A stretch of 63,662 bases of DNA, the filler included, from Stramenopiles sp. TOSAG23-6 (lineage: Eukaryota): NCBI GenBank assembly GCA_900128565.1. It is 7 parts of 7 records of this genome, joined end to end, with 100 filler letters (N's around TTAATTAATTAA, not from the genome) between each part and the next. Parts side by side here need not be neighbours in the genome. Positions count along the whole stretch, not along the records: positions 1 to 12,060 come from LT636220.1; 6 more parts are not named here. The stretch is one strand, 5' to 3'. The notes beneath the pieces are model-generated. The model was given only the letters and a program-made list of their open reading frames with translations. It had not been told where the DNA came from and searched no databases. This document shows, one piece after another, positions 1-63,662 of this stretch. Each line of letters begins with the position of its first letter. Within the stretch, counting starts at the first letter, position 1. The translations under genes were made by a program, and so were the position numbers.

Positions 1-33
<33 letters not shown>

Positions 34-208
34 ACAGACAAAAGTAAAAGTTTTTATAATTTTTATATACAAATATTTCAAGTTTTTTTTGTGAATCTAA
101 AATATCTAGATCTTATAATAATAAATGTAATGAAATATACAATCTAAAGAAGCTGTTGTTTCCTTAATAATACATCTTTTTTCATTATATATATGAATAT
201 TTTCTTAT

Positions 209-775
209 CTAATTCATGAACTTACCCTCGGTGATTCTCTCTCGAGTTAATGAGTAAGTAATAGTTCCCTGAACTTTCGACTTTGGCTTTCCATCTTTAT
301 TACTATTTGGAAATAGCCTCTGATCGACTTTATCAACTGGCATCTCCAAACGGTCTTTTAATGGTAAATCGTCATTATCTACTCGACAAACGTATTCTTT
401 CTTCTTCATATCCCACTTTGCTAAATTAAGTTCACTTTTTCCCATGAAGTCATTCCTGGAATATTTGTCTTTATCCCAAACTTCTAAAACAATTCTTGAG
501 AATTTTGCAGGAATATCATTCATTATGAATATTTCATCCCATTCAGGATTCTTTTTGTTTTGTTTCACGCTTGTTTGAACAGTAAATTGTTTCATCTCTT
601 TTAGCTTTTTGTAAGGTTTTTTGGAATCTTTTGATCTGAGGTCAAGAACGCGAACTTTCACGTATGGGTCAGAGTGTGAAAAAGCGTCCATTTTTTTCAG
701 ATTCTTTGCATATCGAATGAAGAGTTTGAAAGAAGGGATTGTTTCTACAGGTTTCTTACTACCACATATGCCCAT
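209..775 (-). CDS. C2-domain protein with predicted N-terminal myristoylation/palmitoylation
   Basis: ORF 209..838; first ATG (775) gives MGICGSK (MGxCxS); C2 motifs AKNLKKMD..SDPYVKV, NPEWDE, EVWDKD..DFMG. Confidence 0.85.
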   Translation of the reverse strand: MGICGSKKPVETIPSFKLFIRYAKNLKKMDAFSHSDPYVKVRVLDLRSKDSKKPYKKLKEMKQFTVQTSVKQNKKNPEWDEIFIMNDIPAKFSRIVLEVWDKDKYSRNDFMGKSELNLAKWDMKKKEYVCRVDNDDLPLKDRLEMPVDKVDQRLFPNSNKDGKPKSKVQGTITYSLTRERITEGKFMN

Positions 776-1196
776 GGCTACTTTTCTTTGATTGAAGTTA
801 AGCTTTTTGAAGAAATCTTTTTTTTCTGGAGTACTCAAGTAGGAAAGCAGATTTTGGCAATTTGGTAAAACGGTTTCATGTTTTTTTTGTTTTTTGTTTT
901 TTTACTGAGCGCTATGACACGTGGCGAGAGTACGTAAGTCAAGTCAGACACAACAGAACACAACAGAACAGAACGTGTGTTTGACTCTTCTGAGGTAGAT
1001 CCAATACAGCCAACGGTATTAACTTATTCCTAAGTAGGAAGATAATAATAGAGCTACACAACACCAGCAAAAGAAGAGTTTTGTGTTGCTTAAGAAATGC
1101 AATAATCCATGATACTGTATACGTTTCGTTAGTCTGCGTAAAATTTCTTTGACACGTAAAGTTAATTTCAATCTGTAGCTTGAGCGAAATAGTGAC

Positions 1197-1907
1197 ATGT
1201 TTGGTTTAGGTATCGGTATTGGCGAGACTTGTGTCATTGGTGGCTTTGTGTATTTTATATTTGGAAGACGCGAATTGGTAGCATTTGCTCGAACAGGTGG
1301 TGCGTGGGTCGGCCATTTTGTTGGTTCTCTTCGCGCAACGCGGTCACAAATACGACAACTCTCGGGTACGTCTGATTTAAGTCAACTACGTGCTGATGTA
1401 CAAAGTGGCTTACACGAAATCCAGCAAATACGAAATGAAATTACGGCGGCTGGTTCAATTCGTGGATTTGCTGGTATGAGCCAAGCCCATCACTTTTCAT
1501 CAAATATAATATCAACAAAAGGTGACCCCTCAAAAAGTACAGAAAGTATTTCAAAAAAAACGCATAAAGCAACTGCATCTACGGTTCCTCATTTTTCAAA
1601 CAGTGAGTTGAAAAATTACGATACTGATAATATGTATGATAAAAGCAATATTAGTAACTATAAGAATTCATATAAAGACAAAGAAGCATGTACGCAAACA
1701 ATTTCTCCATATACTATGGAGAAAATGCCACTTGAAGAGAGTGCTCCGACGATGGATGATGTCATGAGAAAAACTTTTTCAGCAAAAGAGTATGCTGCAG
1801 CTGTTGAGAAATTTTCTGTTTCATCGCATACGGTTTCTGTTGCAAGTGGTGCAGACCATGTTACTAAAAGTATTGAGAACTTAAATAGATATCGCAGTAA
1901 AATATAA
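1197..1907 (+). CDS. TatA/TatB-family protein, mitochondrial TatB-like
   Basis: N-terminus MFGLGIGIGETCVIGGFVYFIFGRRELVAFARTGGAWVG: short TM helix, FG hinge, amphipathic helix, then low-complexity tail. Confidence 0.65.
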   Translation: MFGLGIGIGETCVIGGFVYFIFGRRELVAFARTGGAWVGHFVGSLRATRSQIRQLSGTSDLSQLRADVQSGLHEIQQIRNEITAAGSIRGFAGMSQAHHFSSNIISTKGDPSKSTESISKKTHKATASTVPHFSNSELKNYDTDNMYDKSNISNYKNSYKDKEACTQTISPYTMEKMPLEESAPTMDDVMRKTFSAKEYAAAVEKFSVSSHTVSVASGADHVTKSIENLNRYRSKI

Positions 1908-2129
1908 AATGAAAAAAAAAATAGAATTTATTTGAAATTTTCTTGTGTCCAACAATCTACAATTTTAATTTTGAAATTTCACAATTTTTTTTTTCCTTGT
2001 TACCCGGGAACCTATATTTTGGAAGCTAAATTTTGATCTGTCAACACGCTGTTTTTGTGTCAATTCGATTCGTTATCTATTGTACAATACGAAAATATAA
2101 ATCTACAAGTGTTTGCAATGGTGATTCCA

Positions 2130-2688
2130 ATGTCTTGGCAGTCGTATATTGATACACAACTTATTGCAAGTGGTTATGTAAGTGATGCCACGATTTTGTG
2201 TAAAAAAACTGGTTCATCATGGGCCAACACAACTGATTTTCATGTACGTTCAATTGTTTTGTTTTTTATTATTCAGCATTAGTATTCTATAGTTCTTACC
2301 TCTCAACACTTGTGATATTTTTTCATTAAAGCTTCGAAAGTATAAGTGTGCCATAACATGTGAAGATATGAATGAAGCAGATGTAATAGTGAATGAAGCA
2401 GACGATATATCATCATTCTGTATATTAGGAAAAGTGCCTACTGCCGGTCTGCGAGTCAATGGTCAGAGGTATAGAGTCCTGAAAGTTGTCAAAGGAACGG
2501 AAGCTAAACCGTTTGGCGAATGTGTTGTGTATGGTATTCATAAAAGTGGTGGAATTTGTATGGTCGCAACTAAAAAGATAATTATCATTTGTATTTATAA
2601 CACAGAAGTTGATCCAACGTTTACAAACGTAAAGTGCAATCAAACGTGTGAGACTCTAGGAAAATACCTTTTTGAAAATGGTTTTTAA
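2130..2688 (+). CDS. Profilin (2 exons; GT-AG intron 2244-2331)
   Basis: MSWQSYIDTQL start, C-terminal CETLGKYLFENGF; removing the intron joins ORFs 2055 and 2368 in frame. Confidence 0.9.
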
Positions 2689-3019
2689 ATTAAATCAAAC
2701 ATGTGAGACTCTAGGAAAATACCTTTTTGAAAATGGTTTTTAAATTAAATATATTACATAAAAATGAAATTATTTTTGAAAGCCTGTTTTATTTAAAGCA
2801 TTTTGATGAAAGAATCAAAAAACTTCATATATTAATCATATAATGACTAATTACGCATTCGAATTTATAATAGGAAAATAACATCGTTAGAAACAACGAT
2901 TAGAATTTAGTAAATTTCTTTAGTGAAAAAACATCTTGTCGAGTCCGCAAACATCCTTGATATAAGAGTTTCCGTAGTTTAACAAGCAATATGAATTTAC
3001 TCCATGGTAGTATCTAGAT

Positions 3020-4414
3020 TCAAGACCTTTCTGAAGAGGCTTTTGCAGCTCTGATTGCAGCTGTCTCCTGGCCATTACGACTGCGCCAATTACTTGAAGT
3101 CGTCGCCCGGTTATTGAAATTGTTGTTACGCTTTCTCTCGTTACGACGTCCATTGTTGCCACGATAGTTCACACGATTGTTACCATTTGAATGTCGACCT
3201 TGATTTAAGCTAGTTGCACCAAAAGTATCCATATTCAAACGATTTTCCTCGTTAACACGAGTGCGATAGTTAGGACGGCGCTTTGCTCCAGCTGCAAGTT
3301 TTTCCAACTTATCTAGAGCGGAACACGAAATTGAATCGAAAAAGGACGTTTTTTTATCATATTTTACCACAGGTTGAATCACTGTTTCATCAACTTCGGC
3401 ACTTTTTTTTGGATCAAAGTCTGCAAACTGTTCAAGACCAGCAGCAAAATCAAACATATTATCAGGAACTTTTGGTTTTGAAGAATTTTTACCACCAATG
3501 CTTCTAGTTCGCATATTCATGAGGTGGCTTCCCATGCCAGGCATGTTCTGATTATTTTTTCTGCGGTTATTTTGTTGTACACGTTGATTACTTTGTTTGC
3601 CACGATGGTAACCATTTTGACTAACACTGGAGAAGTTTGGACGATTTCCACCACTCCATGCATTCTTTGGAGGTCCCTGGCGCACTTGTCGTGATGGTTG
3701 CTGTTGTTGATTGACGTTTCGAGATGCTGGTTGTTGAGTGCTTCGAGAAGCAGGCTGTTGTTTCGGTTTATTTTGCCAATTTTGAGGTTCGTTTTGGTTC
3801 TGGTTTTGTTGCCATATATCACGAGGTTTTTGTTGACCTCGCTGCTGCTGCTGTTGATATTTGAGGTTGTTTTGATTCTGTTGTGCTACTTGCTTTGAAA
3901 CTTGACGTACTCGATTGCGCTCCTGTCTCTCTTTCTCTATCTGTGCTCTTTGCTGCTCTTGCTGACGGAGCTCCGCTGAACCAATGGGGTGTCCAGAATC
4001 TTCCCATGGTGTGTTCACTGGATTTGTTCCCAACGAAGACAGAGACTCTTGCTGCTGCTGAACTGGCTTCGCACGTGCTTGCTGCTGCTGATTTTGCTGT
4101 ACTATTTTCTTAGGAGCTTGAATAGAAACGATTGCAGGATCATTTGGGATTTTAGCCGTTGGCTTTGGTCTTTCATTGACGTGTAAATCTTTGATATCTG
4201 CAGCACTAAAAATGATATATTCATACACCTCTGAGCTTGGTGGGATCTGAGGACCTTGGCGAGGTCGACCTTCTGTGCCAAAAGACCTCACACTCTGTAA
4301 AGAAACTGTAGAATTCTCTGTGTCAATTTGATATAATGTGCCTTCATAACGAATCTCACTCTTTGATATAAGTGTAATTCTCGACCCAATATAAGGGATA
4401 CCTTGGTTCGACAT
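3020..4414 (-). CDS. LSM14: LSM14/Scd6/RAP55 mRNA-processing-body protein
   Basis: [21 protein letters not shown] Lsm domain; FDF, FFD and TFG boxes; Q/N-rich linker. Confidence 0.93.
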
Positions 4415-4760
4415 ATTCTACTTAATTATTCGCAGTTCCTGTATTCTTCTGCGCTGGTGCAACAAAGAACAAGCGGGCGAGCCGGTAAATATTAAAATGA
4501 TCATCATGATCATCATCAGTCAGAGCGACAAAAAACACGAAATACAGTCCTTTTTGAAGGGTAACCAGGTAACGGATTTTGCTGAAAAAAAGAAAACTTC
4601 GAAAATAGGATATAGTAGTAGAGAATAGATACGGTACAGCACGTGTTTAAAGGTAAATACATCGAATCTAACAATAAGCGACTTTTACCCTAAAGGGCTA
4701 ACGCAAATCTCAAGCACACTTTGTTTAACCACATCCAAAGGAAGTTGTATTAACTCTCTA

Positions 4761-6275
4761 ATGATGAAATTAGCTTCCCTTCATAGAAGCTTAGCAGTAG
4801 TGGTGATTCTCCATAAAATTTTAAGCATTTCAGCTATGAACTGGAATTGCGGAGGGTTGTGCGGCGAGCGCCGCCGCCGTAGTCAAAAGAATTCTTCCCG
4901 GATGGTCACTGAGGTGTCATTGCCTTTGTCCCGGATGGTCACTGAGGTGTCATCGCCTTTGTCCCGGGTGGTCATACCTAACACACTACCCGACACACTC
5001 GAAAAGATTCGGAATATGGAACAAATTGGAGTGGGTGCATCGGGAACGGTATATGCAGACCACAACAATAATTACGCATGGAAAGTCTTTGCTGACCCTA
5101 TCAGAGCTAGAGATGAAATAGAACTTGGATTCGCCGCCAGTGTATGTCCCAATGTTGCCCGGATACTTGCTACAATCGGTATTTGCAAAAGCTCACCGAC
5201 TCCAGGTGGGAAAAGAAAAGAAACAACTTGCATAGTGCTAACAGACGGTTCCTCAAAGACGTGTCCAGAAGGTGAGAGTTGCGAAGTTCAAGCTATCGCA
5301 CTTCCACTTTATACTCAGGGGGATTTGTTTGAGGAATATGCCAAGATTTATTTTAAGTATCAGAAAATGGGTGGCCGAAGATTTGAAAACTTGAGAGAAA
5401 TTCAAAGAGTTGAGTTTGGAATTGAAGTACTTGAAATGGTCAAACTGCTACAATATGTTCAGCAAGCTTTGGAGTGTATGCATAAACCACCGGTACAAAT
5501 ATCACACAATGACGTGAAAATAGAAAATTTCCTTCTTCGAACAAACAAGGAAGGGAGACTAGAACTTGATATCGCGGATTTCGGAGGTGCTTGCAAGTTT
5601 GGTGATGGTTGTAGAACAACGTTCACAAGGGACTTCGTTCCACCAGAAATGGTTGGAACTCTACGAAGGGGTGTATTTGTTGCAAGAGATTCATATGACA
5701 AGTGGTCCTTAGCAGCATCTTTTTTGAATATTCTCACAGTAATTCGGTTAAATAACTTTGCGGAAACCCTTTACAATGCTGCCATCAACAAAGATGCCGG
5801 ACTTGATTCAGGACTTAATTCTCTCCTAGAAAACTGGGTGCAGGCGTTTGGCGATAGCTTNAAAGATATTGGTAANTTTCTTCTGGAGACAATATTTGAA
5901 ACTGGTTTAAAGAGGGAAGAATCTAATAGAGCATGGCTTCCATTTGCTGATATNAAACTTAAAATTGATCAACATATTGAAAACATGAATGAACATATTC
6001 AAAATCTGAGAGAAGCAAACGAATTAGCTCTTATAACACTGGAAGATGCAAATCAACCTGCTATATCAATTCAAACAGTTTCGGGTCCTCACTCGGAAGC
6101 ATTAGCATCTGCAGCAGATCATCCCGAATCATCAATTCAAACAGTTTCGGGTCCTCACTCGGAAGCATTAGCATCTGCAGCGGATCAACCCGATTTGTTT
6201 ATTACACTTGCATCTAAATTGCTTCACGACATGATGCCTGCCACGGTTAACCATGAACAAATATTTATAAAATAA
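4761..6275 (+). CDS. Protein kinase-like protein with hydrophobic N-terminus (possible signal peptide)
   Basis: IGVGASGTV, AWK, HNDVKIEN and DFG motifs; intronless; C-terminal 23-aa direct repeat. Confidence 0.8.
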   Translation: MMKLASLHRSLAVVVILHKILSISAMNWNCGGLCGERRRRSQKNSSRMVTEVSLPLSRMVTEVSSPLSRVVIPNTLPDTLEKIRNMEQIGVGASGTVYADHNNNYAWKVFADPIRARDEIELGFAASVCPNVARILATIGICKSSPTPGGKRKETTCIVLTDGSSKTCPEGESCEVQAIALPLYTQGDLFEEYAKIYFKYQKMGGRRFENLREIQRVEFGIEVLEMVKLLQYVQQALECMHKPPVQISHNDVKIENFLLRTNKEGRLELDIADFGGACKFGDGCRTTFTRDFVPPEMVGTLRRGVFVARDSYDKWSLAASFLNILTVIRLNNFAETLYNAAINKDAGLDSGLNSLLENWVQAFGDSXKDIGXFLLETIFETGLKREESNRAWLPFADXKLKIDQHIENMNEHIQNLREANELALITLEDANQPAISIQTVSGPHSEALASAADHPESSIQTVSGPHSEALASAADQPDLFITLASKLLHDMMPATVNHEQIFIK

Positions 6276-6356
6276 TGAGGCTATGCAAGACGTTTAATAT
6301 TTTTATAAAAAGAAAATAAATTTTTATACAGATCATCAACTTATTCAAAAAAAAGT

Positions 6357-7605
6357 TTATCCTAGACTAAGATGCTGTAGACTTTTATCCGTGACCCAAA
6401 TATTCATACCATATTTCGTATAACCCTCTTTTATAATAGGCTGAGCTTCATGAACTGTCAAAGGATCAGCTTCATTGGGTCGTTTATTTCTTACATCCAA
6501 ATTTGAAAAAAGCAAAGCCTTACGAGCAATAGGTTGCACGGCTAAAATTGGTTCAAGTGCGGGAAATGCAGTGCAGCCACCAGCCTCAGGGGGTAAATCG
6601 TTGAGATAAACAAAAAAAGTAGCCAAACGTCGAGGAGGTACTATTGGACCACATTGGCCATTTTCATCAAGGGAGCAGCAATCATATATCGTAAAAAAAT
6701 ATATTGTTTTTTTGTTAGGTACAACATTTCGTATGAAAAAAAAATTGAAATTCATGATGAAAACATACATGATGTACGTTAAACTTTTGACCCATTGTGT
6801 AGCTTACAATTTGCAATGGTTCAACATTTTGAGGTGGTACACCTAATATCTCTGCTGCTCGTCTTTCAACTGCTCGAACAACTGTGTCTTGGCCTTTTTT
6901 AAGAAAAATAAACCGAGATGTTCTGTCACTACTCACATGAGAAGCTAAATCATCATCTTCCGTAAAGGAACTTTGAAATCTATTTTTTTCATTCGTAATA
7001 ATGGAACGCAAGTGTAACAACTCCGATTCTGTCAAGAACTCATCAATTGTAAATATATTTGGATTTTCTGGTGCTGGTTTTCTAGACACCAAAGATAGCG
7101 TTCTCCGCTTTGCTCGTTGAGTTAATGGTTGGGGTCGAGAAAATAAGTTGATAAATCTAAAAGGAAGGGGTGGAGTTTTAGCAGATGATCGTCGAAGATG
7201 CGCTCGATGATTTGGTTTTTCTATAGTACTATTTGGTGTCTTACCTTGTGAGTCTGGTGTGTCTCGAGGTCTTATAGACGAAATTACTACACTTGTGTCT
7301 TCACTTCCATCATCAAAAAGTAAGTTATATGTCCAATTACCCTCTGACAAATAATTAATATCAATGATTGTAGCTGGAAAATATGCCTTACCGTATTCTT
7401 CACTTTCCCCACAGTTCCACATTGCCTCTACAAAATCACCAACTGAAAAGGTACTCGGAGGAGTGTGCATTTCTGAGGTTTTGTTTGTAATAATGCTTTC
7501 GCTTGAAAACGAAACACGTCGGCGCTTTGCGTTGCTCTCTAAAACAGTACTAATAACATTCTCTTTGATGGACCCAATATCATTTTCACTTTGAATATGC
7601 GACAT
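6357..7605 (-). CDS. Prolyl 4-hydroxylase-like 2OG-Fe(II) dioxygenase with N-terminal Tudor-like domain (intron 6684-6768, GT-AT)
   Basis: RTS, EPLQIVSY, HH|D motif restored across the intron, RLATFFVYLND, GGCTAFP, HEAQP, KYGMNIW. Confidence 0.88.
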
Positions 7606-8056
7606 TCCTTATTTATTTGGTACTGCAAAATGTGACATAATACATATTAAAAATTAACATTTTTCATTCCTTCTTCCACACGAAAACAACAGAAGTCGCA
7701 ATTACGACATTACTAATTAGGGTTAGCGTTAGCGTTAGGGTTAACAAAACTACTGTGATAATAGTAGGTTTAGAAAAGGCGACACAGTTTAATGGACAGA
7801 TCGGCACAATTTTGAGATATATTCCAGACAAGGAAAGATATGTTGTTAAAGTTGACTATGCTAGTGGGCATAAAAAACTACTACTAAAAAGAAGCAATAT
7901 TGTACAAAAGAGTTAAAATTGTGATGGAAGTATGTTTTATATTTTTGTGCAAGTACATCTCGACAAGCCTACTAATAAAAATTTGTATAAAAAGAATTAA
8001 ATCTTTCCTAATGTAAAAGAAAAAAAAAACAACAATCTTTCCTGATTCATTCATAA

Positions 8057-10992
8057 TCAAAATAAACCAACAATTTTTCCTGATTCATAATCAAAATCAA
8101 TATCATAAAAACCTGGTCTCGTTGGAAGTCCAGGTATCGTCATGATCTTTCCTAATAAAGGAAATACAAAACCAGCTCCAACATTACACCTTATTTCTTT
8201 CACAGCTACGGTAAATCCTGTGGGAACTCCTTTCTTCTTTGGATGTATTGTAAAAGAAACTTGTGAAAAAAAAATTGTTAGGTACAAATTTTTCATATAA
8301 AAAAAAAAAAAAAAATTCTGAAAAAAAAAACATACATCTGTGCTTAAACTCAAATGTGTTTTTGCTATACATATCGGAAATTTCCCCCACCCTTGCTCTT
8401 CATAATATTTTATCGTTTCAGCAACATTATCAGGTATTTCTACACCATCAGCTCCATAAATTTCTCTCGCAATGACTGAAATTTTTTCTTTAATGGGCAT
8501 ACATTGTGAAAAATATTTTTTGTTTGTTGGAAAAATCGTTAGGTACAAAATTTTTATAAAAAAAAAATCAGATTTCAAAAAATTAAAACGTACATGCACA
8601 AAGGATACAAAAATTTGAATCCTGGACTGTTTTGATTCGTTGATCGAGACATTGCACAAACAGACGCAACGGCAAGGCCTAAGTCAGTTGCACCTGCGCC
8701 CCCTGTATTTTGAAAAAATATTTCAAAAAAAAACTAAAATTTGTTAGGTACAAAATTTTTATAAAAAAAAATTTCGAATTTTTTGTAAAAAAAAAAAATA
8801 AAACACACCTTGTGCCCAATGATTTGAAAGAATTGCATGTCCTGCTCCTGCTTCTAAGGCAGCTTTACACACAATATCAATTTCAGAGTTAGTATCAGTC
8901 GCAAATTTATTTACAGCCACAACAGGTGTTATCCCAAATTTCAAAGCACTTCGAATTTTTAGTGTCAAAAAATAATTAACAAAAAAAAAATTGTTAATGT
9001 ATGAATTTTTTTTTAAAAAATTAGAAAAAAAAAAATTTTAGGTACGAAATTTTCTATGAAAAAAAAATAAATTTAAAATTCATGATGTTATACAACGTAC
9101 ATGATGCTGAAGATTACAAACTCCTGCTCGAAGCAAGTCCAAATTTTCTTCTGTGTATTGCGATGCAAGAGGGGTACCGGGTTTCACAGGTGGGCCACCA
9201 CCATGCATTTTCAATGCTCTCACAGTGGCTACAATGACAGCACAGTTTGGGATTAGTCCGGATTGACGACATTTTATATTGAAAAATTTTTCCATTCCAA
9301 TATCAGCACCAAAGCCACATATTGTGAAAAAATATTCAAAAAAAAAATTGAAATTTTTTAGGTACGAAATTTCGTACGAAAAAAAAAATAAATTTGAAAT
9401 TGAAGAGAACAACGTACGCACTCAGTGACACAAAATCCTTCGTCGCCGACTAATTTCAACGCTACTTGATCTGCAACAATGGAAGAGTTGCCATGAGCAA
9501 TATTTGCAAATGGACCAGCATGAACGAAAACATTTGTTGGACAAAATATTTCAAAAAAAAATTAAATTTTGTTAGGTACAAAATTTCGTATGAAAAAAAA
9601 AACCCAAAAAAAATGATTATGGAAATATACAGGTGTTCCTTCTAACGTTTGCATCAATGTTGGCTTGATCGCTTCTGCCATCAATACTGTTAGAGCTCCA
9701 CCAGTACCTAAATCATCAGCTGTGATAGGTTCACCAGATCTAGACTGGCCAATCACCATTCGACCTAATCGATCTCTCATGTCTTCTACTATATTGTGAA
9801 AAAAAAAAAGTTTTGGAAAAAAAATCGTTAGGTACAAAATTTCGTACGAAAAAAATTAAATTTAAAATGAATTGTGAAAACGTACATGATGTGGTCAATG
9901 CCAATATAGCCATAATTTCGCTAGCTACAGTTATATCGAATCCTGTTTGACGAGGTGTACCTTTTTTTTCCGTCGGAGACTCACCGACAGTTATAGATCG
10001 AAGATGTCGATCACAAGTATCAATGACTCTTTTCCAAGTGACTGAATTCGGGTCAATATGTCTTGTGAGAAAATATATTTTTTTTAATTTGTTAGGTACA
10101 AAATTTCGTATGAATTGTTTTAAATGTTTTTAAAATGTTTATAAAATGTTTTTTACATTTTTTTTACGAAAAAACAAATAATACATTACAATTAAAATTA
10201 ATAATGAAAATATACATTCAAACGAGAAAAAGATGTGATTTCATCAGGTGTTAAATTATCAGGATGAGTTTTTTCTATACCAAGTTTTTTTAATCTTTTC
10301 AGCATTACAGGAGAAAAATGACGAGAACCATCTTTTTTTTTTGGACATAAANGTCGAAACAATGCTGCATCCGATTGAGTATCCTCGTGGTACATTCGAG
10401 TATCGATCGCAGCAGCAAGTAAATTATTGGCAGCTGTAATGGCGTGTATGTCACCAGTCAAATGTAGATTAAATTCCTCCATAGGAATAACCTGCGCATA
10501 GCCACCACCCGCAGCACCGCCCTTGATACCAAATGTTGGTCCTTGTGAGGGCTGTCGAAGACAACAAAATACGCGCTTGCCCAGATGTGCGCCTAATGCT
10601 TGACAAATACCAACAGTAGTAGTGCTTTTACCTTCACCAAGTGGTGTTGGATTGATCCCAGCAACTACAACGTAATTACCTTCAGGAGAATCTTTCAATC
10701 TGTCACGAATATCAAGACTCACTTTTGCTTTATATCGGCCATACTGCTCAATTTCACAGGGAAGAATTCCGGCCTCACGAGCGACTTGATTAATGTGAAG
10801 AGGTGTCACACTTTGGGATACTTCAATATCTGAAGGGACAGGCTCAAGGCAACGAAGTTCTTCCCTCTGGGAGACTTCATTATTCTCTGCTCCAAAACAT
10901 AAAGCGAACTCAATTAACTTTTCCCGATCTTCGTAAACACCAGCTTCTTTTGCTAAACGGGAAATATTTCCAACTTGACTCATCATTTGCAA
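8057..10992 (-). CDS. FTHFS: Formate-tetrahydrofolate ligase, 9 exons (introns 10058-10215, 9789-9885, 9532-9630, 9317-9417, 8957-9100, 8703-8808, 8499-8593, 8243-8335)
   Basis: [69 protein letters not shown]; conserved motifs restored at each junction. Confidence 0.96.
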
Positions 10993-11344
10993 GGATTCTC
11001 TTTCTTTGTAATATTTTTTTGAAAAAATGCAATGCTTTATCTTTTATTTAGACCGAATAGATGATCATTCAAGGTTGATGATGATGATTTATTATTTCAC
11101 TCTCTCTCTACTCTCTTCTCTCTCTTGTCGTAATTGTGTTGACATCGTTGACATCAATCAAATGCGCACGTTTTCCTCATTTTTCGTGTTTAATTTTTTT
11201 CAAACAAACATTTCGAAATTCGAATGATGCTCCTACAAATACTAGCTAGGAACACTCTGAAAAAATAAATTGAAATAGACCTTACGCGAGAAAAGGGTTT
11301 ATCGTTGCTGCATAGTTCTTATTTGAGCCTATAGCACTGATAAA

Positions 11345-12007
11345 ATGAGCATTCTAGCAATAATAAATAGTTTGATGCTTGTCGCTTGCATCGCTGCCGC
11401 GGATTGTGGTAAAAATTCACATTCTGAAGGTGACTCTTGCGTATGCGACATTGGTTTTACCGCAGGTCCTGGTGGAACTTGTGTCCTCGTGAAAATGGAC
11501 GAAACACCGGCCAACAAATGTCCTCAGAATTCGTATGAAAAAGATGGTGGATGTACGTGTAATGATGGTTTTCAACCCAATACAAATGGAACAGGTTGCG
11601 AGAAAGTTCCTGTCAATCAATGCCCTGAAAATACCCACCAAACAAAAGAAGGATGTGCGTGTAACGACGGTTTCGTACCGAGCTCTGACGGTAAAAAGTG
11701 TGTACCTCATTCACCGTGTCCTGAAAATTCGCACAAAGATGGAGATGGATGTATATGCAATGATGGTCATAAACCAAATAAAGATGGTACTGGTTGTGAA
11801 AAACATGTTGAAAGCACTCATAGCTGTCCCGAGAATGCAATTCCAGATACCGCGTCACCCGGTACCTGTGTGTGTAAGGAAGGATTTGGTCCTAACTCTG
11901 ACGGCAGTGCGTGTGTGGTAGTAGAGGGCGTGGAATCAGTGGATAGCCCACTTTTATTTACTCTTCCCCTCGATATTGATGGCCGTTCCGTAGAACTGTT
12001 TTACCAT
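11345..12007 (+). CDS. Secreted cysteine-rich EGF-like repeat protein (3'-truncated; intron starts at 12008)
   Basis: Signal-like N-terminus; five CPxNS...CxCxxG(F/H)...C repeats; contig ends inside an intron. Confidence 0.8.
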
Positions 12008-12060
12008 GTATGTTTTATTTTTTTTTCAATTTCGAATTTATTTTTCATACGAAATTTTGT

Positions 12061-12160
12061 NNNNNNNNNNNNNNNNNNNNNNNNNNNNNNNNNNNNNNNN
12101 NNNNTTAATTAATTAANNNNNNNNNNNNNNNNNNNNNNNNNNNNNNNNNNNNNNNNNNNN
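12061..12160. other. Artificial contig spacer
   Basis: N-run with central TTAATTAATTAA (stops in all six frames), 100 nt. Confidence 0.98.
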
Positions 12161-12586
12161 ACCCCAACCAAATGCACGATTATTACAATATTTTCGATCT
12201 ATGTCAATAGTTAGAAAGTGTTTTACTAGCTTATCGTCTGGGTGCATGAAGCTTCCATTCTTGATGAGTTTAATCTTCTTCAACGCTTTTTCAGTCACTT
12301 TCTTCTCAAATTTATCTAGCACAATCTTTTTTAATTCACCAACTGTTGTTTTTTTCAAGTGTAATTTTACATTGACTGGAAGTCGTTTTCGTTCTTTACC
12401 TAATATTTTCTCTTCCAACGTGGGTGGGGACTGATCAAAGACTACAACTGTAACCCAGTCTGTCATTTTATGTAGTTTCTTTTCCAATTCTTTTATTTTT
12501 ATTCTGTGTTCTTCAGGAAGACGTTCCCATGGTGTAATAGGATCTTCCTCGCTTTCATCAAGATGTGGCATATCATCGTCAGACAT
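12161..12586 (-). CDS. Hypothetical protein with ubiquitin-like fold segment (3'-truncated)
   Basis: TTVGELKKIV...KIKLIKNGSFMHPDDKLV resembles a UBL domain. Confidence 0.5.
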
Positions 12587-12865
12587 CTTTTATTATTTCT
12601 GTCCGGTATGACTGTTCTATTGTTTAATCACCGTAAAAATATATTCTATCTATACGAACAACAATCTTTTATGCTTGTGACTTGCTTTACGGTTACAACA
12701 GTCAAGTCAACTTTTTTTAAAGCATCTTTGTTCCATTTTGACAACTCAACTAGTAACTGTTACTTACTTTCAATCAACTACAAAAAGCTTCTTGTCATCA
12801 AAGACCTACAAAAGATGCTTCGTGAGTAATATTTTGAACATTGTAGAATAGTTTTATCTTCAAAA

Positions 12866-14576
12866 ATGTTTGGTATGTCAGGTGGCATCGATACACTTCA
12901 AGTGGCTCGAGACCGAGCTCGTATGGAGGAATCGGGAAAGTTATTTGACTGGCAGCGAGAATTGCCTCATCCCCGTGATATCTCAACTGGTGGGACAGGA
13001 CCTTTAGCAGATAGAGTTGCTACTATACATGCAGATCAGAAAGCAATTTTACGTGCTCATATAAATGCTTTAGGTCCAAGTCAACAAGCTGCACTTCAAA
13101 ATATAAAGAATAAATATTCAATACGAAAGAAGTTTAGAAAAATTGTAAAGAAGAAAATCAATATGGAATTACCACCTGAACCCTATGGGGAGTATTGGGG
13201 TGTATCAAAAGGTGCTATTCTCACAGACAATGACCCATATGGATTAACTGGTATTTGGGATAAGCCATCAGGTGATGGTTTAACATCTGTATTAAAAGCA
13301 TTAATGTTAATTATTAAGCGAGAAATGATGCAACAGGGAGTTGAAAAACCATTTCAATTACCACAACAAGCTCTCTCCGCTGCTTGCAAAAATTATTACC
13401 CAGATAGTGTTTGGGACGAAGATAAAGATTATTTTGTCCAATTACGACATAAAGCAGCTAGAGCTGCCTTTCAGAAACAACAGGTAAAATCAGGAAGTCA
13501 TAATAATTTTTGTCATCCAGATAAAATTCTCTATGCATTTGATAGGAAATCAACTACTTCAAATAAATATGAAAAAAAAGCAAAACGTATGAATCGAAAA
13601 AGTTTTCTAGGTGTATTAGAAAAAGAACTCCTCATTGGTACAGCTTTACCATTGATACAAAAAGGAACAAATAAAGCGTTAAACTGGCAGAAATTACAAC
13701 ATAGAGCATGGAAATATCGACGTCAACGCTGTGCACATTTGTTACATACTATAGAAAAAGAACAAAAATTAGAACTGGCACGTCAAAAAACTTTACAATC
13801 TGGACAATTTCGTTCTGCGGATCCTCAAGTCATACTTGATCAACAAGTAAAATATGCCAAAGAACGTGCTGAAGCGGCTGATAAATGTTTACGAATATTA
13901 CAAGATTATGGACTAATTACTGCAACAGAAATGTACGTTTGATATGAATTTCTAATTTATTTATTTTTCATACGAAATTTCGTACCTAACGATATTTTCA
14001 ACTAAACTTTTTTTTTCACAATACATGGCTTCATACTTGCAACATACATTAAAAGGATATAAGATAGAATCTAGTACAATGGATGATGATTCTGCAAATA
14101 TGAGTATGAATCAAGTAAAGAAAGCAAAGAAAAATGCTGATGCTATGGTTCATGCTGAAGTCGCATATCTTCGACAATGTCCTGAAATGAAATATTGGAG
14201 ACCAAGTGAAGCTGCATTAGCCAAGTTTAAATCTCCAAAACCACCTCCATTAACTGCTAAAGAATTAGTGCCTGACTTGAAAAGTTTTGCTGGAATTGTT
14301 TTTGCACAGAAAAATTTAGAATATGCAAAAAATCCTGCACAAATTAAGTTATATAATAGACTTACAAAACGTGGAATATTTCATGAAAATCTTCCACCTT
14401 TGTCTGTTCACTTACGAGATGGTGTACAAAGTGGATATTTAAAAACAGGAAAGACTTATGCTGGTCTATTTGGTAGAGGTTTAGCTGAAATCAGTGGACG
14501 ACGAATTCACAATGCTAGAAGTAAACATATTGGTTTATTTGGAGCTATACCTGAAGATTCATATAAAATTATTTAG
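12866..14576 (+). CDS. Hypothetical protein, 2 exons (intron 13933-14026, GT-AT)
   Basis: Removing the intron joins ORFs 12866 and 14025 in frame (GAA AT|G GCT). Confidence 0.75.
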
Positions 14577-14688
14577 AAGTAAACATATTGGTTTATTTGG
14601 AGCTATACCTGAAGATTCATACATAAAATTATACATTTTTAAAAAATTGTTCAAATTAAAATTTATTTTTTACCAAAACAATTTTTTT

Positions 14689-17477
14689 TTATCCTTCAGC
14701 ATTAATTCCTTCCCATAATTGAGAATGAAAGAAACCACCATTACCTTTCGTTGTTTTCCGTGCAATCATTGCAGTTCTCTTCAAACTCTGAACTAATTCA
14801 ACATTTGCTTGTAAAAACGAAGGTTCATGGTAATGAATCTTGTGCTTTGCACATAAAGCACGTGTTAATTTTCGTGCTTCACGAAGATTATGTCGAGGTA
14901 AACGTGGCCATAAATGATGTTCAATTTGAAATTGTAAACCTCCATGAAACCAATCCATTGCAGGTGAACACGAAACATTCATTGTTGTTGCAACTTGCAT
15001 TTTAAACCATTCATCACTATCATCATTATATGCCTGACCATGATACGTTTTCATTGTAAAATGGGAAATACATATTTGTACATGTAATATACCAGCTAAT
15101 CCATGGGATATTAAAAGAAATGCAACACGTTGGAGCCATGTATCACCACTACTATATACCAAAGGAAGCATCCAACCATGGAAAAACAATAATGAAAGAA
15201 AAGACCAAAACCTCCATGCGACTTTTTCTTTTGTATCACATAGCAAAATAAATGATTGAATGTATAAATTGAATCGTGCAACTCCCATTATAGGATAGAA
15301 CAAGTAATGTTGATACGATACAAGAAACCGTGCAATAGAATCCATTATCATATGTTTTTGATGATATGTTGACCAAAATCCTTTTGTATCATCAAATATC
15401 TTTTCATCAACTGCAAATACTGGTAAATGTTGAATATCTGGATCATTTTCAACAGAATTACATACAACATGATGTACATTATGTGACCGTTTCCACCAAT
15501 TTAATCCAATTCCACCAGATGTATTTAATAAACACAAACCTGCCCATTGATCACGTTCACGTTCATGTGAAATACTAGAGTGTCCACAATCATGACCAAC
15601 AAAAGCAATTTGTTGCCAAAAACAAGCTAAAAAAAAAGCACCTACCAGTGAGGTATGAAATCCGTCACAAAATAGAGTAAAATATATAACTAAACTAAAT
15701 AACATTATTAACCAAATGGATAATATAATGTAATAACTCGCATTTGTTTCAAATAATCCTCTGCGTAAAAGAATTTGACGAATTTCACGATGTTCCTTTG
15801 CAAATTCAGACTCTTTATAATCAACTATTTCACCAATGTAATAAGAAGGAAGGAGTTTTTCATATACTCTTGCTGGATGTATTGTAAATATATATATATA
15901 TGTATATTTTTGTAAGTTAAAATGTTTTGTGAGGTACGCAATTTCGTACGAAATTGTTTTTTTTTTGAGATTTAAAATTTGAAATGAAGACAACATACAT
16001 GATAATTAGCAAATGCATCAGTTACATCTTTACCACCTAAATTTACCAATGGAAGCCAACCTCCAGGATGATTATCAATATATTTTGTAATATCATACGC
16101 TTTACCTTCAATACATATCCATGTAATTTTGAATAATATTTCAAACATTTGATATTTTTTTGTTAGGTACAATTTTTTTTTTTTTTTTTTTTAAATTTAA
16201 ATTTTTTTTTTGTATAAAAAAAACGGACATAAACTCTCACGAGAATTATGTTTAGCTACTTCAGCCATAGTTATTCCTTTTCCATTTCGACTAGCAATGA
16301 ATGCTTTTGCTGCTTCAACTTTAGCTTTTCTATAAAACACAGATGGCGCTAAAACCGCTTTGCCTTCTTCTTCTCTCCATACCATTTTAGGGTTAGGGTT
16401 AATACCACCATCAACTTTTGAAATTCCATTCCTATTATTTTTATGATTTTTTTCATTTTGAATTTTATTTAATCGAATTTCTTGACGTTTTTGTTCTTCC
16501 ACAGTAGAAAAGACACTACCACTATTCTTATCATGACTCTTTGCAAGTCGTGCACTAACAGTTGCAGTCCGTTGAGTCGTTCTCTTCAAATCTAATTGTG
16601 TAAGGCAAATCTCTCCAATGACACAAACAATTAATCCTCCACATCCACCAACTAATGTAGCAGTTAGCATAGGTAAACGGGCAGCAGTACAAAACGAATG
16701 CGACGAAGAAATCAATAATAACCAAGAAACAGTTTCTACGGCAGATCTAATAGTAAATAATTGCCAATTATCAGCGCAATGCACTAGTCGATTATGAACA
16801 ATGGATCCAATGACACTTGTTGGTGTAGATAATAAGCATAGCTGACTCAAAGTGACTAAACAAACTGCCGCTAAAAATGCTTGTATTACAGGATTAATAC
16901 CGATACGATTTGTCATTGCAAAGAACAAAACACCAACTAGACACCACTGTTCAGGGGCGAATAAACCTTGAAAACGCCACTTTTGAACTAATGACGAACT
17001 ACACAGGAATTTTTGTGCCGAAGTACAAATTGAAGTCAAAATGTCACCTGTGACTAGTAAGGCAATCCCACTAGAAGCACCACCAATGTATGTTAAACAA
17101 AACGAATTATATACACTATGAAGTTTTACAGAGACATATATAAAGGACGACAACTCAACAAACGACCGTAGTGCGTTGTTCACCCAATTGTATTGCATTC
17201 TAGTTACCCTATCCAGAATAATATGAGCTGGATGAGCACAAATACCAAGATACTCAAACATGATACCAATTAACATTAAGAGAAGACAAGTGAAGAGAAC
17301 TGTACCAATTGTTTCAAAATCATTGGGAGAGGTAAGTGTAGTTGGAAGAGCCAAGATGGCACAAACAGGGCCAAAGACCTGCGGACGACTTTGCAGCAAT
17401 TCAGTCAAGTTCGATTTTCCAGTAGCAGAGGCTTCAGCCTTTACCGGAGTAGAATGCGCACTCTTTACTTTTGCCAT
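14689..17477 (-). CDS. Cytochrome b5-fused front-end (delta6/delta8 sphingolipid-type) desaturase with long N-terminal membrane extension (introns 16121-16228, 15877-15998; both GT-AT)
   Basis: HPGG haem motif; HDCGH, HNVHH and QIEHH His boxes; KHNSRESL-W and ANYH|P restored across introns. Confidence 0.92.
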
Positions 17478-17854
17478 AGATGGTACTCACACCTTACAAC
17501 CCGATGTATACCAAAGAATGTACGAAGCACGACGAATTTAGAGACACAACCGAAACACAAGAATTATTACGTAATACTTGGAGTACAGGTCTACGTAAGA
17601 AAAGATGGAGAAAATCTTCTTCTTGCGAGTAACGAACGACACGCGTCAAATTGTGTAGTACCGGGTATCCACCGAAACGAAATTGTTTTCAGTTGTTTTG
17701 TAGTATCTTGGAGCACGAATACAAAGATACACTCTTTCAGTTATATTTAGATTTCTCAGAAAACCCTTTATACTATTTTCCATGTCATCAAAATACATAT
17801 AAGATTATATCACATATATAATATATATATATATATCAGTTACAGTAAAAGAGT

Positions 17855-18766
17855 ATGAAAAAATCATCTAAAATACGAGCTCCACAATTACCTTGGATGC
17901 AACCGAAAGTTTCTAATGACAACTCTGGTCAAGATATTTATTCTAGTCGTTCAAATACACTTTATTCAAACAGATCAAATAAAATAAATCCAAGCAATAA
18001 TTGTAATGATGTTGTGAATGAAAATAAATCATATACAATAGAGTCTTCATTATATAATTCTAGTTCAAAAGATATGCTTGAATCGTCTAATTGTAATTTA
18101 GTTGTACGTGCACCAAAACAACTGTATCCAATAACTTGTACTGAAAAAAATATTTGGTTAAGAGAACAAATGTCATTTTATGAGAAATTATGTGATAAAG
18201 CATGGGAAAGACAACGTCATGAAATTGCAAATATAATTAAACAAAGATTGCAAGCTACAGAAAAAGCAATTTTAGATTCAAATATTGTAACACAAAAGAA
18301 AATGACTGAAATGTGGCAAGTTCACTTGGAGAAACAAAACGTATTAGTACGCGAAGAGTTTAATAGAATACAAAATGAATATATACATTCTGATTCTATT
18401 AAAAATAAGATCAATAATGAAACAGTGAATCCTNAAAAAGTACAAAATTCGTTTCATAATAATTTGGAAAATAAGATCAATAATGAAACAGTGAATCCTC
18501 AAAAAATACAAAATTCGTTTGATACAAAACGTTTGAGTGAAAAAGATAATTATTTTGATGAGACATCTAGACTGAATGAAAATAAAAAATTGAGCAATCA
18601 TTTGATATTGACTCAAGACTTTTCAGTAGAAAAAGGAGATATTTTTTCAAATATGGCAAAATTACAGAAAAATGTAGAAAATTTAGCAAGAGAAACTGCT
18701 GAAATTGTCAAATTGTCCTCTACAAAGAAAAATGCAGAAACATTCAAAGAAAAACGTTATTATTAA
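17855..18766 (+). CDS. Hypothetical coiled-coil, N/S-rich protein
   Basis: 303-aa ORF; no recognisable domain. Confidence 0.55.
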   Translation: MKKSSKIRAPQLPWMQPKVSNDNSGQDIYSSRSNTLYSNRSNKINPSNNCNDVVNENKSYTIESSLYNSSSKDMLESSNCNLVVRAPKQLYPITCTEKNIWLREQMSFYEKLCDKAWERQRHEIANIIKQRLQATEKAILDSNIVTQKKMTEMWQVHLEKQNVLVREEFNRIQNEYIHSDSIKNKINNETVNPXKVQNSFHNNLENKINNETVNPQKIQNSFDTKRLSEKDNYFDETSRLNENKKLSNHLILTQDFSVEKGDIFSNMAKLQKNVENLARETAEIVKLSSTKKNAETFKEKRYY

Positions 18767-19068
18767 TTTTTTTTTAGGTACAAAATTTTGTACGAAAAAA
18801 AAAAATTATACACAATTAGAAAAACAGTACAATAAAGAAATGCATTAATATTTTATATCAATACGAATTTCAAATATTCTATTTTTTGTATTTTTTGTAT
18901 TTTTTGTATTTTGTGTAATATGTTTTTAACAAATCAATTCAAATCAACTCAAAAACTCAAAGAAATTGAAAAAAGATCAAAAATATTCAGAAAAAAAATG
19001 ATTTTTTTTAATAGCTTCAGTAGGTTTTTGTATAACTTTCATTATATTTTTTCAACATTTCAATTTTT

Positions 19069-21062
19069 TTAAATAGCTTCAGTAGGTTTTTGTATAACTT
19101 CCATTAATTTTTCCAACATTTCAACATTAGCCATATTACTTTCTTGTAAATGTTTAAATCTGTCCAATGGTAAAGATTGTAACTTTCTTACTTTTTGGAC
19201 TTCTTGACGTAATAATGATGCATCTGCTTCCAATACAAGAATTCGTTTTTCTGCTTGTGCCAATTTTCTGCGACAGTTTTGTTCTGCGACTTCAAAACGT
19301 TCTGCATTTGTTTGAGCAGTTCTGTGTTTTGTATGTAATTCTGTATTTTCTCGGTCTAAAGTACTACATTGTTCACGATAATCACGTGTTTGTTGCTCTG
19401 CTTCATCCACTCGGCGACGTAATAATGCATTTTCCTCTTGAGCTGTTGCATGTTGAACTTCCATATTCGTTTGAGCATCTCTAGAAACACGAAATGCAGC
19501 AGTTATCTCAGCTAAGGCTACTTTATTCATTGCACTATTATTCTTTACAATTCCATGTTCACGTTGAAATAATTCATGTTTTGTGAAACAATATTTTTTT
19601 TATTTTTTTTTTTTAGTAAAAAAATCTACAATTAGGTATAAAAATTCACACTAAAAAAACATAAATGATAAACACGTACATGTCGTTTTCCTAGATCATC
19701 ATGTTTATCCAAGGTACTTTTTAATTTATCAGTGAGTTCATTATTTTTTTTTTCCAATTCAACATTAGTTTTAACCAATTCTGAACAATCTTCTTGTGCC
19801 TTTGTAGCTAACGCTTCAAACTGCTCCATTTTCTTTACTGCTTGTCTTTTTTCTATCTCTGCTTTATGTAAGGCAGATATAGTATTTGTTAATTTATTGG
19901 ACGTGTCAGTTAAAATCGATTCAGTTGTCAATAATTTATCTTTTATTGTACTGTGTTTTGCATGAACTTCTGAGTGTTTATCACCAATTTCATCAACTTG
20001 TTTCTTTGCAACATTTAAATCTAATTCAAATTGTTTTATCGTTGCATGTGCTTTACGTAACTTTGTGCTGTGATCTGCGTGTGCTTCTTCAAGCCGAGAT
20101 GTGGCACTACTCAATTCACTCTGCACTGCACTCATTTGTGTTTCCAAGGCTTGCGCTCTTTTTCTTGAAGCAATGTTACCATGTGTTTTTTCTTTCAATC
20201 TTTTTTCTAATGATTGTTCACGACGAAGCATATCTTCTTTATGTGCTTCCAAACGAGCTTCCCATAATGATAACTGTTCATTTTGTGCTTGTACTAATAT
20301 AACCTGATCACGGACTTTTTTTTCCATTTTGAGTCGATCATCTCGTTGCTCAAGACGAGCTCTATCATACGCCGCTTGTACATCCGCTAAAGTTTTACCA
20401 AGTGAGACAGATGCACCTGGAGCTTTTTCTCGAGTATCTGATATTGGCACAAGTGTAGAAGGCATTTTTGGAACCTTGAAAGACGCTGATGGAATATTTA
20501 CAGGAGGTAAACTGTTGGAGTGTTGAGATGGTTCTGAGAACGAAGGCATTGTTGGGGGTTCTGTTTCTTCTTCTTCCCACGAAGTTTCAGTTTTATCTAC
20601 ATTTTTTGTTTCCACTTTTTTCTCTTCTTGTACAACTGAAATAGATTCAACGGAATGTACATTCATGCTTATGTCACTTGGAATTGCACCACCAACTTGC
20701 TGTTGTCGAAGAACAGCACACTCCATCTCTAATAAGTATATCTGTTGGCGAAGATTATACGTCATTGCATTAGGACTCTCTGATCCTGGTGCAAGATCAT
20801 CCACAGGACTCACATTTTTTGGTGCAGATGTCTTTTCAAATTTATAACCTTCTAAACCAGAAGCTATATCAAGACCAATACCAGCTTCAGTCATTTCACG
20901 TTTTAACTCTTCTAAAGCATCCGTCCGTGGGGAATCACCTCCTCGACGATTTGAATAACCATTACTCTTTGAAACTTTATTCTTTATCTTTCTATTTGAT
21001 CGTGGAGGCCGATACGATCCACGAGAAGAATTGCTGCGATGTTTTCCATTCAACTGTCGCAT
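19069..21062 (-). CDS. Long coiled-coil protein, 2 exons (intron 19576-19679, GT-AT)
   Basis: Removing the intron joins ORFs 19632..21062 and 19069..19530 in frame; heptad-rich. Confidence 0.78.
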
Positions 21063-21327
21063 GACTAAATGTAGAGAAAGAACTCGTACTAAGTCTTGTG
21101 ATGAGTTTTTTCAAATTTTNCCAGAGGTTTTTCGGTTTTTCATTGTCGTTTTTCATTCATTTGAAAATTGAAAAAAATGAAAATTTAAATTTTTTTTTCA
21201 AAACAGGTTTGTCAAATTTTCTTATTTTTTGAAATTTTTTCATCTCTCGTTTATTTTGAAACGAAACATATACAATAAGATATTAGTAAGTAGTAAACAC
21301 TACAATTTCGTATCTTGATTATTTTCA

Positions 21328-22116
21328 TCATCGTGACCTTGACGAAATAATGTGCGACCGTACTAAGTATGTAAAAATGCTAGTAAATATAACTACTCCT
21401 GCTGCTAAATAAATATGCGGAATTCCAAAGATTGGATCTCCAAGCAAATCTCCAAGAAAATGTATTATTTCATAACGAGCACGATTTCCACGAAATACGG
21501 ATTGAATTTTGGTTACTGCTTTTACTCTTTCTGTGTGATCTTTTTTTCGGCGAAATAACGATTGGATTTTGGTGACTGCTTTTACTGTTTCTAGAAGATC
21601 TTCACGAATCTCTTCTTCGTTTTCTTGAATTTTTTCTTCGTTTTCTTGAATTTTGGCTGCTACTTTTGCTACTTTTATCACGGGTAGTACCTGTGCTTTT
21701 ACTACCTCCGATGTTGCTGCTTTCACTGTCGCCTCTTTACGTGGACTTCTTGTGCCACGTCTGTTCCTTTTTTTTTCCAATCTGGCTGTTGTCTCAGCTA
21801 ACTCCTTCAGAGCATCAACATCAGAGTACTTGTCCAATTGGTTGTCTTCCTGTAGCGTGAGTGTGCTAGGGCTGAGTGCTCCGCCAGGGCTGGGTGGCTT
21901 TCTTGGGCTACGTCTGTTCCTTCTTTCATCCAATTTGGCTGTTGTATTAGCTAACTTCATCAGAGCATCAACATCAGAGTACTTGTCCAATTGGTTGTCG
22001 CCCTGTAACGTTGGTGTGCTAGGGCTGAGCGCTACGTCAGGGCTGGGTGCTACGTCAGAGCTATGTATTAAAAGATATGACGTAAGTAAGATCAGTAGAG
22101 TCAAGTATTTCATCAT
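21328..22116 (-). CDS. Signal-peptide protein with IQ motifs and a C-terminal TM helix
   Basis: Hydrophobic N-terminus, about 50-aa internal repeat, AVTKIQSxFR x2, C-terminal hydrophobic helix. Confidence 0.65.
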   Translation of the reverse strand: MMKYLTLLILLTSYLLIHSSDVAPSPDVALSPSTPTLQGDNQLDKYSDVDALMKLANTTAKLDERRNRRSPRKPPSPGGALSPSTLTLQEDNQLDKYSDVDALKELAETTARLEKKRNRRGTRSPRKEATVKAATSEVVKAQVLPVIKVAKVAAKIQENEEKIQENEEEIREDLLETVKAVTKIQSLFRRKKDHTERVKAVTKIQSVFRGNRARYEIIHFLGDLLGDPIFGIPHIYLAAGVVIFTSIFTYLVRSHIISSRSR

Positions 22117-22404
22117 TTCTGGTGTATCGTACAATTGTTTCCGAAGAAAGACAACTTTGGAAAGAAAGGGTACACCTCGTGTGTTGTTCGTTGTGCAGTG
22201 TTGTCGTCAATGGTAGCAAAATTAAAAATTACACGTGAGCCGTAGGTATATAGTATTATTTTTGGCCGAGTCAAAATCAAAATTCCTTGACCAATCATCA
22301 CCATCTTCGAAATTATCACTTGAAGAAGAATTGTATTCAATTATTCAACATATAATTATATAAACTAGAAAGTTTAGACATTGACAGATAAATATTGCGA
22401 GACA

Positions 22405-23432
22405 ATGCCTGCATATAAATCAGAATTTTATTTACTCCTTCGTTACGTCTTTTACACAGTTTATTTTTGGCTTCATCTGTTATGGATTCGTCTTAATTTG
22501 TGGCTTAGCCAGGCGTGGGTTCCAAAGACAACAGATATTCGACACAAAATAGTAATTATTGGTGATGGTTTTGCTCTTGGCGTTGGCGATTCCGTCATTA
22601 TGGGCGATAAAGCTGGTATATCATCAAAATTAGAGACAGTATTGGCGCATGAGAGTTCTGTTAGACAACAGTGGATGGTTCTTAATCGAGGCCACTTTGG
22701 TGCTACTTCTGCCGACTGGTTACCTGGGGAAGACGTTGGCAAACCGCGTAAAGAGTATGCAGCAGGAGTATCAAAGTCACTATTCAAAGATACATTCGAA
22801 TCACGCCGTTTCTCTGATGCTGAAATTGTTATTGTAATGGTAGGTTACCACGATCATGAAATAGAAGCCTTAAAAGATCCAGAAATTACCCGTAAGAACA
22901 TACAAAAAATTGTGTCTAAATTAATTGAATTGAAAAAACAAGTATTTATCATGGGAATACCTGAAGTAAGACGATGTAATAGCTTGGGGAAAACAACAAA
23001 GGGTAATGTTGGTGCTCCGGCATTATTATGGAATCGTGAAAGAAATAGACTAGTGAGTCAATACATTAAAAGATGTACGTTTTCAAATTTGAATGCTTTA
23101 CCAATTTCAAATTTATTTTTTTTTCATACGAAATTTTGTACCTAACAAAAAAGATCAAAAAAACAATATTTTCCTACAATACATGTAAAGCCATGAAACT
23201 TCCACTTGATTTTGTTGGAGTCAGTCGATTCACTTCAAACAAAATCTTTGGATTTGATACAGTTCATTATAATTCTGTAGGATATAAACAAATTACTTCT
23301 ACACTTTTCAATGCTTTAACAAAAAGTATAACAATGGTTGAATTTGCCACGTGGCGAAAGAAAATTACTCCTGAATTTTCAATTTTGGAGGAATTAGAAA
23401 AAACAAATTCAACAAAAGTAAAAAAATATTGA
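22405..23432 (+). CDS. SGNH/GDSL hydrolase-like membrane-anchored protein (intron 23075-23184, GT-AT)
   Basis: IVIIGDGFALG block I, NRGHFG block II, DTVHYN block V. Confidence 0.75.
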
Positions 23433-23600
23433 AATAAATGTTCAATTCTAGTATATTTATATATAGAGCAACTATACAATAATTTTCTTTTTTTTTTGGT
23501 TGAGGTTTCATCCTCTTTCTTTTTATTTTTTTTATTCTATGTACGATTGTTGTATATTTTTGAAATAATAGTAAAAAAAAATGATAAAGTACAGAATTAT

Positions 23601-24125
23601 CTATGAAAAACCATGTGACATTAGCCAAAGGGCAACATTTGGCCACATATCTTCTTCACATTCATCTCGATCAAGAGAATGATTATCTTTCGGATACCAT
23701 AATAATCGAGTTATACCTATATTATGAAAAAAAATTCAAAAAAAAATCGTTAGGTACAAACTTTCGTACGAAAAAAAAACTAAATTCGAAATTGAAAAAA
23801 AATAAAACATACTTCCATTGGCACGTAAACAATGATAATATTCTAATCCAGTGGATGGTGGAACTCTGAGATCTTTTGCACCTAAACAAAGTAATACTGG
23901 TGTTTTTACATTTGATACATATTTGATAGGACTTGCATCATACATTTGTTGCAATTCTGAAGATGTTGGTGCATGATACTTTTCAAAATTATATGGTAAT
24001 CCTGATTCAACAAAACACCAATCAGGAATATCTGTCGCACCTGACATATTTGCAATATTACAAACAGGATTACGTAATGCAGCAGCTTTAAATATATTTG
24101 GATATTGACCAATTAAATGAGCACC
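23601..24125 (-). CDS. APEH: Acylaminoacyl peptidase (S9C), C-terminal part (intron 23717-23812, GT-AG; 5'-truncated)
   Basis: HLIGQYP, RNPVCN, TDIPDWC, SPIKYV..VKTPVLLCLGAKDLRVP, YPKDNHSL. Confidence 0.88.
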
Positions 24126-24215
24126 ATTTATTGTAAAGAAATATTTTTTTTTTTTTTAATTTTTTTTTTAGTCATGAAATTTTCAATAAAAAAAAAAAAA
24201 AAAAAAAAAAAAAAA

Positions 24216-24315
24216 NNNNNNNNNNNNNNNNNNNNNNNNNNNNNNNNNNNNNNNNNNNNTTAATTAATTAANNNNNNNNNNNNNNNNNNNNNNNNNNNNN
24301 NNNNNNNNNNNNNNN
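24216..24315. other. Artificial contig spacer
   Basis: N-run with TTAATTAATTAA. Confidence 0.98.
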
Positions 24316-24366
24316 TGAAAATTTTGTACCTAACAAATTTCGAATTTAATTTTTTTTACAATACAT

Positions 24367-24488
24367 GTGACGCATTTGAATTAAATGTAGGCTGTCCACA
24401 GCGTGTTGCTCGAAAGAAAAAAATTGGTGCATATTTAATGCGAGATCCCGAACGTTTGATTTCACTTGTAAGTTTTCAAAATTGAATG

Positions 24489-24527
<39 letters not shown>

Positions 24528-25658
24528 TTTTTTACCTAAAAATTTTTTTTTGTACCTAACAATATTTTTTTAAGATTGTATATTTTTCCATACTACATGT
24601 ACAATCTGTTTCAAGAGCTCTGACTATACCTATATTTGTAAAGATACGAATTCTACCAAATATCCGAGATAGTATTGCATTAGCACAAATGTTGGAACAT
24701 GCAGGTGCTAGTGTGATTACTGTTCATGTATGTTTTATTTTTTTTTTTTTTTACTATGAATTTTTTTTTTTGAAAATATTGTACCTAACAAATTTAAGTT
24801 TTTTTTTTTGAAATATTTTTCCAAAATACATGGTCGGATTTTACGACCTGGAAAGGGAGGTAAAAAAGGTGGTGATATCGCTGCAGATTGGTATGCTATA
24901 AAACGAATTCGTGAATCGGTTGATATACCAGTGATATCTAATGGCAATGTTCGGTCATTGGATGATGCGTTAGCTAGTATTGATTATACAGGATGTCATG
25001 GGTGCATGTCTGCATGTGGTCTCTTGGCCAATCCAGCTATATTTTCAGAAAAAAACACGAATATAACAAATATAACAAATATAAAAAATACAACAAATAT
25101 AAAAAGAATACATTCAAAATTGGAATATACAATACCAACTGAGATATCTGGAGTTCCCATTTTGCCATTAAAAGAACGTTTATCATTATGTATAAGATGT
25201 ATGTTTTATTTTTTTTTATTTGAAGTTTTTTTTCTTACGAAATTTTGTACCTAACAATTTTTTTTTTTGAAATATTTTTTCAAAATACATACTTAATCCT
25301 ATGTAAAAAATATCCAGATGATGCTGATAAACGTTGTATTAGTAAACATTTATTTGCGATAATGAAGAATAGACAATGTACCACAAATAAATCTTGTGAA
25401 GTTGATGAAGATGATGATTGTACGTCGACAAGAAATAATTTTATATATATTTTTGATACAATTCATTCTAGTATACATCAATTCCAAAACAAAAAGAATC
25501 CAAAAGAGGACAAAAAAGGACAAAACAAAAACGAAATTCCAGAAGCAAATCAGTGGGAATCATCATTAGGTAGTAGCAATAGTTGTATGTCGATTGGTTT
25601 TCAATCAGATTTGATACATTTACAGAAAATATTTGAGAATTTTTTGAGTGAACTGTGA
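24367..25658 (+). CDS. tRNA-dihydrouridine synthase (DUS1-like), 5'-truncated (introns 24468-24598, 24728-24831, 25199-25290; all GT-AT)
   Basis: LNVGCPQ, GAYLM, VKIR, TVH|GR, ADW, IPVISNGNV motifs. Confidence 0.9.
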
Positions 25659-25803
25659 AAATATTTTATATAAATTCCAAATGTAAAGTTTTACTTGTTT
25701 TTTTTACATCAATAATATAATACTTTTCACGATTCATTACACATTGTCAATCCAAAAATCTAAACGGACTTATATGTTTAAGGCTTTAAGATGACTGATA
25801 TTT

Positions 25804-26409
25804 TTAAGGCTTTGATATTGGCGTTTTTGAATAAATTGCAACAAATGGGAGGTCGCGATAACACTGATCCAAATCCAAGCCATATCCAACAACAAATTTG
25901 TTAGGAATAGAATAACCAACATAATCAGCTTCAATCTCATGGGCTCTACGTTCTTTTTTATCCAACATGACTGCTATCTGAAAGGATGCTGGATTCTTTG
26001 CAGCTAAGTGTTTCTTGCACCAAAGTAAAGTTCCACCAGTATCAAGAATATCATCAACCACAAGTACATGCTGACCTTCGGGGTTCAATTGCATATCACA
26101 ACGAAAGTTGAGCTCCCCAGTGCTTTCGGTTCCAGCATAACTATGAACCGCAATGTAATCCAACTTTATAGGAACAGTAATGTGAGAGACTAAATTTGTC
26201 ATGAATGGAATTGCACCATTTAAAAGCCCTACAACAATCAAATATTCGCCTTCTTTAAGAATAGTTCTGTATTTTTCTGATATCTGTTCTGCCATTGTAC
26301 GCGCACACTGATTTATCTCTGACTCAGTATACATTATCTCCGATATATGCGACTGATGAAGTGGGGATACACGATTCATCAACTGCTTAATTTCTGCATT
26401 TCGGTCCAT
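25804..26409 (-). CDS. HPRT: Hypoxanthine-guanine phosphoribosyltransferase
   Basis: VLVVDDILDTGGTL PRPP-binding motif, FVVGYGLD..YRDLP; intronless. Confidence 0.93.
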   Translation of the reverse strand: MDRNAEIKQLMNRVSPLHQSHISEIMYTESEINQCARTMAEQISEKYRTILKEGEYLIVVGLLNGAIPFMTNLVSHITVPIKLDYIAVHSYAGTESTGELNFRCDMQLNPEGQHVLVVDDILDTGGTLLWCKKHLAAKNPASFQIAVMLDKKERRAHEIEADYVGYSIPNKFVVGYGLDLDQCYRDLPFVAIYSKTPISKP

Positions 26410-26751
26410 GACGTTATCAGTAAATGATGACAATGTAAAATTACAATGGCAAATGTATTAGTACGTACTCGTACTCAAGAATTCGGGTCAACAACAACAC
26501 GTCGTCCGTTGATTATTATATCAATTATTGACTGAAGTTCAGTGCACGAAATAATTATTCTATATAAATACCCGGTACCCCACACTTTTACGAAGTGAAT
26601 TCGGTTACGAAAAAGTGGAAAAAGAAGAAGAATGTTTCAAAAATTTTGATCCCCAAGAAGAAGAATCAAAAATACCGAAACGACACTTTTTGAAACGGAG
26701 AAGTAACTAAAAAAAGCTTCTGCAATTCTCAAATTCACCAGCAGCACATAC

Positions 26752-27219
26752 ATGACTCGAGTTTTATTGATAATGTTTCGTCTAGCAGTGGTATTAAGTT
26801 TAATGTCCAGTTGTCTAGCGGTAAAAAATTTGAGGAGTGGAAGAAAGAGGATTGAAAAGACAGTTTTGGATAAGGAGACCGCGATGGTGGAAGATCCTAC
26901 TATCACTTCTCCATGTGCAGCAGAATCTGCTGAAAGAGAATCAGATCCTCCAACAGATCGACCAATGTATACGCGCGTTAAAATTGGCAATAATCCAACT
27001 TATGCTGTCTCACCCTGTAGTGTTTCTAGTAAAAAGATTGAGAGTGAGACGGCTAGTAACACAAAGGTTACGGTAAATAACACAAAGGTTACGGTAAATA
27101 AATCCAACAATAAAGACACGGTAAAGAATACCAACGATAAAAATAAAGTAAAGAATTCCAATGAGGTTCAGTCGAAAGAAACATCCGTTCCTCAGCCGTC
27201 GCAAAGTGTCAGTAAATGA
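26752..27219 (+). CDS. Small secreted hypothetical protein
   Basis: Signal-like N-terminus, low-complexity K/N/T tail. Confidence 0.55.
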   Translation: MTRVLLIMFRLAVVLSLMSSCLAVKNLRSGRKRIEKTVLDKETAMVEDPTITSPCAAESAERESDPPTDRPMYTRVKIGNNPTYAVSPCSVSSKKIESETASNTKVTVNNTKVTVNKSNNKDTVKNTNDKNKVKNSNEVQSKETSVPQPSQSVSK

Positions 27220-27380
27220 GCGGGTGGATCTCGTGACGAATAGCTGAAAAACATATATAGATTTATTAGTGTTCGCTGGTTAAAGAAGAAGAAAAAATAA
27301 CAATCGTATATTGTTTCATAGAATTTTTGAAGAAAGTAAATAAAAATTACTTGATATTATAATCTTTATACATAACATAT

Positions 27381-30300
27381 TTAGAAACTGGGGCGATCAC
27401 CCTCCAAACAACTGAGCTCTTCTTCAACAGGCCATGGAGCAAAATTTCGTATTGCCGTACATACTGCTGAAAATGTTGTTCTTTTGTTTTTTTCAATCAT
27501 TTTGTTGATATTTTTATCATCAGAACAAATTTGGGAATTACGATACAGGCGTAAGTATCCAATACCTGGACACTGAACAAGACGGTCTCTTCTATTCCAG
27601 TCAATAAATTTTTCACAAGTGACAGGAAATTGCCGAGTACCTTCTGGGAATCTCCAGTTATGAAACTTTGCTAGTTTAAAGCATTTCGTGATTTCTTCAT
27701 TGAGAAAGTGTAGAGTATCTATATGTTTCGGAATTTCAATAATGACATATGCCAGACGAACCCATTCACCACAAAATGCAAGTTTAAGTTTCATTCTACG
27801 ACACATTAGCTGTAATAATAAAAGAAATCTCTCATAACGGTTATCTAAACCATTCGCTGTTTCTGAAGGCCACCTTATTTGAATTTCTAGTACTTCAGAA
27901 AGGGCTGCATGCTCCATCACAAGACGCAATCTTTTTGAAGTTGTGTGAAATAAAACTGCTCCAAATTGGAGAACACCGAAACTAGCAATTCTCAACTTTC
28001 GTGAGGCCTCGATCGCTTTAGTTTGTCCTTTTGATATTCTATTTTCAACGGTACTATTACTACTATTACTATATTCAACTTTTGTTGCATCATCTGTCTT
28101 TGTTTTGCTGTTTTTTATGCTATTTTCTGATGAAGTTTGAATGAGAGATTCTAGCAGTTGATACAATCCACTAAGTCGCTTTCTTTCAGAATTATTTGCA
28201 GCAACTTCAAAATTACTTATATGGTAATGATTCGAATTATTTTCAAGTATTTCAGAGTCATTACAAACTAGATTTTCCTCCTGCAAAGTTTCGCTTGTTT
28301 TCACAGAAATTTCTGCTACTTCCGGTGGTTTTGGTGGCATCAATGATGTTTGCTGTGTAACTTCTATATTCGCTGCTACTGTTTCGGTTATATTTGAATG
28401 AGTAGAATGTACAATTGTCTTAGATACAGATTCATTTAAAATCTTTGTATTTTCTTCACTAAACTTCTCGTGATTTATCACATCGGCAGATGTATTTACT
28501 GCGTTTCGTTCTTCCAACACTAAGTTTGTTGGTGCAAGCGTTGCAGTTACAACTGCGGCATTAGCCAAAGCTCTAGCTTTCGCTTCATCCTCGGTTGGTT
28601 CCATATTCTCTAGAGGCTCCCATCTACGTCGTTTGTGGACAGGAAGACAGGTATCCTCCCCAGTTTCACTAAAATCATTATTTGTAACTGGTCGCGCATT
28701 CTTACGAGTTGTCGAATTCGGCAATTTATCTGAAGGGCTATCTGATTGATCTAAGGATGTATGACCCATTGTATCAGTCATTGTTGGCAGTATAATTTCC
28801 TCGCGTACATCGATTCCAACTTCAGCTGGATCTACACCAGAGGCTATAAGTCTTCTCAAATTCGCCTTTGTCAATTGTAAAACTGACAAACACATTGTGA
28901 GGTATGGTTCTTTTCCCTCTCGAGCTCGGGGTAACAAGAGTTCGAGCAGTTTTTTTTGTAAACCAAATGCAAGAGATGACACTTCGATACAAAATGGAAC
29001 TTCTAAATCTAAATCGGCCTCGACTTGATATCGAGCAAATGATTCTATTTTAACTTTCATTTCTCTCTTTCTTCTTGAATCTTTATACAGCTCGCTTCTA
29101 CCTAATTTAATATCTGATTCATCACCTAAATTTTCAGTATTATTTACTTCTTTACACAAACTTGGAAGACTACTACTATTCAGACCTAATCCTGAACTAA
29201 GTCCCCATCCAAATTTCGGTATGTTTTCTGAAGAAGTCGGTGAAAACTCCTTAGTGCTACTATTTTCAACTGGTAGAGAAGACTCAAAAGAATAATCGCG
29301 TAGCTCGCGGAGGCACATGTTTCCCATATCGGCTAAACAAACAAGCACTAAATTAGCAACACGAATTTCAGCAGATATATTTTCCGCGATTGGTGTCTTA
29401 GTCTTTTCTATTACACGTTTTGTTTCTCCTGTATTGTTTGTAGTGATATTACTGGTTTTTATGTTTTCGAAATTAGGAGAAGTATGCGACAACTTCATAG
29501 GAATAGATCCAATGACCCGTCGATACCAATGTGAGCACATAGATTCTTGAACAACAAAAGGACTAACCCAAACGCATAATGCACCACGATTACAACCAGG
29601 GCTTCTAACACAAAGCTTTAAAGTGCGAACTCCAACAACAGGAACAACAACTTCACCCGTCGCAGCTGCTTTTCGAGACACATTTGTATCGCTAATTTTG
29701 TTCTTGTTACTCCAAAGAAGTTCTCCATCACCCCAGACTTCAAAAAATACGATGGGAAGCTTACCACTCTCTAAACCAACTCGACCACCAAGTACTTTCT
29801 CTGCTGAATCGTCAAGAGCATATTTGGAATGAAATTCTTCAAAGCGTCGAGAAAGATTATACTCCACTGACGCGGTTCCGCCTGCCGAAGGTAGCATCGA
29901 TAATGCAGTCTCACATGCATTACCATTAATTCGAACTAATGCTTCCCAATTATTTTGGGGTTGGGGTATAGTAGCAATAGGCGACGAAGGAGCATCTTTT
30001 GCATATGGAATTGTCTTTCCCTCAAAAGATAAATTTGTGACTAAACTACCATCTGGTGAAGACGAACGAATGAGCGAAGATGCTCTAACAAAAGTGCCAC
30101 TTTCAGGCCTTTCTAGTTGTGAACTTAGAGAAGTATGTGCGCTACTATTTGATGTTGGTGTATTTATTGTTTTTGAATATCCAAGATTTGACTTTATGAC
30201 TGCATTCTTAACAATAGTATTCGAAGTCTTAGATTCTTCAACTTCACTCATTTCTGGGGGAACAGCACCATGCAATAACTCAGCTAGCGCGATTGAAATA

Positions 30301-33069
30301 TCTTCACTATTTTCAGAGCAATTTTTTTTAGGTGCAATAATATGCGAAAAAGCAAGCGATGCACCATAATTGTGCCCCATCTTGCCACCTAGACCCAATT
30401 TGGTTCCTGGGGCAACATTTACACCTATTGGTTTCAATGATGATAAATATACGGGAGGTATCGCACCGGAGCCTTCAACTTTTAATATTTTAACACTACG
30501 ACTACTGCCATAAAAACATACGGCGGGAAATACTTCTCCAAAATCAGACATGTTTGTAAAAGCAATACCTTGATCTTCATCATTAACAAAGTACCTCATT
30601 GTCCCAGCCTCCATATCTAACTGTATCTTGATGATATCATCTTTGTAAATTCGTTTACATTTACGACCGTGGGCAACTCCTCTACAATATAATTGTCCAT
30701 TATATGCGCGATACATCCAAAGATCAGGAGATCTCTCGTAACCATGATTAGTGACAGGTTTTGTTGCTGCTCCAAAGCATGTACATTGAGATGTTGTGTC
30801 CTCTGTTAATTGCATCTCCCACGTTGCACTTCCACTACTGAACCCTATATTGAATAAAACGGAACAATAACTGCCAGTAGTGCAGCGGACAACTGTAGAA
30901 TTTTCAGATAAAATTAAACCTGGATGACTCAAAGACTTTGAATCAAATTTAGCAGAGCTTATGAGACCAGAAGAAGAATGATTTGCACCCCGTTTGCGTT
31001 GTGCTGCTTCAAAGATTTGAAGTTGACGAAATTGCTCCTCGGCGTACACTCCAAGCTCACCAATAAACTTACGCGCACTGCTATCTTTAAATACACCATT
31101 AGTTTTTTCGTAGTATTTCGCAGCCCAACCTACATGTTCCTTTAATTTTGATGATTGGCCACTTTTATCTTCTTTTATTATTGAATTACTATTTGAGTCA
31201 GCTTCAACAAGTGTAATCAAAAGTCTCAGTATAGTGACAAATGATCCAGATGCAATAGCTAAATTTGAAAGACATGTTAGCGCTGCATCTTGTATATCCG
31301 AATTTAAATGTGTCGAAAATGCTGACATCCATCGGCGCAGAGACTTCAGAGTCGTGATACTACCATGATTATTTTGTTGCATAGTTGATAGTTCAGTAGT
31401 GAAATCTGTTGCACCACTCATTGTTTCTGTATCATATTTTTCAAATTCATCCGCAGAATTTTCACCTGGTACTTTTTGCAACGAGTGATCATGTTGGCTC
31501 AAAATATGACGCAGGATATCAGACTTACTTGGAGGTAACGGTCGTCTTCTCAGCTCTATATATTTAATTGCATAATATCCATCTATATTGTCAGGGGCGA
31601 ATCCTTTAAAATAAATTCGAAAATGTGTGACTGTTTGTGGTTCTCTTAGATGTGTAGGTACTATTTGATATTCGGTGCTTTCTTTAACATTCCGTCCAGC
31701 ATCAGAAATATTTACATTTTCATTTTTTGCTTTGCTATGAAACTTTTTAAGTGTACTTCGGCTATTTTTTTCTAATCGAGGCATATACAAACGAAAGGGC
31801 TCTTCTCGTTTTGTTTTTAATTCCTGTAGAGTGATACAACGTATTGGGGTCCACACCTTTCTACCTGTTGAAACTTCACATATAATTTGTTGGGGTAACC
31901 ATTTAGTCTCCCAAGTAAAAGAAACTGAAGTTAATACGCATGGATTTCCTAAAAATGCACCCCAGAAACAACGACCTGATGGTTTGGATGAAGACCTCCA
32001 CATACCAGAACTAGCAACAGCATTTCCAGATGCGTTTGATGGACTATGTGTGTGAGATGCAAACGTACATTGTTGCAAAATAGGAATAACTTCGTCTACT
32101 GGTTCAATTGGAGGGACCCAACCACTAAATAAACCTAGAGGGCTGATTTTTTCAAGGACGCTTCCTGCAGAATCCAAGGTTGGCTTGAGCGCGTTGCTAT
32201 CATCACATTTTTCTATACAAATATTGTCTACTAAAGTACCTAAGAATTCAAGACCGATTTCCCGTACTTGAACGCTACGAGACGCCTGTTGAAGTCTTCT
32301 AGTTACGTATAGTGTTGCCTCTTCTCGATTAGAATTCATTTTTATACACAAATCCTGTAGATTTGAAGCTAACGCAGCATGACCATAATTAACAGCAACG
32401 TTAATAGGTGTGTTTTGAGATTTATCACGTAACATTACGTTTGCGCCGTGGAGAACTAGTAACTCTGATTCAGCTGAGCGTCCATTTGCACAAGCAACAT
32501 GCAATGCTGTTGAGCCGTTCGGCATTGAGGAGCGCATATGTGTTGTGAAAAATATTTTACATATAAATTCGTTAGGTACCGAAACTCGCACGGAAAAAAA
32601 ATAAATTGGAAATTCAATTTTGAAAACGTACATCTATATCCGCTCCAGCGTTCAACAAAAGCACTACTATGGCACAACGAGGTCCAGAACCAGGACCACA
32701 TGCTGCATGTAGGCATGTCCAGCCTTGAGCTGGTTCACTATCAATATTATTAGGTATTTGCCACTCTGCTTGGGAAATAGGCGAAGTAGGATGCGGCACA
32801 CTTTGAGACTTTATATCGAGGTCATTAGTCACTGAGGTGATTGTATCCGATGTTTCTGTTGTTTGAGAAATTAATTCATCTGCTACATTTGAGCCTGGAG
32901 GCTCAGATGGTGTTCGAACTTGCATCCGAAGTCGACATTCTACAGACTGTTGTAGAAACCTTTTCACACTCTCTAAATCTCCTCGCCGGCATGCTTCAAA
33001 CAAATCAAGCCTATCTTGCCACTTCATACGCTGCTCCTCTGAAAGATTTGTAGATAATATAGGAGCCAT
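27381..33069 (-). CDS. Large ankyrin-repeat + SPRY + NPCBM-like domain protein (intron 32538-32631, GT-AT)
   Basis: GWTCLHAAC, AGADID|MR, GSTALHVAC ankyrin repeats; SPRY (WMYRAYNGQLY, LDMEAGTMRYFVN..QGIAF, FPAVCFY); FEVWGDGELLW NPCBM-like segment. Confidence 0.8.
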
Positions 33070-33636
33070 TATTTAAATATAATGTTTGAATGGAGAATTC
33101 AAAAGGCGTCACGATATAGACAAAATCAAGTCTACACTACAAAGAAGATCTTTTTATTGTTCCTACTATTTTTTTGAATTACGAATGTACTTTTTGAATT
33201 CAATTTTTTACAGTTTCGCGGAAGTTTCGCGGCGCACGAAATCAATCGAAATAATCGAAATCTTGTGGGTGGAAATCGCGTCACTCGCGCCGCTAAATGT
33301 TAGGCACAAAATTTCGTACAAAATGCGCGGGCTGGAGGAAACTGCGGGGAGCGCAATATACATTCGAAGAAGTTAGAGAAAAGAGTGTGTCATTCTTCAA
33401 GATTTCAATTAGATTTCTTCCCCTATCTATCAAGGAGAAGAAACTATAGATTGTTACGACTTGAGCATGTCCAATTTGTATTATTGATTTTCTTTTTCAC
33501 GAAATGGAAATGTATAAAAATAAATTACAATTATGAAAGACATTTATATTGGTTTTATTACAAATCCGATATCAATTTTAGATAATATTCGTCAATTAAT
33601 AGTCAAAATACTGAAGCTTTTATTTCAGTACACATC

Positions 33637-34254
33637 TTATTTGGCTTTTTTGTCGAACTTTTCTTTCGCCTTTTTATAACGCACCAAATCCTTCTTCGCC
33701 TTGGCCTCGTATGGACTTTTCTCGCTGTCGCTCATCTTTCTCCACAATACTCCAAGCTTCGAAATAATTTTCTTATTTGTCGCAGTTTTGTTCGCCGCTT
33801 TTACATTGTCTCTTTGAAGCATGACGAAATACATGTATGCCGAAAGGTTTTTCTTTGGCCCAGGCTTGCGATAGGCGTTGCCATGACTCGTGACAGGAAC
33901 AGGCGCAGGTTTTACATACGTTTTCTTCTCACGTTCGTATCGTTTCTTGTCTTTTTCAGCACGTTTTGCGAAGGGTGCTTTATTGGCAGTAGACATTGAT
34001 CTCCATTGTGCGGCCAATTTGGAAATGAGGGTTTTGTTATCCCAACTTGGGTTTGCCGCTTTAAGGGATGATCTGCGAACCTTTACGAAGTACATGTAAG
34101 CCGATAGAGCTCGTTTTGGTCCATTACGACGGACCTTTGGCGCGCGCTTCCTCTTATCATACGCCTTCTTCGCCGGTCTCTTTTTAGCCTTCACGACCTT
34201 TGCGGTTTTCTTTTTGGTTGCCTTACGCTTTGTGGAAACTTTAGTTCTTGCCAT
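33637..34254 (-). CDS. Tandem HMG-box protein
   Basis: Two boxes: PKRALSAYMYF...W and PKKNLSAYMYF...W; basic N-terminus starting MARTK. Confidence 0.92.
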   Translation of the reverse strand: MARTKVSTKRKATKKKTAKVVKAKKRPAKKAYDKRKRAPKVRRNGPKRALSAYMYFVKVRRSSLKAANPSWDNKTLISKLAAQWRSMSTANKAPFAKRAEKDKKRYEREKKTYVKPAPVPVTSHGNAYRKPGPKKNLSAYMYFVMLQRDNVKAANKTATNKKIISKLGVLWRKMSDSEKSPYEAKAKKDLVRYKKAKEKFDKKAK

Positions 34255-34540
34255 TTTGAAAAATAAATAGTGGATAGAATAATATTTAGCACTCGTTCGA
34301 AACAAAACAAAAAGTTGCGCGCGCATTTTCAAAATTTCAAAAAGCGCGCGCGAATTCTCGAATCCCCCACGAAATCTGGGTGAAATACAATTATTACTTG
34401 TAATTTTAATTACCGGGTAACAAGTAAAAATTTTATCAAAATTTTTTTTATCAAATTTTTATTCTTTTTTTTATTTTACATCCACCTGCATATTAACAAT
34501 TACTTTGGCCTATTTACATAACTACAAGCTACTACACTTA

Positions 34541-35284
34541 CTACATAGTCCTTGCATTTGAAATAGAACCTTCTCGTACCGATGTCACAGGAAAAGACTC
34601 CGTGACGTCAGATATATTATAGTGTCTTACTGAATGGACTTCATAGTTTGACGCCACTGAGGGTTCAGAGTTGACTACACTTGGGGGTAAAGTAGTAGGC
34701 TCTACAATAATAGCTGTATTCATAGGTTCTAAAGGAGTAATGTTTTGAGATTTGAGCGCCGAAATTGGTAGCGTTTCTGTTGGGACTGCAGTGACAAAAG
34801 GTAATGAAGACACAGAAATTCTTGACAATGGGACTGATGAAAAATTATTCCCAGGATTGCCAGTTGTTATTCCCACATTATCTACAGAAGACATATGCTG
34901 CGTTCGATCACTTTTGAAGGCAGATTTCCTTTTACGATACTTGTGACAAAAGAAACCGCCGCCACAACAAAAAATACCTATTACGCAAATAACCACTCCT
35001 AGTATAATATCTCCATCAGAAGATTCAAACAAACAATCTATTGAAGAGTCAAGTTTTTCAGCACCAAAACTAAGATCGTTACAATCACCCCAAAAACCAC
35101 CGAACTCTTCACAGTGGCAAAAACTACCTTTTCTATGGAATTTACTCTGTTCGCACCAAATACAGCCCTCTTTAACACAACTGTGGCAAGACTGTGTCAT
35201 TTCCGACGTCTTTACTGCAGCAACGCACAGATGAGAAACTGAAGCTAAAATGATAAAATTCATGATGTATCGTCGAGTCCGCAT
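34541..35284 (-). CDS. Type I membrane protein with a PSI-like Cys-rich ectodomain
   Basis: Signal peptide, SCHSCVKEGCIWC, TM helix, S/P/T-rich tail. Confidence 0.6.
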   Translation of the reverse strand: MRTRRYIMNFIILASVSHLCVAAVKTSEMTQSCHSCVKEGCIWCEQSKFHRKGSFCHCEEFGGFWGDCNDLSFGAEKLDSSIDCLFESSDGDIILGVVICVIGIFCCGGGFFCHKYRKRKSAFKSDRTQHMSSVDNVGITTGNPGNNFSSVPLSRISVSSLPFVTAVPTETLPISALKSQNITPLEPMNTAIIVEPTTLPPSVVNSEPSVASNYEVHSVRHYNISDVTESFPVTSVREGSISNARTM

Positions 35285-35639
35285 TATATTCAAAGACAGT
35301 ATTAAATTGTTCGTTCGTTAATGTCCAAAAAAAGTACTCTTGTAATCTAGCCGATTCGCAACTGTTTTGTGTTCCAGCAACAAAAGTAAGAGTCCTGCGC
35401 CCTTTGTCTATTCTGGGGATGTATCATTACTTGAGCCAGCTGCGCCTTTCAAAAAAATAGCAAATCGGAAATATTTTTTAATTCTTAAAAAATTCGAGTT
35501 TTTTTTTTTTTCGTGTCGTGTCGATTTTTTTTTTTTTTTGAAGGTCACTTTCACTTTTTAGACAATCATGATGATTTTGAGATTGCTTTGAGATTCTTCT
35601 CTTTTACTATTTACTATGAAATTTTGATTTTCAANTCAT

Positions 35640-36319
35640 ATGGGAATAAAATCGCTTCTTCAAGTGCTTGACTCTGCTTCAGAACGTCGGCATGTAAGTG
35701 AATATGTTAAAACTAAAAGTAGACCAACCCTTGCGGTCGTTGATACTATGTGCTGGTTACATCGTGCATGTTATAGTTGTGCCACAGAACTTGCTCTAGG
35801 TAAACCAACTGACCGATTTGTTCATTATTTTCTTCGTAGGGTGAAATTGTTGCGTTTAGCTGGTGTTGAGTGTGTTATGATTTGTGATGGTGCTAGTCTC
35901 CCTTCAAAGAGGGATACACAAATTGAGCGTCGAAAACTTAAGAGTGAACAACGTTTGAAGGGAATCGCCCTTTTAGAGCAATCCAAGCAAACCAACGATA
36001 ACACAAAAAAGAAAGCTCTTTTGAAATCAGCTTACGAGGCCTTTCAAAAGTCTATTACAATTACTCCGAGAATCCTTAAGACTCTCTTTGATACACTTTC
36101 TGCTCACGGAGTTCGTCATATATGTACGTTTTCATCATGAATTTATTAATTTATTATTTTTTTGGTACGAAATTTTGTACCTAACAAAAAAATCAAATGT
36201 CTGAAATATTTTTTCACATCATATTTGCACCATATGAAGCAGATCCACAGTTGGCGTACCACACTCTCGATATTGTCTCACAACAATGGAAAGCTGATTT
36301 CATTATTACTGAAGACTCA
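35640..36319 (+). CDS. EXO1: Exonuclease 1, N-terminal part (intron 36124-36224, GT-AT; truncated in next intron from 36320)
   Basis: MGIKSLL, DTMCWLHRACYSCA, DGASLPSK, APYEADPQLAY, ITEDS. Confidence 0.92.
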
Positions 36320-36370
36320 GTATGTTTTTTTTTTTTTATTTCGAATTTTTTTTTTTTTGATTTTCGTACG

Positions 36371-36470
36371 NNNNNNNNNNNNNNNNNNNNNNNNNNNNNN
36401 NNNNNNNNNNNNNNTTAATTAATTAANNNNNNNNNNNNNNNNNNNNNNNNNNNNNNNNNNNNNNNNNNNN
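36371..36470. other. Artificial contig spacer
   Basis: N-run with TTAATTAATTAA. Confidence 0.98.
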
Positions 36471-36856
36471 TCTTTTTCGATTCGTCGTCCTTAGACTTTG
36501 CTGGAGCACCAAAACTAAAACCAGGAGTACTACTCTTTTTCGACTCATCATCAGACTTTGCTGGAGCACCAAAACTAAAACCAGGAGTACTACTCTTTTT
36601 CGATTCGTCGTCCTTAGACTTTGCTGGAGCACCAAAACTAAAACCAGGAGTACTACTCTTTTTCGACTCATCATCAGACTTTGCTGGAGCACCAAAACTA
36701 AAACCAGGAGTACTACTCTTTTTCGATTCGTCGTCCTTAGACTTTGCTGGAGCACCAAAACTAAAACCAGGCGTACTACTCTTTTTCGATTCGTCGTCCT
36801 TAGACTTTGCTGGAGCACCAAAACTAAAACCAGGCGTACTACTCTTTTTCGACTCA
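36471..36856 (-). repeat. Coding tandem repeat of 60/63-bp units (ESKKSSTPGFSFGAPAKS(K)DD)
   Basis: About six near-identical units running into the contig end. Confidence 0.9.
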
Positions 36857-39444
36857 TTTTCTTGACTTGTAGATCGAACTAATGACATACCTCTATTTAC
36901 TTTACCATTTTGAGATTCCTTTTCTTTGATGCCACTAATTGGCTGTACTGCTTTTTCTTGAGATTGCTCTGTACGACCAAATGTGAAATCAGATACAGAC
37001 TTATTAAGAGCATGTTTTTCTGGTTTTTCTGGCTTAGAAGAAATCGATTCAGCAAAACTATTCTTTTTGACACTATCTAATTTTGGAGCATCACTAAATT
37101 TAAAATTAGATATGATTGAGGATTGATCTTCCAACAAAGTCGCATTTGTTACATGGATCACTGGAGCATTTGAAAATGTAAATGAATCCTCTGAATTTGA
37201 TGAATTTGATGTTGACATATTTAGAAAAGATGATGATTTGACATGTGAATTCGAATGTATCGTCGTTTTTTCATGTTTTGTATTTTTTTCAAAACTGAAT
37301 GAAAATTCAGGTTTTTTCTTTTCGTCGACAGTTTGAGTAAAAGTAAATGAAGAATTTTTTCTTGTTGCGGCGGCGGAGGGTACAGATGATTGATCATTTC
37401 TATTATTATTATCATTTTGAATTTCATATTTATCAAATACCTCTTTTGTATTATCCAATACCGGAGGTTTTGAAATCGAATCACTTGAACGTTGTTTCAT
37501 ATTAGGCAATGAAAAAGTTAATTTTTTATTCGTTTTCACACCATCTACAACATTTTCAACTACCTCTGGAGAATAAAATAAAGGTTTTGAAACAGTATTA
37601 AAATTCGAATGTACATTTAAATGTACATTTATACCATTTTTCGTACCTAACGAATTTCGAATTTGCTGAGACTTTGCCTGTTCCGTTTTTCTTCGAATAG
37701 GAGCATGTATTTTGGAAAAATATTTCGAAAAAAAAAAACTAAGATTTGTTAGGTACAAAATTTTCAAAAAAAAAAAAATTAAATTCGAAATTAAAAAAAA
37801 ATCGTTAGGTACAAAATGTACTATGAAAAATAAATTCAAAATTGAACAAAAAATAAAACATACAGGTGTTGCAGTATTAGCGTGAATATTTTTAATTTCC
37901 AATGAAACATTTGGTAATTTTTCCACTTCTTTTACATCATTTTTGGAATTATTTCGTGTTTTGCCTTGTCTGACTTTAATAACAGAACCTGTAACACCTT
38001 TAATGCGTTTTTCATTAGAGGGCGGAACAGGAGCTCTTTTGCTACGTGTCACTTCAAGTGGTGTTGACATTTGCTGTAAAGCGGAAAGAATTGAGTCTCT
38101 GATCTTCATTGCTTCATTGGCTTTTTTGGCTTTTGTACTACCACCAACCCTACCAATAGAATTCGATTTCAAATTATTCGTTGCTTCTGTATTGATATCA
38201 CTCAAATTTCGTATACCAGGAGTTGTTCCAGTTAGTAAAGAAGAAGGTCGAGATCGAGATTTATTTTTTAATGAAGAGTAGCGATATTTCGTATGAGATT
38301 TTCTACTTGAACTAAGTAAAGCTTGTTCGGACCAAAAATTTTCATGACCAAATCCTGTTTTTTTTACTGAACTTAATCTACTCTTTGAAATAGTATTTTT
38401 ATGCAGTCTTTGCAATTTAAACGCACGGGGACGAATTTCAGGCGAATTTGCAAAATCAAAATCACCATATTTTGTTGCTGTTTTTTTTGTAAATCTTTCA
38501 CGTTTCCCTCCTACTGTTCTATCCTTAGGGTTGGGGTTATTATTGATATTTTTACGATTTGTTGATACATCTACATTTTCATCATTACAATTTGAATTAT
38601 TATTTAAATTATTATTTAAATTATTATTTGAATTTGAGCCAAACACAAACATCTCATTTGAATGTACATTTGAATGTACATTTGAATGTACATTTGAATG
38701 TACATTTAGATTATTTTGATTATTTCGTGCATGAGATGAAACTGTACCAAACATACGAGGTAAAGTATTTTCAGCATATTGATGACGTCTTTCCCCAGTC
38801 ATCAAACCAGGATAATATCCCGGTACCATAGCAGCAGCTGGAGTGTTAAATCTATTTGTTGAAGTGTTTGAAACGACCATTGGAGTCATCGAAATATCCA
38901 TACCTATAACTCCTCCATTTGTATCGGATACAGCACCATATCTATTAGGGTTAGTCGGTTCAATATACCCCCGATGATACCCTATCGTAGGGTTAGGGTT
39001 CATACTAACACCAAACGGTGTTGCATAGCGATACGATATTCTATGTTGTTGTTGTTGTTGTTGTTGTTGGCATTGGTGGTGGAGGTGTGGCGCAGGAGCA
39101 GGTGTCGCTAAACACATTGGTGTCAATAAACGATGTCCAGGCGAAGTTTGTGTATTAACTTGTTGTCGGATCCTCGAGTCATCTCTATGAGTAAATCTAC
39201 GTATTACATCAACTGGGGTAAGATGTTGCTGAGGATTCCCATTTGATATTATTTGATTATTCGGAGCAACGCGCGTAAAAGATGGACGTACTAAAGGAGT
39301 TTTTTTTGTATGTAATCCTACGGGTTTCGTACCTAACGAATTTCCAATTTGCTGAGTGTCATCATTTTCATTTATATGGATATTTTGTTGAGGGTCAGGG
39401 TTTAAGGTCTGAATATTCTGTTGATGCTCTTGAGATTGTGATAT

Positions 39445-39478
<34 letters not shown>

Positions 39479-41211
39479 CCAGAAGATTGTGAGTGCAATT
39501 GATTTAATTTTGAAACAGAATCTGAATTTACAGTCGATCCTACTAAATTTTGAATTTGCTGAGCAGACGGTTCCGAATTCAAAATATCATTTTTTGTTAA
39601 ATTTTGAATTTGCTGAGCAGACGTTTCCGAATTCAAAATATCATTTTTTGTTGCAACTTGAGGTGTCCGAGAGGATGCATGTTTCAGATTTAGTTGTAAA
39701 CGCCTGGGAGTATTTATGTTCTTTTTTGTCATTTCTTCATATCGATTCACTAATGATGAATGATCTTTTGAAAACATAGGTGACGTTTTACTTGAAAATG
39801 GTGCGTTAGGGTTTCTAACATTGGGTGACGTCTGTTGCAAAGAAGTATAATACTCATTTTGTGTTTTTTTATCTACTTTTTGATGCCTAGAATTCAACAT
39901 CTCATTTGTTCCACCTTGCAAATCGTTTGTTTCATGTGTTTTGTGTGTTTCATTTTTTTCATTGTTTTCATTTTTTTCATATTTTGTAGTTAATTCACAT
40001 TCAACCATTGCGTCTCCTTCAGTGTTTCGTTTCTGATGAAGAATTTCATTTTGAGTTTCATTTTGAGTTTCATTTTGAGTTTCAATGTTTTGTACTACTC
40101 CTACATCATTTTTTAAAACTGGATCTTGTTTTTGTACTACAGCATTCTGTGGAACCCTAGATACTGCCTGTTCTTGGATTTCGTGTTGTGTTGATGCTAC
40201 ATCTTGTGTCTCTTGTACAGTATTTTTTTTTGTAGAAGTAAAAGTTTCATCATTAGGATTAGATTGATTTTGGACATTTTTTTTTTCATCAATTTTCATA
40301 TTATTTTGAATATTTTCCGATTTCTCAGAAGAAGGATCAGAATAAACATTATCTGTCAGAGCCATCGCATCAGCAATCTCAGCATCCAAATCATCAACTA
40401 ATTGATTACCGTCATTCGTTGTTAGAGAAATAATTTCCTTTTTCTGTTTTTCTTTTTGTTCTCTACGTCTAGAAGTTGTTATTTTATGACTACTAGGACT
40501 ACGATGAATACGATGATCAACAGTGCCATCAAGATGAGTATGTGTCCATTGACGTGTCAACTTTGGACGTCTCCGCTTTGAACTGGAGCGTTTTGAACTT
40601 GAGCTTCGAGTTTCAGGACCTTGACGACTTTTTCGTGTTTTTGTGCGAGTCTTCACAGGTGACCTCGGAGATAGAGGAATGATACCTCCATTGTCTTTCA
40701 CACCACGCATTAAACGATCAAGTAATTCACGTTTTAAACCATAGTATGGCATTTTCAGAAGTTTTAGTTTTTCCTGTAAAATATTTTTTGTCATACTTTC
40801 CAATTCTTCACATGTAGCATCATCAAGTTCATCGTCAGAATCAGAGTCGGTCGACTGAGCAAGACTTTCTTCATCCACCGCATCTTCGTATATACTTTCG
40901 TCTTTAGCATTTGCTGAATGATCCATTTCAAACAAAGAGTCATTTTCGCGTTCTTTATCAACTTCATTATGGTCTTGAGACGTAGAAGGCACACTCGCAT
41001 TAGATGACCACGTACTTGACCATAGGGAAGTAGTCACATCTTGAACCGGACTTGTACCCACCGTAAAAAACGAAGGAACAGTACGATTCCACCAGCCAGT
41101 TATTTTTCCTTTCACGCTATCGATACCACTCGTTGATGTAGCGAGTCGACGCCTCTTTGAAGGAAGTTGATGGCCTGATTCAGACTCACGCTCTGACTCA
41201 CGTTTTGGCAT
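36471..41211 (-). CDS. FG-repeat nucleoporin-like protein (Nup153/Nup1-type) with SAP-like motif; in-frame intron 37705-37863 (GT-AT); 3'-truncated
   Basis: FxF and FSFG repeats, N-terminal NLS KRRR, MTKNILQEKLKLLKMPYYGLKRELLDRL SAP-like segment. Confidence 0.7.
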
Positions 41212-41626
41212 CTTTGTAGAAAGAATAAATTCTCACTTAAAGCAGAACTATTACCCAAGATCACACCCTATAATAATTCGTATACAGAATTAATGTACCT
41301 ATCAAATACTATTTATGCCAATGGGTTTTTATACCCACTTTACTGGCCGCTTCGCGTCTAAAAACAAGTCAAAAACCAGTTGACAATACTAGTATACGTA
41401 TAGCCTATGATAGAGGTGTTGTAGCTCGTGGTCGTCAAAAATGATTTGTTGATTTGATGATCAATGAGATATTATGAAAAAAGAAAGCGCGGCAGGTCTG
41501 CGCGAAAATGACACGCGTGAAGTCTTCAAACTTCAAAATGGCCAGTTCGACTTTTTCATTTATCATCTAATTGCTTTGACTTGGAGAAGGAAACTCTTAT
41601 TAAAGGCATTCTTTAGTATTTTTTCG

Positions 41627-44278
41627 ATGGGAGAACCAAAATCTTTTCCAGATGAACCATTAAGTGTACAAACTTTGGCCCTTCATATAGTAAAAGAGCA
41701 TTTTGGTCCATTAGTGGAAACTGTTTGCAAGGGGTTGGCACAGTGCGGACTCATCTCCTTGACTGCATTGTTGGGAAAGTTGCGTCGGTGGACACCGTCT
41801 TGGGATCGAAAAAATGTTGTTCATATACTAAGTTTATTGTTACAGCATAATTTATTGGATGTTCAACAGCGAGCGCCGTATAAAGATGCTATGGGTGTAA
41901 TACAACACCCTCCAGTATTGTACGCATTCCGTTCTCGTTCTGCTGTGCATCGTTTGCGGTATGCAAAACTTCTCTACCACATAAAGAAACGGTTTGGTAC
42001 TGATGGGGAAATGCTATTATATAGACTTCTCTTTAATGGAAGAGCACAGGAGTCTCGGTTATGTGAAGAAGCATTTGAGTATCTTGATCGAGTAAAAAAC
42101 CTCAAAGTCGATTCTACTTCTGAGAAAGATGCAAATCTGAATTCTTCAACAGTAAAGAAAGAAATGAATGAAGATAACATCTCACAAGAAAGAGAAGACA
42201 GACTTTCCTCGTTACAGGATGTATTTCTTGAGATGGTATCAGAAGGGTATATCCAGCGTGTTGAACGTTTAGATCTCTTGAAAACAAAAATTTCTAAAGG
42301 AAAGAAAAAGAAAACAAATTCCAAATTGAAAAAAAAAGTGAAAAACTCAAAAAACTCAAAAACTAAAAAGAACTCAAAAACTAAAAAACGGTCAAAACGC
42401 AAACGTGCTCAAGGTCTTGGTGAAACCAGCTCGGATGAAGAGTCTTCTCGTAAAGCACCTAAAAAACGATCTCGAATGCAATTACGTGGTGTAAAAAAGG
42501 AAGATAATGATGACATGTATGTTTTAGTTTTTTTTCAATTTTTTGTCTACATTTTTTTTTTTTTTTATAGTAAATTTTGTACCTAACATTTTTTTTTTGG
42601 TACATTTTTAAATATTTTTCCAAAATACATGCTACAATCAAGTAGTGAAGTTGACCTAAGTAATATGATGGGGCTTTCTTCTACATCATCATCAAGTGGT
42701 CTATCAAGTGGTGAGTATATTTCTAAAACATCAACAAACACTACATTGAATGATTCACGGAGCAATGCAGATTCTTTTCAAGTCTGTCTTCCCCGTTTTA
42801 CTCGTGAATTTAGTATGTTTACTCCCAACTATAAACCCTAACCCTAATTCCATATTGATAAAAAAAAAAAAAAAAAAAAAATTTCATACGAAATTTTGTA
42901 CCTAACAAATTTTTACTAAAAAAAAATTGAAATATTTTTCCAAAAAAAACATTTTTTTTTTCATACGAAATTTTGTACCTAACAAATTTTTACTAAAATT
43001 TTTTTTTTTGAAATATTTTTCTACAATAAATGAGAAATTGCATTAAAAAGTTGCACAAAAGAATCTGAAGGTAAACTCTCTTCAAAAGTAGTTGGTTATA
43101 TATTAGCTATGCGTAATGCTCAAATTGCAGAATCTGATCGAAACTTTTGTGGTTCCCGCGGCTTTCAATTTGATGGTCGTAGTGTATTTGATTACATCAA
43201 GAATGAGAACCCTAACCCTAGTTGTACGAAAGGAAACCCTAACCCTAATTCTTTGGAATTCTTTGGTGAAGATTTTACATATCGAAAGTGTCTTCGTATC
43301 CTTGATTCTTTATCAAAAGGCCCTTATTCAATACTAGAGAAGGCATGTAGTTTTAGTGAAGATTCGTATGTTTTCATTTTTATACGAAATTCTGTACCTA
43401 ATGTTTTCATTTTTTTTTTTTAAATTTTTTTTAAAATTTGTTGTATACGAAATTCTGTACCTAACATTTTGTTTTTTTGTTTAAAATTTTCACAATTCAG
43501 GAAAGATAATGATCAATATTGTGGCGGAAATTTCTCATTTGAGTACAGACCTGCTTTAGATGCACTTATCAGAGATACAATAGAAGATATTATACTACAA
43601 AAATATGTATGTTTTATTTTTTTTAATTTTTTGTCTAAATTTATTTTTTCGTACGAAATTTTGTACCTAACAAATTTTCAAATTTTTTTTTGAAATATTT
43701 TTCTACAATATATGGTGTGCAGAGCAAACGTGTTTTCCGTTTACTTCTTGAATCTCATTATTTAGAAGTGAGAGAAATTAGTATGAAATCATTAATTGGT
43801 GTAAAAGAGACGCGTGCGATATTATTCCAATTATTCTCAGCTGGATTTTTGAAATTACAAGAAGTTCCTAAAAAATCTGATCATGAATGTTTTATTTTTT
43901 TTTTTTTTCCGGTAAAAAAAAAATCGAATTTTTTTTTTTTGAAAATTTTGTACCTAACAATTTTTTTTTTTATACAAAATTTTGAAATATTTTTCCAAAA
44001 TACATAGCCCACAATCAACTTTATATGTCTGGTCTATAGACCAAGCTCAGTTGATGATTCGTCTATCTGCTGATATTCATAAATCTATATTTAATTTACG
44101 AGTACGTAGACAACAGGAATGGGATTCAAATGAAGCACTAATTGAACGACACCAGCGACGATTAATATCAACTGCGAGAGATAAACAAAAATTTCTTCAT
44201 TTGGGTGGTATCCTTCGTCAATTAGATTCAAGTATACTACAATTGGATGATACTTTGATGCTTCTTGTTGATTTTTAA
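41627..44278 (+). CDS. POLR3C: RNA polymerase III subunit RPC3/RPC82, 6 exons (introns 42517-42630, 42813-43031, 43366-43500, 43607-43713, 43885-44005)
   Basis: EHFGPLVETV, LLLQHNL, RLRYAK, LLFNGR, KY|G..RVFRLL, LQEVPKKSDH|SPQSTLYVW, QLDDTLMLL. Confidence 0.9.
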
Positions 44279-44409
44279 AATGTATTTTAAAATGTATTTT
44301 AAAATGTATTTCAAAATGTATTTTTGTTTTTCTTAGAAATTAAATGTAAGATCTTTATTTTTATTGTCTTTTTTTGTTGTACAAGTATGTTATTGAAACA
44401 CTTTATATG

Positions 44410-45687
44410 CTAGACTATTGGTAAAATCATCTTAAATAAAGCTTCTGCGGTACGCTTATCAAAGTCATTAAAATGTCCTTCACAACAGACACGAGTTTCT
44501 CCTATTGTGATATCATTTAGTGACGTACAATTCCAGAAGACATATTCACCAATAGTTACACTATGTGATATTGAAATTGACTTTAATGATGTGCAATTCT
44601 TGAAGGCACGATCGCCAATAGAACTAGTTGAACTATTCATTAAATTAATCGATTTTAATGATGAACAATTACGGAAGGCATCTTCACCAATTCTAGTTGT
44701 ACTTCTGGAAAATCGAATACTTACTAGTGATTTACATCCACTGAAAGCCATTGCACCAATACTAGTTATATTTTTTGGCATTCGAATAGTTTTTAGTGAT
44801 GAACAATTACGAAAGGTATCTTCAGGAATATTAGTTATACTATTAGGTAAATGAATCGACTCTAATGACGTGCAACCACGAAAGGCACTAATGCCAATGC
44901 TAGTTACGCTATTGGGTATTATAATAGTTTTCAATGATTTACAGTCACGAAAGGCCATTTCACCAATACTAGTTGTCCTATTTGATATTGAAATGTACTC
45001 TAGTGAAGTACAATGAAAGAATGCATATTCACCAATACTAGTTATACTTTTTGGCAACTGAATAGACTCCAAGGAATCACAATTATAGAAGGCACTTGTA
45101 CGAATTTTGGTAATGCCATTTGGTATTGTAATAGATTTTAGTAATCTACAAGCATAAAAGGCATACTCACCAATACTAACTACACTATTTGGCAATTGAA
45201 TACACTTTAGAAATATGCAATCCTGGAAGGCGAAATCACCAATACTCAAAACTTTATGCTTTAAGTAGTCTTTAATAATTCCCAATGGTTCAATATTCAA
45301 CTCACCTCCAGTTTCATATAAACGCCGCATACTACTTGATGTGTCTTGACACTCACAACACAGTAGCAAACAAAGCATTTCTTGGACACTAGGATTAACC
45401 TCAGTCACTACTGTTAAACGTTTCTTATATTTACGATCAACGGTGACTACTCCTTCGCATGATACTCGAATAAACTGATTTGTACGAATGGCTTGCAATT
45501 CTTTTTCATTTGTCTTTTTCCTCTTCTTTTTCCTCTTCTTTTTCCTCTTTTTTGTATTTTTACCTCGAGGACCATTGCACGCCAATAATCTGTAAGATAC
45601 TCGCCTTTTCTTCCCTTTTTTTTTATGTTTATTGTGCATTTCTGTAGAAGTAGAGCCAAATAGGGTATCCGTAATATATTTCATCAT
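44410..45687 (-). CDS. BspA-family (LRR_5) leucine-rich repeat protein
   Basis: About 11 repeats of IxLPNSVTSIGxxAFxxCxSLxS; intronless. Confidence 0.92.
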   Translation of the reverse strand: MMKYITDTLFGSTSTEMHNKHKKKGKKRRVSYRLLACNGPRGKNTKKRKKKRKKKRKKTNEKELQAIRTNQFIRVSCEGVVTVDRKYKKRLTVVTEVNPSVQEMLCLLLCCECQDTSSSMRRLYETGGELNIEPLGIIKDYLKHKVLSIGDFAFQDCIFLKCIQLPNSVVSIGEYAFYACRLLKSITIPNGITKIRTSAFYNCDSLESIQLPKSITSIGEYAFFHCTSLEYISISNRTTSIGEMAFRDCKSLKTIIIPNSVTSIGISAFRGCTSLESIHLPNSITNIPEDTFRNCSSLKTIRMPKNITSIGAMAFSGCKSLVSIRFSRSTTRIGEDAFRNCSSLKSINLMNSSTSSIGDRAFKNCTSLKSISISHSVTIGEYVFWNCTSLNDITIGETRVCCEGHFNDFDKRTAEALFKMILPIV

Positions 45688-46692
45688 AATGATGATTTAT
45701 TTCTATATGCCATGCGTATCTCTCGCAATTAAACTTGTTCTTTGAACCAAGATTCCTTGCTAAATTAATCCAAAAGTTTAGGTAAATTTATCAAAAGCTA
45801 CGGTATGAAAGACTTCGGCTATACCAAAAAGCGAAAAAAACGCACATTTTTCAAATTTTTTGAAACCGTAGAATTTTTGATTCAGCGTCAGCATGCATCA
45901 AATTACTTGTAGATATTGACTTACTAGCTACAACAACCAGTAAAGTACTGCTTAGGCCCAGTGACCGGCCAGTATTGTTGAAAGTGTAGCAAATACTATA
46001 TTATATAGTATACCGTTGGATTTTGGTCATTATTTCAAATCAGAATAATAGTGTACTCTATCTACTGCATTGATAGTAGCACAGTACAATAAAAGTGCAA
46101 TAATCGAACCTTTTAGATAGTAGTGTAGTACTCACATCTTCATTTGGACAATGTTTAGTCGTTTTTCTCGCGTTTTTGGTCATCTGCAACAAACACTTCA
46201 GACAGTTGGAAAACAAGAGCCACTGCCTTGGCAATATGGCGTCGTGGTACTCGGTGGTGCGATAGGAATATCCATTCTTACGTGACCGTGTCACCAAAAA
46301 CCAAAGACACTGACATGCCGTTCCCCCGAGTCTTGTGAGTGTCCTCAGTGTTTCAACTCAGGAAATAAATAGTTTTTCCTTGTATATTTTTCAGCCTTTT
46401 AGTTGTAATTTCAGTTGATGGGAGTATAGATCAAAACTTTATGAAAATTTGAACTCTCTGATGGAAAACTAAAACTAAAATTGTTTGATTTTGTGTAAAT
46501 TAATGCAAATAAATTGTAGAAAAAAATAATAAAATTATATACAAATTTTATGTATCATGTAAACAACAAATTCCATTTTTTTTTGCCATGATTTTCAACG
46601 TCAATGCCTTGAGCTCCATCATCTTGGTTTTACTTTTTGATTATTTCGTGATTTTCAACATCAATGCCTTGAGTTCCATCATCTTGGTTTTA

Positions 46693-48449
46693 TCATCTTG
46701 GTTTTACTTTTTGATTATTCCGTGACGTCATTTTTGTTTGTTGATTAGTGTTAGGATTATACAAGTGCAATAGAAATATTGAAAAGATGCTAAAAATTCC
46801 TATTAAAACACCTAACAAGGAAGCTGTTATTGTACGTTTGAAGATGTATTTTGGAAAAATATTTCAAAAAAAAAAAAAAATCTTTTAGGTTTAGGTACAA
46901 AATTTACTATAAAAACAAAATTAGAATTTGAAAAAAAATAAAACATACATGCATCCTGATGTACCACTTCTGTCAGGTTGTTGTAACATTTGTGTTTTAA
47001 TATCAAATGTGAATAAAAGATTGCCTTTATATCCTTTATTACATCCACAGATAGGTTCACTACAATGTTCATATCTTTGTCCATTCTCCCTTGTCTTCAC
47101 CGTAATTTTTTCAGTAGCACAAGTACATGACCAAGCAGATGCTTTATATATATACAAAGATGCAAACGATTCAATTTCACCAGTACTAATAGCACTACAT
47201 TTCAAATTTGTCCATCCATTAGCAGTCCATGTAGGAGTACCGCTATATCCACTAGCACATGAACAAGTACCATTACCTGCAACAATATTGTCACCTACAC
47301 ATGTCGAAATAGCTGACGCGCAATTAGCAGGACTTTCCCATATTTCTTGATGTAAATATCCTAAATTGATGGCAGCTGTCTTTTGGTCTGTTGTCAAAGA
47401 AGACCAAGGATCACACATAATCAAATCACCTGAAGTGAGTGGTGATAATATACAGCCATTACTTGTATCAGTAGCATTACATTCTCTAGTCAACTGAGTA
47501 TTTTCAGAATTCACTGCTGTTATGTATTTTGGAAAAATATTAAAAAAAAATTCTAAAAAATTTGTTAGGTACAAACTTTTTATAAAAAAAAAATTTAGAC
47601 AAAAAATTGAAGAAAAATAAAACATACATTGTCCCAATCCATTGACCTTTTTCATTATACAATTTCTTCCCAATACGAAAATTTTTCTTTCTTTTAAAGT
47701 ATGTCAATGCATCAACTGTAATCACAGAATTGTTACTAGTCTTGACTTCAACTCTTCCAAATTGAATGTCTTTTGTTGAATGTATTTTAGAAAAATATTT
47801 CAAAAAAAAATCTAAAAAAATTTGTTAGGTACAAAATTTCGTATGAAAAAAAATAAATTTTTTTGTAAAAAAAAATAAAACATACATTATACGCTGCATT
47901 CCATTCCGTCTTTGTCCAACCACCAACTTTAGTATTTCCATTGACTAATGTAAAAGTATCTTTTATTCGTAAATCAATTGCTTTATTACGACATCGATAA
48001 ATATTACCATATATTGTGAAAATATATGTGAATATGTCCGAAACAAAAATCGTCAGAAAAAATCGTTGGGTACAAAAACAATTTTACAAAAAAAAAGTAG
48101 TGAAATTGAAATTGAAATTGAAATTGAAATTGAAATTGAAATTGAAATTAGAATGATGAAAACAAACACTAACACTCACTGTAATATAATCACAGCGAGT
48201 ATCCGATTTACATTTAGATTTGTTATTGTTTAGCGTTTGACAACCTTCAAAGACTCCTTTTTGTTTTAGTGTGATTGAAGATTTAGTCATTGATTCAATC
48301 TCACCAATTGATTCTTCACCTCCATCGATACCACATTTATAGGACCACTTAATGTTATTATCATCTGGATCGGTATTACATGAATATATTTTCATGTTTG
48401 GAGAAATTCGATTCATTGCATAAAAACCAGTGTAATTAATGATCATATC
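46693..48449 (-). CDS. Cys-rich/EGF-like surface protein with C-terminal TM helix, 5'-truncated (introns 48009-48167, 47780-47885, 47522-47627, 46844-46948; all GT-AT)
   Basis: Exons join into one open frame; CSCASGYSG and CGCNKGYKG motifs; hydrophobic ASLLGVLIGIFSIFSIFLL. Confidence 0.7.
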
Positions 48450-48521
48450 ATGGATTTTGGAAAAATATTTCAAAAAAAAAAACTTAAATTTGTTAGGTAC
48501 AAAATTGCGTACGAAAAAAAA

Positions 48522-48621
48522 NNNNNNNNNNNNNNNNNNNNNNNNNNNNNNNNNNNNNNNNNNNNTTAATTAATTAANNNNNNNNNNNNNNNNNNNNNNN
48601 NNNNNNNNNNNNNNNNNNNNN
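48522..48621. other. Artificial contig spacer
   Basis: N-run with TTAATTAATTAA. Confidence 0.98.
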
Positions 48622-48723
48622 ATTTTGGAAAAATATTTCAAAAAAAATCTAAAAAAATTTGTTAGGTACAAAATTTACTATAAAAAAAATTTAGGTAAAA
48701 AATTGAAAAAAAATAAAACGTGC

Positions 48724-50153
48724 ATACTCATTACCAAATAATAATAAAACAATAACTGCTGTAAATCCAGAAATAATTGATACTAAAAACGTATGTAGTG
48801 TTAAAGTTGACAATATTGTTGATATACCCCCATGTTTTTTGGGTAAATATTAAAAAAAAAAAATCTTTTAGGTTTAGGTACAAAATTTTCAAAAAAAAAA
48901 AAATCGATTTTTTTGTTAAAAAAAAAAATAAAATATACATCATTATCATCCCACATACAATCAACAAGAATATATCAAATTCAATCACGTTTAGAAATGA
49001 AATTCATTTAAAAGAAAAATATATTGTTTGTTTTTCGCCTAAAGTTAGGGTTAGTGTTCTACGTATCTTTGGATTCCGTACCATTTTTTTCATACCTAAA
49101 AAACCTAAAAAAACTAAAAAACCTAAAAAACCTTTAAAAAAAAAAAAGTACAAAAAATTGGTACGGAATCCAAAGATACGTACAGCACTAGTTAGGGGTA
49201 GGGTGTAAACAACGTACATTTTTCGTGGAAGGATATCTCTCAACATTGACCGAGTTAATGGAACACTGAAGTAGCACAAAGAACCAAGAAGTGATGCAAT
49301 ATATATTGACGGTATTGATGGGAAATATATATGTTTNGAAAATATTTAAAATTCAATTTTTTTCTACAGTTAGGTATGAAATTTTGTAAAAAAAAAACCT
49401 ACTATTAGGGTTAGGTAATCGAAATTGAAATGAATCATGAAAACATATATACCCAAATTGAAACAGCCAAGACACCACACCATTGTGATAATACTAACAA
49501 TTGACGACGTCCTACGCCTATTCATTTGGTAATATGTCAAAAAAGTAGTTTTTTTTTGGTTAGATATAGAACATATAGAACTCTCTGTGAAAAAAATAGT
49601 GTAGATAACCAGATGAACAACTCATTCGTGTTCATTCGTGTTCATTAGGTTTCATTAGGTTTCATTAGGGTGAGGATAAGTTACGATCACTAAGTCTACC
49701 TAAAAATGGGTAAAAGTATATAGATAGAATTGACCCTGGAATGAATCGGTATGCCATGAACCACGCAATTTCCACTGGTTCGTCCTTGACATAGTAATAT
49801 AAGTATTCTGTAATGCAAGGGAGAGATACTGAAATACATACAGCCCAACCTAGCATAACTTTAAGTATGTGGCCAATGATGCCTTCAGGTGTCATATTCA
49901 AACGAGCAGCTAGTTCGGCACGATGAGCAAACTCATCTTCATCAACAAATAATTCCAAACCTGCAATCTTTGTTTTACTCTTCAACTTTGTGGCTTCTGA
50001 AAGTGTACATGCTGTAGCATACCTTGCGCGACATTCTGGGCATCTTTTTGAAGTACCAGAAGCGGAAAAAAATATTTGTGAACATCCACCACAACATATA
50101 TTTTTGCCAGTAGATTCCGGTAGCACTTTTTTCTCTTTTTGATGACCAAACAT
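48724..50153 (-). CDS. MFS transporter-like gene, mirror copy (multi-exon, truncated)
   Basis: Exact reverse complement of 59121..60550. Confidence 0.6.
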
Positions 50154-50691
50154 AATCAATGATATGCTTTTGTGACAATGATGTTTATTCTCTCACTGAA
50201 AAAGTTTCTTGTGACAAAGATGTTTGTTGTTTCGCTGAAAACGTTTCTTGCGACAATGATGTTTGTCCTCTCACTGAAAAAAGTGTTTTCAAGCTATGTC
50301 TAGTAAAGATTTTAAGATTTTTATTGAACTTTCTACAATTTCAATGAATCGATACCGAAACCTTGAATGACCGATGCTTCGATAATAAATAAACCCCGAA
50401 ATTTAAATCTCCTATATATTAAATTAATAAATTCAATAAATTCAAAATTATAAAGCTTACTCTTAAAAATGCTCAGATGACATGCGTTTACCAGGTGATG
50501 GATTCCAAATCTCACCCATTAGACCACTATACCATCTACTATATAAAATTCTTTGTACTGTTTTTATTATAACTTTTTTAATCTTGATAAAATTAAAAAA
50601 TAATATTTCATATCTGGAATACACACGAAATACAAAAAATATCTACAAGTACACACGAAATACAAAAAATATCTACAATTTTTTTTGTCCT

Positions 50692-50794
50692 TTTTTGCTT
50701 TTGCTTTTGCTTTTGTTGCTTTTGCTTTTGTTGCTTTTGGTTTTGTTGCTTTTGCTTTTGTTGCTTTTGCTTTTGTTGCTTTTGTTGCTTTTGC
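50692..50794. repeat. TTTTGC/TTG microsatellite-like tract upstream of tRNA-Lys (mirror 58480-58582)
   Basis: Direct reading of repeated ttttgc and ttg units. Confidence 0.85.
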
Positions 50795-50865
50795 TGTACG
50801 TACATTTAGACCGTGTAGATTTCGTGTTCGATTGATGGATTGTTCTTTGCAACTCAGTCGCCGTG

Positions 50866-50938
50866 ACCCGTCTAGCTCAGTTGGCAGAGCGCCAGACTCT
50901 TAATCTGGTGGTCGTGGGTTCGAGCCCCACGGTGGGTG
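50866..50938 (+). tRNA. tRNA-Lys (CTT)
   Basis: Acceptor stem ACCCGTC/GGTGGGT, D-arm TAGCTCAGTTGGCAGAGC, anticodon arm CCAGA-CTCTTAA-TCTGG, GGTTCGAGCC T-loop, followed by a T-run. Confidence 0.96.
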
Positions 50939-51201
50939 TTTTGTTTTTTTGGCCTATAATATTATACGCTTTCGTATTTATAGTCTTTTTTTTTTTTTTT
51001 TTGAGATTTAGAATTTTAGATTTGAAATTTGAAATTCTGCCGTTAAATTTTTTTTTCAAGATTTTAAATTCTGAATTTTGTAAAATACGGCTACAGGTGC
51101 TCTGTGTGAATTAATTGGAATTGGAATTTGGATACGTACGTTATAATCGTAATGTAAAATACATTCGTCCTAAATTAGTTGTAAGCACCAAAAAAAAGAA
51201 A

Positions 51202-51879
51202 ATGACTATGAGTATCAAGAAGTGTCTTTCAAGTATTATGCTTATTACGATAAGCTATTTTTCGTTTGCAGCACCACAATCTCAACCACAACAACCACTA
51301 ACACCACCAGCATCTCCACCAACACAACAACTAGCATCTCCACCAGAACAACAACCACCAGCACCAGTAACACAATTACAGGGAAATGTTACCGGCGGTC
51401 ACGGTCATGGTGGTGCACAAGCAGACGCAAACGCAAAAGTAGCAGCAAAAGCGGAGGCAGACGCAAAAGCAGCAGCAGAAGAAGCAAAGGCAGCAAAAGA
51501 ATTGGCAGAAGCAGAAATACAAGCAGAAGCAGCGAAAGCTGCGACGTGTACTGCCCATTCAGACTGTAGTGATGAGGAATATTGCTCAGCGAATAAAGTG
51601 TGCACCAAGAGGCTTGAGTTGACTAAAGTCTGCAAAGACGACCACGAGTGTCTTTCAGATTGGTGCGAAAAAGAAGAAGCTACATCGATAGACAAAACAT
51701 GCCTACCATGGCACGCGCACGCCGACGATATAGACGATACAAATTTTCCCTCTTGGTGGATACTTCTTTTGGCTATTGGTTTGCCACTGTGTACTGTGTG
51801 TATTTGCATTGGAAGTTTAGGATACTTTGGTGTCATAGTATGCTCAAGACTTACCAGTAAGCCCAAGACTTACCAGTAA
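51202..51879 (+). CDS. Type I membrane protein (signal peptide, P/Q-rich and A-rich segments, Cys-rich module, TM)
   Basis: ORF composition; CTAHSDCSDEEYC...CKDDHECLSDWC; Cys-rich TM helix. Confidence 0.7.
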   Translation: MTMSIKKCLSSIMLITISYFSFAAPQSQPQQPLTPPASPPTQQLASPPEQQPPAPVTQLQGNVTGGHGHGGAQADANAKVAAKAEADAKAAAEEAKAAKELAEAEIQAEAAKAATCTAHSDCSDEEYCSANKVCTKRLELTKVCKDDHECLSDWCEKEEATSIDKTCLPWHAHADDIDDTNFPSWWILLLAIGLPLCTVCICIGSLGYFGVIVCSRLTSKPKTYQ

Positions 51880-51975
51880 GCCCAAGACTTACCAGTAGGC
51901 CTCCACCTACCCAGCAACATTGTGTTCAGCTACCCACTGTTGTGGAAGTTGTGACACAATAAAATATTGTAGCTA

Positions 51976-52164
51976 TTGCATATAATATTTTATTGGGTTA
52001 TATATAAATCAAGTTCCATCGTTGCAAAACTTATCAAAAAAGGTGCTAATGTTAATAAGGGTTGTCCCCATGATCAGACCAATTGGACCCCATTGCGTGT
52101 TGCTTCAGAGAATGGTAATACCTCAGTAGTTCAACTACTTCTTGAAGCTGGTGCTGAGATGTGA
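51976..52164 (+). pseudogene. Ankyrin-repeat gene fragment (mirror 57110-57298)
   Basis: LIKKGANVN...NWTPLRVASENGNTSVVQLLLEAGA; no ATG start, early stop. Confidence 0.55.
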
Positions 52165-52374
52165 ACGTCTTGACAAAAGAACAGAAAGAAGAAGCACGTA
52201 TCTTTGCTGCTAATTAAACATTTAAAGAAATAGAAATTAAATAAATTTGTATTTCGATTTGTATTTCGTGTTTTTTTTAAAGACAAAAAAAATTGAAAAT
52301 CTCAAAAAGAAAGATACTGTTTTTGTTTTTTTGGATCATCTTTTACAGTTTGAACGCCGTATTGTTTTGTTTAG

Positions 52375-53367
52375 ATGTTGATTCGATATTGTACGATGGC
52401 AAAACAAACATATAGAATAAAATGGCTTATATTAGTATATTTTATTTCGTTATTTAAAATAACAAATTGTTTGAAGAGAAATATAGGTAATAAAATGCAG
52501 GCTAACGTATATGTCTGTGATTGCACACTATCGAACGCATCCCCGTGTAGAGAACAGTGTATTGCAGTTGCACGTACAGCATATGTGACAAATGAAAAGC
52601 AAAAGTATCAGCAAGTATATCATGGAAACACTTTCGACACAAGTACTGATAGAAAAACTGGTACTCAAAGTAAGGATAATAAAGAGACCGATAGGGCTTT
52701 GTCCAAAAATGTACAAAACGAAACAAAATATGAAGAGCATATCAATGATAGTATCAAGGGTGTTAAAAAAGAATTAGATAAAAGTAGTTATAATAATAAT
52801 ATATTGAACAACGCTGATACTGGTAATCCAAGATTTCGAAACAAAGAATATGTTAAAGAAAAAGATGTTAAAAAAGAAAATGGGAAAGAAAAAGATGTTA
52901 AAAAAGAAGATGTTAAAAAAGAATATGGTAAAGAAAAAGATGTTAAAAAAGAATATGGGAAAGAAACAGATGTTAAAAAAGAATATGGTAAAGAAAAAGA
53001 TGTTAAAAAAGAATATGGTAAAAAAGAATATGGTAAAGAAAAACATGTTAAAAAAGAATATGGTAAAAAAGAATATGATAAAGAAAAAGATGTTAGTACC
53101 AATACTGTTGTACCTAAGGAATTAGCGTTTGAAAAGAATGACGTGTATACCACCGACGTAGAAGATATTGCCGAGAATAATGTAAATCAAGATGCGACAC
53201 GTTTTAGAGAGATTGACAATTCTCAATATGATGAACAAATTTTGAAGGTCAAACATGAAATTGAAAAGGTAAATCAAAGAATTCTGTTAGAAAAAAATGA
53301 AATTCAACTACAAAAAGTTGAAGATAAAATTGACTATCTTCAACAAAGACTTACATTTCTATCTTAA
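52375..53367 (+). CDS. Secreted protein with KEKDVKKEYG tandem repeats and C-terminal coiled coil
   Basis: Hydrophobic N-terminus, CDC..C..C motif, 30-bp coding repeat at about 52845-53095. Confidence 0.7.
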   Translation: MLIRYCTMAKQTYRIKWLILVYFISLFKITNCLKRNIGNKMQANVYVCDCTLSNASPCREQCIAVARTAYVTNEKQKYQQVYHGNTFDTSTDRKTGTQSKDNKETDRALSKNVQNETKYEEHINDSIKGVKKELDKSSYNNNILNNADTGNPRFRNKEYVKEKDVKKENGKEKDVKKEDVKKEYGKEKDVKKEYGKETDVKKEYGKEKDVKKEYGKKEYGKEKHVKKEYGKKEYDKEKDVSTNTVVPKELAFEKNDVYTTDVEDIAENNVNQDATRFREIDNSQYDEQILKVKHEIEKVNQRILLEKNEIQLQKVEDKIDYLQQRLTFLS

Positions 53368-54297
53368 AATATAAAATTGATTATCTATAACAAAGATTTT
53401 ATTTTTTATTTGGGGTATTTGTACAATGTGTTTAATATTAAGTAGTAGTATTTGTTTGAAAACATGCTTATGAAATGTTTGCAAGAGTAAATTTTGCTTA
53501 GTATTCCGCTTCTGTTTACATACTGTATTTTATTTATTCTATAGATGGTGATTTTACTCACTAAAATGAAATGAGTAAATCTGGAATACATTTTAGTGAG
53601 TTTTAGTGAGTAAAATCATCATAATAGATCTAGGATAAATAAAATACAGTACTTATTTTTTTTTTTTCCAATTTGGTATACTTAGGGTTAGGGTTTTTTT
53701 TTGAAGGTAATCGTATAAAAAATCAAAAAATCATTAAAATTGTGACTCGTTGAACCAAGTCGAAGTTGACCGCCGTCTTCTTCTCTCTCTCTCTCTCTTC
53801 TCTCACTGTTTCTTTCTTTTTTTAAAGTAAACAGAGTACTTACATAGCGTCAATATCTCGCACAACATATTATTGTTTACTATACTATTTCTATACTGGC
53901 TTATTTCAGTGTTTTCATCACAATACAGCAATATTGTAGAACTGCTTCCAACGGTGCTGACATCATACAAAGTAAAATTTTTGAAAAGTACTATTGAAAT
54001 TCTTTCTAGTCAAATCATAGTCAATATATGCGTGTTGACAATACTATCAAATACAAACTGTATTATTGAGTTACCACACACAATTTTCAAAAAAGTACAA
54101 TGCCGAGGCTTAATCTCTCGGAGGAACAAGTTCGTGAAAACATGGAACGTTGGCATAATCTTCCTAGACTTACATTTAGTTTGACAAAGGCTCCCAACGA
54201 CTTTAATGTGAGAGATGGTTCTTCTTACAAGGAAGGTGTAATCATGTATGCCGGGACGTTTGTGTGGCTTGCATTGCTTTTAACAATCATTGGTTTT

Positions 54298-55174
54298 TGT
54301 GAAAATATTTCAGAAATTTTTTTAAAAAATTTTTTAAAATATTTTGTTAGGTATGAAATTTCGTACCAAAAAAAAAAAAAAATAAAAAAATAATAAAATG
54401 ATGAAAAATTTACGTACATATCGAACAGTATCAAACAAAAATGTTGAACTGTCAATATTTGTACCTAAATTATCCATATTAAAGATCGCATCTTTATGAA
54501 GTTTTTCTACATTTTGGAACAATCCTGTTACTATATCAGGGCTATTCTCTTGAGGTGTAGACTGTAGCATAGCTTTTGCTAATAATGCTTCAATATTTTC
54601 TAAACTTTCAAATAATGTGAAAAAATATTTTTTTTTTTTTTTTTTTTTAGGTACAGAATTTCGTATGAAAAAAAAAAATTTTTTTTTTTTTTTTTTTTTT
54701 TTTTGTTAGGTATGAAATTTTGTATTTTTTTTGTGGTTCAAAAAACACAAAAAAACACAAAAAAACAGGTTTTTTTTGAACAATTATAACAATTACGTCT
54801 TATTTGAAAACAATGTACAATGTAAAAATAAATACATTATAAAAGAATGATGAAAACGTACAGAGATAACAACAACAATTCATCCTTTTTTTTTTTGTAT
54901 TGTTGACATTTTGTTGTTGTCGATGGCAGCCAAGTTTTTTCCGTAACCATTTCGAATTTGATACTATGATCAACACAAAACCAATGATTGTTAAAAGCAA
55001 TGCAAGCCACACAAACGTCCCGGCATACATGATTACACCTTCCTTGTAAGAAGAACCATCTCTCACATTAAAGTCGTTGGGAGCCTTTGTCAAACTAAAT
55101 GTAAGTCTAGGAAGATTATGCCAACGTTCCATGTTTTCACGAACTTGTTCCTCCGAGAGATTAAGCCTCGGCAT
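54298..55174 (-). CDS. Tweety-like membrane protein, N-terminal exons (truncated; partial mirror 54100-54297)
   Basis: WHNLPRLTFSLTKAPNDFN...YKEGVIMYAG followed by a TM helix resembles the TTYH N-terminus; downstream exon structure unresolved. Confidence 0.55.
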
Positions 55175-55906
55175 TGTACTTTTTTGAAAATTGTGTGTGG
55201 TAACTCAATAATACAGTTTGTATTTGATAGTATTGTCAACACGCATATATTGACTATGATTTGACTAGAAAGAATTTCAATAGTACTTTTCAAAAATTTT
55301 ACTTTGTATGATGTCAGCACCGTTGGAAGCAGTTCTACAATATTGCTGTATTGTGATGAAAACACTGAAATAAGCCAGTATAGAAATAGTATAGTAAACA
55401 ATAATATGTTGTGCGAGATATTGACGCTATGTAAGTACTCTGTTTACTTTAAAAAAAGAAAGAAACAGTGAGAGAAGAGAGAGAGAGAGAGAAGAAGACG
55501 GCGGTCAACTTCGACTTGGTTCAACGAGTCACAATTTTAATGATTTTTTGATTTTTTATACGATTACCTTCAAAAAAAAACCCTAACCCTAAGTATACCA
55601 AATTGGAAAAAAAAAAAATAAGTACTGTATTTTATTTATCCTAGATCTATTATGATGATTTTACTCACTAAAACTCACTAAAATGTATTCCAGATTTACT
55701 CATTTCATTTTAGTGAGTAAAATCACCATCTATAGAATAAATAAAATACAGTATGTAAACAGAAGCGGAATACTAAGCAAAATTTACTCTTGCAAACATT
55801 TCATAAGCATGTTTTCAAACAAATACTACTACTTAATATTAAACACATTGTACAAATACCCCAAATAAAAAATAAAATCTTTGTTATAGATAATCAATTT
55901 TATATT

Positions 55907-56899
55907 TTAAGATAGAAATGTAAGTCTTTGTTGAAGATAGTCAATTTTATCTTCAACTTTTTGTAGTTGAATTTCATTTTTTTCTAACAGAATTCTTTGA
56001 TTTACCTTTTCAATTTCATGTTTGACCTTCAAAATTTGTTCATCATATTGAGAATTGTCAATCTCTCTAAAACGTGTCGCATCTTGATTTACATTATTCT
56101 CGGCAATATCTTCTACGTCGGTGGTATACACGTCATTCTTTTCAAACGCTAATTCCTTAGGTACAACAGTATTGGTACTAACATCTTTTTCTTTATCATA
56201 TTCTTTTTTACCATATTCTTTTTTAACATGTTTTTCTTTACCATATTCTTTTTTACCATATTCTTTTTTAACATCTTTTTCTTTACCATATTCTTTTTTA
56301 ACATCTGTTTCTTTCCCATATTCTTTTTTAACATCTTTTTCTTTACCATATTCTTTTTTAACATCTTCTTTTTTAACATCTTTTTCTTTCCCATTTTCTT
56401 TTTTAACATCTTTTTCTTTAACATATTCTTTGTTTCGAAATCTTGGATTACCAGTATCAGCGTTGTTCAATATATTATTATTATAACTACTTTTATCTAA
56501 TTCTTTTTTAACACCCTTGATACTATCATTGATATGCTCTTCATATTTTGTTTCGTTTTGTACATTTTTGGACAAAGCCCTATCGGTCTCTTTATTATCC
56601 TTACTTTGAGTACCAGTTTTTCTATCAGTACTTGTGTCGAAAGTGTTTCCATGATATACTTGCTGATACTTTTGCTTTTCATTTGTCACATATGCTGTAC
56701 GTGCAACTGCAATACACTGTTCTCTACACGGGGATGCGTTCGATAGTGTGCAATCACAGACATATACGTTAGCCTGCATTTTATTACCTATATTTCTCTT
56801 CAAACAATTTGTTATTTTAAATAACGAAATAAAATATACTAATATAAGCCATTTTATTCTATATGTTTGTTTTGCCATCGTACAATATCGAATCAACAT
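55907..56899 (-). CDS. Mirror copy of 52375..53367
   Basis: Identical translation. Confidence 0.7.
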   Translation of the reverse strand: MLIRYCTMAKQTYRIKWLILVYFISLFKITNCLKRNIGNKMQANVYVCDCTLSNASPCREQCIAVARTAYVTNEKQKYQQVYHGNTFDTSTDRKTGTQSKDNKETDRALSKNVQNETKYEEHINDSIKGVKKELDKSSYNNNILNNADTGNPRFRNKEYVKEKDVKKENGKEKDVKKEDVKKEYGKEKDVKKEYGKETDVKKEYGKEKDVKKEYGKKEYGKEKHVKKEYGKKEYDKEKDVSTNTVVPKELAFEKNDVYTTDVEDIAENNVNQDATRFREIDNSQYDEQILKVKHEIEKVNQRILLEKNEIQLQKVEDKIDYLQQRLTFLS

Positions 56900-57394
56900 C
56901 TAAACAAAACAATACGGCGTTCAAACTGTAAAAGATGATCCAAAAAAACAAAAACAGTATCTTTCTTTTTGAGATTTTCAATTTTTTTTGTCTTTAAAAA
57001 AAACACGAAATACAAATCGAAATACAAATTTATTTAATTTCTATTTCTTTAAATGTTTAATTAGCAGCAAAGATACGTGCTTCTTCTTTCTGTTCTTTTG
57101 TCAAGACGTTCACATCTCAGCACCAGCTTCAAGAAGTAGTTGAACTACTGAGGTATTACCATTCTCTGAAGCAACACGCAATGGGGTCCAATTGGTCTGA
57201 TCATGGGGACAACCCTTATTAACATTAGCACCTTTTTTGATAAGTTTTGCAACGATGGAACTTGATTTATATATAACCCAATAAAATATTATATGCAATA
57301 GCTACAATATTTTATTGTGTCACAACTTCCACAACAGTGGGTAGCTGAACACAATGTTGCTGGGTAGGTGGAGGCCTACTGGTAAGTCTTGGGC

Positions 57395-58072
57395 TTACTG
57401 GTAAGTCTTGGGCTTACTGGTAAGTCTTGAGCATACTATGACACCAAAGTATCCTAAACTTCCAATGCAAATACACACAGTACACAGTGGCAAACCAATA
57501 GCCAAAAGAAGTATCCACCAAGAGGGAAAATTTGTATCGTCTATATCGTCGGCGTGCGCGTGCCATGGTAGGCATGTTTTGTCTATCGATGTAGCTTCTT
57601 CTTTTTCGCACCAATCTGAAAGACACTCGTGGTCGTCTTTGCAGACTTTAGTCAACTCAAGCCTCTTGGTGCACACTTTATTCGCTGAGCAATATTCCTC
57701 ATCACTACAGTCTGAATGGGCAGTACACGTCGCAGCTTTCGCTGCTTCTGCTTGTATTTCTGCTTCTGCCAATTCTTTTGCTGCCTTTGCTTCTTCTGCT
57801 GCTGCTTTTGCGTCTGCCTCCGCTTTTGCTGCTACTTTTGCGTTTGCGTCTGCTTGTGCACCACCATGACCGTGACCGCCGGTAACATTTCCCTGTAATT
57901 GTGTTACTGGTGCTGGTGGTTGTTGTTCTGGTGGAGATGCTAGTTGTTGTGTTGGTGGAGATGCTGGTGGTGTTAGTGGTTGTTGTGGTTGAGATTGTGG
58001 TGCTGCAAACGAAAAATAGCTTATCGTAATAAGCATAATACTTGAAAGACACTTCTTGATACTCATAGTCAT
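57395..58072 (-). CDS. Mirror copy of 51202..51879
   Basis: Identical translation. Confidence 0.7.
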   Translation of the reverse strand: MTMSIKKCLSSIMLITISYFSFAAPQSQPQQPLTPPASPPTQQLASPPEQQPPAPVTQLQGNVTGGHGHGGAQADANAKVAAKAEADAKAAAEEAKAAKELAEAEIQAEAAKAATCTAHSDCSDEEYCSANKVCTKRLELTKVCKDDHECLSDWCEKEEATSIDKTCLPWHAHADDIDDTNFPSWWILLLAIGLPLCTVCICIGSLGYFGVIVCSRLTSKPKTYQ

Positions 58073-58335
58073 TTTCTTTTTTTTGGTGCTTACAACTAAT
58101 TTAGGACGAATGTATTTTACATTACGATTATAACGTACGTATCCAAATTCCAATTCCAATTAATTCACACAGAGCACCTGTAGCCGTATTTTACAAAATT
58201 CAGAATTTAAAATCTTGAAAAAAAAATTTAACGGCAGAATTTCAAATTTCAAATCTAAAATTCTAAATCTCAAAAAAAAAAAAAAAAAGACTATAAATAC
58301 GAAAGCGTATAATATTATAGGCCAAAAAAACAAAA

Positions 58336-58408
58336 CACCCACCGTGGGGCTCGAACCCACGACCACCAGATTAAGAGTCTGGCGCTCTGCCAACTGAGCT
58401 AGACGGGT
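58336..58408 (-). tRNA. tRNA-Lys (CTT), mirror copy
   Basis: Reverse complement of 50866..50938. Confidence 0.95.
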
Positions 58409-59120
58409 CACGGCGACTGAGTTGCAAAGAACAATCCATCAATCGAACACGAAATCTACACGGTCTAAATGTACGTACAGCAAAAGCAACAAAAGCAACA
58501 AAAGCAAAAGCAACAAAAGCAAAAGCAACAAAACCAAAAGCAACAAAAGCAAAAGCAACAAAAGCAAAAGCAAAAGCAAAAAAGGACAAAAAAAATTGTA
58601 GATATTTTTTGTATTTCGTGTGTACTTGTAGATATTTTTTGTATTTCGTGTGTATTCCAGATATGAAATATTATTTTTTAATTTTATCAAGATTAAAAAA
58701 GTTATAATAAAAACAGTACAAAGAATTTTATATAGTAGATGGTATAGTGGTCTAATGGGTGAGATTTGGAATCCATCACCTGGTAAACGCATGTCATCTG
58801 AGCATTTTTAAGAGTAAGCTTTATAATTTTGAATTTATTGAATTTATTAATTTAATATATAGGAGATTTAAATTTCGGGGTTTATTTATTATCGAAGCAT
58901 CGGTCATTCAAGGTTTCGGTATCGATTCATTGAAATTGTAGAAAGTTCAATAAAAATCTTAAAATCTTTACTAGACATAGCTTGAAAACACTTTTTTCAG
59001 TGAGAGGACAAACATCATTGTCGCAAGAAACGTTTTCAGCGAAACAACAAACATCTTTGTCACAAGAAACTTTTTCAGTGAGAGAATAAACATCATTGTC
59101 ACAAAAGCATATCATTGATT

Positions 59121-60550
59121 ATGTTTGGTCATCAAAAAGAGAAAAAAGTGCTACCGGAATCTACTGGCAAAAATATATGTTGTGGTGGATGTTCACAAAT
59201 ATTTTTTTCCGCTTCTGGTACTTCAAAAAGATGCCCAGAATGTCGCGCAAGGTATGCTACAGCATGTACACTTTCAGAAGCCACAAAGTTGAAGAGTAAA
59301 ACAAAGATTGCAGGTTTGGAATTATTTGTTGATGAAGATGAGTTTGCTCATCGTGCCGAACTAGCTGCTCGTTTGAATATGACACCTGAAGGCATCATTG
59401 GCCACATACTTAAAGTTATGCTAGGTTGGGCTGTATGTATTTCAGTATCTCTCCCTTGCATTACAGAATACTTATATTACTATGTCAAGGACGAACCAGT
59501 GGAAATTGCGTGGTTCATGGCATACCGATTCATTCCAGGGTCAATTCTATCTATATACTTTTACCCATTTTTAGGTAGACTTAGTGATCGTAACTTATCC
59601 TCACCCTAATGAAACCTAATGAAACCTAATGAACACGAATGAACACGAATGAGTTGTTCATCTGGTTATCTACACTATTTTTTTCACAGAGAGTTCTATA
59701 TGTTCTATATCTAACCAAAAAAAAACTACTTTTTTGACATATTACCAAATGAATAGGCGTAGGACGTCGTCAATTGTTAGTATTATCACAATGGTGTGGT
59801 GTCTTGGCTGTTTCAATTTGGGTATATATGTTTTCATGATTCATTTCAATTTCGATTACCTAACCCTAATAGTAGGTTTTTTTTTTACAAAATTTCATAC
59901 CTAACTGTAGAAAAAAATTGAATTTTAAATATTTTCNAAACATATATATTTCCCATCAATACCGTCAATATATATTGCATCACTTCTTGGTTCTTTGTGC
60001 TACTTCAGTGTTCCATTAACTCGGTCAATGTTGAGAGATATCCTTCCACGAAAAATGTACGTTGTTTACACCCTACCCCTAACTAGTGCTGTACGTATCT
60101 TTGGATTCCGTACCAATTTTTTGTACTTTTTTTTTTTTAAAGGTTTTTTAGGTTTTTTAGTTTTTTTAGGTTTTTTAGGTATGAAAAAAATGGTACGGAA
60201 TCCAAAGATACGTAGAACACTAACCCTAACTTTAGGCGAAAAACAAACAATATATTTTTCTTTTAAATGAATTTCATTTCTAAACGTGATTGAATTTGAT
60301 ATATTCTTGTTGATTGTATGTGGGATGATAATGATGTATATTTTATTTTTTTTTTTAACAAAAAAATCGATTTTTTTTTTTTTGAAAATTTTGTACCTAA
60401 ACCTAAAAGATTTTTTTTTTTTAATATTTACCCAAAAAACATGGGGGTATATCAACAATATTGTCAACTTTAACACTACATACGTTTTTAGTATCAATTA
60501 TTTCTGGATTTACAGCAGTTATTGTTTTATTATTATTTGGTAATGAGTAT
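59121..60550 (+). CDS. MFS transporter-like protein with N-terminal CxxC...CxxC zinc-ribbon motif (intron 59590-59756 GT-AG; later exons less certain; truncated)
   Basis: Splicing restores MFS motif A, GRLSDR-VGRR; several TM segments; CGGC...CPEC. Confidence 0.65.
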
Positions 60551-60652
60551 GCACGTTTTATTTTTTTTCAATTTTTTACCTAAATTTTTTTTATAGTAAA
60601 TTTTGTACCTAACAAATTTTTTTAGATTTTTTTTGAAATATTTTTCCAAAAT

Positions 60653-60752
60653 NNNNNNNNNNNNNNNNNNNNNNNNNNNNNNNNNNNNNNNNNNNNTTAA
60701 TTAATTAANNNNNNNNNNNNNNNNNNNNNNNNNNNNNNNNNNNNNNNNNNNN
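60653..60752. other. Artificial contig spacer
   Basis: N-run with TTAATTAATTAA. Confidence 0.98.
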
Positions 60753-62069
60753 ATTTCAAATTTTGTTACAAAAAACGATGATGGAAAACAAATTTCAAAT
60801 TTTGTTACAAAAAACGATGATGGAAAACAAATTTCAAATTTTGTTACAAAAAACGATGATGGAAAACAAATTTCAAATTTTGTTATAAAAAACGATGATG
60901 GAAAACAAATTTTTTTTTCTGATAGTGAACAAAATGACATATGTAACAAAAGTCATGAAAAAAGTCATGAAAACAGTATTATTGAAATAAAGAATGATTC
61001 AAGTCACCAACAAAATCAAAATCAAAAAAATCAAAAATATCAAAAAAATCAAAAAAATATCGCAATTGAAGGTGAGTTAATCCTCATGAACACGAAATCT
61101 TCATTTTCTCAAACACAAAAATCACGAAAATCACGTTTTTCAATTCAATCTTCTTTATTTTCTTTACCATTATATGCAACTTCAAGTTGTGGTAGTTTAT
61201 TTTCAGATTCAAATCGAAGTTCAATATATTCAAAAAAACGTAGAAAAAGTAGAAAAAGTAATATTTCAAATAACCCTAACCCTAGTAGTCTTGATCAAAA
61301 AATTGTATGGTGTTCATTACACCGAAGATTATTAAAATGTTATGCCCAAAAAAATGATACAAATCCAGAAATAGTGATTTATGTCGGTGCATATTTTGTA
61401 AGTAAATGTATGTTTTATTTTTTTTTTTCAATTTTCAATTTATTTTTTTTTGAAAATTTTGTACCTAACAAATTTAATTTTTTTTTTTTTTTTNAAATAT
61501 TTTTCCAAAATACATATAATAATTCAAATAATTCAAATCATTCAAATCATTCAATACAAAAGAATAACCCTAACCCTACTCTGAATTTCGGATTTAGTTT
61601 ATTCCCAAAAAACGTCCCAAACACGAAAAAAGGAGAAATAAATCAAGCTTCGTATCAATTTCGACTCTCCGATGAAAAAATGTGTCAAAAATGGATATTT
61701 GCATTACGTAGTGCAGGTGTTGGTCATGGTAAACAATTTGATACAGAATATGTATTATTAGAATTATTAGGTGAAGGAGCTGAAGCCATTATTTATACAT
61801 GTCAATTACGAGACAGGTTTGTTCCAAAAAATCAAAAGAATTCAATTCGAGCTGTTCGAATTATTGATAAACGCAGAATGACGTCATTAAAACTTGCCAA
61901 TGTTCTTTCTGAAATGGATATTGCAAAAGAAGTGAAACATAAATATATCGCACAATGTTATGATATTTTTGAATCAAGAAATTATATTCATTTGGTATTA
62001 GAATTTGTTAAAGGGAAAACATTATTGTATCAAATGATGAAAAAAAGAAAAAACAAAACACTTTTTCAT
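60753..62069 (+). CDS. PH-domain + CAMK-like protein kinase, internal fragment (in-frame intron 61408-61515 GT-AT; next intron from 62070)
   Basis: Frame open from contig start (39-bp repeats); PH helix QKWIFALR; LGEGAEAII, HKYIAQCYDIFES..IHLVLEFVKG. Confidence 0.8.
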
Positions 62070-62073
62070 GTAT

Positions 62074-62119
<46 letters not shown>

Positions 62120-62157
62120 GAAATTTTTTTTCCAAAAAATTTTTTTTTTTTTTTTTT

Positions 62158-62257
62158 NNNNNNNNNNNNNNNNNNNNNNNNNNNNNNNNNNNNNNNNNNN
62201 NTTAATTAATTAANNNNNNNNNNNNNNNNNNNNNNNNNNNNNNNNNNNNNNNNNNNN
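62158..62257. other. Artificial contig spacer
   Basis: N-run with TTAATTAATTAA. Confidence 0.98.
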
Positions 62258-62749
62258 CTAAAGTCAAAGAAATTAAAAAAGAAAGAATGTCTCAAGTACA
62301 TATACTAGCTATACCAGAACAACACGAATTGGCGCATAATGCACATATAGCTACTAAAATAGTTGCTGGTGCTTCAAAAGTAGTACTAAATGGATTAATA
62401 AAATCAGGGAAATTGTTGTTACATATGAGGCAAAAACATAGAGTTGCAAATCATGCCAGAAATTCGTGGAAAAATAATAAACTGGGAGAAACAAAATGCA
62501 TTAAATAAAGCTAATAAGGAAGCAATTATACATGCAAAGAATATTCACAAATGTTTGAAAAAAGTAAATAATACTAGAAAAGTACTTTTGGATGCAAAAT
62601 TTATAGAAAATGATGATGACGTAGCAGCTAAACAAAAAAAATATGAAAGAGCAAAGCAAGATTCTGAAAAAGCTTTAAATGATGCAGCAAATGTATCCGC
62701 AGATATTGAAGTTGACAAACTAACACATGCATATACCGTGCTAAAATAA
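62258..62749 (+). CDS. Helical hypothetical protein, 3' fragment with an apparent frameshift near 62490
   Basis: Overlapping ORFs 62287..62508 and 62444..62749 of similar composition. Confidence 0.4.
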
Positions 62750-62942
62750 TTTTAAATTGACAATTAATTAAATTTGAAATTCGATTTTTTTCGGAAATTT
62801 CAAATATTTTCGATAATTTTTTTTCAAGATTTTTAGATTCAAAATAAAACTCCTCACTCTCCACAAAAGTTTTTTTTCGCAATGGTGCATTATTAAAAGG
62901 CTTTTTGTAGATTAATAGGTTTGTATATGTTGAACTTAATCA

Positions 62943-63609
62943 ATGGATACTGCAGAGAAATATTCTTCCTCGCTGGAAATCCTTTGTGAAGCATTTGAAA
63001 GTATCGACTGTGAAGTGGTAGCAAAAGTATTAGAGGCTTGTAATGGAGACCTTGAAAGTTCCGCAAAGAAACTTAACAGTGTTTTAGAATTAGGAGGCAA
63101 TGATAAAGATTTGCCATTTAGCTCACTGGTCACTTCACTGGCATCAGAGTCTACAAAACAAACAACTCCAATGGCTCAGAACAATATCTCTTTTAAACAA
63201 AACCAAATTGATCAAAGTGAACGTAATATTTTTCCAAACGTTTGTGAGGGGTTCAATCATAGTCGGCCTCCGCCGCCACCTCCAGCAACTCCACCTTTTA
63301 CAACAACTACTACTGTTCCAGTTAAAATGCCTACACGAACTTCATCTGCTCCAGAGTCGGTCACAATAAATCGAATGACAGTTGAAAGTGATTTAAAGAC
63401 AACTAAAGCAACTAATGGAATAAATAATGCTCCAACTAAAGATACTGATTCAGAGCAAGCTTTGTGGGCTCACGTATATCAATTACAAAAAGCAGCTAAA
63501 TTTGAAAAGGAGAGACAATGTGGAATAGTTCTGCGGCAACAACGTGAACAAAGAAAGAAAGAAAAGATATTGAAACAAAGTCGTTGGATTGGTGCCCGTG
63601 CAACAGCAT
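62943..63609 (+). CDS. CUE-domain protein, first exon (truncated by window end)
   Basis: LCEAFESIDCEVVAKVLEACNGDLESSAKKL resembles CUE; open frame runs to an intron-like sequence at 63610. Confidence 0.6.
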
Positions 63610-63662
63610 ATACGTTTTTCATCATGAATTTCAAATTTATTTTTTTTTTAAATTTTGTACCT

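Follow-up and report, generated by a model that had tools for sequence, protein, structure and literature searches.

The AT-AC reading is excluded at one intron of a probable introner-like family in Stramenopiles sp. TOSAG23-6

Intron C, the third intron of a formate-tetrahydrofolate ligase (FTHFS) gene of the marine protist Stramenopiles sp. TOSAG23-6, cannot be an AT..AC intron. We consider it probable (about 0.75) that its 99 bases are a spliceosomal-type intron, one copy of an introner-like family in which the 5' cut is made at a GTAYGT donor and the 3' cut is set by spacing, without need of an AG. AG at the 3' end of introns is near-universal, and the AG check ranks among the best-conserved rules by which genes are expressed. 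The window under analysis is a stretch of 63,662 nucleotides, filler included, made of seven joined parts of assembly GCA_900128565.1; its features are collected in Table 1.

Table 1. Position, ends and basis of the gene and intron features in the window
Feature	Coordinates	Strand	Description	Basis
FTHFS gene	8057..10986	minus	nine exons separated by eight introns; ORF of 678 aa once spliced	
Intron A	10058..10215	minus	158 nt; GT..AT / TG..CA / AT..AC, slidable	RNA
Intron B	9789..9885	minus	97 nt; GT..AG only, no slide	RNA
Intron C (intron 3 of 8)	9532..9630	minus	99 nt; GTATAT...CAACAAAT	RNA and homology
Family core box TGTACCTAA(C) in intron C	9572..9580	minus	branch-site-like, contains CTAAC; ends 40 nt before the 3' junction	
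Intron D	9317..9417	minus	101 nt; GT..GT or TA..TG	RNA
Intron E	8957..9100	minus	144 nt; GT..AA only	placed by homology
Intron F	8703..8808	minus	106 nt; GT..AG (also AG..AC, GG..CA, TG..GG)	placed by homology
Intron G	8499..8593	minus	95 nt; GT..AT / AT..GT / TG..TA / TA..TG	RNA
Intron H	8243..8335	minus	93 nt; GT..AT / TG..CA / AT..AC	placed by homology
Intron, tRNA-dihydrouridine synthase-like gene	24468..24598	plus	GTAAGT...CTACAT; GT..AT fits, AT..AC does not	
Family copy with GA donor	43885..44005	plus	GA..AT, also AT..AC, TG..CA	ORF-compatible, 82 and 90 open codons either side

Removal of FTHFS introns from mature RNA

Four exons of the host gene match Pfam PF01268 (E values of 6.4e-70, 1.8e-17, 2.3e-13 and 4.3e-19; scores of 236.4, 63.2, 49.7 and 68.6 bits, all above the cut-off of 27), which identifies the gene as FTHFS, and solved FTHFS chains match as well. 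The reading frame is unbroken once all eight introns are removed in the GT register. We compared positions 5955-12060 with poly(A) metatranscriptome contigs from seawater (runs labelled X1 to X4); the runs that show the removal of intron C, X1 and X3, come from two studies. Joints were read in assembled contigs and not in raw reads, a material in which lariats and 5' ends are not visible, and coverage is low, between 2 and 5.4 per contig, with 1 to 3 contigs per joint and a single contig for intron D.

At intron C, the joint 9529>9629 skips exactly 99 nt, with a 3-letter ambiguity ('both' = 3), in X3 and in X1. The X3 contig extends over 70 and 160 letters either side of this joint with 0 other letters in either piece; the shorter side of the X1 contig has 26 letters. 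The initial annotation had proposed reading junction-spanning cDNA at introns that cannot slide, and such RNA exists for intron B: its joint 9788>9886 has no ambiguity ('both' = 0) and gives GT..AG in X1, X2 and X3 (shorter sides of 77, 70 and 22 letters, respectively). Intron D is absent from X1 record 3, in which the pieces 9137-9315 and 9417-9529 are contiguous with 0 other letters in the junction-side piece. X2 joins the exons around intron G (record 7, pieces 8400-8497 and 8593-8678) and around intron A (record 9, pieces 9983-10057 and 10216-10291). Exact removal from mature RNA, the criterion for a spliceosomal intron, was thus found for five introns of the gene (A, B, C, D and G). No joint was listed for introns E, F and H; neither this nor the uncovered stretches of the gene speaks for or against their removal. 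Run X4 shows high depth over the intron bins. Joints in X4 that link different intron copies were rejected as repeat cross-matches (shorter sides of at most 30 letters, depth in the thousands).

Could the skip arise otherwise than by splicing? The three letters shared by the ends of intron C might suggest a reverse-transcriptase template switch, but joints B and E share no letters, and a 3-letter repeat is far under the 11/12 similarity that flags such artefacts in Physarum in the accessible part of bioRxiv 10.1101/2020.10.12.336362. Evidence from low-depth assembled contigs leaves room for an assembly artefact; yet identical joints occur in runs of two studies, and two successive joints stand on single contigs (C and B in X3 record 14, D and C in X1 record 3). 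Finally, elimination of the DNA could be invoked, or transcription from an allele that lacks the intron, as RNA of an intron-less strain would look identical. Against non-splicing origins in general, the copies carry a donor, a CTAAC box and a T tract, which are splicing signals, and all eight removals restore a protein colinear with its homologues. We regard any of these origins as very improbable.

Registers open at the junctions

On the minus strand, the junction of intron C reads acacct/GTATATTTCC...TTTGTCCAACAAAT/gttttc (intron 9630..9532). The initial annotation had described it as CCT/GTATAT.../GTT and had argued that a slide of -2 would change the conserved TLEGTP to TLEGTH without giving AT-AC ends; the letters of the window bear out both statements, the ends becoming CT..AA. 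A cDNA encoding His at this codon was sought in the RNA contigs and none was found, X3 and X1 giving the product that keeps Pro. In the alignment of the spliced protein to FTHFS homologues (12 taken from 150 listed), Pro immediately precedes the junction in 12/12, with no gap within 12 residues. Exons 3 and 4 adjoin at residues n/n+1 in 8/8 solved FTHFS chains, and in the Pfam profile the exon ends meet at positions 264/265. Because the RNA gives the Pro-keeping product and Pro is present in all 12 homologues, the AT..AC reading is impossible at intron C. The registers that do yield the RNA product are GT..AT and those reached by slides of -1, +1 and +2 (TG..AA, TA..TG and AT..GT in the slide set). 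Since the +2 register is AT..GT, intron C alone cannot exclude an AT start, and the claim that it excludes the AT-AC class holds for the pair of ends and not for the 5' dinucleotide by itself. AG is absent throughout intron C, the next one lying 60 nt further downstream; as no AG lies inside and the skip itself is visible in RNA, the removal is not a chance frame.

The other introns of the gene narrow the choice. The 5' dinucleotides open to the RNA-confirmed introns are AT, TG and GT for A, GT for B, TG, GT, TA and AT for C, GT and TA for D, and AT, TG, GT and TA for G, where a -2 slide gives AT..GT as had been stated. GT is the sole 5' dinucleotide that fits all five. The 3' cut of intron D bypasses an AT placed 2 nt upstream of the site in use; at intron E, the junction shows no gap in 12/12 homologues. 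Three introns support the GT register of the family as a whole: B admits nothing but GT..AG, D admits GT..GT or TA..TG, and E, through homology, admits nothing but GT..AA. The registers of the slidable copies (10/25) are not separable by cDNA, so that GT is presumed there by homology with the copies that cannot slide.

A repeated intron family with variable 3' ends

The core box of the family occurs 68 times in the window against 14.5 expected, a count reached by 0/100 shuffles. Among 49 core-box matches, 25 ORF-compatible copies lie in FTHFS, in a Dus-like gene and in others. Brute-force pairing of donors and acceptors was far too permissive, and copies were found with a donor pattern and a 3' weight matrix for which the introns of FTHFS served as training set. 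In the 25 copies, the donor has G at +1 (25), T at +2 (25), A at +3 (24), G at +5 (22) and T at +6 (25); the donor is thus GTRNGT-like, as in U2-type introns, and its GT start is found in all 25, although this universality is partly circular for the 17/25 copies whose junctions were set by a donor pattern that already demands G[TC], together with the FTHFS-trained matrix. The copy in the Dus-like gene begins, as initially reported, with GTAAGT after CTT; its flanking exons adjoin at positions 134/135 of human DUS2 (4wfs_A), by extrapolation of length from weak matches (E values of 0.048 and 0.0018). One further copy, at 43885-44005, is an exception to the constant 5' GT: its donor reads GA and GT does not fit. 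Another, at about 48670, has a GC donor and runs into an assembly gap that removes its 3' end.

The 3' ends are of another kind. They read AT in 19 copies, AG in 4, AA in 1 and GT in 1, with A at -2 in 24/25; the 3' AG of U2-type introns is therefore lacking both in intron C, which ends in AT, and in 21/25 copies overall. What is constant is the spacing: the end falls after a conserved box, CA(C/A)AAT, plus four bases, while the terminal dinucleotide varies. Every copy contains, by selection, TGTACCTAAC, which includes CTAAC and is followed by a T tract; it is a candidate branch site. Intron C itself has neither a preceding AT flank nor the ATGTAT/ATACAT inverted ends of the family consensus.

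We propose that the pre-mRNA would first be cut directly before the conserved GTAYGT donor, and then at a fixed spacing after the 3' box, CA(C/A)AAT plus four bases, so that the last two bases would usually be AT and need not be AG. Presumably the major (U2-type) spliceosome acts here, with its check on the final intron base relaxed. The AT often found before the GT, together with the 3'-terminal AT, resembles a duplicated insertion target, and excision of the element plus one AT would restore the original coding sequence. The fuller form of this proposal, in which the major spliceosome has dropped the G at the last position and cuts by 3'-box spacing, with A at -2 and T, G or A at -1, and in which GT-AT is the dominant class genome-wide, we hold to be evenly balanced between true and false.

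Other rules for the 3' cut fared less well. A fixed distance from the TACCTAAC box was rejected: copies with a single box show spacings between 31 and 47 nt, and intron E one of 81 nt. Pairing of the two intron ends was considered as well: complementarity is present in the consensus ends but, by inspection, missing from introns B, C and D, which are spliced nevertheless. GT-AG alternatives were also set aside; an in-frame AG lies within 30 nt in 13/25 copies, nearly always downstream, where its use would delete residues, and intron C has none.

A mixed family, in which the AT-flanked copies use AT..AC and a shift to GT has occurred solely in degenerate copies, intron C among them, is in our opinion quite improbable. 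AT stands directly before GT in 16/25 copies, exact AT..AC ends are possible in 10/25 (11 if donor 61408 is used), and the consensus ends ATGTAT...ATACAT are, by inspection, inverted repeats; moreover, the copy at 43885-44005 permits AT..AC and not GT. Six AT-flanked copies, however, have no ACAT end (6684-6768, introns G, E and B, 36124-36224 and 43607-43713), and there a -2 slide is impossible or gives AT..AT or AT..GT. The AT itself belongs to the ancestral coding sequence; the Asp or Asn codon that it ends at introns A and H is conserved in homologues. RNA shows splicing at GT for introns B, C and D, recorded as copies with identical donors that lack an AT flank, and a single machinery acting at a single homologous site is simpler.

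The GT..AT register could also hold while removal is carried out by a minor (U12-type-like) or hybrid spliceosome, which tolerates non-AG ends and chooses the 3' site by its distance from the branch site. The U12 donor motif, given as [G/A]TATCCTT in the accessible part of bioRxiv 10.1101/2020.10.12.336362, occurs 7 times in the window against 3.96 expected (8/100 shuffles reach 7). In agreement with the initial annotation, which had found no RTATCCTT donor at any junction, none of these 7 matches is located at one; the closest (8601-8608, minus strand) is exonic, 8 nt upstream of the donor of intron G, and is read through by an RNA contig (X2 record 7). None of the 25 donors is an exact match, the mismatches numbering 2 (15 copies), 3 (7) or 4 (3); the start of intron C, GTATATTT, has 2. 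Thus GTATGTTT donors agree with the motif at 6/8 places in 15/25 copies, but +5 and +6 are GT and not CC in 22/25 and 25/25 copies, respectively. The U12 branch box TTCCTT[G/A]AC, searched for in the last 45 nt of the 25 copies, comes no closer than 2 mismatches (3 copies), 3 (21) or 4 (1), hence at least 2 in every copy. In favour of a minor spliceosome, several copies have a TTCCAAAAT box at 4 nt from their 3' end, and the variable last dinucleotide at a fixed spacing resembles a distance-based choice. Against it, the 3' box would leave no more than about 6 nt between a branch A and the cut. In single-box copies the conserved CTAAC box precedes the 3' end by 31 to 47 nt, and in intron E by 81 nt, with a long T tract behind it, as in introns of the major type. 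At intron C, the RNA product permits neither of the U12-type termini, AT-AC or GT-AG. An Rfam scan found no snRNA gene in the window, only two tRNA matches.

Precedents for GT-AT ends do exist among U12-type introns. Non-canonical U12-type introns of human, mouse and Physarum (GT-AT, AT-AA, AT-AT and others) share with the present family GT-AT termini and a variable last dinucleotide; in the accessible parts of the two sources, GT-AT accounts for 7/66 (PMC1557818, Table 2) and, in Physarum, for 17% of non-canonical introns, of which 71% were classed as U12-type (bioRxiv 10.1101/2020.10.12.336362). In those genomes such introns are exceptional and rare, with RTATCCTT donors and, close to the 3' end, a TTCCTTRAC or TTTGA branch box; the present family, by contrast, has GT-AT as its majority class and matches neither U12 motif. 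We consider removal by a minor or hybrid spliceosome unlikely, and the major spliceosome the better candidate.

Relation to known introns and meaning of the register

In the openly accessible literature that was searched, no description of a GT-AT intron family of this kind was found, and two marine stramenopile genome papers report no unusual splicing, the terms 'splice', 'canonical' and 'GT-AG' being absent from their text. Fritillaria borealis reportedly has numerous non-canonical U2-type introns, partly transposon-derived and removed by the major spliceosome, which are said to be diverse at both ends and not to keep the GT donor. The present family would resemble them in number, partial transposon origin and machinery, and would differ in keeping the GT donor.

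The non-canonical introns and introner elements of the dinoflagellate parasite Amoebophrya, in the accessible part of PMC7789003, are similar in several respects: they form a repeated family, again in a marine protist, and have RNA-confirmed non-GT-AG ends. Their ends carry inverted repeats, to which the inverted consensus ends of the present family may correspond, and short direct repeats over the exon/intron borders make these slidable, as the AT repeats would here. They are described there as having no dinucleotide signature and undefined borders, U1 not being detected, whereas in the present family the GTAYGT donor is conserved (G at +1 in 25/25), a CTAAC box and a T tract are present, and non-slidable copies fix the register. 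With transposon-derived introners (PMC12130899; bioRxiv 10.1101/2022.06.06.494994) the family shares the occurrence of many near-identical short introns in unrelated genes and probably also a border repeat, similar to a target-site duplication, that would let splicing restore the host sequence (PMC12130899). Aureococcus introners are different, for PMC7789003 describes their splice motifs as canonical, in contrast to the 21/25 present copies that do not end in AG.

Whether the register is GT..AT or AT..AC decides what kind of intron these are. An AT-AC register would enlarge a known class, with a precedent in Physarum; the register test takes away this main ordinary reading. A GT-AT majority, together with GT-GT and GT-AA ends, would if true mean a spliceosome with a relaxed AG check. 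Gene finders that require AG will mis-model this organism, and introns B, C and D of one gene offer RNA-supported test cases for a choice of the 3' splice site by position.

FTHFS junctions in protein and RNA

The eukaryote-type formate-tetrahydrofolate ligase (FTHFS) gene, whose exons also match solved FTHFS chains, is split by eight short introns of 93 to 158 nt each (A to H), and once all eight are removed it forms an ORF of 678 codons up to the stop. Against the Pfam profile, the two exons flanking intron C run on without a break, exon 3 up to position 264 and exon 4 from 265 onwards; in 8/8 matching solved chains the last residue of exon 3 aligns with n and the second residue of exon 4 with n+2, so the two exons abut. 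An exon 1 library search listed 150 proteins, from which we picked 12 whose length covers the whole domain and aligned them by script to the spliced product. All 12 are gap-free within 12 residues of junction C, and the preceding residue is Pro in every one. At the other seven junctions, no indel falls exactly at the junction among these homologues; two are longer by a single residue just upstream of G, one lacks a run of six residues that stops one residue before F, and homologue P0134 diverges close to the C-terminus. A divergent neighbouring gene (11346-12060, + strand) has a signal-peptide-like start, then repeated cysteine-rich modules, and reaches the contig end within another family intron.

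A word-index search placed the gene in poly(A) metatranscriptomes from seawater, with small shares (at most 0.19 of words), and contigs of four runs (X1 to X4, three studies) were matched to positions 5955-12060 at 90% likeness or more. Among the listed pieces, RNA joints cover A, B, C, D and G; E, F and H are placed by homology. The joint of intron C, read in X3, also appears in an X1 contig with 26 letters on its shorter side, under the 31-letter rule of the matching. Single contigs carry two successive joints: C and B in X3 record 14, D and C in X1 record 3. In X4, an RNA library without poly(A) selection, intron-family contigs over 8607-10238 have summed depths in the thousands and exon cover is low; this abundant sequence may be unspliced RNA, excised introns or DNA.

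FTHFS introns, their RNA joints and allowed registers, and other features ('both', letters shared at the joint)
Feature	Position	Strand	RNA joint	Registers	Remarks
FTHFS gene, eukaryote-type	10986..8057	-			first contig; Pfam PF01268 exon matches, E 6.4e-70 to 2.3e-13
Intron A	10058..10215	-	X2 record 9 joins 10216 to 10057	AT..AC, TG..CA, GT..AT	
Intron B	9789..9885	-	9788>9886, both = 0; X1 77 letters, X2 70, X3 22	GT..AG only	
Intron C	9532-9630	-	9529>9629, skips 99, both = 3; X3 contig with a shorter side of 70 letters, both pieces free of other letters	TG..AA, GT..AT, TA..TG, AT..GT	99 nt; acacct/GTATATTTCC...TTTGTCCAACAAAT/gttttc
Intron D	9317..9417	-	X1 record 3 joins 9417 to 9315; junction-side piece without mismatch	GT..GT, TA..TG	
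Intron E	8957..9100	-			
Intron F	8703..8808	-			
Intron G	8499..8593	-	X2 record 7 joins 8593 to 8497	AT..GT, TG..TA, GT..AT, TA..TG	
Intron H	8243..8335	-			
Family copy, GA at donor position	43885-44005	+			ORF-compatible; 82 open codons on one side, 90 on the other
Inter-contig linkers	12061-12160, 24216-24315, 36371-36470, 48522-48621, 60653-60752, 62158-62257				44 N, 12-base all-frame stop linker, 44 N

Register of intron C and its neighbours

The initial annotation placed intron C at 9532-9630, one of its four allowed positions, and held that it excludes an AT-AC (U12-like) reading. With high confidence we agree: a slide of -2 yields TLEGTH, as stated there, with intron ends CT..AA, and the registers at C contain no AT..AC, so AT..AC is excluded at this intron. 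A slide of +2 to AT..GT, which that annotation overlooked, is also allowed at C, so an AT start is not excluded by C alone. The AT..GT reading named for intron G is among those allowed there. Junction-spanning RNA at intron B, which cannot slide, leaves a single reading. The slide sets of the five RNA-confirmed introns share one dinucleotide, GT, which is also among the registers of the homology-placed E (GT..AA only), F and H. Given a GT start, introns A to H end in AT, AG, AT, GT, AA, AG, AT and AT, respectively; intron D bypasses an AT located 2 nt ahead of its actual 3' site. RNA joints, homologues and slide sets bear out the observation at 9532-9630 and support its interpretation, and a GT register is likely across the whole intron family.

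An intron family across the window

All eight FTHFS introns and many other introns of the window form one family with four elements in common: the donor GTAYGTTTT; the box TGTACCTAAC, in many copies with a short palindrome ahead; a T tract; and a 3' box CA(C/A)AAT with four more bases after it. Matches to the core box at no more than one mismatch number 68, against 14.5 expected, and 0/100 shuffles reach 68. Junction placement relied on a donor pattern plus a 3' weight matrix, for which the eight FTHFS introns served as training set, and a copy was accepted if the joined frame stayed open for 37 codons or more to either side; among 49 core-box matches, 8 were without the donor motif, 13 failed and 28 passed, giving 25 distinct introns. 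Because the search itself partly imposed a GT start on the 17 copies outside FTHFS, the family counts are descriptive and no proof of register: the 3' end is AT in 19, AG in 4, AA in 1 and GT in 1; position -2 is A in 24/25, whereas -1 holds 20 T, 4 G and 1 A; the stretch from -9 to -4 is conserved; AT directly precedes GT in 16/25, and AT..AC is possible in 10/25 (11 with donor 61408).

The Dus-like intron 24468-24598 starts, as first annotated, with GTAAGT after CTT, ends in CTACAT and cannot be AT..AC; its exons abut at human DUS2 residues 134 and 135 (extrapolated from weak matches). Two core boxes, as tandem or nested family copies, lie in this intron and in 42813-43031, 43366-43500 and 37705-37863, which are correspondingly longer (131 to 219 nt). 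Two copies speak against a constant GT: the one with GA at the donor position fits AT..AC, TG..CA or GA..AT, and another, its 3' end lost in a gap, reads GC there. Each could be a donor variant that splicing tolerates, a dead copy or an assembly error.

Seven contigs, linked by N and stop-codon linkers, make up the AT-rich window (G+C 0.24 to 0.41 in 2-kb windows), which is therefore a concatenation in which contigs side by side may come from separate places in the genome. Outside a central stretch (54298-54976), the 12,031-base contig at 48622-60652 equals its reverse complement, and features are mirrored, among them tRNA matches at 50866-50938 (+) and 58336-58408 (-). The contig resembles an inverted-duplication chimera from assembly or amplification, so its intron copies are not to be counted twice. 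Telomere-like internal repeats, two units of TTAGGG or CCCTAA, occur at 16387-16398, 42836-42847, 43237-43248, 53682-53693, 55581-55592 and about 7720-7750, some inside or adjoining family copies.

Splicing machinery and origin of the flanking AT

No junction carries RTATCCTT, as the initial annotation had it: the seven sites in the window (3.96 expected) all lie elsewhere. The 25 family donors differ from it at 2 to 4 positions, none being exact, and the differences include GT in place of CC at +5 and +6; the best match to the U12 branch box never has fewer than 2 mismatches in these introns. An exact GTATCCTT, a U12-donor-like word, is exonic at 8601-8608 (-), 8 nt upstream of the intron G donor, and an RNA contig reads through it, so this site is not used. 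A CTAAC box precedes the cut by 31 to 47 nt (by 81 nt in E), together with the GTAYGT donor and the T tract; these are major-type signals, the consensus for comparison being yeast-like. The leading candidate mechanism would be U2-type splicing in which the 3' end is relaxed. The spliceosome contacts the -2 A and checks the last G; the conserved A at -2 and the unconstrained -1 would be consistent with retention of the former and loss of the latter. The rival reading is removal by a minor or hybrid machinery: a last base that varies at fixed spacing is reminiscent of minor-type introns, among which GT-AT is a known rare class (PMC1557818, Table 2; a Physarum preprint).

Among described systems, the non-canonical introner elements of Amoebophrya (PMC7789003) come closest; sliding borders and RNA confirmation are common to both, but those elements are without a dinucleotide signature. 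Canonical-ended introners and rare non-canonical U12 classes are also close to the GT-AT family. In the openly accessible literature searched, we found no description of GT-AT as a dominant intron class, and the stramenopile genome papers examined are silent on splice sites.

The AT before GT is ancestral coding sequence; at introns A and H, this AT ends an Asp or Asn codon conserved in homologues. Together with the 3'-end AT and the inverted consensus ends, it looks like a two-base target duplication, and GT..AT cutting would take out the element and one AT copy, restoring the gene.

Follow-up and report, generated by a model that had tools for sequence, protein, structure and literature searches.

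A first-pass annotation of 63,662 nucleotides of DNA from Stramenopiles sp. TOSAG23-6 (the whole stretch analyzed, here called the window) held that almost every intron carries an extended branch-point-like motif fused to a 16-bp palindrome. This raises the question of what such a motif is for. The annotation offered two answers: unusually long U2 pairing that gives a branch-point-defined, AG-independent mode of splicing or a dyad protein-binding site of a mobile intron. Few features of eukaryotic introns are as constant as the terminal AG. We think it probable that the motif serves as the branch-site module in a set of mutually similar, introner-like spliceosomal introns of ~105 nt, in which the branch module and a 3' block set the splice site without a scan for AG and the palindrome is a by-product.

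The Pfam content of the window (C2, EGF, IQ, Dus, HMG box, XPG_N, kinases, LSM14, and RPC82) identifies it as part of a eukaryotic nuclear genome. The nearest named proteins are scattered: FTHFS points to oomycetes and Dictyostelium, the desaturase to Cymbomonas, Incisomonas, Triparma, and Florenciella, and HGPRT to Rhodomonas. The closest relative is an organism with proteins labelled g####.t1, at 66-71% identity. Rfam searches of the window returned two tRNAs at gathering score and no snRNA gene; a tandem repeat gave three further matches, weak and miRNA-like (E up to 1). A mirusvirus origin was considered and rejected, since the genes of the window are ordinary nuclear ones and mirusvirus introns are reported to be overwhelmingly GT-AG (PMC12768974). 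Intron density is high, with eight introns in the single 2-kb FTHFS coding sequence.

The focal motif and the 30 introns curated in the window are as follows (a slash marks an exon-intron boundary or a junction; the support for each intron closes its line).

13970..13990, plus strand: focal motif ATACGAAATTTCGTACCTAAC, comprising the putative branch site TACCTAAC, its extension AAATTTCG on the upstream side, and ATACG as left arm
13933..14026, plus strand: focal intron, 94 nt, at/GTACGT..ATACAT/ggc (GT..AT); frame
10058..10215, minus strand: FTHFS intron 1, GT..AT, skips AAG 4 nt before its end; homology, RNA joint X2
9789..9885, minus strand: FTHFS intron 2, GT..AG; homology, RNA joints X1, X2, and X3, position unambiguous
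9532..9630, minus strand: FTHFS intron 3, GT..AT; homology, RNA joints X1 and X3, ambiguity 3 nt
9317..9417, minus strand: FTHFS intron 4, GT..GT, holds the perfect 16-bp palindrome; homology, RNA X1 and X7, ambiguity 1 nt
8957..9100, minus strand: FTHFS intron 5, GT..AA, long 3' part and a second, degenerate branch-like site; homology only
8703..8808, minus strand: FTHFS intron 6, GT..AG; homology only
8499..8593, minus strand: FTHFS intron 7, GT..AT; homology, RNA joint X2, ambiguity 3 nt
8243..8335, minus strand: FTHFS intron 8, GT..AT, skips CAAG 17 nt before its end; homology, RNA contig X7 record 20, two pieces
15877..15998, minus strand: desaturase intron, GT..AT, branch variant GTACCTCAC; homology junction ..ANYH/PARVY..
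16121..16228, minus strand: desaturase (cytochrome b5 part) intron, GTCCGT..ACAT; homology junction ..RESL W/ICIEG..
6684..6768, minus strand: intron, GT..AT; motif and frame
19576..19679, minus strand: intron, GT..AT, degenerate branch site TATACCTAAT; frame
23075..23184, plus strand: intron, GT..AT; frame
23717..23812, minus strand: intron, GT..AG; frame
24468..24598, plus strand: Dus gene intron, GTAAGT..ACAT, two branch modules; frame
24728..24831, plus strand: Dus gene intron, GT..AT; frame
25199..25290, plus strand: Dus gene intron, GT..AT; frame
32538..32631, minus strand: intron, GT..AT, motif variant CGTGCGAGTTTCGGTACCTAAC; frame
33258..33361, minus strand: G+C-rich variant intron, 3' end (TT) uncertain; frame
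36124..36224, plus strand: XPG_N gene intron, GT..AT; frame
37705..37863, minus strand: intron, GT..AT, two branch modules; frame
42517..42630, plus strand: intron, GT..AT, left arm TAGT; frame
42813..43031, plus strand: intron, GT..AT, with a CCCTAA-like stretch and two complete modules of branch plus 3' part; frame
43366..43500, plus strand: intron, GT..AG, two branch modules; frame
43607..43713, plus strand: intron, GT..AT; frame
46844..46948, minus strand: intron, GT..AT; frame
47522..47627, minus strand: intron, GT..AT; frame
47780..47885, minus strand: intron, GT..AT; frame
61408..61515, plus strand: intron, GT..AT; frame

The motif is real. A 20-mer version, TACGAAATTTYGTACCTAAC, matches the window 38 times when up to 3 mismatches are allowed (11 of the matches are exact), where shuffles predict 0.03, and the focal copy lies within the span annotated in the first pass (13965-13991). 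All 10 introns set by protein homology alone, independently of the motif, carry RTACCTMAN (FTHFS 8/8, desaturase 2/2), which bears out the claim that nearly all introns have it. The conserved unit is the right-hand 16 nt, AAATTTTGTACCTAAC, each position of which is kept in 25-30 of the 30 curated introns (positions -14 to +1), whereas the left arm (-20 to -15) is kept in 13-23. CCTAA is invariant or nearly so (29-30/30). Outside the window, the 20-mer had no match in a metagenome contig collection and one in a genome contig collection, where ~1 is expected by chance (a Bacteroidales MAG, flanks not intron-like). The 16-mer gave 28 single matches in a viral contig collection, which is the chance level, and a gapped donor-plus-branch pattern gave 47 single matches in metagenome contigs, none of them intron-like; one recurrent freshwater sequence among these 47 was unrelated.

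Several features make the motif resemble a branch point, as had been proposed. CTAAC with its invariant A follows a strong GTAYGT donor, and in 29 of the 30 curated introns the putative branch A lies 31-56 nt from the 3' end, with a median of 41, in good agreement with the 30-55 nt given in the first pass. On the strength of its likeness to the branch consensus and its distance from the 3' end, we infer that CTAAC supplies the branch adenosine.

The ends of these introns are unusual. All 30 begin with GT, in a donor compatible with U1/U6 (among the first 27 curated, GTATGT in 13 and GTACGT in 9), and 26 lack the terminal AG that is the criterion for U2-type introns: the last two bases are AT in 23, AG in 4, and GT, AA, and TT in one each, with A at position -2 in 28. 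The ten homology-defined junctions (FTHFS 8, desaturase 2) match related proteins to the codon. Exon joining at six FTHFS junctions was also found in seawater polyA RNA contigs (metatranscriptome assemblies from three studies, aligned at at least 90% likeness and covering this one gene), with GT..AT at four, GT..AG at one, and GT..GT at one, such that five of the six RNA-supported junctions have non-AG ends. No clean joint was found among the RNA contigs for FTHFS introns 5 and 6, from which we conclude nothing. An upstream AG is passed over in 12 of 27 introns, two of them RNA-verified. With the motif-defined end, the reading frame stays open for at least 30 codons to either side in 30 of 30 introns, compared with 4 of 30 for an end shifted by -2, and likewise for -1, +1, and +2, in a set where some ends had been picked using frame information; for the focal intron, only this 3' offset class leaves the frame open for 182 codons or more to either side. 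RNA contigs and protein homology thus show that excision occurs exactly at the end of the 3' block, and the GT..AT and GT..GT junctions together with the skipped AGs support the AG-independent splicing that had been suggested.

These introns also resemble one another over their whole length. BLASTN matched 239 of 351 intron pairs at E<1e-5 and no pair of shuffled introns, and identity among the 15 top pairs listed is 75-85% across 107-122 nt. Introns of unrelated genes thus share significant full-length similarity, as introners do. Variants at the two ends are linked as well: position +10 (A/C) goes with position -8 (A/C) at the opposite end ([[4,9],[10,0]], p=0.0016, 24 tests), and since these links join the same base, which cannot pair, they mark subfamilies of the whole element. 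The introns would accordingly be described, from their sequence, as introner-like. Strong constraint imposed by an altered spliceosome, instead of copying, could also make introns alike, and if nearly all introns are of this type, an introner family and the organism's intron rule are hard to separate in a 64-kb window. No autonomous element was found, with no transposase-like ORF among those scanned with Pfam, and no target-site duplication is clear: exons end in AT in 22 of 30 cases, introns in 23, and both in 20 (AT/..AT/), a repeat that the two marginal AT frequencies alone can explain. A foldback or MITE origin was rejected because the intron halves are not complementary and have T-runs on the same strand.

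The palindrome fared less well than the motif. The perfect 16-bp form, GTACGAAATTTCGTAC, does occur at 9362-9377, where the first-pass annotation placed it, and a perfect 14-mer occurs twice; with this one 16-mer in the window, and TACG in the left arm of only 16 of 30 curated introns, the claim that nearly every intron has it does not hold. In the reading preferred here it is a by-product: GTAC and AAATTT are self-complementary, and one subfamily has TACG to match on the left. Neither a hairpin nor a dyad would then be maintained. A functional RNA palindrome, in which a hairpin GUACGAAAUUUCGUAC presents the branch site, or a CGUAC arm pairs with the donor GUACG and draws it near, is highly improbable. 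The folding energy of perfect copies is -5.4 to -6.5 kcal/mol, a 5-bp stem is pairable in 78% of cells, and CGUAC/CAUAC can be read as complementary to GUACG/GUAUG. Against this, the central C-G pair is lost in 8 of 20 aligned copies, the covariation score was reached by 52 of 500 shuffles, the folding energy is only -1.2 kcal/mol for the commonest variant, TTTTG, and 0 for the subfamilies TAGT and TTGA, and RNAalifold gave 0 consensus pairs for 20 aligned introns. By inspection, CATAC versus CGTAC does not follow GTATG versus GTACG; pairings of the 3' CAAAA with the branch-block TTTTG and of the donor GUAYG with CRUAC were likewise dropped because their variants do not track each other. We regard as very unlikely a role at the DNA level, with the palindrome as the binding or cleavage site of a transposase or other intron-moving protein. 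The introns do form a repeat family with the palindrome near the middle of the element, their ends are short inverted repeats (ATGTAT/ATACAT, 84% of cells pairable, no covariation above shuffles), and two partial antisense copies lie within a coding ORF. However, conservation across the region is lowest in the left half, which argues that a dyad is not under selection in the present copies, no ORF among those scanned resembles a transposase, and all copies with clear context are sense and intronic. Of the proposal of a dyad site in a mobile intron, the mobile part gains support from full-length similarity and linked end variants; the dyad is not supported.

What, then, recognizes the conserved 16 nt? 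The branch-pairing region of U2 is otherwise nearly invariant among eukaryotes. One answer, which we consider doubtful, is a co-evolved U2 whose branch-pairing region would now be complementary to GUACCUA(A)C and, further on, to AAAUUUU, the long duplex fixing the branch and freeing the second step from AG. It would account for conservation beyond a normal 7-nt branch site (25-30/30 at 16 positions) and for the dispensability of AG, and the variants T/C at -8 and -9 and G/A at -7 would allow wobble pairing. A full 16-nt complement, however, needs many changes to U2 as commonly known, and conservation alone cannot tell RNA pairing from protein contact or shared ancestry. Another answer, an unlikely one, is that these are transformed minor-spliceosome introns, whose long, rigid donor and branch blocks and freely chosen last base would reflect U12-type machinery that has taken over most introns, as it partly has in Physarum. 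In U12-type introns the motifs at the donor and the branch site are extended and ends other than AG are tolerated, and the U12 branch consensus, TCCTTAAC, is matched by TACCTAAC at 6 of 8 positions. The donor GTAYGT(TTT), though, is that of yeast-type U2 introns and not RTATCCTT, and T-runs follow the branch site in the manner of a pyrimidine tract. Its distance of 31-56 nt from the 3' end also contrasts with the 9-12 nt of Physarum U12-type introns, and is at or beyond the general limit of ~45 nt given in the same study (bioRxiv 10.1101/2020.10.12.336362). That study and one of Entamoeba (bioRxiv 10.1101/2022.06.08.495308) provide precedents for co-evolution of snRNA and branch site; known precedents involve one or two changes.

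In the reading that we prefer, of a branch-site module in introner-like introns, each intron has three conserved blocks: a yeast-like donor block (exon AT/GTAYGTTTT), the AAATTTTGTACCTAAC block, whose CTAAC would give the branch adenosine, and a 3' block, TTTTTYCAMAATACAT/, that closes the intron ~41 nt past the putative branch A. The last two intron bases are A and then mostly T, nearer AGs being bypassed, and the splice site would be chosen by the branch module and 3' block without scanning for AG. For the eight conserved bases on the upstream side of TACCTAAC, the likeliest role is to extend the contact of the branch-recognizing snRNP, either as an snRNA duplex or through an SF1/SF3-type protein. 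Co-evolution of the snRNA and an introner origin can both be true. A bolder version, possible and put forward tentatively, is that this protist rewrote its 3' rule and joins exons after A-U (ACAU), the site being placed by a long, co-evolved snRNA duplex with the 16-nt branch block and by a 3' block that is complementary to the exon-end and donor sequence AU/GUAU and could dock on it like an internal guide, and that the intron family spread through genes.

Literature searches on non-canonical introns, introners, and AG-independent splicing in protists returned nothing that describes introns of this type, though supplements may hold relevant tables. The yeast-type U2 consensus is GUAUGU ... UACUAAC ... 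YAG. The present introns share with it the GTAYGT donor, TACTAAC with one extra C, and a branch-to-3' distance of tens of nucleotides, but differ in their A-T end, a branch block 8 nt longer upstream, a ~16-nt 3' block, and high intron density. U12-type introns, including the expanded set of Physarum (bioRxiv 10.1101/2020.10.12.336362), similarly have long rigid motifs and tolerate GT-AT or non-AG ends; here the donor differs at +5 and +6, the branch is much further from the 3' end, and there are T-runs.

Introners, known from Micromonas, Aureococcus, and many marine protists, share full-length likeness across unrelated genes, splice signals of their own, and a marine host. The described families are canonical GT-AG, judging by the Micromonas and Aureococcus elements as summarized in PMC7789003 and by the splice sites accepted in the methods of PMC12130899, in contrast to the 26 of 30 introns without AG seen here, where neither a clear TIR/TSD pair nor an autonomous element was found. 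The introner elements of Amoebophrya (Farhat et al., 2021, PMC7789003) are likewise repeated introns of a marine protist with non-canonical ends, short direct repeats across exon/intron borders, and complementary intron ends, but they have inverted repeats of 8-20 nt and highly variable borders with no fixed donor, whereas here GT is invariant (30/30), the inverted ends are ~6 nt, and there is a strong CTAAC branch block. Non-conventional introns of euglenids and diplonemids also depart from the GT-AG rule and have pairable ends; they have no conserved GT and rely on extensive end-pairing (PMC12621601). Here, with GT in 30 of 30 introns and 0 pairs from RNAalifold, neither the absence of conserved termini nor the stable end pairing that define that type was found, and no consensus structure is predicted.

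A free-living protist of the sea whose sampled introns end in AT in about three quarters of cases, with RNA support, would be a natural experiment on the recognition of the second-step site, and would show how much drift is possible in snRNAs, Prp8, and U2AF-type factors. An element that sets its own exact excision with no need for AG could insert at many sites, which bears on how intron-generating elements can do so harmlessly. Gene finders that assume GT-AG will misbuild nearly all multi-exon genes of this organism. Intron sequence adjoins all six spacer gaps of the window, which suggests that assemblies are broken by the repeated introns.

The window is eukaryotic nuclear DNA, and its ORFs encode C2, EGF, IQ, Dus, phosphoribosyltransferase, HMG-box, XPG_N, kinase, LSM14, RPC82, fatty-acid desaturase and formate-tetrahydrofolate ligase (FTHFS) domains. 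The branch-point-like motif noticed in the first-pass annotation, with its focal copy ATACGAAATTTCGTACCTAAC at 13970-13990, is real: across both strands of the window, the 20-mer TACGAAATTTYGTACCTAAC has 38 matches at ≤3 mismatches (11 exact, and a few palindromic sites counted again from the opposite strand), compared with 0.03 expected from dinucleotide-preserving shuffles. It is best read as the probable branch module in a family of introner-like introns, introners being intron-generating repeat elements. AT-ending, AG-independent splicing outweighs the branch motif in importance.

The FTHFS gene (minus strand, 8060-10992) was delimited by tblastn against two homologues, with junctions then taken from the sequence. 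It contains eight introns, all of which carry GTACCTAA(C/A). The same block is present in both introns placed by homology in the desaturase gene (junctions ..ANYH/PARVY.. and ..SL W/ICIEG..) and thus in 10/10 introns defined independently of the motif. Words from the FTHFS region were found in 19 seawater polyA metatranscriptome runs from 10 studies (shares 0.05-0.19), and RNA contigs from four of these runs (three studies) were aligned to 6001-12060. In this single gene, exon joints in assembled contigs with at least 90% likeness to the window coincide exactly with the protein-model junctions of six FTHFS introns (X1, X2, X3 and X7 denote runs):

10215..10058, minus strand, FTHFS intron 1, GT..AT, RNA joint in X2, ambiguity 2 nt
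9885..9789, minus strand, FTHFS intron 2, GT..AG, RNA joints in X1, X2 and X3, no ambiguity
9630..9532, minus strand, FTHFS intron 3, GT..AT, RNA joints in X1 and X3, ambiguity 3 nt
9417..9317, minus strand, FTHFS intron 4, GT..GT, RNA joints in X1 and X7, ambiguity 1 nt
8593..8499, minus strand, FTHFS intron 7, GT..AT, RNA joint in X2, ambiguity 3 nt
8335..8243, minus strand, FTHFS intron 8, GT..AT, RNA joint in X7 (record 20)

Contig pieces matching the window differ from it by 0-3 letters. A GC..AT reading of intron 4 was excluded because the mRNA letter would differ.

We curated 30 introns, comprising the 10 homology-defined examples and a further 20 located from their donor, motif, 3' block and reading frame. 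Open frames of at least 30 codons flank the chosen 3' end on both sides in 30/30 introns and each of the offsets -2, -1, +1 and +2 in 4/30, a test that is only partly independent because some ends were picked using frame. Introns have a median length of 105.5 nt (range 85-219). The upstream exon ends with A(-2) in 24/30 cases and T(-1) in 25/30, and is followed by a consensus donor GTAYGTTTT, a T-run with a loose AATTTNNAATTTA block, a second T-run, the branch module, AAATTT with a third T-run, and a 3' end consensus of GAAATATTTTTYCAMAATACAT directly before the exon. Within the branch module, every position from -14 to +1 (AAATTTTGTACCTAAC) is conserved in 25-30 of the 30 introns. The putative branch A is separated from the 3' end by 31-56 nt in 29/30 introns (median 41).

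The 3' ends of these introns are mostly not AG. Terminal dinucleotides are AT in 23 introns, AG in four, and GT, AA and TT in one each (the TT is uncertain); position -2 is A in 28/30, and the final base (-1) is T in 25, G in four and A in one. An AG falls between the branch site and the true end in 12 of the first 27 curated introns, and RNA verifies that such an AG is skipped in FTHFS intron 1 (AAG, 4 bases before the end) and intron 8 (CAAG, 17 bases before the end). Nearer AGs are skipped, and AT is therefore a preferred end rather than a fallback. The last exon base is T in 24/26 non-AG introns versus 1/4 AG introns (Fisher p=0.009, small numbers), which fits either pairing of the exon-end AU with the intron-end AU or insertion of elements at AT sites. 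A literature search, exclusive of supplements, found no published description of GT..AT as a majority intron class.

These data establish exact excision, an invariant GT donor, an A-N (mostly A-T) 3' end, skipped AGs and three conserved blocks. In a mechanism built on these features, CTAAC would supply the branch A, the eight bases upstream of the branch site would extend contact with the branch-recognising snRNP, and the acceptor would be marked by the 3' block, not by an AG scan. More speculatively, the 3' end ATACAT might dock on the exon end and donor (AT/GTAT). Either a co-evolved U2 or a U12-like machinery might serve these introns. No snRNA genes were found in the window, and searches of public contig collections returned nothing from its organism.

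The motif had also been described as fused to a 16-bp palindrome, and this part was overstated: the perfect 16-mer occurs once in the window (9362-9377) and a perfect 14-mer twice. Across 20 aligned introns, 78% of cells are compatible with a 5-bp stem, and its C-G pair is broken in 8/20. The stem covariation score was equalled in 52/500 shuffles. Perfect copies have fold energies of -5.4 to -6.5 kcal/mol, the commonest variant has -1.2, and the TAGT and TTGA subfamilies have 0; RNAalifold found no consensus pair anywhere in the intron. From these counts, broken pairs, fold energies, covariation and RNAalifold results, we conclude that the palindrome is not being maintained as an element. The six positions left of AAATTTTGTACCTAAC (CATACG, the left arm) are conserved in just 13-23 of 30 introns, with TACG present in 16/30. 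The right arm belongs to the conserved branch block, and the left arm is a subfamily feature. Intron ends are complementary (exon AT plus GTAT against ATACAT, 84% of cells paired). Double changes are absent and shuffled data are not exceeded; this complementarity is a property of the consensus.

When the first 27 curated introns were compared all-versus-all by BLASTN, 239/351 pairs matched at E<1e-5 (75-85% identity across 107-122 nt in the best 15 pairs listed), and no pairs of shuffled introns did. Segments lacking an obvious signal role, CAATTTTTTGTCTAAATTT for example, are shared by introns from different genes. Variants at position +10 (A or C) and position -8 (A or C), ~95 nt apart, are linked (2 × 2 counts 4, 9 and 10, 0; p=0.0016, 24 tests), and since like-with-like links cannot be base pairs, this marks whole-element subfamilies. 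Four introns (24468-24598, 37705-37863, 42813-43031 and 43366-43500) contain two branch modules in tandem, and 42813-43031 doubles the entire branch-to-3'-block unit, suggesting internal duplication or nested copies. Two partial antisense copies (~30 nt, TTTCGTACCTAACGAATTTC(G/C)AATTTGCTGAG; 37640-37670 and 39325-39355, plus strand) resemble the branch module plus AATTTCGAATTT block within a minus-strand 1605-codon ORF (36415-41232); they could represent exonised fragments of the element or a repeat in the protein. Neither a transposase among the ORFs scanned nor a clear TIR/TSD for the family was found. By its sequence features, the family falls within the working definition of introners.

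All six 100-nt spacers (N44-TTAATTAATTAA-N44; 12061-12160, 24216-24315, 36371-36470, 48522-48621, 60653-60752 and 62158-62257) adjoin intron sequence, with a donor leading into the spacer, or else a branch motif or 3' block just beyond it; repeated T-rich introns seem to break assembly there. RNA contigs also switch between introns via the shared motif. One contig joint (9850 to 6736) is a 3.1 kb backward jump from intron to intron through this motif, showing that the RNA data include unspliced intron sequence and that the repeat confuses RNA assembly. Telomere-like CCCTAA units (AACCCTAACCCTAA, ACCTAACCCTAA) lie in or beside introns at 42813-43031, ~49340-49400 and ~59870-59930.

Known systems differ from this family, in which likeness reaches past the splice signals and the AG rule itself is broken. 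Canonical introners are GT-AG (PMC7789003, PMC12130899), as overwhelmingly are mirusvirus introns (PMC12768974), whereas the introns here mostly end in AT. Amoebophrya elements have variable borders and inverted repeats of 8-20 nt (PMC7789003), and diplonemid non-canonical introns lack GT and depend on end-pairing (PMC12621601), whereas the GT donor here is invariant. U12-type introns share a tolerance of GT-AT (bioRxiv 10.1101/2020.10.12.336362) but differ in donor and place the branch much nearer the 3' end.

A single-exon HGPRT (25807-26457, minus strand) has a 100% identity match in a public protein collection (EukProt source), whereas query pieces from the multi-intron FTHFS and desaturase genes returned nothing above 71% and 61% identity, respectively. 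This contrast weakly suggests that gene models built on GT-AG do not work for this genome, and the public models may miss its GT..AT introns.

A 12-nt tandem repeat (GAATGTACATTT, ~4 copies, 38656-38711) within the 1605-codon ORF gives weak sub-threshold matches to miRNA models that are probably meaningless. A BspA-type leucine-rich-repeat protein (PF13306, E 2e-106), of a family best known in Trichomonas, Entamoeba and bacteria, is encoded at 44410-45696 (minus strand). A large inverted duplication (48000-50940 versus 58330-61520, centre near 54640), with mirrored ORFs and introns and the same tRNA in each arm (50866-50938, plus strand; 58336-58408, minus strand), may be either a genuine palindrome or a chimera produced by assembly or amplification.

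Follow-up and report, generated by a model that had tools for sequence, protein, structure and literature searches.

The DNA analysed here (the window, 63,662 nt from Stramenopiles sp. TOSAG23-6) carries genes interrupted by introns that mostly end in AT, and the index case lies at 24728-24831 in a dihydrouridine-synthase gene (Pfam Dus). It reads ...GTTCAT/GTATGTTTTA...CCAAAATACAT/GGTCGG, slashes here and below marking exon-intron borders, and when it is removed the protein aligns gap-free to a Dus1 homologue across ...ITVH/GRIL..., the single homologue found in the search with the Dus exons. Across the window, 33 complete, non-duplicated introns were delimited, with 3′ terminal dinucleotides AT (n = 26), AG (n = 5), AA (n = 1) and GT (n = 1) and a median length of 106 nt for family introns. 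Of the 33, 32 have a GT donor and 32 have A at intron position -2; position -1 is T in 27, G in 5 and A in 1, the 3′ cut falling after Y-A-T in 79% of introns and after Y-A-G in 15%, with AA or GT rare. Exon positions -2/-1 are AT in 24 of 33 introns, and among the 26 that end in AT, exonic AT lies upstream of 21 and exonic T of 25. The first-pass annotation had counted about 26 AT-ending introns, 20 after AT and 24 after T, and its reading that the usual AG/GT...AG/ pattern is replaced by AT/GT...AT/ agrees with this recount. Of the 1220 GT dinucleotides in the window's coding sequence, 104 (8.5%) follow AT, against 22 of the 30 introns in the set then delimited (binomial p ~1e-17).

The introns and related features are as follows, with strand, borders and the basis for placing them ("frame" is the reading frame, "consensus" the family consensus):

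24728-24831, plus: Dus intron, index case, CAT/GTATGT...AAAATACAT/G, 104 nt, phase 0; family profile E = 2e-11, ungapped alignment to homologue P0001
24468-24598, plus: Dus intron, TT/GTAAGT...ACTACAT/; homologue alignment ungapped over the junction
25199-25290, plus: Dus intron, AT/GTATGT...ATACAT/; frame only, outside the homologue-aligned part
24317-24366, plus: Dus intron, 3′ part, cut by contig end, ...ACAATACAT/; sequence and family profile
10058-10215, minus: FTHFS intron 1, AT/GTATAT...GACAT/; removed length fixed by an HMM of 40 bacterial FTHFS
9789-9885, minus: FTHFS intron 2, AT/GTACGT...ATATAG/, GT-AG in a unique register; 9886 spliced to 9788 in a contig from poly(A) RNA (X7 record 20); HMM
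9532-9630, minus: FTHFS intron 3, CT/GTATAT...ACAAAT/, GT-AT; 99 nt absent from a contig of poly(A) RNA (X9 record 25); HMM
9317-9417, minus: FTHFS intron 4, GC/GTACGT...ATATGT/, GT-GT or TA-TG; 101 nt absent from a contig of poly(A) RNA (X7 record 19); HMM
8957-9100, minus: FTHFS intron 5, AT/GTACGT...CTAAAA/, GT-AA on the assumption of the consensus GT donor; length fixed by HMM, register inferred
8703-8808, minus: FTHFS intron 6, AG/GTGTGT...ATACAG/; HMM
8499-8593, minus: FTHFS intron 7, AT/GTACGT...AATGTAT/; HMM
8243-8335, minus: FTHFS intron 8, AT/GTATGT...AATACAT/; HMM; acceptor sequence also present in metagenome DNA (contig X3 record 4)
16121-16228, minus: cytochrome b5/desaturase intron, AT/GTCCGT...ATTACAT/; homologue HMM, best score at this border
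15877-15998, minus: cytochrome b5/desaturase intron, AT/GTATGT...AATACAT/; homologue HMM
6684-6768, minus: 2OG-Fe(II) oxygenase gene intron, AT/GTATGT...GATATAT/; frame, Pfam on downstream exon
2244-2331, plus: profilin intron, diverged, without the TACCTAAC box, AT/GTACGT...ATTAAAG/; frame, sole stop-free acceptor
13933-14026, plus: intron, AT/GTACGT...AATACAT/; frame and family profile
23075-23184, plus: intron, AT/GTACGT...AATACAT/; frame and family profile
36124-36224, plus: EXO1-like (XPG_N) gene intron, AT/GTACGT...ATCATAT/; frame only
42517-42630, plus: RPC82-like gene intron, AT/GTATGT...ATACAT/; frame and consensus
42813-43031, plus: RPC82-like gene intron, TA/GTATGT...AATAAAT/, second tandem copy of the branch-to-3′ half; frame and consensus
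43366-43500, plus: RPC82-like gene intron, TC/GTATGT...ATTCAG/; frame and consensus
43607-43713, plus: RPC82-like gene intron, AT/GTATGT...ATATAT/; frame and consensus
43885-44005, plus: RPC82-like gene intron, GA donor, AT/GAATGT...ATACAT/; frame and consensus
60057-60272, plus: intron with nested MITE-like element at 60084-60222, AT/GTACGT...AATGAAT/; frame and consensus
61408-61515, plus: kinase gene intron, AT/GTATGT...ATACAT/, 89% identical to 24728-24831; frame and consensus
19576-19679, minus: intron, AT/GTACGT...AAAACAT/; frame and consensus
23717-23812, minus: intron, AA/GTATGT...ATATAG/; frame and consensus
32538-32631, minus: ankyrin/SPRY gene intron, AT/GTACGT...ACACAT/; frame and consensus
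37705-37863, minus: intron, internal tandem duplication, CT/GTATGT...ATACAT/; frame and consensus
46844-46948, minus: intron, AT/GTATGT...ATACAT/; frame and consensus
47522-47627, minus: intron, AT/GTATGT...ATACAT/; frame and consensus
47780-47885, minus: intron, AT/GTATGT...ATACAT/; frame and consensus
54612-54861, minus: Tweety-like gene intron, CT/GTACGT...CATTAT/; frame and consensus
12008-12060, plus: family intron, 5′ part, cut by contig end, CAT/GTATGT
63611-63662, plus: family intron, 5′ part, at window end, CAT/ATACGT, A for G at +1
60551-60652, plus: family intron, 5′ part, GC donor, TAT/GCACGT; mirrored at 48622-48723
60336-60442, plus: family intron, GAT/GT...AACAT/; frame lost with the consensus border

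Excluded from all counts were the mirrored arm of a chimeric contig, eight introns truncated at contig ends or at the chimera junction, one intron with an ambiguous donor (48179/48167-48009), the intron at 59822 (ambiguous border) and that at 60336-60442, whose consensus border is out of frame. A seemingly CA-ending intron with its donor at 54417 proved to be the junction of the inverted chimeric contig. The only Rfam hit in the window was a tRNA-Lys, present twice because of the chimeric contig. The best named relatives of one enzyme were algae and stramenopiles, at ≤57% identity.

Screening by ORF continuity alone was too permissive for placing borders. Borders are supported by poly(A) metatranscriptome contigs for three introns and by homologue profiles for nine more, giving RNA or homologue backing for only 12 of 33, the remaining 21 being placed by reading frame and family consensus. 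RNA contigs from two studies join exons across three FTHFS introns with GT-AG, GT-AT and GT-GT ends, only one AT-ending junction being seen in RNA; RNA cover was partial, and the uncovered parts of the window are neutral as to splicing. The FTHFS reference profile was drawn from 80 metagenome loci of 65–75% identity found in a protein-seeded scan, which were judged bacterial because their genes are uninterrupted, and which served as a reference profile only, with no relative of the organism among them. With this profile, the proposed removal scores top or near-top for eight of eight FTHFS introns and variants removing other lengths all score 4–5 bits lower; the same kind of test backs both desaturase/b5 introns and two of the three Dus introns. 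A PDB check of the EXO1-like junction gave an upstream alignment that ends 43 residues short and no match for the 48-residue downstream exon.

The features are genuine introns of spliceosomal type, from a marine protist that is uncultured and AT-rich. Among the U2-type hallmarks, a GT donor, a branch-site box and removal from poly(A) RNA are present, and an AG 3′ end is found in only 5 of 33. That the pattern is instead an artefact of single-cell amplification or assembly has a negligible probability: the window does consist of linker-joined contigs, one of them an inverted chimera whose junction destroyed the 3′ end of one intron, but the design recurs in 33 introns on nine contigs, independent DNA metagenome contigs share the intron ends (X3 records 1, 4-7) and the splices are visible in RNA contigs.

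U12-type introns tolerate 3′ ends other than AG and include a GT-AT subtype; their consensus is an ATATCC/GTATCC donor with a TCCTTAAC box 10–15 nt from the 3′ end. The AT ends could be misread, GT-AT being a product of 2-nt ambiguity in true AT-AC introns (/ATGTAT...ATAC/AT) of U12 or U2 type, and for 21 of the 26 AT-ending introns the GT-AT, TG-CA and AT-AC readings do predict an identical mRNA, the AT-AC register being formally possible as in the U12 class. We regard this as highly improbable, as the other five AT-ending introns lack exonic AT and cannot be AT-AC, among them the RNA-supported FTHFS intron 3, whose equivalent registers are TG-AA, TA-TG and AT-GT and include neither GT-AG nor AT-AC. 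Moreover, 32 of 33 introns carry GT at the aligned donor position, none begins with ATATCC, none of the 33 donors fits the U12 consensus, and the branch box lies at a distance, 31–53 nt from the 3′ end in most introns. A ATATCCTT word at 60038, considered as a U12 donor, yields no open frame.

The introns share a near-universal design of about 100 nt, (C)AT/GTAYGTTTT, then a TACCTAAC box, then TTTTTYCAMAATAYAT/G, in which the internal box (TTGTACCTAAC) is like the branch site of yeast apart from an additional C and is followed on its 3′ side by a T-rich stretch, each copy thus forming a splicing unit complete in itself. The three blocks (donor, box and 3′ block) are alignable across introns, and conservation extends over roughly two thirds of each 100-nt intron, an extent that to our knowledge exceeds any described splicing signal. 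Clustering of the introns within the window, a check proposed with the first-pass annotation, gave nearest-neighbour identities of 58–89%, compared with a mean of 0.57 and a maximum of 0.71 in the shuffled control, and 26 of 30 introns have a nearest neighbour that belongs to a different gene. The claim that introns of unrelated genes can be aligned was borne out over their whole length, for example 89% identity between the introns at 24728 and 61408. A family profile produced 47 matches at E ≤ 0.01, 44 of them within sense-strand introns. At least two subfamilies were evident: the base at +4 (T/C) is linked to that at -8 (A/C), some 90 nt away (Fisher p = 0.016 in this one window), and a 5′ half containing ...GTTTTCATCATGAATTT... 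is common to four introns of four genes, with GTTTTATTTTTT common to 12 others. Neither the linkage nor the shared 5′ halves are predicted by a universal splicing signal, and similar introns in different genes together with subfamilies favour spread by copying, as with introners, both of whose descriptive features (whole-length similarity in unrelated genes, and subfamilies) are present here. Six contig ends fall inside family introns, which we count as a sign of high copy number, and in a DNA metagenome the bins with family cores have summed contig depths of ~1,000–23,000 against 6–9 for exon-only bins, a summed depth not being a copy number. The family core motif had 0 matches in viral contigs; one match in prokaryote genomes, without donor or 3′ block, was attributed to chance.

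Constraint alone might produce the same picture. Under this explanation, the introns are inherited and the spliceosome needs long signals: AT is a poor 3′ mark, so selection would keep the 3′ block long and the branch box strict, exonic AT would serve donor recognition by U1/U5, and exonic and intronic AT would be independent consensus features. Practically every intron in the window has the design, even the diverged profilin intron (AT/GTACGT...AAAG/), and this near-universal membership, unlike the situation in classic introner species, is as compatible with a lineage-wide constraint as with copying. The absence of full-length copies outside introns points the same way, as do the unused upstream YATs of 23 of 25 introns, which mean that extra information is needed at the 3′ site. 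We nevertheless consider it rather doubtful that constraint suffices, given the extent of conservation, the distinct 5′ halves each common to several unrelated genes, the +4/-8 linkage and the identity of nearest neighbours.

The mirrored ends bear on the same question. A non-AG intron end that repeats the end of the exon (AT/...AT/) occurs in 21 of 33 introns. Exon-end and intron-end dinucleotides are identical in 22 of 33 introns, where marginal frequencies alone predict 19.1 (shuffled partners, p = 0.03), and exonic AT also precedes three of the seven introns that do not end in AT (Fisher one-sided p = 0.068), both of which are in keeping with constraint. The mirror is mostly a consensus-level effect, two strong dinucleotide preferences accounting for most matches. 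The junction direct repeat averages 2.61 nt compared with 2.30 nt for shuffled partners (p = 0.01), and a small but significant intron-specific repeat (p = 0.01–0.03) argues against constraint alone.

A DNA transposon or MITE identity for the family, with AT as the target-site duplication, is plausible. The first-pass annotation had proposed a family of AT-targeting introners, and the dispersed similar introns uphold an introner-like family in the descriptive sense; a DNA transposon or MITE nature and an AT target duplication are candidate readings, with a mirror count of 22 against 19.1 expected. The ends it had described as imperfect inverted repeats, ATGTAT(G)TTTT and AAAATACAT, are indeed so and short: as CATGTAT...ATACATG they span 6–7 nt (~10 with a gap), lie over the splice signals and are less marked in the GTACGT subfamily. 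A profile search of the 63.7 kb found no full-length intergenic or antisense copies, and its three non-intron matches were partial or weak (18766-18825; 33297-33323, in a 5′ leader; 37615-37659, weak and antisense). The suggested search for a transposase likewise found none among the 59 ORFs scanned. Metagenome DNA contigs carry five of the introns; among the 15 DNA joints listed of 285, none was intron-less and no presence/absence polymorphism was seen. The nested MITE-like element at 60084-60222 is unlike the family, with 39-nt arms and flanking repeats of ~7–8 nt.

At least one upstream YAT is passed over in 23 of 25 AT-ending introns, and several introns skip an AG 15–18 nt past the branch box (for example 8335 and 24468), hence the terminal dinucleotide alone cannot define the 3′ site. 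It may instead be found through the conserved 3′ block, which might be read by a protein or by 6–7 bp of pairing with the (C)AU/GUAU donor region. The latter had been raised in the first-pass annotation as end-to-end RNA pairing, and as a full explanation it would have a (C)AU/GUAU with AUAC AU(G) helix unite the splice sites and define the AT 3′ site, AT being favoured as self-complementary. The need for more than a terminal dinucleotide suits this idea, and the six consensus pairs are formed in 19–30 of 33 introns. In most GTATGT-type copies the predicted minimum-energy fold is closed by the CAUGUAU/AUACAUG helix, with 6–7.5 expected end pairs, and in FTHFS intron 4 the ends GC/...GT/ are complementary (G.U, C-G), not a direct repeat. 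Folding the junctions, however, showed introns no more stable than shuffles (mean z -0.65), no compensatory changes were found, five of six pairs occur at shuffled-partner frequency, and none of the 13 introns with C at +4 has G at -6. The helix is short, made mainly of A-U pairs and mostly absent from GTACGT-type copies, and in FTHFS intron 6 the ends AG/...AG/ form a direct repeat and are not complementary. At the level of the consensus the pairing is possible, but as the origin of the pattern it seems unlikely.

The reading that we favour, with modest confidence, is a non-autonomous intron-making element with AT landing or duplication, in a host whose spliceosome tolerates U at -1. A short element carrying its own donor and branch site would have been copied through transcribed genes, as introners are, and would have inserted at, or duplicated, AT. 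One AT copy would then supply the last two intron bases and the other would remain exonic, the host's major spliceosome accepting U at intron -1. The frame break of the intron at 60336-60442 under the consensus border counts against this explanation. A broader version is possible, although we advance it only tentatively: GU-AU may be the main intron class of a whole uncultured marine lineage, in which an AT-duplicating element replaced nearly all ancestral introns and the major spliceosome co-evolved to read U in place of G at exon -1 and at intron -1.

Among known systems, the non-canonical introns of Fritillaria and Amoebophrya come closest, and they are compared here as far as the cited accounts describe them. 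In Fritillaria borealis most introns break the GT-AG rule, with AG-AC and AG-AT commonest, an exonic TAC forms the 3′ site, an adapted U2-type spliceosome carries out the removal, and a MITE origin has been put forward (Henriet et al. 2019, via PMC11282704; bioRxiv 10.1101/2025.08.15.670264). Our introns share the repetition of the exon end as the intron end and the breaking of GT-AG in most introns. In these accounts of Fritillaria the 5′ end is also non-canonical (AG), borders are highly diverse and TIRs and TSDs are reported, whereas here there is a strong GTAYGT donor (GT in 32 of 33) with a yeast-like branch box, the 3′ end is AT or AG in 31 of 33, only intron -1 is relaxed and one family makes up nearly all introns. 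The Amoebophrya introns are described with inverted repeats of 8–20 nt, direct repeats of 3–5 nt, no preferred terminal dinucleotides and an apparently missing U1 (PMC7789003). Direct repeats over the exon-intron borders, inverted repeats joining the ends, non-canonical 3′ ends and a transposase that was not found are common to both systems; our introns differ in their uniform GT...AT ends and strong U1-type donor and branch signals.

In the introners of Micromonas pusilla and Aureococcus anophagefferens, one splice site comes from the element and the other from the flanking duplication, with canonical GT/GC-AG borders, clear TIRs and a 3-nt or constant-length duplication (PMC11282704, PMC7789003). 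The family here resembles them in its many similar introns in unrelated genes and in its marine host, but the putative duplication, AT, gives a non-canonical 3′ site and the inverted ends are 6–7 nt. The nonconventional introns of euglenids and hemistasiid diplonemids are outlined as being without conserved borders or U1 complementarity, and in diplonemids splice-site regions favour C and G and a YTRAY branch motif occurs in few introns (PMC12621601, PMC11282704). Pairable ends, short junction repeats and non-GT-AG borders are shared with our introns, which in contrast have a canonical AT-rich donor (GTAYGT), a branch box and no stable end-joining fold.

No description of a GT-AT majority was found in the literature searched, and in the single-cell and metagenome papers that were word-searched, "intron" and "splice" appeared only under gene-prediction methods. 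Few features of eukaryotic genes are as constant as the intron-final G. Its replacement by T in about four fifths of these introns, with donor, branch box and A at -2 canonical, offers a clean natural experiment in 3′ splice-site recognition, for which U2AF-type factors, step-2 factors and the G+1/G-1 contact are the points to examine. If the broader version with a GU-AU lineage is true, the AG/GT...AG/ proto-splice symmetry was rebuilt as AT/GT...AT/ by insertion and not by independent evolution of signals; with the exon end changed together with the intron end, and introns that are mutual copies, an origin of end symmetry in insertion can be tested here against one in the splicing machinery. 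Gene finders that assume GT-AG will mis-annotate genes in single-cell and metagenome assemblies of this organism.

The Dus-gene intron at 24728–24831, singled out in the first-pass annotation, has the borders CAT/GTATGTTTTA...CCAAAATACAT/G (slashes mark intron borders). It is one of 33 complete introns delimited in this one window, of which 26 end in AT, five in AG, one in AA and one in GT; 32 have a GT donor and the remaining one has GA. Exonic AT stands before 24 of the 33, a dinucleotide found before 104 of 1220 GT dinucleotides (8.5%) in the window's coding sequence (p ~1e-17 against this background for 22 of 30 introns, the set of that stage). Among the AT-ending introns, 21 follow exonic AT and 25 exonic T, bearing out the annotation's counts (about 26, 20 and 24). 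No description of a GT-AT intron majority was found in the open-access literature searched.

Twelve of the 33 borders are backed by RNA contigs or homologue profiles. Poly(A) metatranscriptome contigs from two studies (contig sets X7 and X9) join the exons across three FTHFS introns, with removal at GT...AT, GT...AG and GT...GT borders; only one AT-ending junction is covered by RNA.

FTHFS introns (minus strand) skipped in metatranscriptome contigs
9789–9885: skipped in X7 record 20; GT-AG, unique register
9530–9630, 99 nt: skipped in X9 record 25; GT-AT, with equivalents TG-AA, TA-TG and AT-GT, never GT-AG or AT-AC
9316–9417, 101 nt: skipped in X7 record 19; GT-GT or TA-TG

Against a reference profile of 40 uninterrupted FTHFS from metagenome loci, the proposed removal scored best or near-best for all eight FTHFS introns, and removing 3 nt more or fewer cost 4–5 bits in every variant. 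This profile fixes the removed length, not the register within a few bases, and the register of intron 5 (GT-AA) comes from the donor consensus. An equivalent homologue-profile test backs both desaturase/b5 introns, and a Dus1 homologue aligns gap-free over two Dus junctions, the third lying beyond the aligned part. The remaining 21 borders follow the family consensus in frame between open exons, where a 3-nt shift stays possible. Two more family introns were seen, one with an ambiguous border (59822) and one out of frame under the consensus border (60336–60442).

The introns resemble one another well beyond their borders. A profile built from 20 seed introns gave 47 matches at E ≤ 0.01, 44 of them in sense-strand introns. 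Mean pairwise identity was 0.65 (0.57 shuffled), and nearest-neighbour identity reached 0.80–0.89, the neighbour belonging to a different gene for 26 of 30 introns; the closest match of the Dus intron is a kinase-gene intron on another contig (0.89). The earlier claim that introns of unrelated genes can be aligned holds. Alternative versions are also linked: the GTACGT donor occurs with a ...CACAAT... 3′ end in 10 of 11 cases and GTATGT with ...CAAAAT... in 10 of 17 (p = 0.016), while the 5′ half GTTTTCATCATGAATTT is common to four introns of four genes and GTTTTATTTTTT to 12 others. As universal splice signals would not show such linkage, descent from source copies is the better reading of these sequences. 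In four introns (37705–37863, 42813–43031, 43366–43500 and 54612–54861) the half from the branch box to the 3′ end is repeated in tandem, with no second donor.

Intron length has a median of 106 nt (range 85–250), and four parts are common to the family: exonic (C)AT, the donor GTAYGTTTT, a T-rich stretch running into (C)RTACGAAATTTTGTACCTAAC(A/G)A, and TTTTTGAAATATTTTTYCAMAATAYAT. In 30 introns the exon ends with C at −3 (13), A at −2 (24) and T at −1 (25); across all 33, the intron has A at −2 in 32, and T (27), G (5) or A (1) at −1. The exon base after TTTTTGAAATATTTTTYCAMAATAYAT is G in 17 of 30 introns. Some family copies have variant putative donors at the aligned GT position, at 43885 (GA), 60551 (GC), 63611 (AT, beginning ATACGT after exonic CAT) and 48179/48167 (GTGAGT or GTTTGT). 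Splicing does not just take the first triplet that would fit as a 3′ site. At least one unused YAT lies at least 8 nt behind the branch box in 23 of 25 AT-ending introns, and an AG 15–18 nt behind it is skipped in some. The signal for the site must lie in the conserved 3′ block.

In the core of most introns, the sequence box preceding the branch site forms a near-perfect 16-nt palindrome (GTACGAAATTTYGTAC; e.g. 9366–9381, minus strand). It yields profile matches on both strands, and its 5′ arm is absent from many copies. In the copy with donor 54417, the 3′ arm is changed and the 5′ arm shows no matching change (single copy, by eye). A telomere-like word, AACCCTAACCCTA, has nine unique sites (~0.04 per strand expected), always sense to the local gene. 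It includes the branch-box core CCTAAC and resembles a tandem 6-nt duplication; its six exonic copies all encode Asn-Pro-Asn-Pro, in unrelated proteins.

Sites of AACCCTAACCCTA
43211, 43238, 61275 and 61569: plus strand
38997 and 16397: minus strand
42837, 59859 and 55582: further sites

The repetition of the exon end as the intron end (AT/...AT/), noted in the first-pass annotation, is confirmed and mostly reflects the consensus. Shuffling the 3′ ends across all 33 introns predicts 19.1 dinucleotide matches, and 22 were observed (p = 0.03); the junction-spanning repeat averaged 2.61 nt, compared with 2.30 nt after shuffling (p = 0.01). Exonic AT precedes 21 of 26 AT-ending and three of seven other introns (one-sided Fisher p = 0.068). 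Two strong general preferences thus account for most of the matches, and the small intron-specific remainder is of the kind that genuine duplications would produce. As the ends (C)AT/GTAT...ATAC AT/(G) form a nested palindrome, an AT duplication of 2 bp looks the same by eye as a CATG duplication of 4 bp or a simple inverted repeat; the low frequency of G at exon +1 (17 of 33) speaks against the 4-bp duplication.

End-to-end RNA pairing, also proposed earlier, is visible in predicted folds, where the end helix closes most GTATGT-type copies and few GTACGT-type ones. However, the six consensus end pairs (exon −2/intron −1 through +4/−6), present in 19–30 of 33 introns, occur as often as with shuffled partners for five of six, C at +4 was never compensated by G at −6 in the 33 introns, and the introns folded no better than shuffles (mean z −0.65). 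A transposon or MITE origin fits the small junction-repeat excess; against it, the 63.7-kb window held no full-length family copy outside sense introns, and no transposase among 59 ORFs. What a clear MITE-like case looks like in this genome is shown by an element at 60084–60222 nested in intron 60057–60272 (mirrored in the other arm of a chimeric contig), which has 39-nt arms (92% complementary) with (TTTTTTAGG)n between them, CCCTAACT direct repeats of ~7–8 nt on both sides and a predicted hairpin of −62.6 kcal/mol.

Donor and branch signals are strong, A at −2 is kept and decoy 3′ sites are ignored. A U2-type spliceosome would remove the family introns, its second step or 3′-site factors accepting U at −1, with the cut perhaps positioned by the 3′ block or by pairing of this block with the donor region. 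The family probably multiplied by copying itself into AT sites of transcribed genes; possible routes are a DNA element that duplicates 2 bp on insertion and reinsertion at the RNA level into (C)AT^G junctions. The introns closest in logic are those of Fritillaria, whose intron end repeats an exonic TAC and whose most frequent types are AG-AC and AG-AT; they have been proposed to derive from MITEs, and a divergent U2AF is implicated (PMC11282704; bioRxiv 10.1101/2025.08.15.670264). Next come the introners of Micromonas and Aureococcus, in which the 3′ AG comes from the duplication. At the non-canonical borders of Amoebophrya introner elements lie direct repeats of 3–5 nt and inverted repeats of 8–20 nt (PMC7789003), and nonconventional introns of euglenids and hemistasiids lack conserved borders (PMC12621601). 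The introns of this window differ from these systems in three ways: neither the donor nor the branch box departs from the canonical form, the last base alone is changed and nearly all introns come from one family.

The window is a string of contigs with linkers, AT-rich (24–41% G+C per 2 kb), and codes for eukaryotic proteins including profilin, LSM14, kinases, FTHFS, cytochrome b5-desaturase, Dus, an EXO1-like nuclease and an RPC82-like protein. Its sequence is present in small DNA sequencing runs from 2015 and in seawater metagenomes and metatranscriptomes.

N44-TTAATTAATTAA-N44 linkers
12061–12160
24216–24315
36371–36470
48522–48621
60653–60752
62158–62257

Six contig ends lie inside family introns, hence the family repeat breaks assembly. 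In a DNA metagenome, summed contig depth, which is not copy number, was ~1,000–23,000 on family-core bins and 6–9 on exon-only bins; these depths and the contig ends fit a very high copy number.

Contig 48622–60652 is an inverted chimera whose two arms, 48622–~54310 and ~54964–60652, are exact reverse complements flanking a unique centre of ~650 nt. It looks like a single-cell amplification chimera, and its introns were counted once. Donor 54417, a seeming exception to the AT rule, proved false, as the chimera junction falls inside the intron's 3′ block. A tRNA-Lys(CTT) gene is found at both 50866–50938 (plus) and 58336–58408 (minus), its doubling being due solely to the chimera. Elsewhere, a possible 5′-leader intron of an ankyrin/SPRY gene (33250–33360, minus; AAT/GTATAT...CACAAGAT/) contains part of the family core, and its middle is GC-rich. 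Two short stretches at 37615–37659 and 39325–39345 (plus) match the intron core weakly in antisense (GTACCTAACGAATTTC.AATTTGCTGAG) and lie within a 1587-codon ORF on the minus strand; both read through as coding (..SQQIRNSLGTK..), which makes them a protein repeat or else exonised fragments.

What the first reader, a model, noticed from the sequence alone, without database searches (positions are those of the whole stretch)
24809..24831. Conserved 3' box (GAAATATTTTT-CCAAAATACAT or CACAATACAT) instead of polypyrimidine-AG
Acceptors share a T-run followed by an A-rich box of about 10 nt, (C/T)A(C/A)AATA-NNN, whether the end is CAT, TAT, AAT, CAG, TAG, TGT or AAA. AG-ending introns (8703, 9789, 23717, 43500) have the same box. 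Inference: the box or a fixed distance from the T-run acts as a ruler for 3' cleavage.
Basis: partly seen in the sequence, partly recalled or inferred. Interest (0 to 1): 0.75.

Follow-up and report, generated by a model that had tools for sequence, protein, structure and literature searches.

The report
Repeated introns that end in AT
The flagged 23 bases are the tail of one copy of a roughly 100-base intron that recurs almost unchanged in many genes of an AT-rich microbial eukaryote and that appears to be cut out after ...ACAT instead of the near-universal AG, a rare natural exception to the splice-site rule.

Summary
[quoted passage not shown] I could define 32 introns in at least 15 genes. 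Of these, 31 begin with GT and almost all carry a TACCTAAC branch motif. A pyrimidine run and a 9-base A-rich box (AAAATACAT or ACAATACAT type) close the intron.

The termini are AT 25, AG 5, AA 1 and GT 1. Reading frames (30 of 32) and protein homology (9 of 9 tested junctions, plus gap-free alignments) fix the removed lengths. For four introns no canonical pair of ends is possible.

The box is best explained as the inherited end of a proliferated, introner-like intron family with two linked subfamilies. Five of six assembly gaps fall inside copies.

The "ruler" idea is partly supported. Cleavage lies exactly 9 bases after the last pyrimidine run in 28 of 32 introns, whatever the terminal dinucleotide, and 27 of 32 skip an earlier AT or AG. 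However, there are four exceptions, the distance from the branch motif is not fixed, and shared descent confounds the test.

No RNA data could be obtained and the organism is unidentified. The closest known case is the non-canonical introns of the tunicate Fritillaria.

The parts
24728..24831 (+). Whole intron of the dihydrouridine synthase (Dus) gene that holds the flagged box; GT...AT, 104 bases, phase 0
   Evidence: The upstream exon ends ...ITVH, aligned to the ...IAVH of human DUS2 chains. The downstream exon starts GR... and carries Dus profile positions 167-251. Pfam positions run on across the junction. The frame is consistent.
24728..24733 (+). 5' splice site GTATGT, preceded by exon ...CAT
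   Evidence: G+1 30/30, T+2 29/30, G+5 27/30, T+6 30/30
24781..24789 (+). Presumed branch-site motif GTACCTAAC, 43 bases before the 3' end
   Evidence: the octamer TACCTAAC is exact in 25 of 31 introns
24809..24822 (+). First part of the flagged stretch: GAAATA followed by a pyrimidine run (TTTTTCC)
24823..24831 (+). 9-base A-rich terminal box AAAATACAT; cleavage inferred after its last T
2244..2331 (+). Profilin gene intron, diverged copy, GT...AG, 7-base box
6684..6768 (-). Family intron, GT...AT (TAT)
8243..8335 (-). FTHFS gene intron, GT...AT
8499..8593 (-). FTHFS gene intron, GT...AT (GTAT); no canonical reading reaches the best homology score
8703..8808 (-). FTHFS gene intron, GT...AG with the same box
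8957..9100 (-). FTHFS gene intron, GT...AA
9317..9417 (-). FTHFS gene intron, GT...GT
9532..9630 (-). FTHFS gene intron, GT...AT (AAT), 7-base box
9789..9885 (-). FTHFS gene intron, GT...AG, unambiguous canonical ends, same box
10058..10215 (-). FTHFS gene intron, GT...AT
13933..14026 (+). Family intron, GT...AT
15877..15998 (-). Desaturase gene intron 2, GT...AT
16121..16228 (-). Desaturase gene intron 1, GT...AT, splits a conserved Trp codon, 10-base box
19576..19679 (-). Family intron, GT...AT
23075..23184 (+). Family intron, GT...AT
23717..23812 (-). Peptidase S9 gene intron, GT...AG with the same box
24468..24598 (+). Dus gene intron, GTAAGT...AT, holds a long A run
25199..25290 (+). Dus gene intron, GT...AT
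32538..32631 (-). Intron of the ankyrin/SPRY giant gene, GT...AT
36124..36224 (+). XPG-N gene intron, GT...AT (TAT); frame consistent only through a tie
37705..37863 (-). Intron with two branch modules (tandem or nested copy), GT...AT
42517..42630 (+). RPC82 gene intron, GT...AT
42813..43031 (+). RPC82 gene intron with two branch-plus-box modules, GT...AT (AAT)
43366..43500 (+). RPC82 gene intron, GT...AG with the same box
43607..43713 (+). RPC82 gene intron, GT...AT (TAT)
43885..44005 (+). RPC82 gene intron starting GAATGT (GA...AT)
46844..46948 (-). Family intron, GT...AT
47522..47627 (-). Family intron, GT...AT
47780..47885 (-). Family intron, GT...AT
48832..48938 (-). Family copy, GT...AT; the only one of 32 whose flanking frames do not fit (short ORFs); duplicated at about 60336-60442 on the + strand in the inverted repeat
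61408..61515 (+). Family intron, GT...AT
12008..12060 (+). 5' half of a family intron cut off by a scaffold gap
24316..24366 (+). 3' half of a family intron (Dus gene) starting at a scaffold gap, ends ...ACAT
48450..48521 (-). 3' half of a family intron next to a scaffold gap, ends ...CCAT
48622..48723 (-). 5' part of a family intron starting GCACGT, cut off by a scaffold gap

Best explanation
The flagged stretch is the 3' end module of one copy of a short (mostly 92-121 bases), highly repeated spliceosomal-type intron. The family is introner-like and has spread through the genes of an unidentified AT-rich eukaryote.

**Layout of each copy.**
- A yeast-like 5' site (GTATGT or GTACGT).
- A conserved core ending in TACCTAAC, the presumed branch site.
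- A variable T-rich spacer, then a pyrimidine run.
- A 9-base A-rich box that ends the intron.

**Shown.**
- The family exists.
- The removed lengths are fixed by reading frame and homology.
- With the 5' cut at GT, the 3' ends are mostly AT and not AG.
- For some introns no canonical pair of ends is possible.
- The cut falls 9 bases past the pyrimidine run in 28 of 32 introns.

**Inferred.**
- The introns are removed by a U2-type spliceosome that pairs with GTAYGT and TACCTAAC.
- That spliceosome has lost the requirement for G at the last intron position while keeping A at -2.
- It places the second-step cut by reading the composite 'pyrimidine run plus A-rich box' as one unit, so that position within the unit counts for more than the last dinucleotide.
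- The conservation of the box is first of all inherited from the founder element, and secondarily kept by selection, because a shifted cut would break the reading frame.
- The AT that also ends most upstream exons is either a 2-base target-site duplication or an insertion or splice-site preference. The data do not decide between these.
For: **Family.**
- 32 introns in at least 15 genes align end to end.
- Mean pairwise identity is 0.86 at the 5' site, 0.94 at the branch octamer, 0.62-0.66 in the 20 bases before it, and 0.67-0.76 in the last 22 bases. Flanking exon sequence gives 0.25-0.31, and composition alone predicts 0.37.
- Variants at the 5' end (+10/+11 AT or CA) go with variants of the 3' box: 9, 2, 0, 6 in the 17 of 30 introns that could be classed at both ends, Fisher p=0.002.
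- 5 of 6 scaffold gaps abut a copy.
- Two introns hold tandem modules.

**Ends.**
- Flanking longest ORFs join in frame in 30 of 32 introns, 1 more through a tie; chance is one third, p=1e-12.
- For 8 FTHFS introns and 1 desaturase intron, the curated junction lies on the best-scoring diagonal in 9 of 9. Any other removed length scores 45-76 points lower.
- For 9630, 9417, 9100 and 8593, no GT-AG, GC-AG or AT-AC reading reaches the best score.
- The spliced desaturase aligns without a gap across both junctions to a 72%-identical protein.
- The Dus exon ends at the conserved ...VH.

**Site choice.**
- 9 bases from the pyrimidine run in 28 of 32 introns, and an earlier unused AT or AG in 27 of 32.
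- An unused AG after the branch motif in 12 of 31.
- A at -2 in 29 of 30.

**Precedent.** In Fritillaria tunicates 3' AT is the commonest intron end, and a YAY triplet sits both before the 5' site and at the intron end (PMC13326754, section 21, read).
Against: **Register ambiguity.** 24 of 32 upstream exons end in AT, so many junctions can be slid by 1-3 bases without changing the mRNA.

**How boundaries were set.** The boundaries of most introns were first set by eye from the conserved box and then checked by frame. Three (8957, 9532, 2331) were set knowing the frame or homology.

**Transposon hallmarks are weak.**
- Ends pair only weakly (-3.7 kcal/mol, against -3.9 for mismatched pairs and -2.6 for shuffled).
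- Covariation of exon end and intron end is slight (25 against 23.2 and 24 against 21.0 expected; p=0.03 and 0.02).
- No full antisense or clearly intergenic copy was found in the window.
- No copy was found elsewhere.

**Other limits.**
- Four introns break the 9-base spacing.
- Only one 64-kb window was available, part of it a perfect inverted duplication.
- No snRNA or splicing-factor genes could be examined.
Confidence: 0.7

Rival explanations
1. There is no mobile family. All introns of this organism are held to one long consensus by selection, because its spliceosome is reduced or altered. This would resemble the uniform introns of mikrocytids or the strict signals of intron-poor yeasts. 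On this view the box is purely a splice signal.
For: - The best-kept positions are those expected of signals: the 5' site, the branch octamer, and the A's at -9, -7, -4 and -2.
- All copies found are in genes and in the sense orientation.
- Transposon hallmarks are weak.
- Mikrocytids show that all introns of a genome can share one sequence (PMC10245619, passages read).
Against: - Conservation extends to about 20 bases before the branch motif and to GAAATA, which are not known signals.
- Variants at the two ends, about 90 bases apart, are linked as subfamilies.
- Tandem modules occur inside introns.
- Assembly breaks fall inside copies, as expected of near-identical repeats.
- Intron density is high (8 in one FTHFS gene), unlike intron-poor genomes with strict signals.
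Confidence: 0.15
2. The cut register is shifted by two bases, so that these are AT...AC introns. The intron would begin with the AT that I assign to the exon and end with ...AC, which uses the known A/C pairing of intron ends.
For: 17 of 32 introns have an exon ending in AT and an intron ending in ACAT, so this register gives the same mRNA (my count from the listing). One search shows equal scores for this register at 10215, 8335 and 16228.
Against: - 15 of 32 introns cannot be read this way.
- For 9630, 9417, 9100 and 8593 no canonical reading matches the best homology score.
- The register with GT first gives G+1 and T+2 in 31 of 32 introns, with GTAYGT in the usual place for U1 and U6 pairing. 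The shifted register gives mixed starts.
- The 5' site lacks the ATCC of minor introns, and the branch motif lies 31-56 bases from the end rather than 10-15 (the minor-intron values are recalled).
Confidence: 0.07
3. The elements are not removed by the spliceosome. Either they are cut out at the DNA level, like ciliate internal eliminated sequences bounded by a short direct repeat, or at the RNA level through pairing of their ends, like euglenid nonconventional introns.
For: - A short direct repeat (AT) bounds 22 of 30 copies.
- The consensus ends are a short inverted repeat: ATGTAT against ATACAT, -7.7 kcal/mol in the best case.
- Non-canonical introns of hemistasiid diplonemids and of Amoebophrya pair at their ends (PMC12621601, abstract and section 5; PMC7789003, passages).
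Against: - Near-invariant GTAYGT, TACCTAAC and a pyrimidine tract are spliceosomal signals.
- End pairing is weak, and no better for an intron's own ends than for ends of other copies.
- GTACGT copies show no compensating change in the box.
- Long ORFs are open under the standard code.
Confidence: 0.04
4. Artefact: the interrupted genes are pseudogenes, or the assembly is faulty, so the ends mean nothing.
For: The scaffold is stitched from contigs with linkers and holds a perfect 5,780-base inverted duplication.
Against: - Exons are open and conserved. Removing the elements restores frame in 30 of 32 cases and gap-free homology.
- A random artefact would not do so with one repeated sequence in 15 genes.
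Confidence: 0.02

Closest known systems
Non-canonical introns of the larvacean tunicates Fritillaria borealis and F. pellucida (PMC13326754, abstract and sections 4 and 21 read; PMC11282704, passages; Henriet et al. 2019 recalled, not read)
   Same: - 3' AT is the commonest intron end (34-44% there, 25 of 32 here).
- A YAY-type triplet sits both just before the 5' site and as the last three intron bases (here exon ...CAT/NAT and intron ...CAT/TAT).
- A uridine-rich tract is kept.
- The introns are held to derive from small transposons.
- They are removed by a U2-type spliceosome.
   Different: - There the 5' ends are mostly not GT (AG/AC and AG/AT classes) and the ends are very diverse. Here 31 of 32 introns start with GT in a strict GTAYGT.
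- Here there is a strict TACCTAAC motif and a single repeated sequence with a fixed 9-base box.
- The window does not look like a tunicate. Its desaturase is of algal or protist type, and a BspA-type LRR protein is present.
Introner elements: transposon-derived intron families of Micromonas, Aureococcus, dinoflagellates, fungi and others (PMC9860276 and PMC12130899, passages read)
   Same: - Many near-identical short introns sit at unrelated positions in unrelated genes.
- They are enriched in genes.
- They carry their own splice signals.
- They have short direct repeats at the borders.
   Different: - Described introners use AG (or AC) at the 3' end, and those surveys discarded families with unfamiliar ends unless RNA supported them. 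Here the family ends in AT.
- The target duplication (2 bases at most) and the inverted ends (4-6 bases) are marginal here.
Introner elements and non-canonical introns of Amoebophrya (PMC7789003, passages read)
   Same: A protist with mostly non-GT-AG introns, some repeated, with 3-5-base direct repeats over the borders.
   Different: - There no consensus ends exist, inverted repeats of 8-20 bases form hairpins, and U1 was not found.
- GC content is about 50% or more there.
- Here the 5' site and branch motif are canonical and strict, and end pairing is weak.
U12-type (minor) introns, whose 3' site is set by distance from the branch site and tolerates several terminal dinucleotides (recalled, not read here)
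   Same: A positional choice of the 3' cut with relaxed terminal dinucleotides, including GT...AT cases.
   Different: - The 5' site lacks ATCC.
- The branch motif lies 31-56 bases from the end, not 10-15.
- A pyrimidine tract is present.
Budding-yeast introns (GTATGT, TACTAAC, first YAG after the branch site). Loss of Prp18 activates non-YAG sites (PMC10711555, abstract seen in a search listing only).
   Same: Strict GTATGT, a TACTAAC-like motif, and a branch-to-end distance in the yeast range.
   Different: - The branch motif has an extra C.
- The end is CAT rather than YAG, and upstream YAG sites are skipped.

Membership tests
Introner elements (proliferating intron-generating repeats) | Many introns at unrelated positions in unrelated genes share sequence over their whole length | tested here: met
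   32 introns in at least 15 genes align end to end. A profile search finds 50 hits in the window. The subfamilies are linked across the element.
Introner elements (proliferating intron-generating repeats) | Target-site duplication at the borders | tested here: inconclusive
   AT ends the upstream exon in 24 of 32 introns and ends the intron in 25 of 32. Own-pair matching barely exceeds random pairing (p=0.02-0.03). Among the 8 introns whose exon end is not AT, 1 matches.
Introner elements (proliferating intron-generating repeats) | Terminal inverted repeats (for the DNA-transposon type) | tested here: inconclusive
   Only GTAT/ATAC plus a few A-T pairs. Duplex energy is -3.7 kcal/mol for own ends, -3.9 for ends of other copies and -2.6 for shuffled ends.
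Introner elements (proliferating intron-generating repeats) | Recent mobility: presence/absence between relatives, copies outside genes, or an autonomous parent | not testable with these tools
   No genome is held. No full antisense or clearly intergenic copy was found in the window. Scans of metagenome and genome contigs gave chance hits only.
Introner elements (proliferating intron-generating repeats) | Familiar splice ends (GT, GC, GA or AT at the 5' end; AG or AC at the 3' end), as required in the published surveys | tested here: not met
   The 3' end is AT, AA or GT in 27 of 32 introns.
Canonical U2-type GT-AG introns | GT at the 5' end with a U1/U6-type consensus, a branch motif and a pyrimidine tract | tested here: met
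   GT in 31 of 32 introns, GTAYGT, TACCTAAC and a pyrimidine run.
Canonical U2-type GT-AG introns | AG as the last two intron bases | tested here: not met
   AG in 5 of 32 introns. For four introns no canonical reading fits the homology.
Canonical U2-type GT-AG introns | Removal by the spliceosome with lariat formation | not testable with these tools
No snRNA genes in the window.
Fritillaria-type non-canonical introns | Mostly non-GT 5' ends (AG/AC, AG/AT classes) | tested here: not met
   GT in 31 of 32 introns.
Fritillaria-type non-canonical introns | A YAY triplet before the 5' site and as the last three intron bases | tested here: inconclusive
   The intron ends in CAT or TAT in 22 of 30. 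The exon ends in CAT or TAT in 12 of 30, and in NAT in 22 of 30.
U12-type introns | 5' site RTATCCTT and a branch motif 10-15 bases from the 3' end (recalled definition) | tested here: not met
   The 5' site is GTAYGT. The branch motif lies 31-56 bases from the end.
End-pairing non-conventional introns (euglenids, hemistasiid diplonemids, Amoebophrya) | Extensive base pairing that brings the two intron ends together | tested here: not met
   Pairing is weak and no better for own than for foreign ends.

The most novel reading that the evidence does not exclude
An unidentified eukaryotic lineage whose major spliceosome keeps textbook 5' and branch-site recognition but has replaced the AG acceptor. 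Instead it uses a composite signal, a pyrimidine run plus a 9-base A-rich box, and cuts at a fixed position within that box whatever the last dinucleotide is (AT by default). On this reading the signal arrived with, and was spread by, one invasive intron family that now makes up nearly all introns of the genome.
Probability: 0.4. Interest if true: 0.85.

Novelty: new variant of a known kind. Interest (0 to 1): 0.62.

Why it matters
**Why the case is useful.** The AG at the end of introns is among the most constant signals in eukaryotic genes. Natural exceptions are few: Fritillaria, Amoebophrya, euglenozoans and minor introns. Here the 5' site and branch motif stay strictly canonical, only the acceptor differs, and dozens of near-identical copies with natural variants are at hand. 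That would make the question of how the second-step site is measured directly testable.

**Intron gain.** It would also add a non-AG family to the record of intron gain by proliferating elements. Published introner surveys filter such families out.

**Annotation.** Gene finders that assume GT-AG will mis-annotate nearly every multi-exon gene of this genome.

Tried and rejected

**Whole genome.** None is held.

**More copies elsewhere.**
- A 19-base pattern scan of JGI metagenome contigs gave 3 unrelated chance hits.
- A scan of GTDB genome contigs gave 9 single chance hits in bacteria.
- Earlier notes of this scan held nothing on this genome or sequence. A word search returned two unrelated Ostreococcus notes.

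**snRNAs.** Rfam found only two tRNA-Lys copies, so complementarity to snRNAs could not be tested.

**Organism.**
- The best desaturase relative is 72% identical and unnamed beyond a EukProt gene number.
- FTHFS relatives are 64-72% identical and come from animals and Paulinella.
- A search with the RPC82 exon found nothing.
- I considered Amoebophrya, mikrocytids, Lemnamoeba, diplonemids and Fritillaria. Each was set aside on GC content or intron features.

**Simple rules for the 3' site.**
- First AG: 3-4 of 30 introns.
- First YAG: 4 of 30.
- First CAT or CAG: 17-18 of 30.
- Fixed offset after a CAMAAB motif: 14 of 30 (all).
- A fixed distance from the branch motif was rejected because it ranges from 31 to 56.

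**Other tests.**
- End pairing as the site-defining structure: not supported.
- Target-site duplication by covariation: marginal.

**Literature.**
- Searches for the branch motif letters gave primers only.
- Searches for GT-AT introns and non-AG 3' sites found no genome-wide case of this kind in the held library.
- Searches on Reticulomyxa and MAST-4 gave nothing on such introns.
- Supplements were not consulted.
Full report
**What the window is.** The window is AT-rich eukaryotic nuclear DNA, about 24-41% G+C per 2 kb. Its genes include:
- formate-tetrahydrofolate ligase (FTHFS, minus strand, about 8.0-11.0 kb);
- a cytochrome-b5 front-end desaturase (14.7-16.3 kb);
- a dihydrouridine synthase (Dus, 24.3-25.7 kb);
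- RNA polymerase III subunit RPC82 (41.5-44.3 kb);
- profilin, an LSM14 protein, an XPG-N protein, a peptidase S9, a BspA-type LRR protein and others.

No whole genome is held. The scaffold is stitched from contigs with six 100-base linkers. The organism could not be named. The closest desaturase is 72% identical and unnamed, and FTHFS relatives at 64-72% identity come from animals and Paulinella.

**The observation.** Bases 24809-24831 are the last 23 bases of the Dus intron 24728-24831. The intron starts with GTATGT, has GTACCTAAC at 24781-24789, and ends with a pyrimidine run and AAAATACAT.

The motifs are far commoner than chance:
- 60 against 7.5 matches for the branch motif;
- 46 against 14 for GAAATATTTTT;
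- 42 against 11.8 for the box pattern.

Listing every TACCTAAC with its surroundings showed that the introns share much more than a 3' box. One long sequence recurs from the 5' site to the 3' end.

**Defining the introns.** I set 5' ends at the GT of the GTAYGT motif. I set 3' ends at the end of the conserved box by eye and added two more found later. The final set has 32 introns in at least 15 genes. Three ends (8957, 9532, 2331) were set knowing the frame or homology.

- **Frame test.** The longest open frames on the two sides join in frame for 30 of 32 introns, 1 more through a tie, and 1 (48938) not. The chance expectation is one third, p about 1e-12.
- **Homology test.** For eight FTHFS introns and one desaturase intron I scored all donor and acceptor combinations within a window against seven homologues. 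The curated junction lies on the best-scoring diagonal in 9 of 9. It is the top or tied top score in 8 of 9. At 8593 a 2-base slide on the same diagonal scores higher. Any other removed length scores 45-76 points lower.
- **Gap-free alignment.** The spliced desaturase aligns without a gap across both junctions to the 72%-identical protein, including a conserved Trp codon that is split by the intron.
- **The Dus exon.** The exon before the flagged intron ends ...ITVH, opposite ...IAVH of human DUS2. The next exon continues the Dus profile.

**The ends.** The termini are AT 25, AG 5, AA 1 and GT 1.

Because 24 of 32 upstream exons also end in AT, many junctions can be slid by up to 2-3 bases without changing the mRNA. 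By my count, 17 of 32 introns could also be read as AT...AC (listing). But 15 cannot. For 9630, 9417, 9100 and 8593, no GT-AG, GC-AG or AT-AC reading reaches the best homology score. The register that starts with GT gives a uniform, canonical 5' site in 31 of 32 introns, so I take it as the true one.

**Why the box is conserved.** The simplest account is shared descent.
- Mean pairwise identity is 0.86 at the 5' site, 0.94 at the branch octamer, 0.62-0.66 over the 20 bases before it, and 0.67-0.76 over the last 22 bases. Flanking exon gives 0.25-0.31 and composition predicts 0.37.
- Two subfamilies exist, and variants at the two ends are linked. Introns with AT at +10/+11 have the CAAAAT-type box, and those with CA have the CACA-type box: 9, 2, 0, 6, Fisher p=0.002. 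The 13 of 30 introns not classifiable at both ends were left out.
- Two introns contain tandem branch-plus-box modules.
- Five of six assembly gaps abut a copy, as expected if near-identical repeats broke the assembly.

This is the pattern of introner-like families (PMC9860276 and PMC12130899, passages). The classical transposon marks are weak, however:
- the border repeat is at most 2 bases, with only slight covariation;
- the inverted ends are 4-6 bases and pair no better within a copy than between copies;
- the profile search found no full antisense or clearly intergenic copy in the window, and a few short partial hits remain unassigned.

**How the 3' cut is placed.**
- The distance from the branch A to the end ranges from 31 to 56 bases, with one at 81, so there is no ruler from the branch site.
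- 12 of 31 introns have an unused AG after the branch motif, several of them as T-run plus TAG 9-13 bases downstream.
- Simple rules based on the first AG, YAG or YAK fail.
- In contrast, the cut lies exactly 9 bases after the last pyrimidine run in 28 of 32 introns, in both subfamilies and for AT, AG and GT ends. 27 of 32 skip an earlier AT or AG inside those 9 bases.
- A at -2 is present in 29 of 30.

The site thus behaves as a position within a composite 'pyrimidine run plus A-rich box' unit rather than as a dinucleotide.

The four exceptions have 7, 7, 10 and 10 bases, and three of them have homology-fixed junctions. The 10-base case at 8957 aligns to the consensus by substitution alone. 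These cases show that the rule is not a rigid ruler. The low rate of insertions and deletions in the whole last 22 bases means that inheritance alone could give the constant spacing.

**Mechanism proposed.** A U2-type spliceosome recognises GTAYGT and TACCTAAC. The second step no longer needs G at the last position but keeps A at -2. The cut is placed by a factor or RNA contact that reads the pyrimidine run and the box together.

Which component changed cannot be said. Candidates are U2AF subunits, as shown for Fritillaria (PMC13326754, abstract), or second-step factors such as Prp18, whose loss in yeast activates non-YAG sites (PMC10711555, abstract in a search listing only). The extra C in the branch motif relative to the yeast TACTAAC suggests a co-changed U2 snRNA, which is untested.

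**Comparison with what is known.**
- **Fritillaria.** This is the nearest parallel. In Fritillaria tunicates 3' AT is the commonest end, and a YAY triplet stands both before the 5' site and at the intron end (PMC13326754, section 21). Their 5' ends are mostly not GT and their ends are diverse.
- **Published introner families.** These share the repeat nature but use AG.
- **Amoebophrya, hemistasiid diplonemids and euglenids.** These have non-canonical ends that rely on end pairing, which is not seen here.
- **Minor introns.** These share a positional 3' choice but not the signals.

My searches of the held library found no report of a genome in which GT...AT introns with strict yeast-like signals dominate. 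This does not exclude a report elsewhere, and the organism is unknown. I file the finding as a new variant of known kinds (introner-like families, and non-AG splicing), with moderate to high interest that depends on RNA confirmation.

Noticed in passing
window 48518-54297 and 54977-60756: A perfect (100%) inverted repeat of 5,780 bases with a 679-base spacer, reaching into the gap linkers at both outer ends. It duplicates several genes, a tRNA-Lys and several family introns. It looks like an assembly or amplification chimera rather than biology.
   Followed up: partly
window 12061-12160, 24216-24315, 36371-36470, 48522-48621, 60653-60752, 62158-62257: Six identical 100-base scaffold linkers: 44 N, a 12-base all-frame stop spacer, then 44 N. 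Five of the six abut a copy of the intron family and the sixth sits in homopolymer runs, so gene order across them may be arbitrary.
   Followed up: yes
window 37705-37863 (-) and 42813-43031 (+): Two introns hold two branch-motif modules each. The second also holds a complete internal pyrimidine-run-plus-box that ends in ACAT and, judged by frame, is not used. These are natural tests of site choice.
   Followed up: partly
window 43885 (+) and 48723 (-): Family copies whose 5' site reads GAATGT and GCACGT instead of GTAYGT. They are possible GA and GC donor variants.
   Followed up: partly
e.g. window 9847-9885 (-), 36124-36160 (+), 32595-32631 (-): Copies of the GTACGT subfamily carry, just after the 5' site, a direct look-alike of their own 3' box (T run followed by CACAAT or CAAAAT type letters). 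The element therefore has similar sequence near both ends in the same orientation.
   Followed up: no
just upstream of most TACCTAAC motifs, e.g. window 9347-9377 and 36157-36194: The stretch before the branch motif is a near-palindrome (GTAC, an A/T core, GTAC) and is hit by the family profile on both strands. Its role is unknown.
   Followed up: no
window 44273-44321: A tandem array of a 12-base unit that reads almost the same on both strands, just downstream of the RPC82 gene. It resembles the intron's 3' box sequence.
   Followed up: no
window 42830-42855 (+) and 49400-49420 (-), with its mirror copy near 59855-59875: Short telomere-like CCCTAA repeats inside intron-like sequence.
   Followed up: no
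window 24489-24521: An A run of more than 30 bases inside the first complete Dus intron. Other introns also hold long A or T runs.
   Followed up: no
window 50866-50938 (+) and 58336-58408 (-): tRNA-Lys (CTT), present twice only because of the inverted duplication.
   Followed up: yes
window 18765-18810 (-), 48009-48097 (-), 54298-54413 (-), 54615-54861 (-), 49338-49450 (-): Further diverged or partial family copies in poorly conserved or possibly untranslated regions. I could not fix their borders and did not count them.
   Followed up: partly

Follow-up and report, generated by a model that had tools for sequence, protein, structure and literature searches.

How an intervening sequence that begins with GA and ends with AT could be cut from a gene for an RNA polymerase III subunit is the question raised by positions 43885 to 44005 of the 63,662-nucleotide stretch of Stramenopiles sp. 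TOSAG23-6 DNA analysed here (the window). The earlier note had observed such a sequence in an RPC3-like gene, and this observation is confirmed. Our analysis further indicates that the segment is one copy of an abundant ~100-nt transposon-like (introner-like) intron family, and that the unit cut out is probably the one bounded by the ends common to the family.

The host gene is predicted to encode RPC3 (POLR3C, RNA polymerase III subunit C82), an essential Pol III subunit in yeast, given its helix-turn-helix and winged-helix domains and its similarity to the solved RPC3 structure. Joining the six exons by their coordinates (Table 1) yields one ORF of 651 amino acids in which the sole stop codon is terminal. 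Exon 1 matched the Pfam profile HTH_9 (E 1.3e-7) and exon 5 matched POLR3C_WHD (E 2e-15, profile positions 12 to 66 of 77), both above the cut-off. Against human RPC3 (PDB chain 2xub_A), exon 5 aligned with residues 361 to 415 (E 1.3e-7), its last residue, a histidine, corresponding to H415, while exon 6 (44006-44275) aligned with residues 417 to 466 and 481 to 524 (E 1.2e-3), its second residue, a proline, corresponding to P417. Exon 4 gave only a chance match to solved structures (E 0.35), and its junction with exon 5 was settled instead by homologue alignment. The Pfam and 2xub_A matches and the homologues agree with the claim that an RPC3-like gene holds an intervening sequence here. No longer transcript-derived RPC3 protein covering the junction was matched by exon 6 or by the first 190 residues of exon 1, and a scan of metagenome contigs with exon 5 gave 433 pattern matches, none of them confirmed, and found no relative.

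Table 1. Positions in the window of the RPC3-like gene, the GA...AT segment and other copies of the intron family
Feature	Position	Strand	Remarks
RPC3/POLR3C-like gene	41627..44278	+	six exons, 651 aa encoded
RPC3-like exons	41627-42516, 42631-42812, 43032-43365, 43501-43606, 43714-43884, 44006-44278	+	
RPC3 intron 1	42517..42630	+	family copy, GT..AT
RPC3 intron 2	42813..43031	+	double element with two cores, GT..AT; model colinear with P0121 and P0122
RPC3 intron 3	43366..43500	+	family copy, GT..AG
RPC3 intron 4	43607..43713	+	family copy, GT..AT
GA...AT intervening sequence (register 0), family copy	43885..44005	+	121 nt
5' dinucleotide GA	43885..43886	+	A at assembled base 43886 in place of the family T
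Internal core TTGTACCTAAC, branch-site-like CTAAC motif	43948..43958	+	48 nt before the 3' end
Conserved 3' block CAAAATACAT	43996..44005	+	ends AT
Exonic AT adjoining the segment	43883..43884	+	same two letters as at the segment's end (TSD-like direct repeat)
FTHFS intron	9789..9885	-	GT..AG, same repeat family
FTHFS intron	9532..9630	-	GT..AT; tblastn with homologue P0002 without indel
FTHFS intron	9317..9417	-	GT..GT; junction an exact homologue match
FTHFS intron	8703..8808	-	GT..AG, same repeat family; AG also precedes the 5' end
FTHFS intron	8499..8593	-	GT..AT; homologue reads LYPLTM/PIRQKIS
FTHFS intron	8243..8335	-	GT..AT; homologue reads LSLSCD/PKLKGVPTGF
Family copy exactly removed in RNA-library contigs	47522..47627	-	GT..AT on the gene strand

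The segment opens with GAATGTTTT at 43885 and closes with CCAAAATACAT at 44005, between the flanks ...GAT CAT (to 43884) and AGC CCA (from 44006). Since exon 5 ends at the counterpart of H415 and the second residue of exon 6 is the counterpart of P417, exactly one residue is needed between them, and removal of the segment leaves exactly one, a serine. Exon 5 retrieved 102 homologues as a query; in 83 of the 100 usable ones a proline stands two residues past the histidine position, and the intervening position holds A in 52, N in 14, S in 7, and D in 2. At the junction P0122, the closest relative, has DH-S-PQTT. The human alignment and the 100 homologues thereby bear out the proposal that removing 43885-44005 restores a conserved PK..DH-x-P..T.Y stretch.

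Restoring the frame says little by itself: of all 961 pairs of cuts within ±15 nt of the two segment ends, 308 are in frame and stop-free. The weight for the ends lies in homology and in the ends defined by the family. Not one of these in-frame, stop-free pairs is GT/GC...AG, and pairing the GT at +4 with the AG at +2, rightly said in the earlier note to shift the frame, removes 119 nt and leads to a stop soon after. With GA and AT at its ends in register 0, the segment lacks the GT-AG termini of a U2-type intron. The label GA-AT is nevertheless one of four equivalent labels, because moving both cuts by -1, -2, or -3 (TG..CA, AT..AC, CA..TA) yields an identical mRNA; the AT..AC register, with the same product, had been missed in the earlier note.

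The ~100-nt repeat family to which the segment belongs accounts for almost every intron in the window. Its members have a 5' block GTAYGTTTT (GTATGTTTT or GTACGTTTT), the core listed in Table 1, and a 3' block ending in the one listed there (in full (GAAATATTTTT)CCAAAATACAT, parenthesised part first), are ~85 to 160 nt long, and are co-oriented with the gene that they interrupt. At up to one mismatch the core has 42 matches in the window, versus 1.1 expected, and it is present in 5 of 5 RPC3 introns and 8 of 8 FTHFS introns. Copies are located in RPC3, FTHFS, and other unrelated ORFs, and the family thus has the distribution by which introners are recognized, many similar copies serving as introns in unrelated genes. 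In alignment A1, which covers 22 copies over their whole length, the 5', core, and 3' blocks are conserved and the core is invariant; G occupies +1 in 22 of 22 copies and T occupies +2 in 21. The RPC3 segment aligns over its full length with the 21 others, matching the core exactly and the 10-nt 3' block without a mismatch, with one mismatch in the 10-nt 5' block; its sole peculiarity is the change from T to A at +2.

To describe the ends of the family we used curated coordinates for 27 copies and not the automatic best match to the 10-nt blocks, which misplaced several ends; three linker-cut copies, mirrored duplicates, two FTHFS introns with unclear ends (at 10101 and 9100), and core-motif matches in coding or unrelated sequence were left out. 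The 5' end is GT in 26 copies and GA in one, and the 3' end is AT in 22, AG in 4, and GT in one; the AT acceptor, regarded earlier as an oddity of the RPC3 intron, is therefore the rule. The core lies 31 to 57 nt before the 3' end, and 9 of the 27 copies have an unused AG between the two. In all 24 copies whose flanking frames are unambiguous, cuts at the family ends keep the frame; a cut at the first AG further downstream preserves it in just 8 of 21 copies. Two alternative family-wide registers, AT..AC and TG..CA, were rejected (9 of 27 copies have no AT upstream), as was the -1 register at RPC3 intron 2 (42813), where a TGA stop would arise. A non-zero register was likewise rejected at FTHFS junction 9630, where a conserved proline needs register 0; this intron fixes the register because the preceding exon ends in CT.

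Homologous proteins place several of these ends precisely. Six FTHFS junctions match P0002 residue for residue without an indel in tblastn, three of them GT..AT, two GT..AG, and one GT..GT. At RPC3 introns 2 and 4, colinearity with homologues requires the AT end, and at intron 4 a cut at the AG located 9 nt downstream would drop a glycine common to 19 of 20 homologues.

Contigs from RNA libraries bear on one copy. Two poly(A) metatranscriptomes, each belonging to a different study, contain the joint 47521->47628, which skips exactly 106 nt: X7 has it in 1 contig (side 152) and X8 in 1 contig (side 99). No contig of the DNA run X3 has it. The cut in this copy falls at the family end, and an AG located 5 nt further downstream is passed over. 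Among the contigs listed for positions 36471-48521, none is spliced over 43884/44006 and none differs at 43886, which is evidence neither for nor against removal of the RPC3 segment.

We infer that the message loses everything between the first G and the final T of a copy, both included (GT...AT in register 0), which would leave the original coding sequence intact and would allow a 3' cut without need for an AG. The RPC3 copy reads GA...AT because of the single T-to-A change at +2, and it would still be removed at the family-defined ends, giving the product ...PKKSDH-S-PQSTLY.... The appearance of constraint on GT (22 of 22 and 21 of 22 aligned copies) implies that the GA copy may be poorly spliced, or that the A is an error. 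A spliceosome would carry out the removal, with the 5' block, the 3' block, and the CTAAC-like core, which resembles yeast TACTAAC, as its guides.

A small DNA transposon may be the ancestor of the family, its AT target duplication supplying the 3' end; the exonic AT just before the element usually repeats the element's last AT. An exonic AT lies upstream of 18 of 27 copies, and 18 of 27 copies end in the same two letters that precede them (17 AT, 1 AG), a 2-nt repeat in AT-rich DNA. At the RPC3 segment, the exonic AT and the following GAAT form an imperfect inverted repeat (ATGAAT/ATACAT) with the other end. The transposon reading is soft, because the inverted termini (ATGTAT/ATACAT) are 6 bp long and pair no more than shuffled columns, and because AT is self-reverse-complementary and common in DNA of 33% G+C. 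The termini pair in 84.1% of cells versus 82.6% in shuffled columns, with 82 of 500 shuffles as high; pairing is 7 to 62% when they are slid, and covariation is absent. No stable fold was found in 5 copies (z scores of -0.45 to +0.37), the minimum-free-energy fold paired the two ends in one of the 5, and RNAalifold predicted no pairs on the family alignment. Fold z scores, RNAalifold, and end-pairing counts together lead us to reject hairpin-driven excision as the main signal, and the family does not display the extensive end pairing of the nonconventional introns of euglenids, diplonemids, or Amoebophrya.

A broader proposal, which we advance tentatively as possible but somewhat short of probable, is that the 5' block, together with the core TACCTAAC and the block CAAAATAC, all within a transposon-derived element, place both cuts of most introns and that the terminal dinucleotides are not decisive, such that the 3' end may be AT, GT, or AG and the 5' end even GA. 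If true, this would imply a splicing machinery with a relaxed +2 and last base, evolved independently of those of Fritillaria, Amoebophrya, and euglenozoans.

Several other explanations of the segment must be weighed. Base 43886 may not be A in the organism, or may be A only in one amplified cell or a rare allele, in which case the true intron is GT...AT and the GA an artefact of amplification, assembly, or somatic change. The T at +2 of all other aligned copies is in line with this, and the record looks amplified and of single-cell type, one ~12-kb piece of the window being an inverted duplication and the best-holding runs very small. Consensus errors are rare per base, however, an error would have had to strike one of very few critical positions, and a copy starting with GC exists at 48723; we consider an artefact unlikely, though by no means negligible.

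It is distinctly unlikely that the minor (U12-type) spliceosome, or a derivative of it, removes the family, an explanation that concerns the machinery and is compatible with removal at the family ends. That spliceosome can process introns with GT-AT and AT-AN ends. In the portions of the cited articles available to us, GT-AT is a documented rare U12-type pair (PMC1557818) and makes up 17% of the non-canonical U12-type introns of Physarum, in which the expanded U12-type introns bear inverted repeats of a transposon-like kind together with a TA direct repeat (bioRxiv 10.1101/2020.10.12.336362). The family shares with these introns the GT-AT pair and a tolerance of varied 3' letters, and its putative inverted repeats and TSD-like 2-nt repeat recall those of the expanded class (PMC1557818, bioRxiv 10.1101/2020.10.12.336362). 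There is also a loose resemblance between its GTAT..TTT start and [G/A]TATCCTT, and between its ACCTAAC core and TTCCTT[G/A]AC. The U12 5' consensus [G/A]TATCCTT (bioRxiv 10.1101/2020.10.12.336362) is nonetheless absent, the family reading GTATGTTT or GTACGTTT and the RPC3 segment GAATGTTT; the defining CC at +5/+6 is GT in the family, and neither consensus accommodates a GA start. With the U12 branch motif TTCCTT[G/A]AC the core GTACCTAAC has CCT.AAC in common, although it appears to depart from the full consensus. It lies 31 to 57 nt from the 3' end (48 nt in the RPC3 segment), and in many copies this distance approaches or exceeds the ~45 nt given as the maximum for U12 branch sites.

Alternatively, the GA copy could be unremoved or rarely removed, such that the protein stops inside the segment and loses its last ~90 residues, making this a defective or hypomorphic RPC3 allele. 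GT is strongly kept in the family, and the only listed RNA-library contig over the segment's 5' end, X10 record 7 (43738-43908), is unspliced, since it continues from exon 5 into the segment. RNA libraries can also contain DNA, and other RPC3 pieces in the same libraries, X7 record 19 (43443-43667) among them, are likewise unspliced, which points to carry-over of DNA or pre-mRNA and not to a specific defect. Exon 6 is moreover open and conserved, matching human RPC3 and aligning with homologues, and the subunit is essential in yeast, making retention very unlikely.

We regard as very improbable indeed a cut two bases to the right, giving an AT...AG intron (43887-44007), a predicted mRNA in which ...GATCATGA is joined to CCCACA..., and the product ...DH-D-PQ.... 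This pair is also 121 nt apart, in frame, and stop-free, with the same spacing to P417; its AG is the first after the core, none lying between core and end, and 2 of 100 homologues have D as the intervening residue. Its 5' end (AT) would still be non-canonical, however, and both cuts would leave the family positions, which keep the frame in 24 of 24 copies; among the 100 homologues S outnumbers D (7 versus 2), P0122 has S, and the RNA-supported copy was cut at the family end despite its nearby downstream AG. Excision of the segments from DNA, as eliminated sequences or excising transposons, is hardly credible: the short inverted ends and AT direct repeat do resemble a cut-and-paste element, and the precise joint is seen in contigs only, which leave its RNA origin unproven, but both libraries with that joint are poly(A) RNA, the contigs of the DNA metagenome X3 all lack it, and the copies are co-oriented with genes and bear intron-like 5' and branch-like signals.

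Removal as a copy of an introner-like family places the segment beside several known systems, which we compare here as far as the accessible portions of the cited articles describe them. Introner elements are MITE-like, transposon-derived intron families reported in Micromonas pusilla, Aureococcus, dinoflagellates, and fungi (PMC11282704). The family resembles them in its many near-identical short copies in unrelated genes, co-oriented, with putative short inverted ends, a short TSD-like repeat at the junctions, exact restoration of coding sequence on removal, and one splice end apparently derived from the duplicated target. Introners of Micromonas and Aureococcus have canonical splice sites (PMC7789003), whereas 22 of 27 copies here end in AT.

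The tunicate Fritillaria borealis has non-canonical introns for which an adapted major spliceosome is thought responsible and duplicated U2AF subunits have been proposed (PMC11282704, PMC13326754). As in our family, most of its introns escape GT/AG; they are transposon-derived with TIR and TSD, an origin that our family may share, and an exonic repeat, TAC in Fritillaria and presumably AT here, makes the 3' end. Fritillaria introns mostly start with AG and end with AC or AT, however, whereas the family here has a strong yeast-like GTATGT and departs at the 3' end alone; Fritillaria is also an animal, and the organism here a protist.

Amoebophrya (Syndiniales), a marine protist with introner elements and >60% non-canonical introns, likewise has repeated introns, which carry inverted repeats and 3- to 5-nt direct repeats over the junctions (PMC7789003). 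It differs in having no preferred terminal dinucleotides, as opposed to the dominant GT-AT here, and inverted repeats of 8 to 20 nt that form hairpins, as opposed to 6 bp with no stable fold predicted; it also has no detectable U1 snRNA (PMC7789003). The nonconventional introns of euglenids and of marine/hemistasiid diplonemids also lack GT-AG and have TSD-like repeats, variable borders, and a suspected MITE origin, but show extensive pairing of their ends and no U1-complementary 5' end, and the hemistasiid ones are G/C-rich (PMC6221363, PMC12621601). Here the 5' end is GTATGT, pairing is minimal, and the sequence is ~15% G+C. In the accessible portions of the literature we found no description of a GT-AT introner family, GT-AT appearing only as a rare pair, U12-type or U2-type (PMC1557818, bioRxiv 10.1101/2020.10.12.336362).

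The GA start has its own precedents. Introns of the GA-AG type, known in Oikopleura and Symbiodinium, share with the RPC3 copy an A at +2 and are presumably still removed, but they keep the 3' AG and are not known as members of a GT-AT family. Among the non-canonical pairs of animals, fungi, and plants, GA-AG ranks third in frequency (PMC7789003).

A textbook 5' site combined with an AT end in 22 of 27 copies would let this family serve as a clean natural experiment in the choice of the 3' cut. The 3' AG ranks with the best-conserved signals of eukaryotic gene expression, and to our knowledge it has been abandoned in few lineages (Fritillaria, Amoebophrya, euglenids, and some diplonemids), with transposon-like introns in each. 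The family could also inform how mobile elements create introns, and single-letter variants such as the GA copy in an essential gene could reveal which positions are dispensable to the machinery. Standard gene finders will mis-annotate nearly all split genes in this organism and in its ocean-metagenome relatives.

With regard to the organism itself, the GA donor had been set against a dinoflagellate background, for which we found no support: the window is ~33% G+C with ORFs on both strands, and in a tree that included no dinoflagellate sequence FTHFS groups with a EukProt protein and then with oomycetes at 88/94 support. A desaturase ORF compared with the Protein Atlas gave no taxonomic help. 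An Rfam search of the window recovered two tRNAs only.

The exon ending in GAT CAT stops at position 43884 on the plus strand and AGC CCA CAA resumes after 44005, leaving an intervening segment of 121 nt and 15% G+C (43885-44005) that starts with GAATGTTTT (43885) and ends with CCAAAATACAT (44005); the window itself is AT-rich (~24 to 41% G+C in 2-kb steps). Base 43886 is therefore the second letter of the intron (+2), an A. The GA...AT observation is real. Joined by their coordinates, the six exons form a single frame of 651 codons whose one stop is terminal; exon 1 matches the Pfam RPC82 helix-turn-helix domain HTH_9 (1.3e-7) and exon 5 matches POLR3C_WHD (2e-15; profile positions 12 to 66 of 77), and the split gene is an RPC3/POLR3C homologue. 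Residues 361 to 415 of human RPC3 (2xub_A) align with exon 5, whose terminal H falls on H415, and the human protein from P417 onwards aligns with exon 6 starting at its second residue, P, so that one residue is required between the exons. Directly downstream of RPC3 lies an intron-less 428-aa ORF (44410-45696, minus strand) matching BspA-type leucine-rich repeats very strongly (Pfam LRR_5, 2.4e-106), a repeat type that takes its name from a surface protein of bacteria.

With exon 5 as the query, a full HMMER search recovered 102 homologues, 100 of them usable at the junction; P stands two residues past the H-equivalent position in 83, and the intervening residue is A (52 homologues), N (14), S (7), T (6), or D (2). 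Cutting out 43885-44005 gives PKKSDH-S-PQSTLY, as an earlier note had proposed, in agreement with the human H415/P417 spacing and with the homologues, the closest two of which read PKRSDH-N-PQTTIY (P0121) and PKRSDH-S-PQTTFY (P0122). Frame by itself is weak proof, since moving each cut by up to 15 nt gives 961 pairs, of which 308 are in frame and stop-free; none of these 308 is GT/GC...AG. The same note held that the GT at +4 paired with the AG at +2 breaks the frame, and the shifted frame does run into a stop. Shifting both cuts by -1, -2, or -3 nt (TG..CA, AT..AC, CA..TA) leaves the mRNA unchanged, and a +2 shift (AT..AG) puts D in place of S. The proposed junction, 43884/44006, is the best reading.

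The segment is one copy of a family of repeated introns in the window. The family's internal 11-mer core, TTGTACCTAAC, has 42 matches with at most one mismatch against 1.1 expected, clustered and on the strand of the local ORFs, and is present in 5 of 5 RPC3 introns and 8 of 8 FTHFS introns. End-to-end alignment of 22 copies yields three common blocks: a 5' block (GTATGTTTT or GTACGTTTT), the core, invariant in these copies and preceded immediately by (C)NTACGAAATT, and a 3' block (GAAATATTTTTCCAAAATACAT). The stretches between blocks are also common to the copies, which indicates shared descent and not splicing signals alone. Contig depth is in the hundreds to thousands over family segments versus single digits on adjoining exons, a figure that is not a copy number. 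Two tandem cores (double or nested elements) occur in the introns at 42813-43031 (+), 37705-37863 (-), and 43366-43500 (+), each bounded by single family-type ends.

For end counts we curated 27 complete copies, excluding three linker-cut copies, mirrored duplicates, two FTHFS introns with ill-defined ends, and core matches outside introns. The start is GT in 26 and GA only in the RPC3 segment (1 of 27); the end is AT in 22, AG in 4, and GT in 1. AT immediately precedes 18 of the 27, and 9 contain an unused AG between core and end. Flanking frames are unambiguous in 24 copies, and all 24 stay in frame when cut at the family-defined ends; cut at the next AG downstream, only 8 of the 21 non-AG copies do, about chance. 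A tblastn comparison of the FTHFS gene with P0002, the homologue nearest to it (77% identity in the tree alignment), gave the junctions in the table, which are residue-level proof of the family ends.

Coordinates of the genes, introns, linkers, and repeated 13-mer
Feature	Position	Strand	Basis
RPC3/POLR3C gene, six exons	41627-42516, 42631-42812, 43032-43365, 43501-43606, 43714-43884, 44006-44278	+	coordinate join
FTHFS gene, highly conserved	8060-10980	-	
FTHFS GT..AT introns	9630-9532, 8593-8499, 8335-8243	-	exact against P0002, without indel (tblastn)
FTHFS GT..AG family copies	9885-9789, 8808-8703	-	exact against P0002, without indel (tblastn)
FTHFS GT..GT family copy	9417-9317	-	exact against P0002, without indel (tblastn)
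Linkers (44 N + TTAATTAATTAA + 44 N)	12061-12160, 24216-24315, 36371-36470, 48522-48621, 60653-60752, 62158-62257		
13-mer AACCCTAACCCTA	16388, 38988, 42834, 43208, 43235, 53683/55579, 61272, 61566		

RPC3 intron 4 must stop at its AT, since the AG 9 nt past that end would drop three residues, including a Gly kept in 19 of 20 homologues, and for intron 2 only the AT end keeps the gene colinear with its two closest homologues. Register 0, in which the cuts run from the family's first G to its final T, is the sole register fitting every copy: next to 9630 the preceding FTHFS exon has CT as its last letters and retains a conserved Pro only in this register, and the -1 register makes TGA at 42813. 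The FTHFS intron at 9100 (-) has a family-like start (GTACGTTG) and is longer, with homology suggesting an end at ~8955 on ...AA, not family-type. A GC-start copy (GCACGTTTTA) lies at 48723 (-), mirrored at 60551 (+), its 3' end lost in the linker.

Part of the gene is present in 14 of the 15 public runs listed; most of it is found in two small runs from one coded organism, and the remaining runs are metagenomes and metatranscriptomes of seawater or marine origin. Contigs, not reads, of the DNA metagenome X3 and the metatranscriptomes X7, X8, and X10 were mapped on 36471-48521. Some X3 contigs are long with few differences, which shows that seawater harbours the organism or a close strain of it. 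Among the contigs listed, a minority of all rows, there is one clean joint, 47521->47628, skipping 106 nt. It occurs in X7 (side 152) and in X8 (side 99), which are poly(A) libraries from two studies, and in none of those listed from X3 or X10. It reads AT..AC on the plus strand and GT..AT on the minus strand, which carries the gene, with an ambiguity of 2 nt, and the skipped stretch coincides exactly with copy 47627-47522 as bounded by the family-defined ends, despite an AG inside it and another 5 nt downstream. No listed contig is spliced across 43884/44006; in X10 record 7 (43738-43908) exon 5 continues into the segment, and X7 record 19 (43443-43667) is unspliced across exon 4, so these libraries contain pre-mRNA or DNA of the RPC3 gene at low depth.

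The 5' block resembles, and is probably, a strong GTATGT-type donor, with G at +1 in 22 of 22 and T at +2 in 21 of 22 aligned copies. The core ends in a branch-site-like CTAAC, 31 to 57 nt upstream of the 3' end, and the 3' cut comes two letters past a conserved CAAAATAC block; those two letters usually duplicate the exonic pair that precedes the element (AT 17 times and AG once in the 27 curated copies). Such an arrangement would be expected from a small DNA transposon that has GTAT...ATAC ends and duplicates a target of 2 nt, with the cell removing the element plus one duplicate. Given donor, branch-like core, and the 3' block with its duplicate, the most likely mechanism is a spliceosome reading element-internal signals rather than scanning for AG. 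Removal driven by RNA structure is less likely: terminal complementarity is only 6 bp, terminal pairing occurs in 84.1% of cells versus 82.6% in shuffles, folds are not better than those of shuffled sequence, and RNAalifold gives 0 consensus pairs.

The GA copy differs from the family consensus by one substitution, and in the assembled sequence its start is a one-letter variant of the family rule; the object of interest is that rule, GT...AT with a 3' cut independent of AG, and not the GA start. RPC3 is essential in yeast, exon 6 is open and conserved, and the other end letters differ freely among family copies, from which we infer that the GA copy is still spliced, although the strong conservation of GT counts against this.

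Introners, or transposon-derived introns, are described in many eukaryotes, normally with GT-AG ends (PMC11282704; PMC7789003), and the family appears to fall within their operational definition. Mass departures from GT-AG are reported in Fritillaria, with AG-AC and AG-AT ends (PMC11282704), and in Amoebophrya, without preferred ends and with inverted repeats of 8 to 20 nt (PMC7789003); euglenids and hemistasiid and marine diplonemids also depart from GT-AG, with end pairing and without a U1-type donor (PMC6221363; PMC12621601). In Fritillaria a TAC repeat makes up the 3' site (PMC11282704), a parallel to the duplicated letters here. GT-AT itself is known only as a rare pair, mostly in U12-type introns (PMC1557818), and also appears among the expanded transposon-like U12 introns of Physarum (bioRxiv 10.1101/2020.10.12.336362). 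The family departs from the U12-type consensus and shows no predicted hairpin like that of hairpin-type introns, and the literature searched, with incomplete coverage, held no description of a GT...AT introner family. The earlier comparison with dinoflagellates finds no footing: ORFs lie on both strands, and in an FTHFS tree that included no dinoflagellate sequence the protein pairs with a EukProt protein (100/100 support), the pair grouping with oomycetes at 88/94, under the firm threshold. The source is a marine protist, possibly a stramenopile. Rfam identified only two tRNAs in the window.

The first five linkers start 12,131 to 12,155 nt apart, so the window is a chain of separate pieces, each ~12 kb long except for the last complete one at ~1.4 kb. 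The pieces seem to be sorted by length, and adjacency across a linker is not biological. The piece at 48622-60652 (~12 kb) is an inverted self-duplication centred on ~54.6 kb, with mirrored ORFs, family copies, and tRNA (50866-50938, plus; 58336-58408, minus), likely an amplification chimera and not biology. The 13-mer in the table, two telomere-like units, occurs 9 times in the window versus 0 expected, always oriented like the local gene and mostly within open frames; RPC3 exon 3 holds two copies, which there encode NPNP, and RPC3 intron 2 holds one.
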